A stretch of 64,000 nucleotides of DNA from Fimbriosthenelais zetlandica. Taxonomy: Eukaryota. Location of the stretch: NCBI GenBank assembly GCA_977030845.1, contig OZ365115.1, forward strand, positions 29,326,001 to 29,390,000. Direction: 5' to 3'. The notes beneath the pieces are model-generated. The model saw nothing but the letters and a program-made list of their open reading frames with translations, did not search any database and had not been told where the DNA came from. Below are positions 1 to 64,000 of the stretch, piece by piece. Both the position numbers and the translations under genes were made by a program. Positions within the stretch are counted from its first letter, which is position 1. Every line of letters starts with the position of its first letter.

Positions 1-148
1 CAGCCTGCATAGCTGTCACCACTCAGTCCGACTTGTCGATCAGTTCCATCTATTGCCGTCACCCATAGTGGCGCTCCGGTTCCTTGTAAGAAGACTGCGC
101 GACTGGAGCGCTACTATGCGGAGTTTGTGTTCACCAACAACACCGAAG

Positions 149-214
149 CGGAACTTCCGGTAGATAACACAGATTTTGGCCTACGCAATCCACGGACATT
201 TTTTTCGTGTAAGT
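149..214 (+). promoter_or_regulatory. Probable promoter/5'UTR exon end of the sushi gene: ETS-type motif and splice donor
   Basis: CGGAACTTCCGG at 149-160 contains CCGGAAGT on the - strand, within a locally GC-richer stretch. A GTAAGT donor at 209-214 would pair with the acceptor (tttttgcag, AG at 1738-1739) just before the ATG at 1744. Confidence 0.4.
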
Positions 215-1743
215 GATTCTTTTCTATCGTATTTTGGGTTCTTGACATTCGGATAAAAAGTCTCATACCTTGAACCGAAACTCTTGGTATGTAAACTGAC
301 TGTTGACATGGCAAATACCTGTAGAAGTAGGATGGGCAAATGCCTGGGCGATAATTGGGGTTAATGTAATACCCTACTATGTGGAGTATGTCTAGTCTAG
401 TTTTGGTGGCGGAAATCCTCCGCTCTCTTGAACCTTTTTGGCATAAAGCTTCCAAGTAATGTTACCGTTTTATGTCATTGGGAACAGAGGGTTCTATAAA
501 TGTAGCTAGTGATTATTCATGTACTGTTACCCGGTATTTTAAGTCTGACAGTCAAAACTCAAGGGCCCCACCCAAGACAAGTCCCAACACTCCCCTCAGG
601 CCTCACCCCCCACCCCCGCTTCCACTTCTAGATAAGGAGGCCTACCTTGTAAATTAGTTACTCATAGGATTCATGTGAAACTGAAAGATCTTCTGATTAT
701 TAATTAATTATTCATACGAAGGCACCATACCCTCAGTTCTCAGGTTCTAGTTGGAAGGAAAACATTTTAAGGGAAAAGAGGTAAATATTTTTCATCTTCT
801 TGACCATGTCCATGGATTCTATCGGGGCGGATGGTGGGGGCCTGGTATTTTTGTCTGGCAAATATTATTAACTTCAGAATAGAGATGGGATATTCTTATT
901 TTATTTATTTCATGTCAAGACGGGCCCAAAATATTTATTCCGGGTTTTACTGTCTATGTAATTATTTATTAAATTTAAAAAAAAACAAAAAAAACCCAAG
1001 CCACCCCCACCCCCCTCAGTACCGGTACCAGTATTCTAATGGTCGCCGTCTTGTCTTCCCAGCCCATTTAATGTTAAGCCCATTTCCCACACAATTTCTG
1101 ACGTTTCTCTTTAACCCTCAAAATCATTTTGTGACATTCCTGTAATTTCTCAGTCTTAGCTGCATTTATTCATTTGAAACCATGTTGGCCCTGGGCTATA
1201 ATTAATTTACCGCTTGACTTGTAACAATATACATGTTGAACAGTCAACACGCCATATAGATTTACTCTGAATCTGGGTCATCAGACATGTATACTACTAG
1301 TATTGTGTGACTGATAGCTAGACATAACGTTACTCTAGGCCTACTGCTATTCTCTATGTTTTCTGTTTACCAGTACCAGTACCACTGACTGTATCGGAAC
1401 TAAATTCCAAATTATCATATTGGTATTATATTCTATTTTTTTTCTTTTTAAGATTATACAGTGGTAATAAATATTTTATGTTTATCTGGTATCGGTACGG
1501 TACTCTTAATTATCCTCATTCATCAATTTTGCTGCATATTATTACAGGAGTGGAATGCTGAAAATTACTCTTGTCTGCTGAGTCAATTTAGTTCACACCA
1601 ATAAATATAGGCCTAGGTAAGTTTCAGGTACAATTGGTGGGCTGACCGGATAGACCTAGATCATACCCAAAAAACGATACCCTGCCCATTTTAAAAGCTT
1701 TTTCACTATTGGTACCCATTCTATACCTCTTTTTTGCAGGATC

Positions 1744-4700
1744 ATGTTGCCTACAAACTTAGCCAGGCTTGCAGTGGCCTTCTTGTATCATGTAATCGTT
1801 GTTAGTGGTACGTATTATATAAAAGCTTGGCATTATTATTCCTGGTCCTCAATATAAAGTAAATAACTCGTTATATATTATAAATATTATATATTTTTAG
1901 GAGTTTGCAACAAACCAGCCATTCTAACGTCAATGTTTCCAGACACTGGCGAAACCTCATTCAACACGGGTGATACTGTAAGCAATCAGTTACTTGTATT
2001 CTCTTCACTATTAGATTTAGATACTCCGTAGCTGAGATTCTTTAATATTCCATACTACGTAAGCCTCACTACTAACTGTAGCCCCTAGGCCAAGCTATTC
2101 TTCTCATACCCTGAACTATTTGGAAGAAAGTGCACCTATCTACCATATTTTTCTGATGTTTATGTTTGATTTTATCTATACAGGTACAATACCGCTGTCA
2201 GAATGGTTATAATTCAGGTGGAGGTAGCACCATGGTCACGTGCCAATCTGGTGGCACCTGGTCACAAGTTGCTCTCGTCTGTAACCGTGAGTCATCTTTT
2301 AAAATTTAAATTTTTGAAATTTGTGCACAAAAATCTCCAAATAGGTTACAGCCACATATATAATAACAAAAATTACAAGTATAGGCATATGCCTCAAGTT
2401 AATTGTTTTTTTGAGAAAATGAATTTTTCATGACTCCTGCCGCTCCTAATTATGCGATTCTCTACTGTTCCAGCTGTATCATGTCAAACGATAAATTTGC
2501 CCAATGGACAATACTCGCCTCAAGTAACTACATTCCCCAATCGGGTGGATTTTACTTGCCATACTGGCTACCAGCTCTCAGGTAGTGCTTACGCCAATTG
2601 CATGGCTAATGGTGACTGGAACTACGTTACAGGTTCTGCACCCTCTTGCAATGGTGAGTACTGGCAGTACTTTTTCCGTAATATATATATATTTTTTTTT
2701 AGGAAATATGGGTTATACTCTGTCTCTGAAAGACAAAAGAACGATGGCCGTTCAGGCTATAATAGTATACAGCTGAAATCGACGGCCACGCCATCTGAAA
2801 TAAAACTATTTGTAGCTTCCGGAAATATGGTTTCTTCCGGTGTTGGTTTTGACCCATAGGGGCTGAATAGTAAAAAATTGTCTACCATTGTGAGATGGCA
2901 GAATGCCGCTCAGATTCAAGAAAAAAACACTTCTTATCCTGACGGCCTATCATTATGGGTGGATTTGATTCTAAATTCTCTGGTCGACAAATTAAGAAGT
3001 TGGAAATGAATTTTTGTACTTTCAGCTGTAAGTTGCCCTAGCCTGTCTGATCCAGCTCAAGGTAGTGTGTCACTGAGTGATAGTAGCAACTATGATTCAC
3101 AAGCCACCTACTCCTGTTCTTCTGCTTCTTACTTCTACACGGGTACATCTCCCAGGACCTGCCAGGGTGACAGCACATGGAGCGGGCGGGAGGGAGAGTG
3201 CCGAAGTAAGGACCCAATCCATTTAATCCACTGGTGCATTAATCCAATACAATCACATCTTTAGAGGTCCCAGGTTCAATTCCGCAAACATTGTCCAAAT
3301 GTGTGTTGCTATTTAAACTTGGATTTCAAAGGCCAGTCATGTCTCCCACTGACTATGGTGAGAGGCATGTAATAGAGTTATTGATGCTGATATTTCTATG
3401 GGATTAAAATAAATTACTGTATTAACTTACTGTTGCCTTTTTTCTGGTTTAGCTGGAGAGTGTGCAGACCCCATCGTAGACTTTGGTAATGTCGACAATA
3501 CCGGTATTGAAAACTTTGATAGTGTCACCAGTGTAACGTAAGTATATTTCCTACTTGTTCAACTGGAATAGGAATTTACTGTTGTCCAGAGTTATCTTGA
3601 ATATTGTTGACAGCATGTTATGCATTGCAATACTCTGATCCAATCTTATTTGACATTTCTGTTCCATGGATTCTCCATATATATATCATTTACTGATTTT
3701 TCAGCTGTGATGAGAACTATATCATGGACCCTTCAAACTTTGGTGAATCTGTTTGTGAAGTAGTCAACGGCATTGGCTCATGGGTACCCTCTCTTCCAGT
3801 ATGTAGGCGTAAGTACCAATATCCTTTACATTGCATCTTAATATACACTGACGGGTTTTGGTTTGCTTGCTTGTTGGTAAGCCCTTTATTGAATGATTTA
3901 TAATCTTTATTTCTTCAATAAAAGCATCTCATTCTGACATGTCTGCTCATGGTTATGGATTAAATAGTACATGTATATCCCATGCGTCTATCCATGCTTT
4001 AAAAAAACATAAATTAAACTCAATCAGTGTAGTCTTCACACATTCATATTAACAACCATTTTGATACTGCCTTGAAATTATTAGAAGGAGATCTTTCAGT
4101 TGCCAGGCATTTGAAGATTAGAGGTTTTCCCCATATTATTATAATATATGATGGTTTACTCATGACGCTAAGCTATTTGCATCGTGGTCTAGCCAGATAC
4201 GGGTTTCAAGCATGCCCCTAGGTTATGCTGCAGAGAAAACAGGTCTACAGCTCATTGGATGCCATCAAATGTTCTCAAGTTTATTTGTAGTTTCTGCTCC
4301 AAAAGAGTGAACAAAAATGGTAATAGCTCGTAATGCTACTGCTTTGTTCTTTATACCTAAGCGGAAAAAGACGATGATAATTGATGGTTTCTTCTGAGCC
4401 CTGATAAAAGCACCAAGCCTTAGAGTGACACGCACGTCCAATGTTGGTGTGATTTGGACAAATTGAAAACCTATCAAAATTATTCTGGAAAGATAGTTTC
4501 AGGTCATTTTGCCTACCCCAAGTGGCACACGTGGTTCTCATGTGTCTGAGATATTTTTGGGCCAGGCCGGGTCCGTTCTTCGGGAAGATACTGGAAGACC
4601 CACTCGTCTGAGATTTGAACTTTATTTTCACAGAACCTTGTGAGGGAGGGAATATTGTTAATGGAACAGTTGGTTTTGCTCGCCATGGTTCCACAGCCTC

Positions 4701-7700
4701 TGTCTCGTGTAGTCAGGGCTCTGAAGCTGTAAGCTCTCAGGTCACCTGTAATAATGGAGTATTTGATCCTACTCCAACATGTAGATTAATCCCAGGTAAG
4801 ACTATACTGACATTGAAGTGCCATTAACTACCAAACATCAATGTATTTCGTTCACCTTAAATTATGCACCACTGATGAAAGCAAGATTAGTCTTTGACCA
4901 CAATCTCAGCTGAAAATGATAGTAAAAAATCCCTAAAGTAAAAAAAAAACTCCATAAAAGTAAAATTAATTCTAGTTTCCGGAGTGTGGTTAAGGTGAGG
5001 GGTACATTCTTAGCTGATAATTGTCGATAGAGACCCCCTAAAAAGATTTAAAAATCTGAAAAAGATTGTGCTAATATTTCCTTCCAGTAACGTGCTCACC
5101 AGTAATAATAGACCATGGTAATGGGCCTGACAGGGTACTGGCTAATGGAGAAAGTTTCACTGTCACATGTGATGGCGGGTACCAGGCAGATTCTACCACT
5201 CACATTACTTGTGTGGATGGTACCTTCGTCCCATCTGTTCCTCGCTGCTTAGAAAGTATGTTAGCAAATCTATCCAAACTTTGATGCTTATGGTGCGGAC
5301 ACACCAAACCGTTTTTTCATCACATTGCGATTTTTCATAAAACGCCTATGAAAAGAGTATAAAAAGTATATAAAAAGTCCATAAAAAAGCGCTGATCGAC
5401 CGAAAAACCACATGGTGGAGACAATTCATATACTTTGTGTTATAAACATTTTATAGGCATTTTATACAAATTGCGTTGCAACCAAAACAATTTGGTGTGT
5501 TTGCACCATTAATTATTTCTGCATGCGACTTCTAAATTAAGCTTATAGACACAGAGTATTACATGATTATTTAGTGCTTCTACTTTAATTTAAATCTGCT
5601 ACCAACAATTTAAAGACCTCATGTAGATCGTATCACCAAAATGTTCCCCAATCAGATGGAGCTGTATACAACACATCATGGTCTTGGGGATTCTGAAAAA
5701 ATAGCGAATTTGTTCCCTAATCAATGGCAGCTGTATATAATGTCTCGGGAACTTGGGCACTGTGAGAGAATGTTCATTGTCTGGAAGTGTTTCCTAATCA
5801 GGGGTAGCTGTATACAATGCCTCATGAACATGGGACTGTGCGAAAGTGTTCATTATATTGAGGGATATTCACTCACGGTAGTTTTTCTGTATTTTCATAC
5901 AATTATGTACAGTAACATAACCTGTATGAGAAAGTGGAAAGTGTTCCCTAATCAGAGGTAGATAATATGGTGGTTTTACTGTATTTTCTTACAATTACAG
6001 TAACTTGCCCTGTAGTAACTGTAGAACATGGCCGTGGTCCAACCAGGGAATTGACTGATGGTGAAAGTTTCACACTTATATGTAATCCTGGCTATGAGCC
6101 AGATTCAGACCCTCATGTTACCTGTGTTGATGGTGCCTTCGACCCACCCCTGCCTAATTGTACACCAAGTTAGTATGCTCGACCAGTTTGTGGGATCTTT
6201 TTTTTTTTATCTTTCAGAAAGACTTGCTTATGTAAAACTTTTGAAGTGACAGTTCTAAACTAATTCAATGCTGCTTTCTATTCACGGACATTGCATGGAA
6301 ATAATGACAATTTCTTTTGGTGGAAGATTTTCTCACTGCTTTCTTCTATGGCCTAACAACTCCCTACTTCATCTGCCAGTTGAAATACCAGACTTAGAAT
6401 AATCTTTTTGGGGGGAATATTTCCTTCCAGTAACCTGTCCAGCAGTTGTAGTAGGCCATGGTACTGGGCCTGGTAGGGAATTGGCCAATGGGGAGAGTTT
6501 CACTGTGTCATGTGATTTGGGGTATGAACCTCAATCTGCCGTCCACATTACGTGTGTTGAGGGGGTCTGGATCCCAGATCCCACACAGTGTTTACCAACT
6601 ATTCCAACTACTACTGCAAGTATGTCAGCAGAATGCATGCATGTCAAAATAATGCACTAGATCACCCTAAGATAATACTCCCCAAATATTATAGTGTTCC
6701 TGAACCATCTGAAAAAAACGAGCTGGGGTTAGAAATCAGAGAAGTTTGAATTGCCGACACAACGATCCAAAATATATCAGATGTCATAGATTGCAGCCAG
6801 GATTTTCCCTGATAGCGAGGGTACTTTTCCATGACACTTATCAAAAGTCGCGCAAATAGCGAACACCATGAAAAAAGTCCTTCCTGGAAATTCCCATTTC
6901 AGTCATGGAAAAGTGACAATGGGCAATAGAATTTGGCAATGGGCAGTCTGGTTTTTGTCTGGCACTTGCATGACCGAAACTGGCTACCATTATTTATTGT
7001 TTCATGGTTAAAATATTAAAGGAATTGTGTAAGGTAACCAACCAAGTATACTGATTAGGAAAATTAAGTTTATAACTGAAAAGAGCAGGCTTCTGTTTCA
7101 GATTTTATTGGGAACCCTCCTAGGCTACATCACCCTGCACGACAGAAAATATCCAATTGCTTTTTGTGACATAATGCCCTAGAGTAATATAACTTATTAA
7201 GTTCACCAAATACAAAACCTATTAATCCTAGAATTTAAGTTGTATTTAACAGTTGTCTCTGGTTGGCTGTTCCGGACCTGCTACTCAGATCGACTAGGGC
7301 AGTGATATGGGAAAAGTGTGTCTGTATAAAGCAGTAACTGGTGGCTAGGCATTCCAGTCTTTAATAAAGTTAACAAAATGGCCATGTTAGACAGTTTATG
7401 TCAACTGATAGTCTTGTATGGTTGCCAATCAAACATTTCCCCAGGATTGAAATTTGTAAATTGTCAATGAGTATACTTTTATAATATACATGTGGTACTA
7501 ACCAATTTGCCATATTGTACCATGCTATCTTATGTCAAGTTCCCCCTGTTAAAACCTTGTAACACAACCATACTTTCATTCCAAACATTTTCATATTTCC
7601 AGTGATTCTCAAACCATGTCCACTGGTTCTGAAATATATTTTAGATTTATGAGCATGAGAGTGTTTGCTAGAGTATGAGAGCTGCATTTGATCTTTTTGA

Positions 7701-10700
7701 TTTTATTTGCTTGCTGAACCACTGCAAACCACTACATTGTAATCCAACCCTCACGAACCACCCACCCCCACACTCATTCATGATTCCCATGTTTATACTA
7801 GCATGAACATTATGTATAAGTTTATCATTTCTACTTGAATAATCCATGAAATATCCAAATTATTGTTTATTGCATAACAGTCTGCCTCATTACTATGAAA
7901 TTTCTTGAATTACGCATGTATCTCTTTCCTAGCAGACATACCTGGAAGCTAACAACTTTTCCATGTACCATCATTTTCCTAAGAGAAACTGTTTTTAGTT
8001 TCTTCTATTTAAATCCTTCATATAGTTATCATTAAAGGTATCGGTTTTGTTATGTTTAGTTGCAGCGCCTACTGAATGTAGTGAGATCGTGATACAACAT
8101 GGCAGTAAAAGTCCGAGCAGTAAGACTGTAGGAACCAGTGTGACTATTACCTGTAATGCGGGATATCAGTATGTAGGCAATCAACCTGTCACCTGTGGCT
8201 CAGATGGTCAGTGGAGTCCACAAGTCGGAAGCTGTGAACTATCAGGTAAGGAAATCATTAAATTTATCACAAGGGCAGATCCAGGCGGGAGGACCCATAC
8301 TCTTTCAAATAATGTCCTCACGCTAAAGTTGTAAATTTCTGGGGCCACAAGGCCGACTGGTCCCACCTCCGTCCATCATAAAAGTCTTGGATTGATTCCT
8401 GTTACTGCATGTATAACGCTTAATATCTTGGTTTTAATATCTTTGATATCCAGGACAGTTCTGCCAAATGCTTGATATCGAAAATGGTCAGGTCAATTAT
8501 CCTCAAGGCATGGGTTTTGGGAAAACGGCGGAGATTAGGTAAGTACTCTCAAATCTTGATATACAAACATGGATTTTTTGCATACTATACTATATCTATA
8601 TGTTTGTTTGCATATTATACTATAGTTTTACTATATTAGAACAAACTCCTGTTATCTTTACGCCATTCAATCATTCGGTTTGTTAATTACATTTATAAAT
8701 TTCTCCATCAGTTGTGACGAGGGTTCAACGATGGATCCAGCGAATGTCGAATCATCAGTGTGTCAACAAAATGGCCAGTGGGACCCACTTTTCCCTAAAT
8801 GTACCAAAGGTAAGTAGTATCATATATGCCTGGCTAGAGATGTCAGATATGCTTCTCATGTTAACACATTTAATTTCACTAAATTTTTTAATTCAAAAAT
8901 TGAGGCAATTGCTCAGCTTTTTTTGAGGGAACACAAGAAATCTTATGGGCCGTTATCACACATATACTGGGCTTTAAGCCAAATTAACCCACATTCAGTT
9001 AATTCAATTTGTTCAAATATATAATAGATATTTGACACAAGCTTTCGAAGGCATACGAAGGGATATTGGCTGAATTTTATGTCAATTTTGTGTTGTAAAT
9101 ATAAATTAAAAATCATGCATTGCACATTCAAATTGACTGGATGATTAATTCTGTAGCTAACTCGCGAGGTGTTAAAGGTGAGGTGAAGCTTCTATTAGAG
9201 GTTTCTGCAGTGTTCGACATCCAGTGATTTTGGAGGCCGTCGACCATCAGTCGTAAGAGCATAGCCTGACAGAATGATGTATAAAGATGCAGATGAGCTT
9301 GGTATGGCCAGGCTAAATCTAGCATAGATCTGATCGTCAGGCCATATGTCGAACACTCTTTCTGTATTATAAACCTTTACAAGTTTTTCAGGGTTTCGTG
9401 CCTCAGCTTTGCCACACAACTTGAAAAGTCAGGAGTAAATTCTAATTTTTCAAGGTCATGGAAAAGTCATGGAATATTTTATTATGTGTGGCAATCCTGT
9501 GGTTAGTTAACGTTAACTCAAAGTTGTATTTTTGATGGTTATTGTTACTGTTCATACTGTTCAGCATTTTTATTCGGGCCAGCTTTTTGCTTGGGGAAGG
9601 GGACTATTATTTGGTGTCTACCTATCAGAGACGGGAGCTTGCCGTTGGGACTTTTTTGGCGGGCGCCTGAATTTCCTCCCGCTGATATCGTGCACTGCAT
9701 TGCACGTTTGATGCAATGTCCGACTGTTTTTTTCTTAATTGTAAGATATACATTTATAAGAAAATTCATCGGCCTTGTTAAAATTAAGATAAAGAAATAC
9801 ATATTGTAGGGGGATGAAGACAAGACCTGAAAGAGAAGAAAATCTGGATTAGAAAATCAATTTTTTGTCGGATTCTCTTGGCCAGCTAGGTTTCGGAATG
9901 TCATCGGGAAATCAGGGAATTTTGAAATAATGCTCCAGAGGGAACCCTGGGTCTTCTTCACTAGACCCTTTCTCAATTATTCTGTTATCTTTATTTCACT
10001 TCACTTTTCTTTGCATTAACTCTGGGCAATTTTATTTTGGGAACTATCTCTGTGAAGGTGCCCAATAATAATACGAAGATTTTAATATTGACTGATTTGT
10101 TCAGTGAGGAAAAAAGTGAAGCTGAGTCGGGGCAAATTCTGGGGATTTTGAAATAACACTTCAGTGAACAATCTTTTCTTTAAAGTGACATTTTTTTTTC
10201 TTACAGGCGGTCCAAATGTACCTTTGATAGTAGGAATGGTATTCTTGGCATTAGGTGTTATCGGTGCAGCGGTATGTGGCGGCATTTACTGCAAAAAGAG
10301 GGGCGGTAAGTGTTTAGTCCTTTCCTGAACGAATTTTTACTCATCCTTAGAGTTCATTCCCAAAACTCTTAATAGTTTAATATTATCCCACAGTAGCACT
10401 AATACATGTACACTTGCACATCTGTGTTTTGAATATCGATCACCATCAATATTGGGAATGCTTATAGTAGAATATAACGATAATTATGGTAGTATAAAAG
10501 TTATCTGGGATTGTTGAGCGATAGGATTGAGGCCCATTTCAAAATAGTTTGACTAAAGTGGATTGTGAATGGATTGTCAGATTTTCAGGATTTCAGATTT
10601 TCTTTCGTACTCAACTACTTGTACATTTATATTCAAGATTTGATAATTTCACCCTTCTTCCCTCTTATCCTGGGTAGATATTTGATCAAATAAATCGATT

Positions 10701-12004
10701 TAAACGGTTATGTTAAGGAGAATTTTAGTCTCCCACAGATTCCAGGTTGTGGACAATACAGGATAGCTGATTCCTCTTCGATTCCCCTTTGTAGGCGTAC
10801 ATTCTTTTTCAGAAACCATAAGAAAACAACTCTCTGTAATTAATAAGGTTGATTTAACCATTATACATTAAAGATCATAGGGGGATAAATGGAGCTAATC
10901 CATAGTATGCTGCCTTTTGTGGGAACATCATTTGACTTGTTCATCTACTAGTTTGTACTCGGCACACACTCTCCCACAACACTGAGTGTCAACCTTCTCT
11001 CACTCTCACCCTCTCTCAATGCATTCAGGGGTCGTAAGCCTATATTAGAAGCCTATGTGTGAGCATTGAAACATCTCATTCTATAATTTACTATTCCAAA
11101 CAGTTGCTGTCTCTCCATAAACTATATGAAGGTATCAACCTAAGTGTCAGGGTATAATTTACCGGGTATCGCATCGTGATTTTTGCGATACATGTTATCT
11201 GCATTCTTCTGGTGGCAAAAGGGAAATTTTTATGCAAAATCAGTTGATTGGATTCTGATTGCTATGCAAAGTCAACTTTTGTCAACAAAAATTGCTATGC
11301 ATGTTTGTCAAAGTAAATTATACCCTGAGTGTAATCTTAAATGGGTGAGTTTTCTCAATTAAAATCTTCAGCATCAATAGCAGATGATTTACTTTACATT
11401 ACAGTGGATGAACACTGTCAATCAATCATTGAATCAAATTGCTTGGATGAACAAACAAAGAATGTATATGCTCACAGATAGGATATAAGGGTATGATGTA
11501 GGCCTACCATACCACATAGGCTCATGGTAAACCCTATGAATCTCATTTCAATTATGCTGAATATAAGCAGACACAGCACCACATCTAAGCCTACTTCCCC
11601 CCCCCCCCCCGGGTTGGATCCCGAATTTTGTTTAAATAATGAAAAGATTAAGTAGAAAACGGGGACTAGACCTTGCGTCCAAAATTAATCCTGGATCCGC
11701 CCCTGCATGAGCCCAACTTTGCGTTCTCACCTAATGATTTTCAGGTCATTTACCACGCAAGAAACAAATTTCAGGCTAAATTCCAAAGCAAAATTAAATT
11801 GACCTGAAAATCTGGTTTTCAGATGAAAATGCAGACCCAGGGACGGTAGGAAGTGCCCCAAGCCCATCCGCGGATCCAGAAGCTAACCTTGGAGACAAAC
11901 AATCTCCATCTAACATGGATGATAAAGCTAAAGATCCATTATCCCCTCCCAAACAATCATCTCCATCTGCAGATAAAGCTAATGATGCATTGATATCCTC
12001 ATGA
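1744..12004 (+). CDS. Type I membrane protein with 10 sushi/CCP domains (RCA/complement-regulator-like architecture), about 707 aa
   Basis: 16 phase-consistent exons: 1744-1807 (signal peptide MLPTNLARLAVAFLYHVIVVS), 1901-1977, 2184-2286, 2474-2653, 3026-3205, 3453-3537, 3705-3808, 4634-4795, 5088-5255, 6001-6168, 6431-6619, 8066-8245, 8454-8538, 8712-8809, 10207-10305 (TM PLIVGMVFLALGVIGAAVCGGIYC-KKR), 11823-12004 (tail to TGA). Each module has the C-(F/Y)xCxxGY-C-W/F-C sushi pattern. Confidence 0.88.
3255..3425 (+). mobile_element. tRNA-derived SINE-like relic
   Basis: B-box-like GGTTCAATTCC near 3273, followed by a body (gtctcccactgactatggtg...) partly similar to gcctcccactggctgtagt near 40217, and an AT-rich tail. 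Confidence 0.35.
5291..5508. mobile_element. PIF/Harbinger (Tourist-like) MITE
   Basis: Imperfect TIRs TGGTGCGGACACACCAAA / TTTGGTGTGTTTGCACCA with TTA on both flanks (5288-5290, 5509-5511). Confidence 0.65.
5641..5960. repeat. Degenerate tandem repeat (unit about 70-80 bp) in a sushi-gene intron
   Basis: Recurring TGTTCCC(C/T)AATCAG...AGCTGTATA(C/T)AA...TGGG motif near 5642, 5711, 5788 and a partial copy near 5942. Confidence 0.6.
9404..9499. mobile_element. Short TIR element relic (hAT-like family)
   Basis: Ends CAGCTTTGCCACACA and TGTGTGGCAATCCTG are imperfectly inverted, with internal GAAAAGTCA(G/T)GGAA repeats. Similar GGGAACCCTG-type ends occur near 9940, 23890 and 36383. Confidence 0.45.
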
Positions 12005-15000
12005 GAATAACATAGACCAGGTAAAAACTGTTGTGCATGATCCCTTCTGCCTACACCAATAGAAAGTGTCGTCCTATATAACCTACCCCCTACTGATTTA
12101 ACATTTTCCTATCATGAACTCGGGGATGCCAGTTTTCTAGAAGGCCTAATCCAAAATTGCAAATAAATAAATCTGGAATCTATATGCAAATTCTCACTTA
12201 TGAATAGATTAAATCTGATTGCTAGGATGTACTTTGCATTCACAGTCATTTGCTTGATAGAGAACTTTACCAGCCTAGATCAGATGTCTGTCTGTCCGCT
12301 TGATTCACTCACTCAGGGTGTGCTTAAAACTAGGTGGGAACATTTAATCTGTACTTTAAGATGGCGACCCAGATGGGAGTGCTCTGAGGGTCGCCTTCCC
12401 GGAGTCAATATGAAGCTGCATGTGAAAAGCTGCACATGGCTGGCTGTACATTCAGTCAAGCTCTCTCATTGTTTGGAAATAATTTACATTCTGTAGTGAT
12501 TGAGATTCTATTCACCTTTCTGGCATCCCTGAGATCTGAGATCTGTGCTCGTTATGTTATTGAGAAACAACTAATTGATTTTGTGATTTTCATCTAGTAC
12601 CCTTCTGGAACATCCTTCCTTTCCTTCATTTTGAGTATATATGGTGCATGGTCTTTCTCTCTCTCCTCATTCTAGCTATGGTGGTTTGGTCTCTTTAACC
12701 TGTGATATTTCATCATGGATTTTACCTGCTGGTGGTGGTTTTGTTATAGTGTATAATATATATATATATGATCATCTTTCAAATTGAGTTGCTTAAGTCC
12801 AAATGTTTTGGGGAAACTAGATCATATGGATATTTTAGATCCGACCTATATTTTTAAGGACCAGGACGTGTTTCCCATAGTGGGATTTAGGGTTCATAGT
12901 TTAAGGAGTGGGTTTGTGGGGTAGGTAATGCACAGTAATTTACCTATGAAGATATAAGCAAGGATGATGGGCTTCATTTAGATGGCATAGCCTTATACCT
13001 TACTGGTTGATATTTAGTGATATTTAGTGATATCTAGTGATATTTAAATGACCTTTTCCTTTGTTCCAGGTGTGTCGCTTTAATGGGCAAACCTATTGAT
13101 TGGCCCACCCAGTGAAACATGGATTTTATTATGCAGTGGCTGCACTTTCAGTTACAACACTTAAGTATAAACGTTTAATACACATTGATTATCAACATCT
13201 TAACTTAAAAGAAAGCCAATGTTTAACATCAAATCGTAACAATTGTTTGTTAACTCTCGGCATGATTGCTAACAAACTCAATGGAGGGCGCCGCGCCCAG
13301 CGTTTCTTTATACTTCTTTAATTTTAATCTGGAAAACAGTCATCCAACCGTCCATCAACTGGATTAGTGTATTCTATGTTCTAGCAGAGAAGTGACTAAT
13401 TTAGTGGAATGATTACATTTAAACCTTGTGGAGGGGACTGAAGACAATTTAAGTGTTTCAATGTGATTTATGATTTAATATTTTTTAAGCCATGTGAAAT
13501 CATTCGGGCTCATAAATGAATATGAGCCCAACAAAAATCAAAGGAATGTTTGTTCATCATTCATGCATACGATATGTGTGAAGTATAAGAATGCGTCTGC
13601 TGTCATCTATGTCTCATATGTATATTATGTATGCTTGCATTTGCCACATTGTGTATATTCATATGTATGGTTGCGTGATAAATGCTAATGTTTACCGGTA
13701 AACTTTTAAAACTTGTGGCCATAGTCCGAGATTAAGATCAAGTCTCATAGTTGCTATATAATCAACGAAGAAAACTTGTCACGTTGATTAGTGTGTAAAA
13801 ACAATTCAATTATGTGTTATTTGACTTTAAAGAATGTGAAGATACAAGATCCCATGGAAATAGTGGAGAATCCCATGAAATGCCTATATGCTATAATGGG
13901 GTTGGATATAAATAATGGCAAAATGGCTATGAGCGGTGGGGTGCGGAATATTCTCAAATATATTGAGTTTTGGCATCAATAATGGTTTTATTGTTGAGAA
14001 GTATTAAAGGTAGGATATAGCCACATCAAGTTTAAATACATAACTAATGCATTGCCTGTGTATATTGTAGATATGCCTGTAAGTGTCTTATTTTTCCCAT
14101 TTTGATATGAACTGTTTGGAGGGATAATTTCTCTCAGGCTTGAGCACTTATATAACCTGGGGTGTATTTATGTTTCACCATATATAATAATCTCACCCAT
14201 TTCTTAATTTTCTTTGTTTTGTTTTGTTCTAAAACCATGATATTAGTTTATTAGGGTCACTGAAATTGGACTTGAGAACTGAAATTTGTGACTCTTGATA
14301 TGGAGTTGGCCATTCTTGTTGGCAGTTTTCACTCAGTTGTATATTCTCACATCATGGTTATGATAGTTTATGAGCTTGTTATGAGTTTTGTTATGTGATC
14401 TATGATACTGATATTGTATGATAATATGCTATAGACGAGTTAGGATTCGTTGCGCTTGCCTGACAGTTTAGCTAAGAGTATGGGAGAGGGGCAGGTTGGA
14501 GAGGGGGCGAGCAAGCTATTCCATGTTTAATATGGCAGATTTAAAAAAAAAACTTAGACAATACTAGATCGTGTTTCTTTATATTTTGATGGATAAATAG
14601 TATTATGTCTGCACCAATAAATTCCAGGAAAATGTGTTGCGGTAGATACTAGTCATCATCTTAAAATAACTAACACAACGGAAACCCGTTTAATAAAGGG
14701 GGAGGGGTGCGGGGTGAGTAAGGAAGATGGGTGGGAGGATTTGCTTGGCTGAGTGTCTCACTAGAATTTAATTGGTGCTCCATGTTCCTATTTTGTAAAT
14801 AAATCAATACAATTTTATATTAACTGCCATATGAGACAAAAGTGGATGGTTCTGTATTTAAAAAACTCAATAATCCAATGGGATTTGGGCCAGGAACTAT
14901 TTTGCTGGGAAGAGATGGAATTTATTATGCTTTCTTTTATGCCCAATGGCTTTTCCAGGTACTTTTGCATTCTTTGTCAATTAATTATTACTAGGTACCA

Positions 15001-16365
15001 TTGACGATCTAATTTAGATTCATAAATTGATCATTGTGTTTTATGTATTTCCAATAGCAATTTCTACTATAATGGCACCAGCATAATTATTATGCTGACT
15101 TAAAAAAATGACTTTCATTATATCACTAGATCAGTATTACTTGTTCTAATAATAAAATTCTACACATCCCTGGGATGAGTTGTTGTGTTATATACTGGAA
15201 TAAATTCAAAACAGGAATCCGAGTAGAGATTGGCAACTTTTCTTTTGCAATACAGTCCATACATCCTCATATCATAGAATACCAGAAGTATGATAAATAC
15301 ACATCAAGAAAAGAGCAACAAGTTCAATATATTAATAACCTCCAATATCTCCTCCCCAGACGTCAAGATTCGACAATGAATGAAGCATTACTAACCCCTT
15401 GTCTTCCTTACCATTCAGGCCAACTTTTGAACTTTTTATATCATGAAAAAAGTCCATTTCAAGTGTCAACATACCAAGTGCAATGTATCCGAGTATAATA
15501 TAGTAAGAATTCTTACAAAAATGTTTTTGATCAAATAGCATCAAAATTATACAGAATACTGATAAAATGATAGAATGGAAAGGCGATATTTCCATATATG
15601 GTCCTAGTGTCTCCTTAACTTCTTAATTCACCTGGCGACACAAAAACATTACTGAGACAGTTACAGAATACGTTTTAACTCAGGGTTCGAACTATAATAA
15701 TAGATATTACTTTTAACCCAGAACTCTCAATATACTATATTGAGTATAAGAATAAAAAAACCCACTGCTTTCATAATATTATTCTATTAAAGGAAAATAC
15801 ATTAATACTTGCATTGTGTTACCATGAAAACACATGGTTAAAGCATAGTGTACGCAGACGTTTTGAATTAGAAATTCAGCATTTATACAAAAACAAATGT
15901 CCCATAAATAAGTCTCTGTGACATGACAAGAGAGGGGAGCAAATAGTAACCATGACTACTCAGTAAATTATATGCTCCCCTTGTCTCTATTGAATAAAAC
16001 ACAACAAAGCATTCAAACGAAGCTTTCAACATTGAACATTTTTTCAAGACTACTCAGATCATTCAGGCAAGGGACGAACCTAAGAGTTCTTGAATGTACA
16101 TGACGAGTATATAATTATATAAGTTGAATACTTGAATGTACTCCATTTGGTCATTGTAAACTCAGCTCAACTAAATGCTAGTAACCCCTAAGGGATTTCT
16201 CGAGTAATAAACAAAACTCAATTTACAAATCTGAACAAAACAATCAATATCTTCACATTGATATACCAACCAAAATCATTATATTCTAACTGAACGCTAA
16301 TAACTCCTAAATAATGAACAACATCAGAAACTTGACTGGAAACATGGAATCAGTCACATTTCTGT

Positions 16366-16421
16366 CCCTCCCACTTTCCCATTTCCCCCACCTCCCTCCC
16401 ACTTTCCCATTTTCCCCCTAC

Positions 16422-16422
<1 letters not shown>
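16366..16422 (-). repeat. Two-copy ~29-bp G-rich tandem repeat directly after the PIK3CA stop
   Basis: The - strand reads GGTAGGGGGAAAATGGGAAAGTGGGAGGGAGGTGGGGGAAATGGGAAAGTGGGAGGG. Confidence 0.8.
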
Positions 16423-23817
<7,395 letters not shown>

Positions 23818-26481
23818 CTTACCCCGCCTGGCTGCAAGGCGACAAGGCCTTGACTGAAACATTAAAATAAACATAGAAATTGAAAACCAGGGTTCCCAAG
23901 AGTAGACAATATGATCGGAATGGATACTCCATCTAAGTTCCTAGTATTTCATGGAGACCAAATTTCCTAATTTTTCTTTAAATAGTGATTACTTGGACCT
24001 ATTTCCATTTTGAAGTATCTTCTGACAATTAAACCTAAAACGAACCGTATTCGCTGTGAGATCACAATTACACGGAGAAAATAGTGAACAGAAATGAACG
24101 AAAGTTTAAAAATGTCGCCAGATGGAAATACCCGATTACACCTATTTAAATGCGGAGAAAGGATTTTCTGGAGGTCTTCCATGGATGAGCGGGAGGGGGT
24201 TTCCCTCCCCAGCCCCGCCCACTAAAAAGGGCCCGAGGTACTAAATTTAAAGCGAGAACGTAACTCCAGTGTGTTATGGTCTACAAAGGAAGACACCTGT
24301 CTGCTGTTCCCCGTCCTCGTTCCAGTTCATGCATCCTTGATTATCGCATTTTCTATTCTATCATAAGGGAAAGTGGGTCGAGACGCTAGAAATATAGGCC
24401 TACTGATGGAAGTCAATAACAACATTTTAGATCAAATATGAACTGATGAAATGGCCATGCAACACTGTTTTGCCGAAAAATTTCTCTCGAAATTATATTC
24501 ACTCATTTGTATTATATCCTGAAGATGTGTCTAAATTAGCCATAAAACCTAACCGAGTGATTAAAATGTCAACTTTTAAATTTAGTGTTTAACACAAATC
24601 ATCATCTGAAACACCTATGCACACCTGTTTCAAAACACACGTTACTTTCTTGATAATTTAAATAAAGACATGTTTGTAGTCTCTCAACAGATTTAACTTT
24701 TAAGGTGTTTTTATACAAACTTTACATTAGTTTCATGAGTGAAGATTTTATATATAATAGAACAAACACGTGCTTCTATGTTTATGAACCATGACCTTAA
24801 CATCAATGATCCTCCTCTCTGATTCTCTAATCTCGTTCACCTTTTCTCAGATTTATACTTGTTAACTCACGTATAACGTGACTGTCTCATCTCTAGACCA
24901 AAACACATTCCAAACCGAACCAAAGACAAACTTAAGAGTGACATCAACAAATTAAACTTGAACATTTTTACCTTACATGCCGCTTTGGCCATGGACGTGG
25001 CTACAACATGGTTCCCTCCTCGTATACTATTCCCTGAGAATTATTTCAACTTTTCCCAGTAAAAATCCCATGACAGAAACTCGTTGTATAAATCAGAAGT
25101 GTTCTGTACCAAAAACGGAAGTCATGTGTTCTGTGTGGGCAGATCTTATGGCTTGTGGGTTGAACTGTATTCTTGCATGAATGAAAAAAATGCCATGATA
25201 CATAACATTGTATTGTAATGAGTACCAGCCGGGCCATGAGGTATGACAAACAAGCCACTTCATTTAATCAAATCAGTTTTTGGGCCAAGTATATTTAGCA
25301 CCAAACGATAAGCATGCCTTGTGAATGGCTAAGATACTTGTGATATCTATCACTTCAATGAATGGATATATGATAATATTTGCTTATCACTACATGAACA
25401 CAGGCGGAACAAGATATTGAAAGGGGGGTGGGGTTAAAATCCAACGACGGAAAAGGGGTGGGCGGGGGGTATGTTTAGACTTGGGGTCCAAAGAAATTAC
25501 TATTTGAGCGAGAAAATAAACATATCGACGAAGCGCGGGGGGCCCTAAACCTATCCTGCTGATCCGCCACTGATGTATCTCAATCTTCCAATTATCTCAT
25601 TTTTGGATTTCAGAGTCAGAGGTAACAGGAAGAAATCCCATGGTACATCCGTGTTCGATTTAAATTCTAAGAGCATTTAAGTTACTACATAAGGGACAGG
25701 ACAACCAATGTCGGAAAGAATGCCCTCCAAAGCCACACTTCTGAAAGGTTCTTTAAAAAAAGTTTAATATACAGAACATGAGAGGACACAAAAGGAAGAA
25801 AGCTGCGCCCAAGGCAGTCCCTGGATCAGACCTGAAGATTCCAAGGAAGAGGAACTTAGTATTACTTAAAAAAACATTCAGCTCGGTTTCTCGCTATTGC
25901 CATATTTCCCAAACATTTGTTTGCAACCACTTGATATTATAGCAAGGCTCTGACTAACTTAAAACTTCCTTGTGTATACTTATTTTGCCAAGTGTTTCAC
26001 AATACTAGCAGACGTTCTAAACATCCGTGACAAAAATTTAAGTTTTTTAAAATGTATTTTCTTTGAGCTGTTCGTCGTATTTAGCCCACCGATCTCGCTT
26101 GACTTGGCACGATGAATGCTTATAGCATTCTATAGCTAAAAAGGTTTGTAAGTTTGAGTAAGGGATTGATAATAGTACTTCCGGGACAGAATCATAGGAT
26201 GAAGAAATTAAACAGTCAACATGTAATTGCATGCAATTACTGATATTTGATTTCCCTCCTCTCTTCTTTCTCCATCTATCTCTCTCCCTCCATTTCTTTC
26301 TTCCTCTAGGTTCTCTCACCTTGAAATTCTAGGGCCTTCCTACTGTCCTACCTCCTCTCTGCTTTCTCCATCTACCTCTCTCCCTCCCATTTCTTATTTC
26401 CTCCTCTCCTTGAAAATCTATGACCTTCCTACCTTCTCTCTTCTTTCTTCATCTAGCTCTCTCCCTCTAATTTCTCTCCCT

Positions 26482-26499
26482 CTAGCTTCTCTCCCCCCC

Positions 26500-26532
<33 letters not shown>
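26482..26532. repeat. Poly-C plus (CT)n microsatellite inside a pyrimidine-rich tract
   Basis: Read directly from the sequence. Confidence 0.85.
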
Positions 26533-27012
26533 CATATATCTGGACCTGCCTATTTTTTCCACAATAACAGATGGATTCAGCCACTTACTTAAATGTACAC
26601 ATATGATGTTTAACACATATCTATGTAACCTACTGATTGCCACTTGGTTTATACTGAGGAAACAGATGTTGAAATATGACGTATGTGAGCGGTGTGTACC
26701 TGGATCCCCTAGACACTGATTAGAGACACGGCTTTGTAACACACAAGCTGGTGTCTCACTCAGACCACAGGCAAGAAGTCACTGGAGGAAATAGTTTTTT
26801 AAACCTATTTCCTCCTCCTTAAAACAACTGTGCATAGTTTAAATGTATACAAAACTGTATGTCCATTTATATCCCATTATAATCATTAAATTTATATATA
26901 TTAAGATAAAATTAAAAGGTAATTTACTAAGTTAGTAAATAAATCAATGAGTAAATGGATGAGTGAAGTGGGCATGAAAGTGTATGAATGAATGACTGAG
27001 TGAGGATCGAGT

Positions 27013-27120
27013 GTATGAATGAGTGCACGAATGAATGAGTGCACGAATGAATGAGTGCACGAATGAATGAATGAATGAATGAATGAATGAATGAATGAAT
27101 GAATGAATGAATGAATGAAT
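27013..27120. repeat. (GAAT)n microsatellite preceded by a 16-bp derived unit
   Basis: Pure GAAT array at 27061-27120; about three copies of GAATGAATGAGTGCAC upstream. Confidence 0.9.
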
Positions 27121-28099
27121 TCATAGAGGTAAAATAGTTACACAATCTAAGGATTCATGGTACACATTACCATTGGATTCTTCAATCTTGTGGAATTGCC
27201 CTATCATGGTATATATCATTGTGAAACTAGAATGACAACCTTAATTTATTAACCACAGAAAAAAGTTGTTTGGGACAATTTTCCACAAGGGAGAGGTTAT
27301 GAAACTAGGTTTAATAGAACAATTCAACACGTCGGGGTTAGAATGTCACATTTGCCCTGCTAGAGTAAGGCGAGGTAAGGCTGGTAAAGTGGAGCACAAT
27401 AGCAGCAATAAATGAGAACATGTTTGTGGAGGGGTCGGGGCATGGTGGCACCCAAGTCATTATCCCATATGTATAAACATATAACATGTGCAGCAATGAA
27501 ATGCGGTACACATATATCAGTGTCTAAATTATAAATAGGTTGCCACTAACTAAAACTATAAACTCTATAGCATAATAGGGCAGGGCAATACCGGTAACAG
27601 AACTTCTACCCAATAGGCTTACCCTAATTAAATTCCCTGATAAATTTATTGTAATGTTTATATACATTTTTCACAATTTGATTCAATGGGCTTACAGTAC
27701 CAGGAGATAGAATTAGAAGTGTTATCAAAAAGTCATAGAAAATAAATTATGTTTAATTTAGCAATTGGAGGCAATGTTGGGGCACTGCTAGTCAAGTCAA
27801 TTGACTGAATAAAATAAATGTCAATTAGGCCTATAAATTACAATAGGCTAGGCCTATGGCTATGCCTACATCATGAGGTTCAATTTTTAATAAACAATTC
27901 TTATTCTGTACAGGCACCTCGTGGGGTTCATTCAACCCGGATGTCTGAACTGAGGCTGGAAGAGGAGGAGCAGCGAGGCCGGGAATCACTCAAGTCAAGC
28001 CAGTCACATAACGTCTGGCCAGCCCGCCCAGCCTCAGCAGGGGAGAGAGGCCAATCCTGCAAGAGGGTCACCAGAAAATCCAGTAGAAATGAACACTTA

Positions 28100-29090
28100 C
28101 CTCGAACTATAGCAAAACTTTCAGTATCCTAGGGTCTTTCTATGAATAGGATAGTCTCAATCAGCATAGCGTTTAGATTCAGCTCATATTTACAGGCGCA
28201 ATACACAAGAAAATCGTAAACAACTTCCAAGATTTCGATATTATATCAGCTCCGCAGCGACGAAGGTCAAGGCCGAAGTTGTTTTTCAAGTGAGAAAAAA
28301 TAAATTCAATTCCTGTACAGTAGGTATGAATAGAAGATGGATTCAATCACTGAGGTGTTACCTGTGCCCGTGCCAGTTTTAATTATTTACTTACTTATAA
28401 GACGGATATTTCTGACCAATAGAAATTTTCATAGAAGTCACTAACAGTTCCGCCGAGTGCAAATTTTGCTTGTGTGTGGGGTCTTGAGGACACCCAGGCC
28501 GCATGCCGGCCAGGTCGAGGACTCCCTCTGTGATTGGCTGATATGATTGTGCGCTGGAAGAAAGTTTCCTTGATATATCGGATAATTTCACAGCCTGGAG
28601 GATTTATCTAGCAGATATCTTATTCTATCTATTATTTATCTATCAACTAGCCAAATAAGCACTTATTTAATGAGTTATTTGAACACATTACCAGGGAACT
28701 GATTACAGCAATACAGGGACGGATATTTCATGCGACAACTTTATTTTTGTGGCACAAGGTGGCGCCAAACTTGACTGAAAGTCAATGAAGTCCTGGAGAG
28801 GGTAAAGGGCAAATAACACCATAACAGTTGCCGAAATGGCGAGTTTTATATACCTGAGAAGTTTATCTAATACCTTCCAAGGATTTACCACAAGAGGAAT
28901 CCAGATAACATCACCGTGGTAAGAAATATTCCAATAAACACTCTATTATCGCTCACATGTAAACTGGCACTGTCTCAGCTGATCTGTGAATCATAATTTG
29001 GCCTGGTCAGGTCAGTCTTGAGCAAAGAGAAAAGTATGCCCACATATGGCACAAGTTCCAGACTTTATTTCGGATAACATAGATACGTAT
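28100..29090. promoter_or_regulatory. Probable bidirectional promoter between head-to-head PIK3CA and ABCB8
   Basis: A - strand donor (GTAAGT at 28100-28095) implies a PIK3CA 5'UTR exon. + strand donors lie near 28916 and at 29087. CCAAT-type boxes occur in both orientations near 28415 and 28535. Confidence 0.45.
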
Positions 29091-29150
29091 GCCAACTAAC
29101 AAATTATAATATAACTAGCGGTAAATATTATTAATTTATTAGTCTACTAA

Positions 29151-29800
29151 AGCCCCAGTCACACTGTCACGAATTTTACCACGAATCATCACGGATCAGC
29201 CTTCCTTGGCCATCCCTGATTAAACGTGGTCAACCGTAGGTGACATCCCTCATCATCCCTGGTCATCCCTAGTCATCCCTGGTGGTTCGCCAAAGTCTAC
29301 GATCTTCTACGAAAGTTTTGAAATGTTCAAAACTTCCGTAGCCACTCCACGATTCATTGACGGATGAATCAAACCTTAGTGGAAACTTAGCTCTTCCCTT
29401 CTAAACCCTAGAACCTCCCTGCTAAACCGTGAAACATTCGTGGTTATCCCTGGCCTTCCCTGAAGGTCCCTACGGCCTGTTTGGACCGTCAGAGTTCGTG
29501 AGAGTGTCGTGAGAAGTCTTAGGGCTACCGTGATGATACTTGGTTATAACCACGGACAACCGTATACATATCGTACATGATCCCTCATTTTCCCTGACAA
29601 TTCCTTCATGAAAACGTACTAAAACGCTGCAGAACTTGATGAAAACGTAGCAGATTAACCAAGCCCTCCTTGATTGCTCCGTATTACAATTCATGAGTGT
29701 GTGACTAGGGAGCCAATATACCACGGTTCATCCGTGGTTCATCCTTGGATTATAAACCGTGGCAATCCGTAGCTTCATTCGGGACAGTGTGACTGGGGCT
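29151..29800. mobile_element. 650-bp non-autonomous PIF/Harbinger-type element
   Basis: TIR AGCCCCAGTCACACTGTC(A/C)CGAAT with one mismatch, TAA TSD at 29148-29150 and 29801-29803, and internal CATCCCT and CCGTG/CACGG subterminal repeats. Confidence 0.85.
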
Positions 29801-29904
29801 TAACCTATGTATTAGACTGCCACCAGTTAGGCCTACCTATAATAGGCTATATTTTGCAAATATTCAGTGTTGTATTCTCTATTTTATTTAGGAACAGACC
29901 TGCA

Positions 29905-32900
29905 ATGAACCTTGTCGTTAAACATCCCATCATTAGGACATTACAAAAATGGACAACATCTAACCAACGCATGCTTGGTCGACATATCCATCTCACCCGC
30001 CAAGTTCCCAATAAAGTTAATATCAAGTCTTGTACCTCACGGATATTAACGGTATCACTTGGTTCAGGAATTAGCTTAGGTATAGTGGGATTCTCAAGGT
30101 TATGGACAAATCGAGCAAGTTGTGAACGAAACCCAAACAAAGTTGGTCGTTTAATTGGTCTCCAAGATAGCAGCAAATGCCCAGAACCCCAATTTCAATG
30201 GAACGAATTATTGAAGTTACTTTTACCAGAAGTATGGTATCTGATTGGAGCAATCGTGGTATGTATTCCTTTCTTATTTTTTTTTTAAAGGGATTTCTTC
30301 TCATGATATTGCGGTATAATATGTTCTATCATAATTCATGATCATAAAAATTCATGCATTGAAAATGAAATTTGGATTTTTTTCTTAACTTCATTAAATC
30401 CTGTCTTTTGACGCACAGAATATTCCTAAAGGAAGTTATATATTATTTATAAGCAGCGCTGTCTATATGAATTTTATATGAAAACCATCGGGTGGGAGTA
30501 GCTGGTGGTGGGTTGGAAACACAGGGCAGGCCGTAGCTTTCACACCTGCCTCAGACGCTCTGCCTATTGTATAGGGATTTGGGGTGGCGTGGGGGGAGGG
30601 GCTTACTAGGTTGGACGTGGGGTGGGGGGTTGTTACTGATCGTAGCTGGTGGTGTGTTCGAGGTAAAGGGCAGGCCTTAGCTTTCACACTAGCAGAAGAC
30701 GCTCTGCTGTGTCAATTGGAGAGGAAACTTGTGGGGAAGGGGGGTCATGAAACAGTCAGAAACATTCATGAAATTTCAAGCGAGACTGGCAGAAATTCTG
30801 TGGGGACCCTGTATGAGGTTATATTATATATATTGTAAGTCAGGTGAATTTGTTTGTTTTTCAGACTGCTCTAGCTGTAGCGTTAGTAAATATTCAGATA
30901 CCACTAATGCTGGGAGATGTGGTGAATGTGGTCTCACGGTATAGCACAGAGACAGCTGGTAACTTTCTAAATGACATGAAGGAACCAGCCAGTAAACTAG
31001 TCATCATGTATGGTGTGCAGGTACGAAGAAACTAAATATTAAATTAGAAATAAAATAAAATATAACTATTATTAACATTCCTAGAAACTATTCTGACAAA
31101 CGTCTCTATCACTATGATAGGCTAATCTAAAATGTCTATTGGTTGATGCTGTAGCCTGTGTAAATTCTCGTAGAAAATATATAATTTACATTGATTATGT
31201 ACTAGAGATGATAGGCCTAGTTATTTATATTTTCAATATTTGACACTATTTTGCAGAGTGTCCTCACATTTGCTTATATCACTTGTCTATCTAACGCTGG
31301 AGAGAGGATGGCTGCTCGATTGAGAAAAAGCCTCTTCAAGAACATCATATCTCAAGACGTCAGTTTTTTCGATGAGCATAAAACTGGAGAAATTATAAAT
31401 AGGTGAAAACTAATATGTTTAAATACGGTAGTTTAATATAAATTTAATTGTCGAGAGTTTTACCGATGCCATAGCATCCCTTTTAATAACGAAAGCTGAC
31501 TTGTGCTAAACTATCTATATATATATATATATCAAAAAATGAATGGCAAAAATGTGCTTTTCATTATTTATTGTGGAAGTACTTTCTCGCTTTTAAGCGA
31601 TCATCACACCAGTTTCTGCTAAAGTATGAAATAAATTACATATATATACACATTGTAATATACAGGCTTTGACATATAGTCCATTTTTACATGTTAGAAA
31701 GCTACAATGGGGCGTCATAGCCCAGGAAGCTATAGTTACTGGCTTCGTTATTATTCCCTGTTTAGGCTTGGTTTTAGCTTTTCAATGAAATAATGTTCTT
31801 TGACAGTTAATAGGTCATCATTTGACGAATGGACTTGATAAAATGGCATGACTCTCATTTTAATTTCATGTTGAGAGGCACATGCAGCAAAATGGCGACT
31901 ACAATAAAGAATAGCATTTTGTGGGTTGTTTACGTGAGATCTGTGGTTATTCAGTCTAAATCTCAGAGCAGTTTTAGTCTTACCAATGTAATATTGTTTA
32001 CAACCTTGGCAAATTAGCACATATAATACATTGCTTGAGTTACAGTTAAGTGCTGACTGTACTTTGAAGTTGAAATTAGCTTTATGGAAATTAAATGATT
32101 CGCCTTCTATGATATATTTACATGCAAGGCATCTTGCTTGACCACATTTAGTAACACCTACAGTTTGGCAGGTGTTCTCAAACTTCGCCCTAGTTAGTAG
32201 TTTTTTAAGATTGGGGGCTTGCCTCTTGCCATTAATAAATGTTGTGTTGTTCATAATCTGTTTCATAATGTCATTGTTTTCCATGATGGTCATGTTGTCT
32301 TTTAGGGTTTTGAACATGTTACAGTGTTTTGGGTTCATTGTGTTGACAAAAGTTAAAGTGTTTGTATTTTCTTGAACCCTCTCAGTGTTTGGAGAACGTA
32401 ATTCCTCCATGCGAAGTGATTTAGCTTTTTCTATTCCTGCATCTATGAGGGTGGTTGGGTATTTCCGTTTGAGAAGGTATTGGTGGAGCTCCAATAGTCT
32501 TTCATCTCTGAGAGGAATATCACTTACTATGGTGCAGATGCGTCTTGCTAAGTTATATGGGATATTGGTTTTAGTGTGTCTGGGATGGCAAGAGAAGAAA
32601 TTAAGATATGATTTTGTGTCTGTAGGTTTGTAGTAGATATCTGTCACAATGTCATTGTCTTTTCGTTTGATTAGGATATCTAGAAAAGCTATTTCCTCCC
32701 TGTTGGTTTCCATGGTGAATTTAAGGTGTTCATTCAAATTGTTTAATATGTCTTTGAATTCTATTGCATTGCCCTGGGTGTCATCCCATATGATGAAGCA
32801 GTCATCTAAATACCGTTTGAAGTTGTTTTCTATATATGTACGGTATCTCTGGTTGTATTTGATTTCGACTTCTGAGTATAGTTTGGTCTCTAGGTAGCCT

Positions 32901-35900
32901 AAGACCAAAGTTGCCAGGCGAGGGATACATTTGGAGCCCATAGCCGCACCTAGAATTTGTTTGAAGTTGGAGTCTCCAAATTGGAATGTGTTATTGTCTA
33001 AGACTAGGTAAATGGCATCTAGTAGAAATTGTTTTGGGAAGCGAGCATGTAGATCTTGTGGATGTTTGTCAATCCAGTAGTTCATGGCTTCCAAGGCTAA
33101 TGTGTGGTCAATGTTGCTATATAGGTTGCAGACATCTAAAGTGATGAATGTTTCGTTGTCATTGATGTTATTTGGGAGATGGTTGAGGAAGTCCAGATCA
33201 TCCCTGACAAAGCTTTTTACATGCTTGATAAATGGTTCCAGAAGTAAGTCAATCAAGTTGCTTAGTCTGTGGGTGGGGCAGGAGGGACCAGCAACAATTG
33301 GTCTGAATTTGAGGTCTGTGGGGTTAGGAACCAGTATTGTGTTGGATCTCTGTTCTTTTATGGCGTCAATTATTGCTTTGCTTTTGTGTATTTTGGGTAA
33401 GCCATAAAAGTTGCTTGTTTTCACCTCAAATTTTAGTAAATAATTGACTTCTTCTTTAGTTAGGGTGTCATATTTGGAGGTGAGATCTTTGATTTTGTTC
33501 ATAATGTCTTTATCTAGATTTTTTGGGATTGTTTTATAGGTATTTATATCATTAAGTAGATCGAATATTTTGGATTTATAGTAGTTTTTTTCCATTACTA
33601 CCACTGCTGCTCCTTTATCTGCTTCCTTTATGATAGTGTTTTGATCCAGTTTAGTTTTTAGTGTTTTTAGTCCGTCAGATTCAGTTCTTGTGAGGTTGCT
33701 TCTAATGTTTTTGTTGCTTTTTTCAGCAAGGGGGTATTTAGAAATTATGTCAACATATGAGTCCAAGGCTGTATTGTGGCCCCTTTGAGGGGTGAATGTG
33801 CCTTTGTTCTTGACAAGGGAGTTTGTTTCCTCACGTTCTTACTTCCACAATAAATAATGAAAAGCACATTTTTGCCATTCATTTTTTGATATATCTCACT
33901 TCACTCAGAAATCTACTCATCATTTCTGTATATATATATATATATATATATATGATATCCTATTACATTTATTATTATATTTAGTCTGTTCCAGTATTGA
34001 GTTGGCAGTCTGTTATTAATTTTTTTTTCAGACTTACTACGGATATTCAGGATTTCAAGAGTTCGTTCAAACTGTGTATTTCTCAGGGTCTGAGGAGCAC
34101 AACTCAGGTGAGTCAGTGCATAATATTTTATAATTTATCATTTTTATAATTATCATTTACTAATGGGATAACGGTAGACATCTTAACTTTTATGAATAAT
34201 GTGATAATTATAAATGATTCCAGGTGATAGGATGTGCAGGATCTCTGCTGATTATTTCACCTAAGTTGACGTCCCTATTGTTTGTCGTGGTACCCTCCAT
34301 TATTCTGGTCGGTACAGGTATAGGCTCGTTATTAAGGAAGCTCAGTCGCCAGGCTCAAGCTCAGGTGAGGGCCTCATTATTTCTGACTTAAATCATTGTC
34401 AATCATACGGGGCTCAAAATAGCCGCATATGGAGCGCAGCTTGCGAGGGGAATTAAAAAAAATATGATTCGCAGTCTTTCGAAAATCAACGAAATTTTCA
34501 TATAATATTATAGGGAATATCTTTTAATATATTGATTACAGGTTGCCAAGGCTACGGCTGTAGCTGATGAAGCTGTTGGAAACGTTAGAACCGTCCGGGC
34601 TTTTGCTATGGAAACCAAAGAAATGGAGTAAGAATTTTACCTATCACGGTTCTTGGGGACAACATTTAGCACATAGATATAACTTTTGCATTGGAGGGTT
34701 CTGAGGGCATCCGATTTTAATGTTGATTCGCATCACCCGCCCGCCCTTAGAATAAAAAAGAATACCGTCCTCCCCATTTGGCCACCAGTGAAAAAAAGCT
34801 TCTAAAAACGCCAAAAGCATATACCGGTAGCCTTTTATGTCACTTTTTTCACTCGAAAAACTTGAAGACCAAAATCTTGAAGACCATCCTGCACTGACTC
34901 CCGGATCGAGGACAAGTAGGCAGGACATAAGTGGGTAAAGTTGCAAAAACAAAGTTGGCCCCCATTAGCCTACATGATTGTGCATTTTTTGAGTTGTTTA
35001 AGAGTTTTTTAATTTCTTCTTTTGTCCGCCCGCCCTCCCATCCATACCTTTGTCATGCTAATCATAGGTATTAGTATTTAATACGCATGATCTGAGAGAC
35101 AGGGACACAACAATAAGCTGTCAGCAGAGGGATATATAATTATAATATATTGAGAGAGCAGCATCACAGGAAACAGGTAGAGCATTTACTGTCATAGCTG
35201 TCAGACAGTCAGCTAATACAAAGCATTTACTTTGACATGTCTGTTCGGAAAGCTAATGACTCCTCATAACACTGCCATCTCATTGGCATTGTCCACCGTG
35301 ATATAAATATACTTTCAATCCAATTAACTTGGCAAAGTCATATTACAGTTACTTAGGCCTACCTGTTATTTCCTCCCTTCAATTAAATATCTACCCTCAT
35401 GCGTATAACGATGCTACCTATTCAGTTGAACAAATAATTCTTCTAATTACAGTTATTAATCAAGAATAGTTAATTGGAAATGGTCTTTTTACCGTTGTTT
35501 TGTCAAAATGGAATGTGAAAATTATGTTTACTGTTTTTGAATATACCGTACTGTATATAATTATGTGTATGCTACTAAATTAATTGCTTTATTCTTGCAG
35601 CTTGTATAATGAGGAGGTTGACCATTCAGCTAGAATGAACATGGTCCTTGGTTTGGGTATTGGTGCTTTCCAAGGCCTTTCAAATCTGGCATTGAATGGT
35701 AAGTATTCTCTTACTTAATATATTATTCAAATTTTAATTCATGACTTTGTACCCCTTTCCAAGGCATTTCACCCAGCATAATTTCTAATGAAAAGAAATA
35801 CAGAATAATACAGAATACAAAACGATTAAAAATTCATTTGTACTTGAATGTCTTATCAATATGTAAGAGATAAAGTAAGAGGGGGTCTGTGAGAGAAGGC

Positions 35901-38900
35901 GGGGGGGGGGGGGGGGGGGGTAACATTTGATAAAAGTGGAATCGTAATATTGATTTTGATTATTTTTGCAGGTATAGTATTAGGAACGTTGTATATGGGG
36001 GGATCACTAATGGCTGACGGGACGCTTCGTCCTGGTGACCTCATGTCCTTTATGGTGGCTACTCAAACAGTCCAGAGGTCAGTCCATTTGTTAGTAAATT
36101 CATCAATTGTTAAACACTTCAAAATCATTCACCGGTAGAGAATCAAGGAAAAAAATGAGTTTCACTTTTTAACGACGGGGAATACTGGAAAAATCAGGTA
36201 AAACTAAAGGAATTTCGACACTGACTCAGGAGGATAATCTTTCGGAGATTGATGCGTACAATCCCATGCCCGCCACTGGTGTTCAGAGTGCTTCATATGA
36301 CTAAAATATCTCTTAGAATTTAAGGGATTACGCAGGGAAATAATCAGGGAAAACCCGGTGAATTCTGTTTTCATGAAGTGCTGGGAACCCTGCTTAGAAT
36401 ATAAACAAGTAAAAACAAACGATTACTACAACGGGTTAAAGTATTTTTATTCCGAGATAATTAATACTGAGTTGTATTAAGATAGAAAGTAGCACATTTT
36501 CAATACTATAGATGAGGTAGTACTGGGTTTCCAAAACACAGCTCTTCTGTCATTTCTTATAGAACACGCACGGCTTGTCACAGGTTGACTGTATGGGGCT
36601 GAGGTCGGTGTCGATTGAATTCCATGTACACCTGAAGTTTTTTGTCTCTGTATTTTTTTCAGGTCGTTAGCTCAAATGTCCCTTCTCTTTGGTCAGGCTG
36701 TGAGGGGATTCAGTGCTGGTGCACGTGTATTTGAGGTAATTATTCTTGATTTCTCTTTTAAAAGTACTTAGTAACTACAGGAATTCATACAAACTATGAT
36801 ACATACTATGAACAGAAGTGTATTATATTTTCCTGTTGGAAATTCTGTCCTAAGATAATTGAACTTATAATCTTAAGCTCATAATTTTGATTTTCCAGTA
36901 CCTGGAATTACAACCCAGTATTGCCCTATCAGGGGGAGAAAAGGTGCCCTATCATACATTCCATGGTGGCGTGGAGTTCAATAAGGTTACATTCAATTAC
37001 CCCACCCGACCTGAACAGGTAAACCATGTGTTCTTCTTTTAATAAAATTTTATATGTTCCATGAAATCAACTTTTTGCTACAGTCTGATTAAATAACGAA
37101 CAAAAGATCAGGAAACCACTTTCTTTCTACTTTGCCTTGAGTGGAATGAAATTTTGTTTTCAAAACGTAGCGCTGAATGGGACTGTGCAACTCATTTCAT
37201 GAAAACAAATTTTATTTGGACTGAATTTCCACTACAGAGACCGTACTTGCGTTTTCAGGTGATTTTGAATGACTTCAGTCTCAAGCTTCCAGCTGGTCGC
37301 ATGGTTGCTCTGTGTGGATCATCAGGAGGTGGTGAGTTATGCTCAATTTTTTAGCATTTTTTTCTGATCAATTATGGACAACTATACAACATTTGAACTA
37401 TCAGACCTATACAACAAAAGCAGCATTCAAATATTTTTGTGGACTGACTATCAAAATATCTGGCTTGAAATCAAAATATTTTATGGTTGAACTTCAATAA
37501 AGGCTGGAGCGTTCACATTGATTGGTACAATGATAGAAAGACTTGAGTTACATCTGAGTGATCGGATTAACGCCAAACGAAAACTCTGGTTGATCCCTGC
37601 ATAAAAAACAATATTCAGGGTGGAATTCACCAGAACCAGTATACCGGTGAAAGGGCCCCATGAGGCAAATGGCTTACAATAATCTGGGTAGCAGAGACTA
37701 GCTGCAAAGGCATTGGCTGCAAGAAGGCCCCAGCTTACAAAGTAGCTGAGGGCCATAGCGCTGATCATGTTCGATATAGACTTGCTCCTGTTCAGGTGCC
37801 TCAGTGTCTTCTTCCGTTGGTTGACATGCGAACTTGTGCTGGGCACTTCCAGGTTATTACCATTACTTACTGTGGAAATAAATGTCTCTGATATCAGGGA
37901 TCTCACTAGATGCTTGATCCACAGGGCAGTTAGAATCTGAAAGATGCAAGTCATTAGAAGTAATCCAGTAGAGATGGATGTTCCCAGACGGAGATATGTT
38001 CGGCTGAAGTGCCCAGCTGCAAATTGACAACTGAGTTCATGAGGTGGGTTGGGGTCCATGGTGGCGAAGCCAGAGCCAGAGATGGCGCAACATGTGCAAA
38101 TTGATGCAAATATAGTGATAAACACATTTGCACGAGTCAGGTATATTTTAGTGCCAACCGGTGCCACTAATAACAAGAAATGCATGAGGGAGAGGAATGT
38201 TATAGCACTTAATGACGTCAAAGCTGAAAGTGTGGCCACAGATAAGGCAGCACAGCACAGAAAGTAGTTATATGGGTCCAAGTATATGATGAAAAGTCTC
38301 AACAGAAAGTAACATCCAAGTATCATGTGGCCGAAAGCTATGTAAGTGAAGAAATATTTAGTTGCAGCGTGGTGCACCTTCCAAAAGGGTAAAGCATGGA
38401 TGACTAGGCAGTTTCCTATGAGGAGGATCATGGCTACAGGAAGCTGAACAAATGCTAAAGCATAATTTGGAGAATGAGGTAGATTCTCTGCTGGAGAATT
38501 GGTGTAATTTTGGGAAGTCTCTGTGGACAAATTGGCATCCATGGTGTCCTAGAACGCTCCACTTTCAATATAAGATTGAGAAAAAAAATGATGACTTTTC
38601 CGCAATATGTTTTTCCTGTGTTTAAGCCTTTCCTTGGCAATGCTTGAACATTGAGGTGTTCAAAATTTTGAGTCTAAAGTTTTGAAGGAATTCTTTCTAA
38701 GAATTGGTTGTATCTTATTTGATAAGAAATAGTACTCGAGCATGTTTCTTAATGAAACATACCTTCTCTTGTTGGAGACTGTATGTGCAATGATTGTTCA
38801 ACTAGTAGTTAATGGCAATGAGCCCACGAGTGTTCAACAACAGACAGTGGTTGGCCTTCCATGCGATGCTCGCCACTGCTGCTTCACCGATGGCAGAACA

Positions 38901-41550
38901 CAGCCACTCCTATGACATAACACATTCAGTAGCTGAATTGAATTACATGTATTATGAAGAGAGTGAGTATTGAAAAAGCAGACCAGACTGTAACCCTTTC
39001 CAAAGTTTTGTTATAAGATATTTCTGAAAAAAAATATATGGAGTTTAGAGACAGATGGACAGAGATAGATAGAGAGCGAGATAGAGTGAAAACAGAGTCC
39101 AAGAAAGAGGTGTGGTGACGGAGAGAGAGAGAGAGATAAAAGAGACAGATAGATAGGAACACAGACAAGCCTATTGATGTATAGATGTATCTACCCGAAT
39201 ATCTATACTAGGAATATGAAATATTTAAAAAATTAATAATTATAAAATGCCTTTTACTTTGCAGGGAAGTCTACTATAGCAGCATTGTTAGAGAGGTTCT
39301 ATGATGTAGAATCAGGTAATATTAAAATAGACGGACATGACATCAGATCACTGGACCCTAGCTGGTTACGGGGACGAGCTATAGGCTACATCAACCAGGT
39401 AAACATGTGTACACATTATGGTCGCTTTCCACTGACATTTTACGCTAAAAATTCTAATAAAATAGTTTAGAATTTTATCTATTAAGTTAAACCTTTGTAT
39501 GAGGTCGCGGAGATTGGAGTGTTATTAGGTATATGAAATTTGTAATAATTGACCTGTAATTATTTTCTTTTGTTATATAACGAGTAAATAGAATGGCACC
39601 TTTTTGTAAGACAACGTGAAAAAACGCCGAATGGCGGTATTGGTTTGAGAAGCGTCTTCAATAAAAAAGAACTCATTGACTAATAAGTATCAGTGACTGT
39701 AATATATATTTCAGGAACCTGTACTCTTTGCTACAAGTGTGCGAGAAAATATCCGGTACGGTAAGCCTGAGGCTACCGACCAAGAGGTAGGTTTGATCTT
39801 ATTTGGCCATTTTTGGATGCTACACTTCATAGGAATATAATTTTACTGTTAGAAGTTTTTTTAGGATTTGTGACGGCCTCTGTATTAGCTATGGAAAAAT
39901 AATAATTTTAGTGAGGGAAGGGTTGGCTGTGGCGCTCTTCTGATGAGACAAAATGTAGACTGCTCTGTTTAACAGAGTGATTTGTAAGGCCATCGGTTGT
40001 GAGTCCGTCGGTTTATGCCTAATTGCCTTATTCTTGAGAAAATACAACATCAGGCCATACAAGTTTTAATTGGTATATACTTGCCCGGCGTAATTCACAG
40101 TGGACTTGTCATCGGGCCATTTGTTAATGTACAGGTGTACCCCAAAGATACTACTCACAGTTTACACATGCATTTTAGAACATAAGGGTTTTCCGGTGTC
40201 AGGTCCCGCCGGATATGCCTCCCACTGGCTGTAGTAAAAGATCCCTTTCTGCTATTGCTATCAGAAAAAAACACAGCATTACGCCTAAAGCATGTATATC
40301 GGATCCTCCTCACCCCCATATGACCCTGCCTCTTCCTGCAACCTAATTAACTTATAGTGTGAATCATTTCATACATCAACAAGTGACGTGTTTTCATGAA
40401 ATGAGTCTAAGTCGCAAAAATGGATTTTGAGTTAATTGCAGGTACTTATAGAAATACCACTGAGCTTGCGGATTTTAAATCAGGTGTTAATTCTTTTCTG
40501 AAGGAAAATCCTGAAATCTTGAAGGGACAACACTGGCACAAATTAACTCAGGCCCGTAACGCTGAATGGGCCTGAAACTTTGGACTCATTTCATGAAAAC
40601 ACATTTATTTAAAATAAAGAAAATTTGTTTTCCTTTTATCCACAGGTGGAGGAGGCAGCTAAGTTGGCTAACGCCCATAACTTTATATCAGGCTTCCCAA
40701 AAGGTTACGATACCATACTTGGTGAGCGTGGTGTCACTGTGTCTGGGGGTCAGAAACAGAGGATTGCTATTGCTCGAGCACTCATCAAAAACCCATCTAT
40801 TCTAATACTCGACGAAGCTACCAGGTACAACATATCACCTATCATATCCTCTGAAAAATGATATACCGCAATTATTATATCAAATATTTTAGCAAATTAG
40901 TCTATGGTTATAAAATAATGTTAAGTATCATCATCAAAATGTATGAAATAAGATCAATGGATTTTATTAAAAAGACAGAATAATAGTGGTCCTTTCAAAA
41001 GAAAAACATTCTAACCAGGACTTGAATTGAAACCTTTTACTATTTATTTTGTTGTTAAGAAATATTTATATAACTAGGTAATATCAGAATATTTTATTCC
41101 ATTTTTAACGCAATTTATTTTTCTATATTGTCAGTGCTTTGGATGCAGAGTCGGAGAGAGTGGTTCAGGCAGCTTTAGATAACGTAGTGAAGGGTAGGAC
41201 TGTACTAGTCATTGCTCATCGTCTGAGCACAATTAGAGACGCTGATTTAATAGCTGTGGTGGCCAATGGAACAATTGCCGAGGTAAATTCACTATTCTAG
41301 AACTTTAATATTTCAATTTAATAGATATATTCATCAGTGAAGCCCAGTTTATAAATGCTTTCTGAATGTTACAAATAGTCATATATTAAGTACTTGGTTA
41401 CATTTTTCTTTGATTATTAAAAATTTGTTATAAAATGTTTTATTTTAGATTGGTACTCACTCTGAGTTGAAAAAGAAAGGCGGGCTCTATTGGAACCTCA
41501 TCCGTCAACAAGATTCACAGCAGTCACGTGGGTTCTGGGCTAAAGGTTGA
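29905..41550 (+). CDS. ABCB8: Mitochondrial ABC half-transporter ABCB8 (MITOSUR), about 687 aa
   Basis: Exons: 29905-30258 (basic presequence-like start; acceptor at 29892, possible extra upstream exon 29046-29086), 30865-31020, 31257-31402, 34032-34107, 34224-34364, 34542-34627, 35601-35698, 35972-36077, 36663-36735, 36899-37018, 37259-37331, 39265-39398, 39715-39786, 40646-40824, 41135-41282, 41449-41550. ABCB8-type motifs: [42 protein letters not shown]. Walker A GSSGGGKS, signature VSGGQ, Walker [14 protein letters not shown]-loop IAHRLST. Confidence 0.92.
31572..31612 (-). ncRNA. Hammerhead-ribozyme-like motif in the Penelope 3' repeat (non-canonical core)
   Basis: The - strand reads GGTG-TGATGA-TCGC(TTAAAA)GCGA-GAAA-GTAC-TTC-CAC. 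It has stem II, GAAA and a palindromic AAGTACTT stem III, but lacks the canonical C3 of CUGAUGA. Confidence 0.4.
31751..33838 (-). CDS. Penelope-like reverse transcriptase-GIY-YIG endonuclease polyprotein, no native start codon
   Basis: Open frame of 696 codons including the stop. Motifs: [61 protein letters not shown], linker [17 protein letters not shown]...YYIGKT...RLNNH, ending [13 protein letters not shown]. Confidence 0.93.
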   Translation of the reverse strand, partial: EREETNSLVKNKGTFTPQRGHNTALDSYVDIISKYPLAEKSNKNIRSNLTRTESDGLKTLKTKLDQNTIIKEADKGAAVVVMEKNYYKSKIFDLLNDINTYKTIPKNLDKDIMNKIKDLTSKYDTLTKEEVNYLLKFEVKTSNFYGLPKIHKSKAIIDAIKEQRSNTILVPNPTDLKFRPIVAGPSCPTHRLSNLIDLLLEPFIKHVKSFVRDDLDFLNHLPNNINDNETFITLDVCNLYSNIDHTLALEAMNYWIDKHPQDLHARFPKQFLLDAIYLVLDNNTFQFGDSNFKQILGAAMGSKCIPRLATLVLGYLETKLYSEVEIKYNQRYRTYIENNFKRYLDDCFIIWDDTQGNAIEFKDILNNLNEHLKFTMETNREEIAFLDILIKRKDNDIVTDIYYKPTDTKSYLNFFSCHPRHTKTNIPYNLARRICTIVSDIPLRDERLLELHQYLLKRKYPTTLIDAGIEKAKSLRMEELRSPNTERVQENTNTLTFVNTMNPKHCNMFKTLKDNMTIMENNDIMKQIMNNTTFINGKRQAPNLKKLLTRAKFENTCQTVGVTKCGQARCLACKYIIEGESFNFHKANFNFKVQSALNCNSSNVLYVLICQGCKQYYIGKTKTALRFRLNNHRSHVNNPQNAILYCSRHFAACASQHEIKMRVMPFYQVHSSNDDLLTVKEHYFIEKLKPSLNRE
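37481..38542 (-). CDS. Intronless rhodopsin-like (class A) orphan GPCR nested antisense in an ABCB8 intron, 353 aa
   Basis: Seven hydrophobic segments, N-terminal N-glycosylation sequon (NYT), TM1 GN (LIGNCLVI), Cys at the top of TM3 and in ECL2, basic ICL3, TM7 NSTLNIVFY followed by FR helix 8. Confidence 0.85.
   Translation of the reverse strand: MDANLSTETSQNYTNSPAENLPHSPNYALAFVQLPVAMILLIGNCLVIHALPFWKVHHAATKYFFTYIAFGHMILGCYFLLRLFIIYLDPYNYFLCCAALSVATLSALTSLSAITFLSLMHFLLLVAPVGTKIYLTRANVFITIFASICTCCAISGSGFATMDPNPPHELSCQFAAGHFSRTYLRLGTSISTGLLLMTCIFQILTALWIKHLVRSLISETFISTVSNGNNLEVPSTSSHVNQRKKTLRHLNRSKSISNMISAMALSYFVSWGLLAANAFAASLCYPDYCKPFASWGPFTGILVLVNSTLNIVFYAGINQSFRLALIRSLRCNSSLSIIVPINVNAPAFIEVQP
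39052..39165. repeat. Degenerate (GA)n/(GATA)n purine-rich microsatellite
   Basis: Read directly from the sequence; lies upstream of the GPCR. Confidence 0.7.
40388..40602. mobile_element. MITE with perfect 20-bp TIRs; internally deleted relative at about 37153-37208
   Basis: GTGTTTTCATGAAATGAGTC ... GACTCATTTCATGAAAACAC. CGCTGAATGGG...ACTCATTTCATGAAAACA is shared with the 37.2-kb copy. No clear TSD. Confidence 0.7.
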
Positions 41551-42213
41551 TTGGACCTTTTCACTCTTCATCTTTACATCCTAGTTAGTAGTCTTTTTAT
41601 TTTAATCTAATTTTATATCAATCCTCTTTGTTTGCCCTCGTTTTGCCCCCATCCTGAAGGCCATGCTCCAATGCTGCGATTTTGGAGGATGGGCTTATTT
41701 AGCAAATGGTAAAGATTATAAAGAGTACAGCATCTGCCACATGCTGCTTGTTGTGGCTAATTTACAGGTGGTGAATGCCAAATATGATTTGGAGTTTTTA
41801 TTCAAATATTACAGAGACACGGTACAATATCATGAATTTGAACATACAGGTTTACAACCAATTTATTATATACATGTATAAACATGGTTTTCACTCTTAC
41901 TTTATGATTATAAGTAATGATCACAACATATCTTATTCGTTAATAGTTAATTTATATAATTGGTCATTATATAATAGGCTACATTGCATAATTAACGACG
42001 CCCCTACACTTGTGTTATCATGCAAGTTGGGGTGTTATGTAACAATAAGTTATGCAAGAATTTGTTTTCAGTTAAAATATTGCTTCCAATACATTAACAG
42101 AGCATGAAATAACAGTTTTTATCGAGACATAAATCATGTCCTTTTCCCAAAGAATTAAAATAGATATATATAGATCAGTTGAATGTTGGTAAAATGAATG
42201 ATCTAGGAGGGTA

Positions 42214-45200
42214 TTATTCTGTTTTCTGCTCTGTGTCATCTTGTTGAGTCTTGGTCGGGATATAGGGAGTGATTGTACTGGATGATCCTATGGTTGTCAC
42301 AGTGCTCTCCCTTTCCTGCAAAATGTGATTCATTATTTAAATTGTGACAAAAATTTCATTAGTGATATTTTTCACTGAATTCTGTCAATTTTGCACCAAT
42401 TTCTCATTATTTCATCCTTTCGTGTGATTTCTGGCATGGATTCTTACTAAGTGCACGGCTATGTTGATTTGTCTGTAATAATTATTTCTCAGGTGAAGGT
42501 GCTAACATTTTTACGCAGTGGAATTGCCGGGGTTTAAAGCTTGAAGGCCTTAGATTAGTTGCATTCTAACCGACCGCACTAACTATTATCATTAAGCAAA
42601 AATCTACCAACCCTTCCATATAGATCTAGAGTTTTCACTTTGTCCAGTAAGGCCTCCGCTTCCGGCGTTCCCCTCAGACTGGCGTATTCTGCTGGCGTCC
42701 TCCCATCCTTGTCCACTCTGTGCTCTATCTCTCTTGCATTTGCCTGCAGTAATACCCTCTGTAGTATAAGACTTTCCTGCTCCGGCATTAGATAGGCATA
42801 GTGAAGCGGATAGCGATTACACTGGAAAAAAATGACTGGAAATTAATTAATTATTCATTCAGGTACAATAAACCTAAATCTAGGGACGGTTTTAGGTTAA
42901 GGGGTAATTTACCACCATTTTTGCACATGGCGAAAAAAAAGTAAAACAAAAATATAAACCATTAAAATGTTGATGGAATTGAACAGAATGTTATAATGGA
43001 GAGAGGATATGAAGTGACTTACATTGTCTGGTACCAGTGTTAACTGGGGTCTCTCTGTAATCAACATCTCAGCGACCTCGGCTTGATTGAACACAATAGC
43101 CTTTGTCAAAGCTGTGAATCCATTCTACAAAATAGATTGCTTATCATAAACAGGAAATATCCTGTCAAATAGAGTAATAGCAAGTGACTAGGCAACTCCC
43201 TACTTAACCAAAACCAGGAAATAAGATTTGAAACTTGCATTAATTAACTTCTGGCAACATACATAACAGGATATAATATTATACATAATGCCAAATTGTA
43301 TTGAATTCTTGATAAGCATGATTAACGTCAGTCATTTCGTATCAATGACATTGTCAAAACAAACTTATATATAAGCATATGCCAACACACAAATGACAAG
43401 ATTTTGTTTAATGCTACGGTACTTCACTGAAAATCTTGGGTTGATTGCATGTTGATACATGTTTGTATTCACATTTGAAACATTTTTTTCCGAAAACGTA
43501 CTTAAATGAATTTAGGCTGAATCCTAATTGCTATCTTACTTGACTATCGCGATAGTGGCGGCCCCTTTTAAGAGAGAAGGACATACCTGGTCTTTGTAGA
43601 TGGCTCTATTTAGTTTGACTACCCTCTGTACATCTCCAATCTTTGCTGCTTCAAACAATTTCTTCGCTTGTCTCTATAATGCAGAAAGAATCCAATTAAA
43701 ACTTAATTACCGCAAAGGATTGTAAATGCAAATACTAATGTGCATGATTTCCCTCTATACTTTTTGCCTTTAATCTATTAACATATTTAGCTTAACCATT
43801 CAGCTATAACCATTAAATTCTTCACCCACCTCTAACGTAGAATAATGTTCTGTGGCTTGGATGTCTTGTTCATTTCCTCCTTCCTTCGCTAATTCCAATA
43901 CTGATTTTCCTGACTGAAAAATAATAGATTTTTCCTATTAGTCATAATAGTGGAATTACATGTGCGAAGTATTTTGTCCTGGAAATATGACTGTTCGTTT
44001 AATTTTGGTTTCATTTTTGCTATAGATGCCACCGTGGGTTTGAATATGGCAAAGACAATGCAATATATTTCATTTGAACGATTGTGTGTACATACATGTG
44101 TGATTACAATTATATATATTTTCTTTACCTTGTTACACATTTTCACTGCTTGTTTGCCGTAAAAATTCAATGGAAGATTCACTAGATATCCCCAATTCCA
44201 GTTGTCAAAGAAATACTGCAAGGAATATATAAGTACATGTATGTAATGTGATATAGTATCTCTGGATATATTACGTTTCATTCGACATGTTTATAGATGA
44301 TCTATTCTGAATAAATTCAGATGTTTCACAAATATTGATCATCTTCTCTTACCGCATCAATTACTTCAACGATATCTAGCTTTCCAAGTCTTTCTGCCAA
44401 CTCCCTTGGAGTTTCTCCTTTCTGAAAACAATGGGAATATGTTTTTATGATAATCCTACTTTAAAGGCAATTTTTTTCTTTATTTTTTTTACAGTCTGTT
44501 CACCCTAAGTTGATCCGAAACCACAGTACAAATGTATGGTGGTTTCGGATCAACTTAGAGTGAACAGACTGTAAATCTTCTCACATTTACGGTTGGTCAA
44601 GTTTTACTTCCTAAAGAACAGGTCTTCCCTAACTATCTGTTGCCCGTATCTTAGACCCTTTATTCTAGTATCAATATTGTTCATTACGCAAGTTATTCTA
44701 CGCATATCTGTTGAAAAATGAAGACTAACCGAGTTCCTGTCCAGTATATTGAGTCCCTTTCTGTGCTGGATTAAAGCTGATATCAAGGAAGCAGACCGGC
44801 CGTTAGTTATGGCTCTAAATACGGATGTATTTCCCTTCTGAAATAATGAAAATATATATGTTGTCACTTCTAAAATCACTGGCATGTCACTTTGAATTAA
44901 TATTAAAATTATATTTAAAAAAAAAATCAAAATATACTACACTAAGAAATAACTCACAGAGTCCCGTTCACAGTCTTGATAATCGTCGATGTGCTCAGAT
45001 AGGAATCTCCACATGTCGTCACTAATTAAGAAGTCCAGAGTTTTGAAGTAAATAGGTATAGTTGCATCTTCCTAATATGAAACGGAAAATAGTATCAAAA
45101 GGTTGCTCGTGATAATAGACTCTCCCTTTATGAGCCTAAAAATGATCTGTATATTATCATAAATTGTAAACAAAATACAATCCTCATATAAAAAGATAAG

Positions 45201-47069
45201 TTGTAATGATTGAACTTACGTCTTCTGTCTCGCGGACTCTGATATTGATATTACTTTTGCCTTCTTCTACCAGTAGTTTACACAGCTCTAAGTTATCTTG
45301 TTTGATGGCACAGTACAAAGGAGTCATCCCGAACTTATCCTGAAATGCAAAGAAAATTAGTTATTTTTCCCCCACGAAATCTGCATGTAGATCTATAAGC
45401 GAGATTGGTTAAGCCATAGATTTTTCAATCAGTTATAATTGTCTTACCCGGAATCGAATATTTGTCTTCCAATTTCTATTAGACTTTAGTATGTCTGATA
45501 CACTTTCGTGGTCATCTGCTAAGACTGCATGGATTAATTCCTGAAAAATTAGAATATAGAACTCTAGTCATTGTGTGTGAGTGAATGGGAGTATAATGAG
45601 AGAGGGATGCAGGTGCGGATTCGAGGAGTCAGGACCCCCGTTTTGCCGATGATTTATTAAAAAAACTAATTGACATGGTACTTACCAAGGTAGCCAAGTT
45701 GTCGTTCAGATATCGACTACACTTACAGGCTCCTTCCTCAGACAGTATCCTGGGTTTGAGAAGTTCTAGTGCAGATTTTCCATCCTATAATATTTTTCAC
45801 GATTAATCAAATTGGCAATCTTTCAGTGTTCTTTCTGTCAAATGACAAAAGCTATTTTCACAGCTAGAGGTTCAAACCTGCCAGACCTTATTATGTTTCA
45901 TCCGCGCTTTATCTCCCTTAATTCATTATTAATATATTGAGCAATATGATTTTCAATATTTACCTTTATTTTAGCATGAGGGTTTATCCATAATCTCGTC
46001 AGTCTTTGTATGACACCAGGCTCCCCTTTAGTGACAGCCACCACCAGTCCAAGCTGAAATAGTTGGTTTTTAAGCTATTTATCTCTTCGATCATATTCTT
46101 CTTCATACTGTTTTCATATCGACTAATTAACTTGGTCGGGATGTAGGGAGTGATAGGACTCTATAAAAAATAGGCACAGGCCACTTGCTCACCACACTCC
46201 CTGCCTGATCTAAATCAATCAGGTTTGGATGGGACTGTATTGGTGATTTTATTGATCATAGGTGTCTGGTGACAGAAAAATAGAAATCCACGATGGAAAA
46301 GAGCATAAAAATAAATTAATGTACCTTAAATTGTTGTAGAAGTTCAAGCATAGGTCCTGTGGCTTCATCCAATGGGGACCGGCCAAGCTTTAACAAAAGA
46401 AAATTCTCATTTCCTATTGTCATCATTGTTTTCCCTCCATCACCTTCATTTAACAAATCCGCTACTGAAGATAATTATACAAGTAATGAGCATTACCTTA
46501 TTCCTTTGAGAGAGATCTGCGCCACACATTAACAATGCCCTTGCTATTGACGTCTGATTACTTCTCACTGCCAGGTGCAATGCATTATCCCCATCCTGAA
46601 AATAATAATTGCCAGAAAGTTAAAATTACTCATTAAAACGATATATCTAAGAATTGGTCTAAGATTTTAAAAAATCCTATTATAGGTCTCAGAGGGTCAT
46701 AATATGAGTTGGCTTTCTTCAAAAACTGAACGGGAGAAAAAACCATGCAATTTTATGGTTAATGTGTAAAATCATCCCAAGAAGTTCAAACTTGAATGTG
46801 TTACTCACAAAATTCTGTGTGTTGATGGGGACGTAAGCTCTTGCACATACAAACACGGTAGTTGGGGATCCCTCCACAGCCTCATGGAGTAATGTATTCC
46901 CATTCTGTAACAAAAATTTCATATTTCACATTATATCGTATTAATTCACTAGGTATATCTCCAGATGTTGCGAGTTAGACTCTACCTTGAATATTAAACT
47001 TGAGGTTGGATTAGATGTTTGATTATTCCTATTTCTGGTGACAGTACAAGTAGCATAAGGCATTGTCAT
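42214..47069 (-). CDS. Ankyrin-repeat protein, about 511 aa (5' end uncertain)
   Basis: All-phase-0 exons: 47069-46986 (tentative start), 46904-46809 (NGNTLLHEAV), 46595-46497 (DGDNALHLAV..GADLSQRNK), 46387-46325, 46053-45964, 45784-45686, 45540-45448, 45339-45220 (GMTPLYCAI), 45071-44958, 44837-44730, 44421-44353, 43673-43587, 43124-43023 (GFTALTKAI), 42821-42612 (RYPLHYA..DGRTPAEYA), 42315-42214. Confidence 0.75.
44492..44571. mobile_element. 80-bp Tc1/mariner-type mini-MITE forming a near-perfect hairpin
   Basis: TA|CAGTCTGTTCAC(C/T)CTAAGTTGATCCGAAACCAC ... inverted copy|TA; arms of about 33 bp with one mismatch, TA TSD. Confidence 0.8.
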
Positions 47070-49923
47070 CCACTTTATCTGGATTTTGCTATCTGAATCA
47101 ATATTGGGTTACATGTTTACCCTTGGTTAGAGCTCACTGTGCTGCTTTCTGATCTGTTTTGTGAGGTTGATCGGGTGTTGATGGAAATATTGATCAAAAT
47201 CATTGCTTCCTCAAGTGGAAAATTATATTTCACCCAGCACCCGAAACTCCGGATGCACTTTGTTCTCAATATGTGTTATTGTACAGTGTCTATGAGTAAC
47301 CTTAGTATGTCATTACACTAATTTAATTTAAGTTTTATGTGGATTAAATTTAATGACAATAGCTCCAATACACCCACCTTGCGATTCCTATACTTTATTC
47401 CCTTCTGTTCTATTTGTTGTGCGGCAAGGAATGATATTCTTGTTCCATCTCCTTCATTCCCATTCCTCTCCATCTGAAAATATATGCAGTACGAATGGTT
47501 GGACTATATATTTTCCAAGTATTATGAAAACACAGGACGTAGGCCTATATCCACAGATTATTCTCTCTGCTAGCTGGCCCCTTCGTACCACGGGAGAATA
47601 ATTTCTATATGGTTAAGAGTTACTGCTTTTCCCCGCTGCGTCAAACAGCTGTAGAAGCTAAAGAGCTTTCCTATATACCCTAGAAAGCTTAGCGTTCAAC
47701 GGTGGATTATAAAACAAAGAAGAGGAGCTTAGCACTAATAGCCCATTCCTGGATTACATAGTAGAAGTATAAAGTGAATAATGTACAATATAAGCATTAT
47801 TATGGCCATATTTACCAAGGAGAGTTTCTGAACATTCCCTTTAAAATTAGATTAGTTTTCCATACCACAATGGCCGATATAATCCAGTAAATAATATAAA
47901 TTAAATAAATTAATAAATAAGAAGATGATTAAATTTACTAGGAATATATACATAATGTCTAAGTATAACGTTACTATAGATTAGGTATATCACCATCTGA
48001 GATACTTAGCCTATAGTTTAGTTTTTCATACCTCGACTACTATAATCAATGAATCATATACAATGAATTAATAAATAAGTAATGACCAAATGGACAGTAA
48101 TTAAACATGATATCTCAGTAACTAAAGCTTGCTTACTCATAAGGTATACTTGGCCATATTATACTTATTAGTAAATGAATATTATGCACAGTTATTATTC
48201 CCTGCCTTAATATATGGTCCAGTATTATTGCGAAGGGCTTAATATATAGTGTAGAGGCCTGTGATATAAGGCATATCTCTCTCCTGTCCACCCCTTTCCA
48301 TCGTAAATCACCTATGGAGTGTTGTTATGTCCCTGACAACACTCACAAAGCGGTTAGACGAGTGTTATTAAGTAGAGTCCACCTATTGATTCATCCCGCC
48401 TGAGAGTCAATAACACAAAGCTACGGCTCCAAGTCAATAATCAATAAATTAAGACATAGGAGTACTATAACAAAGAACTAGATTTTTCCATCTAGTCTAT
48501 AGTGTTTTCAACGGCATGGGTGCATTTTTATACAACATATATCACCAACTTTGTTCTTGAAACACTGGAGTAATGAGTGTTTACTGTTGCAAAAACTTTA
48601 TAAAAAGGCTAGAATAAATTTGAATTTAGGTTTAAATTTAATTTTCTTAGTTATATAAAGCAAGGTGGAGAGAACTTATGTCTTACCTCTCAGGCCTAAA
48701 AGTTTCCACTGGAGCCTTTACTCCAGTAGGCTAATCTGCTTATGCTCAGGCTCTGTATTTAACGTTAATGAAATAGGTCATTTAGCATTATCCAAGCAAC
48801 AGTATCGCTATATACAGATAATGTTTTAACCAGAATTGTAGAGGTCTGTTTGAAGGAGTGTCGATATAACGCTGCTCCTGTAGGACTGGGTTCTGTGCTC
48901 CTCACATAGAAACACTTTGTCTTTGGGTTCAGTTTGAATGATGGATTTGGATCCAAGATCCAATGTTGGCCAAAGCAAGTCCCCCTACATGCCGGTGTAT
49001 TGGATTGAGGAGATCAGGGACTTTCTGCTATCAATCCAAACTAGACTTTCCACTGGTTTCCCGAAAATATTTCCTAATATATATATAAAGGTCATGACGC
49101 TTTAGCATTATTAGCAAAAAAATGTTTTCATTGAATACAAGTCATGAAATGAAAGTCATTGTTATTTTTTTAACATTATTAAGAAAAGATACACTGTATG
49201 AATTCTTTATTCGGGCTTTAACAAGTCTAGCTATGGCAGTGTTGGCATATAACATGTATGAGCCTGTAGGGAAGTGGCTGATCGGATCAACAGACCAACC
49301 ATACATTCTTACTATTCGAAATATTGACCATCAAATGGGATGGCGGTTTTCTATTAATTTTAATGCGTCTAAGAAAAAAATAGAAATTTCTAAAACATTT
49401 TGGTACTTGAAATATTATATCAGCATTACAATTTGGAGCCTATTTCAAATGAATATAATTATCTCATTAACCAATGTGAAGCCTATGCATTAATATATGT
49501 TAAGAAATTCCCTGATTCTCGTATATTGTGATCCTTACGCTATTTATCTGATTAAATTTCATAGATCTGTGATGTTTTGCTTTTCGTACACACCTTTAGA
49601 ACTCCCCGAACTCTTTCATCTTTTTTCTGATGTATTGTATTTCCACCAGGTGTAGTGGTGGTCTGTAGTCTAGGATCTGTGGTATCTGGTTTGGAGGCCC
49701 TTCAAATAATTATGTTAAGTGGGAGGAGTTCGGGGGCGTGCTACAAAATACCCATTGCATTTCTCCTTATGAACACAAGAAATATTTACTCTTGGAGTGT
49801 AGTTTTTATTTAGAATATCCTGCAATACATTTCTCTATCCTAATTTATACATGCATCATCCTTACCGAATCAAAGAATATTCATGATCATCATACTTTAC
49901 ATACATGAATTATTATATTCGCG

Positions 49924-52520
49924 TTATTCTTCAGCTGCTGGATTACCCTCTCCCTCTTCCCCACCACCTTCTCCCTCCTCTTTCCCCTCATCCTCCTCTT
50001 TCCCCTCTTCCTCCTCTTTCCCCTCATTCTCCTCCCCCTCCTCCTCCTCCTTCGCTTCCTCCTCGGGTTCCTCTTCTATCTTTTCTGGGACCGCTTCACT
50101 GACTGTGGTACTCTCTGTGGTGGCACCTGTAGACACGGCTGTAGCTGGGGTCGGCACACCTGGCTTTTTGCTCTTGGCACCGAAGCCCATCCTCATCTTG
50201 TTCTGGAGATCTGAGTACCGCTGGTACTCCCTGTATTCCTCTGCATTCACATCGTCAGCTGATTTAACATAAATGGTGCGGTTCACCACTTTAATACCCT
50301 GTCGAATCAACTGTTCTTTGGCTCTCAGGGGTCTTACCTGTCAATGTAGAATTAAATATGAATAACTATTTTAATTAAAGGGGGAAACAACATTAGCATC
50401 CTGTAGATTTATAAAAAAAAAAAATTATCCTGAAATACATTTGGTTAAAAATATAGAAATATAGGAAGTTTGAATTTGAAATGAAGCCTACTCTTCACAA
50501 CCCCTTCTCTCGGTATAGTTCAATGTGTTTAGGTGGGTAAATAGTTCAGGGATTGATTTTAGTTCTAGGGTTTTTAAATATGTAGTAAAGCTGCCCCTTA
50601 TTCAGGGGCAGATCCAGGGTCAGATGTTCCAAAGGGTCAGGACTGCCCCCACCCAACCTCCCCAATGTCTTCTGCCTAGATATTTCTTACTTAAGAAGTG
50701 TCTTTGAAAAGAAATATTATTTAGAAAATCCATTGGATCACCAGAGACTTAATGGATTCTAACTCGTCTTTCTATCACTTACCGTTACAAGCCAACGGTT
50801 CTCTAGTCCTCTGGTTCCCAGTCTCACATTGCGATCCATATACTGTACATGGGTGACACAGGCGTCAGGTATGTTAGTGATGTGTTGTCTAATGATAGCC
50901 ATCACATATTTATGCGTTAAGAATGTTCCTGGGAAGTGGAAGGAGACGGTCAGAGGCTGAGGTCTAGGTTTCTCAATGAACTTGGCCACAGCTCGGGAGA
51001 TACCGTCCTTATTGATGGCAAATACACCCATCCCTCCACCCATTCCTGTTGTCTCATCTTTCTGATGGGCTTCCAGCTCCCTGTCCAAATAATTTTTTTA
51101 AATTAAAATTAATAAAGGAGAGGAAAATGCAACTTTACGATCAAGTAGGGCCTTAATGATTACTAAGTCTTGTAGACTAATATCAGAACTCTAACCTGCT
51201 AAAATGTGTCGCTCAAATATCAAATATTTTAAGAGGGAGGTCAAGAAAATCATTGAGCTGCAACATATCCGGTATAGCTGCCATCTTGTGATAGAACTGC
51301 CATCTTGTGACGTCATCAAAGCATTGGCGCATGCGCCAGAAGTCCCAAAATGTTTGTTCATGATCTATCTAGGCCTAATGGTATTAAGTCTAATATCAAT
51401 ATAATTGAAAGGATTCAGAATTTATATATTATAAGGTTTGATTATTATGCCATGGCACTCCCTTTTTGTCACAAGATCTGCCCATGTGGCCATGTAATAT
51501 GGTATTGCAATTTGCAGAATATTCATTGGGTCATGGCATAAAAATAAAACTGAAATCGGGCTGCGCATCTGCATGGTCATGGCCAAAACCCTTGTACCCT
51601 CGGCGATGTCTCATTCGTGGCTATGCTATGTTTCCCTCGAGGGCACTCGTGTTTTGGCGAACTGCTCAGATGTGTTCAACCCATCTTAGAATTATTATGC
51701 ATATATAAATATGTACATTTACATCTTTACATTAAGCAAATTAGATGAATTCATTGTCTACCTAATGGTGACATATCATAACATGCAAGGTGCAAAAGCC
51801 AGATACCCGATATAGTTCTTTGGGGTAAATACATTAAAAATATTTTTATAGAGATAAAATCTGAATCTTATGACCTACTCAAGTATCATTACCTTTTGAA
51901 TATAAGAGTATTAAGAGACAAGTAAGAAAGAAATAGATATTTATAAGATGATAAAATTGTTTGTAATCGTGCAGCTACTGATAAGAAATTTTCGAGTAGA
52001 TAAAAGACCGTAAAAGATATATAAACATGAGACCAAATATACTACCTTTGTATATGACTATTAAATGAAATGAATTGTAAATTTGATTAGACAGTTATTC
52101 AATAGATGGAAGCTTGTGGTATGAATTCAATCTGGGAGGCTGGACAGATTCGCCTCCTGAATATAAATGGCGAGAAAATCACCTTATCCTAGACCAACTG
52201 AAAATCAAGCTTTGAACATTCATTTAAAAATTCTTTTTAAAATTTGTTGGTATTTAAACCCTTCTGCTTGCTTACCTTTCCATCTCACTAAGATCATTTT
52301 GTCCAAGCAGTTTCATGTTCGGATCGTTGTCCTTGTTTGTACCAAACGCTGATTTTCCAGCTATAGAGGATGAGAGAGATGTTTTGTTGAATATTGAGGC
52401 TGAGTTAGACATGGAGAGGCCACCTGTCAGTCCAGGCTTACTGGCCGTAGTGGATTGAGCCAGAGGGTCCGGCATCTCGTCTTCTCCCCCTCCCTTCTCC
52501 TTCTTCTTCTTTTTCGGCAT
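49924..52520 (-). CDS. Uncharacterised 318-aa protein: basic N-terminus, RRM-like alpha/beta core, Glu-rich tail
   Basis: Exons 52520-52276, 51080-50783 and 50337-49924 join in frame (LSEMER-ELEAHQK; NRWLVT-VRPLRAKEQLIRQGIKVVNRTIYVKS). Starts MPKKKKKEK and ends in an EEG-rich tract. Confidence 0.75.
51280..51338. promoter_or_regulatory. Housekeeping-type motif cluster (2x YY1-like, CRE, NRF1-like palindrome); probable internal promoter
   Basis: GCCATCTTG at 51280-51288 and 51299-51307, TGACGTCA at 51308-51315, perfect palindrome TGGCGCATGCGCCA at 51325-51338, and a - strand donor near 51195. Confidence 0.55.
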
Positions 52521-54549
52521 GGTTCCTTTTTGAGATTTGAGACAAAAGTCATGTTGGGTTAAATGTGTGATATAGCAGATAGATACTCAGGGAAATACTC
52601 AATTTCAGTGGCATAGTTAGTAGAAATGAATAGGGGATTGGAAGAACTGGCAAATACTAATCATATCATATCTAATCTATCTATCATATAACCTATCAAT
52701 ATTCATTTTTTTGTGGGCTATAGGCAGCCCTGTTGATTAAATCTTTGAAAGATAAAAGCCTAGAAATGATTATGATAAGAAAATCTTTAAATGGAAGACA
52801 CAACATACCTGGGTGTAGAGATATCTACGTTAACAGAGTGTTGTTATGTAGCTTTTCCAGCTTCTAGTTCCTGAACTGAATCGCGTGACTGAGGTTCCAT
52901 CTCCCAATCTGACTCGGCAGACTCCCGTTCTCCTCTATATTACCAACCTTCTGCATTATATATAGCACCTTCAACCTGGCCCAATGAAGTAACAGGTGAT
53001 TCCGCTGCACTAAGATAATAATTATTAACATTCATCTCATTGATACTTTCCACAGTTGCATGCGATGTTTGCCATCACACATAGGCCTACTCCCCACAGT
53101 CCCCAAAATGCTTAACCTATTCACACCCTATCCATGATGTATAATCAAGCAACATAATATACTAATTATGGGATATGCTTATTTTCGAAAATGGCATGGA
53201 CAATAATAGTAGTATCTTTGGCAGGTAATTTCTCTTCTATTTCCCTGCTTAAATAGGAATGGCACTTTAAGCGATTTATAGACATGGCGATTTATAGACA
53301 TACATAATGATAGTTGCTCCTCTTTTTTTTGAGCTCTCCCTTTCAATTGGTTGCAATTCAGGTTATGCTTCATTCAAAGTGACCGGGGTGGGTGGTGTAG
53401 AGCTAGAAGGTCGTCAGAGCTGAACACGCAACCTGATAAATAATGGACACTCTGGGGCCTGTTTCAGAACAACCATTAGCAATGCTAAGTTTATGGGAAA
53501 TCTTTGCAGGCCCATGGTTACCAGGTTCTAGACTGTATAGCGTTCAGCTTAGTTATCTTTTACAGATGTCCTAGAATGCCAGAGATTGCCAGGAGATGAA
53601 GAATTTTGTAAAGACACATTTTTGTTCGTTTTAGGAAAACTTCCAATTTATATTAAATTGATTGGTCATTTCTGTATTCCATGGATCTCGCTTCACCCCA
53701 GCTATGTCCACAAACAATTACAGATGGCAGCACCATAGATCTGATTATTTAGACTTGATAGAATATCTTCAATAGTAAATTAATTATACTATAATTATTC
53801 CATTAAATAACTATGGCACAGGACATATTTTTGGTTATGAAAGAAGGATTTATTTATCAGAAAAGCAGGTTTTATTAATAGTTCATTATCAACCATAGCA
53901 TACAATAAGTTTCAAAAATATAACTTCACGCTATTTGAGTAGGCCTACCAATCCTTAATTATAACGAGGACAAGGCAGTTCTGGGCGTTGAAATTGATGT
54001 ATACAAATACATGTAGGTACACAACAATACACAGCAGAGACGGGAAATAAGTATTATTGGATGAAGTACAGGTAATAATGCAGTCAACAATTTGGTAGAG
54101 TTTGCTTAAACATTCACTTATGTACATTGTATAGCAGGTTATTTTGTAATTTGTCTAACGTTGAATCACATCAGCATAATAATATTGTATATATTAATGT
54201 GCACGAAAATGGACGGATTATTGTGCAACTGCCATACAAATCGGATTATAGTGGAACAATACTGCTTAAATTGAAATGTATAGCAGTTGATATTCAGTAT
54301 TAATACCACAGATATAATAAAAATAACGATTAAATATCCAAATCTTTACTAAAATCAGAGAGCAAACTACTTCAGTCCTCCAAAATATGACCATATTATT
54401 AATCATAATTTAAAGCATGTCTTTATGAAAAATGTGCTTTAAAATCAAGTCTATAGATTAATGTGAGAATCTTTGCTCATCCTGGGATTCCTTCAAGCGA
54501 TAGCTGTATAATTGCTCAAAACCTTGAAATGACTTCCATTACTTTTAAG

Positions 54550-57500
54550 TTAACACTCAACAGCACCCACTGACTTTCCTTTGCCGTCTGCTTGTTCAAC
54601 ATTAGATTTGGCTGCCACTAGCACAGCCTCCATTCGCTCCTTCTTCCACGCCTTTATTTCATCTTTAAGATCTATGTCTATTGGTAAAGCAGAGTCTATA
54701 ATAGTTTCTCCAGTTGTCGGGGAAACAACGCTCGTCTCCATCCATTCTATGATGGCTTTTCTTTCATATGATCTGCCGTCACTACATTTTACTGGCTGTC
54801 GCATCACGTCTTTGGTGATGGGACAGAGGAACTCCATGGGAGGTGGTGACGTCAGCGAACTTTGTGCTCCTGATGACGTCACTGTACGATTGCGCTGAGT
54901 ACTGGCACTCTTACTACGAATACTGATTGGTTGTTTCTCTGGTGCTGGCTCTTTTCTCACTGCTTTTGCACTTGCAATATTGCGAGATCCAACATTTTTA
55001 CTCTTGGGCTTCTTACTATCTTTTTGTGTGGGATTCTGCTGTGGCTTTTTAGCAGCACTGGCAAGAATAGATGATGTTTGCACTGCTTCAATGGGCGCCA
55101 TTTTCCTCACGCCACTGCCATTATCCGTTGATTCCCGCTTGGTTTCGAATTGGATAGCGCCTCCTTTCTGGTTGTACATCGATGCTGCATAAGGCACTGA
55201 AGTGAGGACTAGGGCTGGATCAGGTCCTTCTCCTTTCTTTTTGTTAGGTTTCAATTTGTATAGATGAGCCAGACCATCAGGCCCACCTATTTTGGATTGC
55301 TCCTGGCCTGGTGGTGTCTTCTTTGGTATGGTTGAGTCGAGTGGTACATTTTTCGGTGGTGGGTATGACTTGGGATTGTTTATGATGACCACAGAGTCAT
55401 TGACGACTGGCTCATCATTGTCTTCTTTCTCTGGTTTGGACTCTATCATTTCTGCCGGTGGCGTCTCCCTCAAGTCACTCCATGACCAATCGAACATCGA
55501 CTCTTTTGGAACGTCCATTTCTGCAAGCCAGAAATGAGATGGTGGTGAGATAAATGAAAATAAATGAGATAATAATATGATAGAGATAAAGTTGGAGTGT
55601 AGTAGATGATACCGATACATTTGCGACCAACTAAGAGTTTAATCTGAATTACCGTTCTTCTGATTGTGACTGCATTCAAAGTCAGGTGTTGGGGGTGGTT
55701 TCTCATCCTCATAATCCATCTTATACTGGTCCTCCTTGTTTTGGACTGGATTATCTCTTAGTATTGACCGATCCACCATCAGTTCTGGATCAACAGTCCA
55801 TATGTTCTCCTTATAAAGAAACCAGAAATTAGACATAGATAATGTAATTTGTCCACATATATATATATATGAGCCTGTAGGATATGCCATAGGCCTACAG
55901 CTAAAAATAGTACCGAAGTAAATGTATACACACCGGATTCTTGTTTTCTGTGTCCAGTGTTTCAGGATTTTCAGTATAGGGACTGATCCTTGACTTTGAT
56001 CCAAAGATGGAGAGGATTTTCACCTTATCTTCCCTGTAAACGATATGAAACATCATTATTCAATATAATTATTATCCCAAATGGCACTTCCTGTGCATCT
56101 GTCCATTCAACTTTCCATTCAGAAAAATTTCGTCTTTGCACTATAATATTAGATTTACTTACGATTTGTTCTTTTTATGTTTGAACCAACAGAGTAAGAT
56201 GGTGATAAAGATGACTATGATAATGATGAGTAGAATGATATATATCACCCATGTTGAGTCGTGTCTCTTCTCTCCTGGACCACTTCGATGGGCTGTGAAA
56301 ATACAATATAATTATAAAGATTTTTTTCGAGTGTTTATAAATATGTGCAAAACACTATGATTGAATAAAAGTTGGGAGATGAGTAAAGCGAAACAAAACC
56401 GCACCCCCATCGCTACAAAAAAATCTCATTTCAACTTACATAATGATAAAAATGACTTACCACTAGGATCTTTAGTAGCCCGGTAGTTGAGGAGGAAGTA
56501 GCGTATACGGGTGCTGCTACCTGCTGACAGAGACAGTAATATCTGACTCACTCCAGCTCGTATCTCCAAGGCTGACGTGTCCCGGCGTTTACCTGCTCAA
56601 TAAATGGTGGTAAAATCCCATTAAAACTAAATAGGGCCTGCAAAATGAGGCGAGAAAGTGCCACTTCCGGTAACCTTTGTAGCATAGTGGGGATTAGCTA
56701 AATAGCCCAATCTGACGAACCTATGTGATTGTTGGCCACAAAAGACCCTGCTTGCAAAAAGGGATGGAGGGGTTTAAATGAATCGGTTATGCTTAGTTTA
56801 GATTAAGCCTTGCATTGTTTAAATGTATGGGCCGAATCGACGCCAGGACAGCGGAAATAGGCTTAGTGTTTTTTCCTCGAAGACGTGTCTTTCGAAAAGA
56901 ATATTAGCATGTACCTAAGTGGCTAATATTCCCTTTGAAACATTCCTATGATGCATAAATAAGTTATGCTGACAATGTGGAAATTGACGGACTTACGGTT
57001 AGCTGATCCACTCAACTCGTTGAGCAACTTTCCATGACTGTCGTTCTCATAAATTAAAAGTACATCAGATTCCCCTAGTTGGATCTCTGCAAGACAGAAA
57101 AGACTTTAGATCAATTAATGCAATTACAAATTTGGGGCAACGCAGAACAAAAACATGGCCCACTTGAAGCTATGTTGTGGCTTTGGCATAAAGGCAGAAC
57201 TTTGAATGTAAAGTTCTCCATCCTCACCTTTGATTGTTAACTGGACGTTTTGTCCTGTAGGGACCTGCAGTGTCCAGTTACATTTGATGTAGTCCGGGTA
57301 TGAGCTTGGGTAGCCGGGTGACCGTACCTCGCCCTCCATCTTACCATATCTGTACGTTCTCTCATAGTTAGGGCAACCTGTAACAAACACAATGCCAACA
57401 TTCTTAACTTACAATAGCAGTTTTGTTTGTGGAAATGTTACTTGTAACTAATAACTTTAATTTTTTACCATAATTCGAAACTACATACATGTATATATAA

Positions 57501-60500
57501 ATCTAAATAACAATCCCACAGCACTGCAAAAAACACAACAAAACATCGGATAACAATTGGCTCAGCTTAGCTCATACGTCAAACATAAAGCATACCTTTG
57601 GTAATTGCATTACTATGGAAACGAAATATATGAAGAGCATTTGGGTCGTAAATTTAATGTCAAACATGCATTAATATTAATGGCGGGAATTGCACACTTT
57701 CGACAAGAACATGCATGCATTTTACATATTTTTCAGACATTAGTCACGCTACTGTGAATACACTGCATTGATCCCCTATATGCTATATAGCGCGTTCAAT
57801 TGAATACAGTAGTTTATGAATTATTTTCTCATGTATAAACATGATGTATTATGAAAATATTATGAGCGTTACTGCATAGAAAAAAAGAAAAGAACATTGG
57901 TAATGTTTAGAACTTTTGAGCCATAGGCTCGACCACTGTTCTGTATGCCTTTTTGCATACCAAATTTCTAGCCAAAAAAGAGCCATTTTAGTCAAGTCCT
58001 TCACATAGTGGCTGAATTGGAGTTTTTAATTAACAAATAGACGAAAATCGATTGGTCTACAATTGAGATAATGTCCTACACGTAGTGAACTGCCAAATGA
58101 GGCTGAAATTAATTATTAAATCATATCATATTTCATGTGATCTGAGTCAACTGGTTAATATTTTATCGTTGATCCACTTTCAAAGACGCACGTCTGCCTT
58201 CATAATAGCTATCACTCAACCGTGAATTTCACTTGCATATATTTGTCATGAATGATCAGGGCCACATTAATGATTTAATAACGTAATTCCCATATTGGTG
58301 TCAGTCCTATATGAAGACGTGTATTTAAAGTTCTGAAAGATACTCTCAGTTTTAATACCGTTAAAGTATGTCAGAGTATGTTTGTACATTTTTGTGCTGT
58401 ATATCTTTCGAGGACAGTGCAGTGGGCATGATAAGTTGTTTATACTTTATAAAAATTATGTCTTATAAAAGTTATGTCTTCATGGGATGCTAGCATTAAA
58501 ATATTGGAGATGTGCCAATATAATCTCATGAATTAAGTACTTTGTCGTGTGTGTTTGCCAAAGTTCACCTTGAAAAGTCCAGGAAAGATTTCGAATGCTT
58601 TCAGTTGGCTTTTCAGGATTGTTAATGTGTTAATTTGGTGACAGATTGAAATCAAGTGTTAAGAATCAACTCTGCCCTCTGTAGGCTACAAGACCACATG
58701 TTGAACACGTCAACATTAGATGTTGAACACATCAACATTAGGCTAATAATGTCAAAAATAAAATTAATAGCCCCCATACTGTGATAAGACAGAATATCGG
58801 TCACTGTCTGCAGACTACCGATACATGTATTATATAAATATCATCGCCATCTGAGACTTTGATGCAAAGTGCTGAACTAAAGCTTAAAGAACAGGTAAGA
58901 CGGCCTTCTTTAGCTTCACCTGCTGATATGTGTTATCACGCAATGAACAGGTAAGCAATGGTGTAAGCTTTACTTATACTAACTGCTTGTGTTACTTGGC
59001 AATCATTCCTCAATATGTCACAGTTCCATATCTGGAAATGATTCAGCATCTCTAAATATTTGCTTATTTTAATTAGCAAATATTAGCAATAATATTAAAA
59101 AACATTACGCACAGACTATAGGAAGAGGAAACAAAGATATTAGGACAGACAATATCTAGACTACCACACTGTGTTACCTATTTGCTGGCTTGTAAATGAA
59201 GCTTTAGTACTTGGTCTTAGGGTTAGACTGCTGGTCGTTGAGCCTTCAGTACTTGATTCTTTCTTCAGTCTACCCTGACCTTTTGAAGTATCTGGGGTAT
59301 AATGGTTTGTTGTGCTTTCCTCTTCTGATCGATAAGTCAGAGTAGTTGATAATTTGTCTGTATTTAAATGAAAAGGAAATGTTGTTTCAATGTTCCTTGC
59401 TCCTGTGGGGTGTGTATCAGAAGTGAACTGTTCCGCTTCACTTCCGGTTTCTTCAGCCGAAATATGTTGTCCTTCAGAAATCGACGTTTGGGCAATACCT
59501 ACCGTGGTAGTCTGAACATGTTGCATTGTACTCTCAGTATAATATCCAGAAATAGGATCAGGTGAACTGTTAACCCTTACTTTACCTGTATTACCTGTTT
59601 CAAACACACTAGAAAAATTTAACTCACTTGTTGGCCGTGCAGTGTTAACCCAAGTGGAACTTGAGGTTGTTGTCACATTTATGTGTGTAGTTTCAGGTAA
59701 TGAACCTGGAAAAGATGTCTCATTTTTACTTTCATTATTAGCAGTAATGAGACTTTCAGTTGTCATAGGATGTTCAGTGGTTGAGTCAAGCATTTCAGAG
59801 GTTACAGATCCAGTGGTGACAGCACCACCGGTGGCCCTAGTAGTGACAGCACCGGTGGCCCCAGTGCTCACAGTTGTGGTGACATCAGTGCTCGAGTTTG
59901 CCGTCACATTATGCATGTGTGTCAGAGAAGATGAAGAAGCAATTTCAGTATTTTGTGTGTGATCTGAAAATCTCAAATCTGTGGTAGAATCAACACTCTC
60001 ACTCGAAGAAGGCACACCAAAAGTGGAAAGAGATGAAAGTTCATGCTCTTGTGAATCAGAAAAATTATTGCGAAGCCTCACATCATCTGCAAGGGTAGAT
60101 CCAGAGTCTGAGGTGACGTAGAAGGTGCTTGTGACAGAAGAAGCTTGCCTTGTGCTGGAGTCCATGTTAATTCGGTGGTCAAGTGATTTAAAGTCTTTCT
60201 CACTCGTACCGGGGCTTCTTACGCCATATTCTAGGTCCTCACCAAGGTCTGACCCAGATATGGTAGAGCTATCAGAAGGCCAAGGTGATTGAGTTACCTT
60301 GGAGGCTGACTGACCAGCTTCCTGTGAGCTGGCTGCAGCCTTAGTAGGTTCTGACCTTGGTAGGGACTCCATTGCATGATAGTGCTTTGTAGTTGTTAAC
60401 AGCTTTGATGCACCTATATTGCTTTCACTGACATCAGACCCAGGTATTAAGGGACTGTCTATTTTCATTCGACCCATATTTAAGCTGCTAGAACTAGTGG

Positions 60501-62237
60501 CACTATAAGGAATATCACCTCCTAACTTAGCTAACAAAGCAGCTTTACTTTCTTTTGTTATTTTATAATCACGCGAAGGACTTTCATGATCATCGACAAT
60601 GCGCCAGGAATGATCAATCAATGAATACTGAGAATCAACTATATTAAAATCATCCAAAGTCATGCTGGGGATTTTCAGTTGGGGAAGGTCCAACTGTTTG
60701 AAGCCTGTGCTTGTGGAGGAAGCACCAGTATTTAAGCGAGTATCAGGGTTCAAGCGTCTAGAAGAAGGAGCAGTGTTAGGAAGAGGAAGAGAAGATGAAG
60801 ATGCTAGGAGAGAAATGATTGAACTAGAGCTAACAAGGCTACCTGTAGTACTGGAGAATACAGACGATCCTGGCCTCGTCCGAGGCAGTGGTGGATCCAG
60901 CGGTGGGAGATTGTCATAGTTAATGACAGGATAAAGTGGAACATCATGAGGTTTGCCCTGGCCCGGTGCTGGCCAGGTTGTCGGTGGGTGTAGTGGTTGA
61001 TCAGCCGGACCAGTAGGTAGTTGTGGCTGTTCAGATGCCGGCAGATCAGCCGGAGGTGGCCTGCTGGACGGTTGCTGGACCGGAGGATCGTTGGTTGGAG
61101 CACGACTGGTTGACCCTATGGTAGGGTCGTGGATGCAATGGATGACCAGTGAGTTGTTGTAGCAGGATGGACCATCTGGTTCATGACGATGGACAATCCA
61201 CCAGGAATGCCCCTCACACTGGCTCAGACATCTTTCCTGGCCTGAAGATGATACAAAAAAAGGATATTATTTTCATTGCTGCAAAGTTATCCTGCCATTT
61301 CGATACATTTCTTGCAGATCATGAACTCTCATATGTGCTGGGCATATATGGATTAAAGGTGGCCCATTTATAAAACTATAGTATGTGGTAAACCGTCTAA
61401 ATTGAACCAACCTCCAATGGCTAGGAGACCCTGTCACCCACGACACACTCAGCCCACCCAGCTTCACCACTACAAACCTTTATGCCTCAGCACCATCATG
61501 CCCTAGAGGCTGAAGTTGCCCTCTGTGCCTATTGAGTTTCTATTGTCACTTACCTCGACACGAAGCCTCTGTTTTGTAGATATTATCATTGAGATAGACT
61601 CCGTGATATGGCTCTCCTGGCACTATGCCAGCATGGTGGTCATACCCTAACCGTCTACAGATGTGATTAGCTATGTTCGTGGACATAGAAACCAAGCAGA
61701 CCCTGTATAACCGTCCATCCCTCTTGATCATGACATGACCAAGGCCCATACTGGTGGTAGAGATGAGTCTGAGCTCACCATCCTGAGGACAACAACCTGC
61801 AAACAGAAAACACTTGATCATTTGGGAGTCCCCTACAATAATGGCTGAAGCTATTTTGAAGACGTGGCTGTAATCCTTCATGTCATATTAGCACGATTCG
61901 ATTTAATTGAGACTCAAAACAATGGTAGCTCCACTGGGATTCTCTTGCATTGCGAGTGTGGCGATTTTGTTGCGGATATGCCTTGTGGCTGACTTTTCCA
62001 TGGCCTCATCTGACACTCCAATCACAAACAGGCGTCCATCTCAAGCCCCTGCTAGTGCTGTTATAGGCATATACTTGCGGCAAAATTAAGAAGTTGGAAG
62101 TAAAATGATCTGATATTAGGCCTACCTCTGGATGGAATCCGGCAGCCTTGGTCCAGGCCCTCAATGGTTGAGAACTGGAGAGCAATGATGACAAGTATGG
62201 CTGCTGACCCCACTCCTGCTTGACGAAGTGAAGACAT
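54550..62237 (-). CDS. Putative type I receptor with cytoplasmic U-box: signal peptide-SRCR-Pro/Ser/Thr mucin stalk-CUB-TM-U-box, about 1382 aa
   Basis: 10 phase-consistent exons: 62237-62126 (signal peptide), 61796-61554 and the start of 61241-59178 (SRCR: ELRL..VC..ICRRLGY..SCRGQERCLSQC..SC..VIHC, then the stalk), 57377-57228, 57086-56997 and 56592-56461 (CUB: GEVRSPGYPSSY..CNWTLQVPTGQNVQLTI..DVLLIY..FLLNYRA), 56292-56163 (TM WVIYIILLIIIIVIFITILLCWF-KHKK), 56033-55934, 55809-55653, 55520-54550 (U-box PMEFLCPITKDVMRQPV..SDGRSYERKAI.EW..SPTTGE). Total 4149 nt with no internal stop. Confidence 0.8.
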
Positions 62238-62981
62238 CCTCCTCAACTGATCTTAAGTTTGATTGCCATCAGTTGTACTCTGGTCCCTGAAAAAGCAACA
62301 GATTACCTTTTGGTAAGACATTTGGAGCTACAAGTTGACATATACCCCAAATTTTAACTATACTGCCCTGGGTTTTAATCCTGGTTACACGTTCTGAACG
62401 TTTAGGAACCTGATGGTTTCGTCTTATATCTAAGAAACTCAAATGGGTTAGATTCTAATGACCAACGGTTTTGCATTTACTAGGGTAATTTACAGGAAAC
62501 TGCTTATTAATTCCAGATCATGTAGATCATGTGTCAGAACAGAAGGACAGTCCCACCTAACAACACAAAAACACAAAAAAATCTATAGCTTCTGACAACC
62601 CCTTATTATATTTTTTACATTATGCCCTTTCAGTGATATTTATCTGCCAAATTATCTCCAGAAGCGTTGACGTGGATGTGTCTCATGTCGGGTACACTTG
62701 CCGGTTGCAGGTGTAAATAATATATTCATATACCAAGGATCGGTCATGAACATATAAATCCTGTTAATCGAGTGTGTGCCCTGTGTGTGACAATGGATTT
62801 TAACATTAAAGAAGGACAAATCAATATAGCCTGATTGATAATCAATGAGAGGTGATTGTATTAGCCCTCTCACTATAGGGCCTATGGCACTTCCTCTGCT
62901 TATTGATTATTGATTGGTTATTGAGCTGCACGTCCCCTCACTCCGTGACATGTTGTTATATTAACATATTTATAAAGATTT

Positions 62982-63128
62982 GTGACTCGGGTAACCATGG
63001 TGCTTCAACATAATACACACTAACCCCACTCATCCATCATTTACGTGGAGAGATTCACTCGACAATAAAGTGTTTAAATCATGTAATGCTCTCCAAAATC
63101 GATGGAACAATTTGGTTACCATGGTAAA
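62982..63128. promoter_or_regulatory. Two RFX X-box-like motifs upstream of the U-box receptor gene
   Basis: GTTACCATGGTAAA at 63115-63128 (13/14 to the palindrome GTTACCATGGTAAC) and GTGACTCGGGTAAC at 62982-62995. A candidate 5'UTR donor lies near 62872 and a CCAAT-type box near 62915. Confidence 0.35.
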
Positions 63129-64000
63129 GATTGTTATGAATTAGTTGGAAGGATGTCGTGATTGATGGGGCAATAATTGCGTGGTAAATATTGAGAGAAA
63201 AAATACATGTACAACAAATACAATATTCAGTGTATGTCACTGTCATATAGGTCAAACTTTGAAATATTTCTTTTTATTATTGGCCTATAATTTTTCCTTA
63301 TTTTCAAATAATATAAAAGTATCTATGGCCTATAAAATATAGAAATGACATATATACTTGGCAGGAAAGAGTAACCCAGCCAAGTCTTTATAAAGAGGGT
63401 GAGAAAATACTATGATTGCGAAAAATAGGGCAGATATGAAGAGTTGACGAGGAGAAGCATAATTATTATTTTTGCTCTTCTTCCAAATGAAACATATTCT
63501 TTGGTAAGAATGTTGTTTCGTTCTCTCTTAAACTCTTGATTTGAAGGAAATCCTTAGCACACCTGAACAAAATTTGTCACTTGCAGCTGAGGACGGAAAT
63601 GTGACAATAATACCCTCATTAGCATCCTAACAAGTAGAGAGATTACGTTAATTCTACTCCCTCAGGAGCTACATGATCTCTGCCTGTGTTGAACAAATAT
63701 CAGTGTTCATTACACAGGTACTTTTTTGTGTTTGGTTCTCAGAGAATGTTTCATAGATTAACTAAATGTGTTTGGATATATTAAACCAGAAAGTCAAAAA
63801 CTACCCAAAACGAGAATTATTGACAACAGATATATAAGTATCTTATATGATTATATTTTCATAAATGCTAGCATCCTTTGACCATGTATTATTATAGCGT
63901 CTAACATATGTAGCTATCATTTGGCATCCTTCCTATTATTGGAACATGGTCGCAATCATTATATATTAATTCCTTCCAATATACATCCTGACATCCAGTC

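Follow-up and report, generated by a model that had tools for sequence, protein, structure and literature searches.

The minus-strand locus at positions 54550 to 62237 of the window (the whole 64,000-nucleotide stretch of Fimbriosthenelais zetlandica DNA analysed here) probably constitutes one conserved gene, whose 1382-aa product reads as a type I, receptor-type U-box E3 ligase and which in function would be the U-box counterpart of the PA-TM-RING ligases RNF43 and ZNRF3. We document here its gene structure, domain content and conservation, and infer from these a receptor-ligase mechanism. The initial annotation of this DNA had proposed a surface receptor of novel architecture ending in a U-box: the single type I protein, with its SRCR-stalk-CUB ectodomain and U-box, stands and recurs, exon for exon, in a distant second species (sp2), whereas the novelty of the architecture does not.

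Gene structure

The coding sequence is carried on ten minus-strand exons, running from 62237 to 54550; the nine introns between them are of the GT-AG type and have good polypyrimidine tracts. In order, the protein comprises a signal peptide, an SRCR domain, a Ser/Thr/Pro-rich stalk of about 650 aa, a CUB domain, one transmembrane (TM) helix, a disordered Lys-rich tail of about 320 aa and a C-terminal U-box. The four domain fragments singled out earlier (U-box, CUB, mucin stalk and SRCR) were all recovered on this strand, and the 4149-nt frame that the initial annotation had drawn across nine introns was rebuilt at identical length, yielding 1382 aa with no internal stop. For each of exons 2 to 9, the frame used is the only one free of stop codons. 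An alternative acceptor for exon 6, the internal AG at 56520 (giving a frame of 4077 nt), is ruled out by the sp2 orthologue, which upholds the longer exon originally drawn from the acceptor at 56592 and completing the CUB domain.

Beyond the stop codon (TAA, 54552-54550), a pattern search located two AATAAA sequences on the same strand (53849..53876), about 680-700 nt downstream, which probably mark the 3' end of the mRNA. An Rfam search gave no match. A GPCR is a neighbour of the receptor/U-box gene.

The extracellular region

Exon 1 (62126..62237, minus strand) opens with the ATG at 62237 and encodes a signal peptide (MSSLRQAGVGSAAILVIIALQFSTIEG...) with a hydrophobic h-region; its donor is in phase 1, and an equivalent signal-peptide exon, likewise with a donor in phase 1, is present in sp2. 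Exon 2 (61554..61796, minus) supplies the N-terminal two thirds of the SRCR domain, as indicated by Pfam, by PDB matches and by the aligned sp2 exon. Taken alone, it matches PF00530 with E values of 1e-4 to 4e-5 and 22.7-24.4 bits; the score narrowly misses the cut-off of 26.1, since the domain is interrupted by an intron. The sp2 exon scores 18.1 bits. Its best PDB matches are all SRCR proteins, namely CD163 (2e-5), CD5L and DMBT1, and in three species the rest of the domain (C.G.E.CL..CEGH.W ... C) can be recognised where exon 3 opens. The SRCR domain predicted from these matches is a divergent one, present in a single copy.

Exon 3 (59178..61241, minus; 2064 nt) is a single open frame that completes the SRCR domain (CRGQERCLSQCEGHSWW...C) and continues with a Pro-rich segment and the mucin-like stalk. 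The stalk, given earlier as about 650 aa, measures 651 aa (S 17.8%, T 13.8%, P 8.0%), carries N-glycosylation sites and is probably O-glycosylated. Two islands within it, INYDNLPP (aa 225) and AALLAKLG...GRMKI (aa 352-379), are conserved in comparison with sp2 and the P0153 species.

The CUB domain is spread over three exons. Its first part (GYPSSYP...C.W motif), in exon 4 (57228..57377, minus), matches positions 5-43 of the PF00431 profile (E 1.7e-8, 35.2 bits against a cut-off of 21.4), with cubilin (1.8e-15), C1s and neuropilin as best PDB matches. Exon 5 (56997..57086, minus), which encodes the middle of the domain, is in phase 1 at both ends and 53% identical to its sp2 counterpart. The end of the domain lies in exon 6 (56461..56592, minus); its sp2 equivalent, at 11494-11640, gives a weak match to positions 80-110 of the CUB profile. 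Among the CUB cysteines, only the first disulfide pair (Cys 808 and 839) is present. Exon 6 opens with RKRR (aa 887-890), the sole R-x-[KR]-R sequence of the entire protein and common to both species in which this exon was readable; it represents a putative furin-type site, placed within the CUB fold rather than between domains.

Predicted membrane topology and tail

The TM helix (WVIYIILLIIIIVIFITILLCWF) falls in exon 7 (56163..56292, minus), exactly where the initial annotation had put it. Its hydropathy peaks at 3.65 over 19 aa at aa 946, making it the only strong internal hydrophobic segment of the protein, and the exon has a phase 2 donor and an sp2 counterpart of the same phases. The basic, stop-transfer stretch KHKKNK follows directly after the helix and would place the tail in the cytosol; the predicted topology, read from hydropathy and flanking charge, is type I single-pass.

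The tail contains 48 Lys in 414 aa and is distributed over exons 8 to 10. Exon 8 (55934..56033, minus) encodes the juxtamembrane segment, with the motif FGSKSRISPY, colinear with LFGSKTRILPY in sp2 and flanked in both species by phase 2 at its start and phase 0 at its end. Exon 9 (55653..55809, minus) encodes an acidic segment bearing ENIW, KMDYEDE and PPPTPDF, and has a colinear sp2 exon with the same phases (YWAW...HMDENEELPPPPTEF). Exon 10 (54550..55520, minus), which shows invariant columns in a six-sequence alignment, encodes the disordered Lys-rich tail and the U-box, and after these a C-terminal helix before the stop codon. Its AlphaFold2 (AF2) model has a mean pLDDT of 48, with disorder everywhere except in the U-box. 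The tail part of this exon carries conserved motifs, PLD.TIPKKTPPG.E and SVPYAASMY, the latter invariant as SVPYAA[S/G]MY in all six aligned sequences.

The U-box domain

The U-box (about aa 1286-1354; 54634..54840, minus) matches Pfam PF04564 with an E value of 1.9e-13 and 50.8 bits, against a cut-off of 21.4; its sp2 counterpart scores 63.5 bits. The PDB matches are exclusively U-boxes, the nearest being LubX, AtPUB14 (1t1h), PUB12 (7xed) and UBE4B. The domain lacks a zinc-binding Cys/His set, having just two Cys (1292 and 1305), and is thus a metal-free U-box rather than a RING. In the Pfam scan of all exons, the PA domain and the RING domain were both absent. The protein in the window keeps the isoleucine of CPI (I1294), the G..YER..I..W core and the proline of SP (P1327); across the six aligned sequences the Ile of CPI, the Pro of S-P and a G..YE..A...W core are invariant. 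On alignment and profile evidence, this is a full-length match resembling active U-boxes.

It could be argued that the U-box serves as a binding module only, as an inactive pseudo-ligase or a trap for E2 enzymes, and that the protein is an ordinary scavenger or adhesion receptor. Such a view might draw on the usual Asn of the L.PN motif, which is Asp in most family members (PIDIDL), and on the moderate model confidence for the domain (pLDDT 56-88). Against these features stand the match to the Pfam profile over almost its full length (positions 2-71 of 73), the position of the U-box as the module best conserved between species, at 44% identity, and the invariance in six sequences of the Ile of CPI and the Pro of SP.T, which, following the literature on CHIP and UBE4B, we take to be E2-contact residues. 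We consider loss of catalysis quite improbable, and continue with the reading of a receptor-type ligase.

Conservation and the predicted single transcript

In sp2, represented by an ENA contig (loci L001 and L005), the same modules occur in the same order on one strand, and the joined frame runs uninterrupted for 1753 aa from the SRCR exon to the stop codon of the U-box. Every intron of the gene in the window is matched there in position and phase (1,1,1,1,1,1,2,0,1), the joins from TM helix to tail to U-box included; sp2 has one extra intron. Identity between the two proteins ranges from 28 to 44% per module, and that a species only about 30% identical keeps the exons in order and the introns in phase is more than would be expected by chance. 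Exons 8 and 9, located between those encoding the TM helix and the U-box, are conserved as coding sequence in sp2. Exons 3 and 10, with an unchanged acceptor phase, are retained in a third species, and phase 1 is found at the exon 10 acceptor in three species other than that of the window. The loci of P0009 and P0152, compared by ORF layout alone, show an 879-aa ORF, then small ORFs and then the U-box exon.

From this pattern we infer a single continuous transcript over exons 1 to 10. A competing account would divide the locus into two adjacent genes, a short-tailed SRCR-stalk-CUB-TM receptor and a soluble U-box protein whose promoter would lie within intron 9 or upstream of it; the join between them would be an artefact of modelling. 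Codon 2 of exon 10 in the window is indeed an ATG, and in database gene calls the U-box exon appears as a separate entry of roughly 350 aa; these entries, however, are prokaryote-style ORF calls whose initial 'M' is a GTG or TTG located in the intron. Conservation of exon 10 begins directly at the acceptor, yet the ATG is absent there in three of four species, namely the three others, and lack of a conserved start codon makes a separate U-box gene unlikely. The preceding exons 8 and 9 are likewise conserved at the protein level, with no start codon where they begin, while the exon 10 acceptor and the phases of exons 7 to 9 are kept in the roughly 30%-identical sp2, where the joined frame is open. 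A division into two genes thus appears highly unlikely.

A related proposal accepts one gene but assigns it two products, the full-length receptor-ligase and a shorter form devoid of the U-box, acting as a decoy or as a non-degrading receptor and ending at an ATTAAA located in intron 9 by pattern search (55638..55643, minus). Read-through of the exon 9 donor in the window encounters a stop after four codons (…KN-GNSD, then stop), and that stop overlaps the ATTAAA. In sp2 read-through also stops fast, but the ATTAAA is not kept and no poly(A) signal accompanies the stop. We regard this dual output as unlikely, and an alternative end at this site as speculative; the full-length receptor-ligase remains the product considered below.

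The related contigs are genomic, their exons being bordered by intron sequence. Two Logan contigs (L003 and L004) that end 18 nt past an AATAAA were considered as transcripts and rejected, since another contig of the same run (L006) has intron on both sides of exon 3, so that the run is most likely DNA. Length-limited queries of protein collections, for which full-length relatives fall outside the length window, returned no annotated full-length protein of this family, the nearest entries being single-exon ORF calls; word-index searches, subject to the same length window, returned exons of sister species only. Long U-box proteins among the matches (P0022, P0048, P0146 and others) carry neither an SRCR nor a CUB domain and were rejected. 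A scan of JGI metagenomes produced generic U-box loci, in none of which the tail motif occurred, and the ESM Atlas yielded generic U-box clusters only.

Relation to known proteins and proposed mechanism

Unusual domain combinations, it should be noted, are frequent in the genomes of invertebrates. To our knowledge, every characterised membrane-anchored E3 ligase of animals with an extracellular domain relies on a RING finger, and those animal U-box ligases that have been characterised are soluble proteins. The initial annotation had gone further in stating that no protein of this architecture was described, a claim that fails, as SRCR-CUB-TM-U-box proteins of corals have already been catalogued (Neubauer et al. 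2016, PMC5119243): supplementary file 2 of that study lists such predicted proteins for Acropora digitifera (aug_v2a.03894.t2) and A. millepora (contig c000424). Prior cataloguing was the very finding that the annotation had itself set against its claim, and the coral listing accordingly reduces the novelty. The A. millepora transcriptome contig c000424 ends in CUBX2-UBOX (PMC5119243), evidence that animals do make such fused transcripts. The layout is on record for corals as a listing of predicted proteins. Compared by module order only, the coral proteins share with that in the window the arrangement of SRCR ... CUB, TM helix and C-terminal U-box; they differ in carrying modules of the MAM, LDLa and WSC types, in having SRCR or CUB in several copies and in the absence of a long stalk from their listing, in contrast to the one SRCR, 650-aa mucin-like stalk and one CUB found here.

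The PA-TM-RING ligases (RNF43/ZNRF3, GRAIL/RNF128, RNF13 and Goliath) ubiquitinate neighbouring receptors and thereby lead to their endocytosis. The likeness of the protein described here is one of functional analogy only: it would have in common with them a type I orientation, a binding domain outside the cell, a single TM helix and, in the cytoplasm, a domain that recruits E2, and differs in lacking PA, in carrying a U-box instead of a RING-H2, in its far longer tail and in its unrelated ectodomain. It is reasonable to regard the protein as a candidate surface sensor that would ubiquitinate itself or its partners. The ectodomain would bind a ligand outside the cell or a membrane protein in its vicinity, and clustering of the receptor could then bring U-boxes together. 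Each U-box might recruit a charged E2 and ubiquitinate the Lys-rich tail of the receptor itself, or proteins bound to that tail, and the modification would lead to endocytosis and lysosomal delivery, or to signalling.

A more far-reaching reading, tentative and on the whole rather doubtful, is that these proteins form an old, conserved family of animal receptor U-box ligases, present in spiralian-like invertebrates and perhaps having homologues in corals, but lost in vertebrates and model ecdysozoans, with a furin-cut CUB domain, placed beneath the long mucin stalk, acting as a shedding or force-sensitive switch of the cytoplasmic ligase. If true, the family would be the first U-box equivalent of RNF43/ZNRF3. 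Activity of the protein would also imply that the U-box, too, has been recruited as an output module of a cell-surface receptor.

A second point of comparison is offered by plants, where pairs of receptor kinases and PUBs (SRK-ARC1 and FLS2-PUB12/13) likewise couple a surface receptor to a U-box ligase; among solved structures, the U-box in the window is nearest to those of Legionella LubX and plant PUBs. The plant partners are separate proteins joined via ARM repeats and phosphorylation, in contrast to the one chain predicted here, which has no kinase and no ARM repeats. The combination of receptor and U-box ligase that is split between proteins in plants would be fused into one chain, and an active product would condense the receptor-plus-PUB logic of plant immunity into a single polypeptide. 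For invertebrate immunology and ubiquitin biology it would be a directly testable candidate, in that pattern-recognition modules (SRCR and CUB) would be tied to ubiquitination without adaptors.

DMBT1, CUZD1 and neuropilin-type proteins likewise display SRCR or CUB ectodomain modules on a glycosylated stretch, and the membrane-spanning protein CDCP1, which bears CUB-like domains, is cut by proteases in its ectodomain. A catalytic domain on the cytoplasmic side, as predicted for the protein in the window, is missing from all of these, and the RKRR, a putative site, is distinguished by its location within the CUB fold. Together with the conserved tail motifs, it provides a concrete handle for mutagenesis.

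Gene model and predicted protein

The window has a GC content of about 38% and is animal DNA. Four pieces on its minus strand appear separately in the list of open reading frames: the U-box lies in an ORF of 356 aa, the CUB domain begins in a piece of 88 aa, a Ser/Thr-rich stretch forms an ORF of 530 aa within a 701-codon open frame, and a 111-aa piece matches SRCR. The initial annotation had joined them through nine GT-AG introns into one frame of 4149 nt, and rebuilding, with exon joins made by hand from the sequence and then checked by script, returned a frame of the same length, encoding 1382 aa with no internal stop and with a pyrimidine-rich acceptor at each intron. The ten exons, all on the minus strand, are exon 1 (62237-62126; start codon and signal peptide), exon 2 (61796-61554; first part of SRCR), exon 3 (61241-59178; SRCR end, Pro-rich segment and stalk), exons 4, 5 and 6 (57377-57228, 57086-56997 and 56592-56461; first part, middle and end of CUB), exon 7 (56292-56163; TM helix), exon 8 (56033-55934; juxtamembrane tail), exon 9 (55809-55653; acidic tail segment) and exon 10 (55520-54550; tail, U-box and stop). 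Exons 2-9 carry stops in both unused frames, as found by script. An alternative exon 6 acceptor at the internal AG 56520 (4077 nt) was ruled out by the orthologue, which supports the longer exon with its otherwise missing CUB strands. No paralogous copy of the gene was found elsewhere in the 64-kb window.

The predicted protein begins with a signal-peptide-like N-terminus and has a single strong hydrophobic segment (aa ~944-966), followed by KHKKNK. Its 651-aa stalk is 31.6% Ser+Thr and 8% Pro, the whole ectodomain has 11 N-x-S/T sites, and the cytoplasmic part comprises 414 aa with 48 Lys residues. Pfam identifies the U-box (E 2e-13, 50.8 bits, profile positions 2-71 of 73) and CUB (E 2e-8, 35 bits), each above its cut-off of 21.4 bits; SRCR scores 22.7-24.4 bits from exon 2 alone, just under the cut-off of 26.1. 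Searches against solved structures agree for all three domains, matching the U-box piece to LubX, AtPUB14, PUB12 and UBE4B, the SRCR piece to CD163, CD5L and DMBT1, and the CUB piece to cubilin (1.8e-15), C1s, PCPE, MASP and neuropilins.

Comparative support for a single gene

Exon 10, used as query in an exhaustive profile search, yielded three close relatives (56, 41 and 36% identity), all called as single-exon ORFs of ~350 aa on raw contigs; their N-termini represent intron read-through, the listed "M" being in reality GTG or TTG. For a second species we compared 31 kb (loci L001 and L005) of the 3.35-Mb contig of relative P0003. All modules of the window model were found there by tblastn, colinear on one strand: SRCR, SRCR end, a 1012-aa stalk exon, CUB parts 1-3, TM, exons 8 and 9, and the U-box exon. 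The resulting model has eleven exons, a signal-peptide exon first and AG acceptors throughout, and its frame is uninterrupted from SRCR to the U-box stop (1753 aa). All introns of the window gene recur in this model with position and phase preserved (1,1,1,1,1,1,2,0,1); the second species has one extra phase-0 intron, within the SRCR domain. Its donors are GT except one, GCAAGT, at exon 5 (L005 reverse complement, 11049/11050), where an apparent GC-AG intron with donor G|GCAAGT stands in place of the GT of the window gene. Intron 6, which separates the exon ending CUB from the TM exon, is stretched to about 5 kb by a LINE insertion, whose 950-aa ORF (endonuclease and reverse transcriptase; L001 2324-5176, minus strand) lies in the opposite orientation.

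Identity between the two genes is 34% in SRCR, 30% over aligned columns of the stalk, 37% in CUB, 34% in the TM exon, 36% in exon 8, 28% in exon 9, 33% in the exon 10 tail and 44% in the U-box, the best conserved module. In Logan contigs from one run, a third species shows 56% identity in exon 10 and 37% in exon 3, with the same acceptor phase; intron sequence borders its exons, which marks these contigs as genomic DNA rather than cDNA.

In each of the four species the conserved part of exon 10 starts right at the acceptor, and only in the window is an ATG found there, the first in-frame Met of the sister species falling within the invariant SVPYAASMY motif. Together with the conserved exon order, phases and open frame, this makes two separate genes, with the U-box in one of its own, unlikely, and conservation supports the single gene well. 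An additional isoform without the U-box, ending at an ATTAAA in intron 9, is unlikely to a lesser degree: this sequence, a possible alternative poly(A) site (55638-55643, minus strand), overlaps the stop reached by read-through into intron 9 (…KN-GNSD*), but is absent from the second species.

A more distant family member is represented in ENA (P0009 and P0152). Its last exon, of 491 aa, has four acidic D.IW / E.LW repeats; some 5-8 kb upstream, in the same orientation, there is an 879-aa ORF that matches nothing in Pfam, suggesting that a further species shares the stalk-plus-U-box layout.

Conserved motifs

The only R-x-[KR]-R sequence of the protein, RKRR (aa 887-890; 56581-56592, minus strand), lies in a loop inside CUB at the exon 5/6 junction, and RRKRR occupies the equivalent place in the second species (L005 reverse complement, start of exon 11494-11640), in an orthologue only about 30% identical. 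It looks like a proprotein-convertase (furin-type) site and may indicate that the ectodomain is proteolytically processed. Cleavage would leave two CUB-fold halves, non-covalently held, below the mucin stalk, an arrangement that would recall the Notch S1, SEA and GAIN modules.

The stalk is not purely low complexity, since the islands INYDNLPP and LLAKLG...GRMK[IV] are conserved in three species. Within the tail, SVPYAA[S/G]MY..G..IQ is invariant in all six aligned sequences and PLD.T.PKKTPPG.E occurs in four; FGSK.RI.PY, just past the membrane, emerges from comparison of the window gene with the second species only. Acidic-Trp motifs (ENIW, DWSW) are repeated in the tail, and P0009 has as many as four of the D.IW form. 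AlphaFold2, run on the six-sequence alignment of exon 10, predicts order only in the U-box and a long helix after it (pLDDT 56-88), the remainder being disordered.

A possible receptor-type E3 ligase

SRCR and CUB are typical extracellular binding modules, and this U-box retains the residues by which CHIP, UBE4B and the PUBs contact E2 enzymes. These features, with the superior conservation of the U-box, make a receptor-type E3 ligase plausible; an inactive U-box appears quite improbable. Ligand binding or clustering would then control U-box-mediated ubiquitination, either of the receptor's own tail with its many Lys residues or of partners bound at the conserved motifs, and the outcome could be endocytosis and degradation, or signalling. 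The absence of both a PA and a RING domain sets the protein apart from PA-TM-RING ligases, which it resembles in logic only; it can be viewed as a U-box variant of a known receptor-E3 principle.

Full-text literature searches found no transmembrane or membrane-anchored U-box proteins, and a JGI metagenome scan found generic U-box loci only. The one relevant match for U-box/UBOX with SRCR was Neubauer et al. 2016, PeerJ (PMC5119243), where DMBT-like cnidarian proteins are described as combining CUB with MAM, fibronectin, UBOX and SRCRs, and an A. millepora transcriptome contig, c000424, is listed as "...SRCRX3-WSC-CUBX2-UBOX" (1948 aa). By this published domain listing the coral proteins share the core architecture of the window gene, which was thus on record before, in one case from a transcriptome, though it had never been analysed; the earlier statement that no protein with this architecture had been described was too strong. 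In the window gene, an architecture that had until now been listed only for corals takes a conserved, bilaterian-type form.

Other features of the window

An intact 671-aa ORF (31751-33766, minus strand) matches reverse transcriptase (E 2e-5) and, C-terminally, GIY-YIG (E 2e-4), both just under Pfam cut-offs; the two domains together are those of a Penelope-like retroelement, which may have been active recently. An intronless 353-aa ORF (37481-38542, minus strand) with seven hydrophobic segments is GPCR-like; having neither a Pfam match nor a homologue at E<=1e-10 in a word-index search, it may be an orphan receptor restricted to this lineage. A class I PI3-kinase catalytic subunit is represented by exons at about 21484-23874 (minus strand) that encode p85-binding (E 2e-12) and Ras-binding (E 2e-13) domains, and the gene probably runs further down the minus strand. 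At the window start, a sushi (CCP) repeat exon (2452-2859, plus strand; E 8e-7) belongs to another gene.
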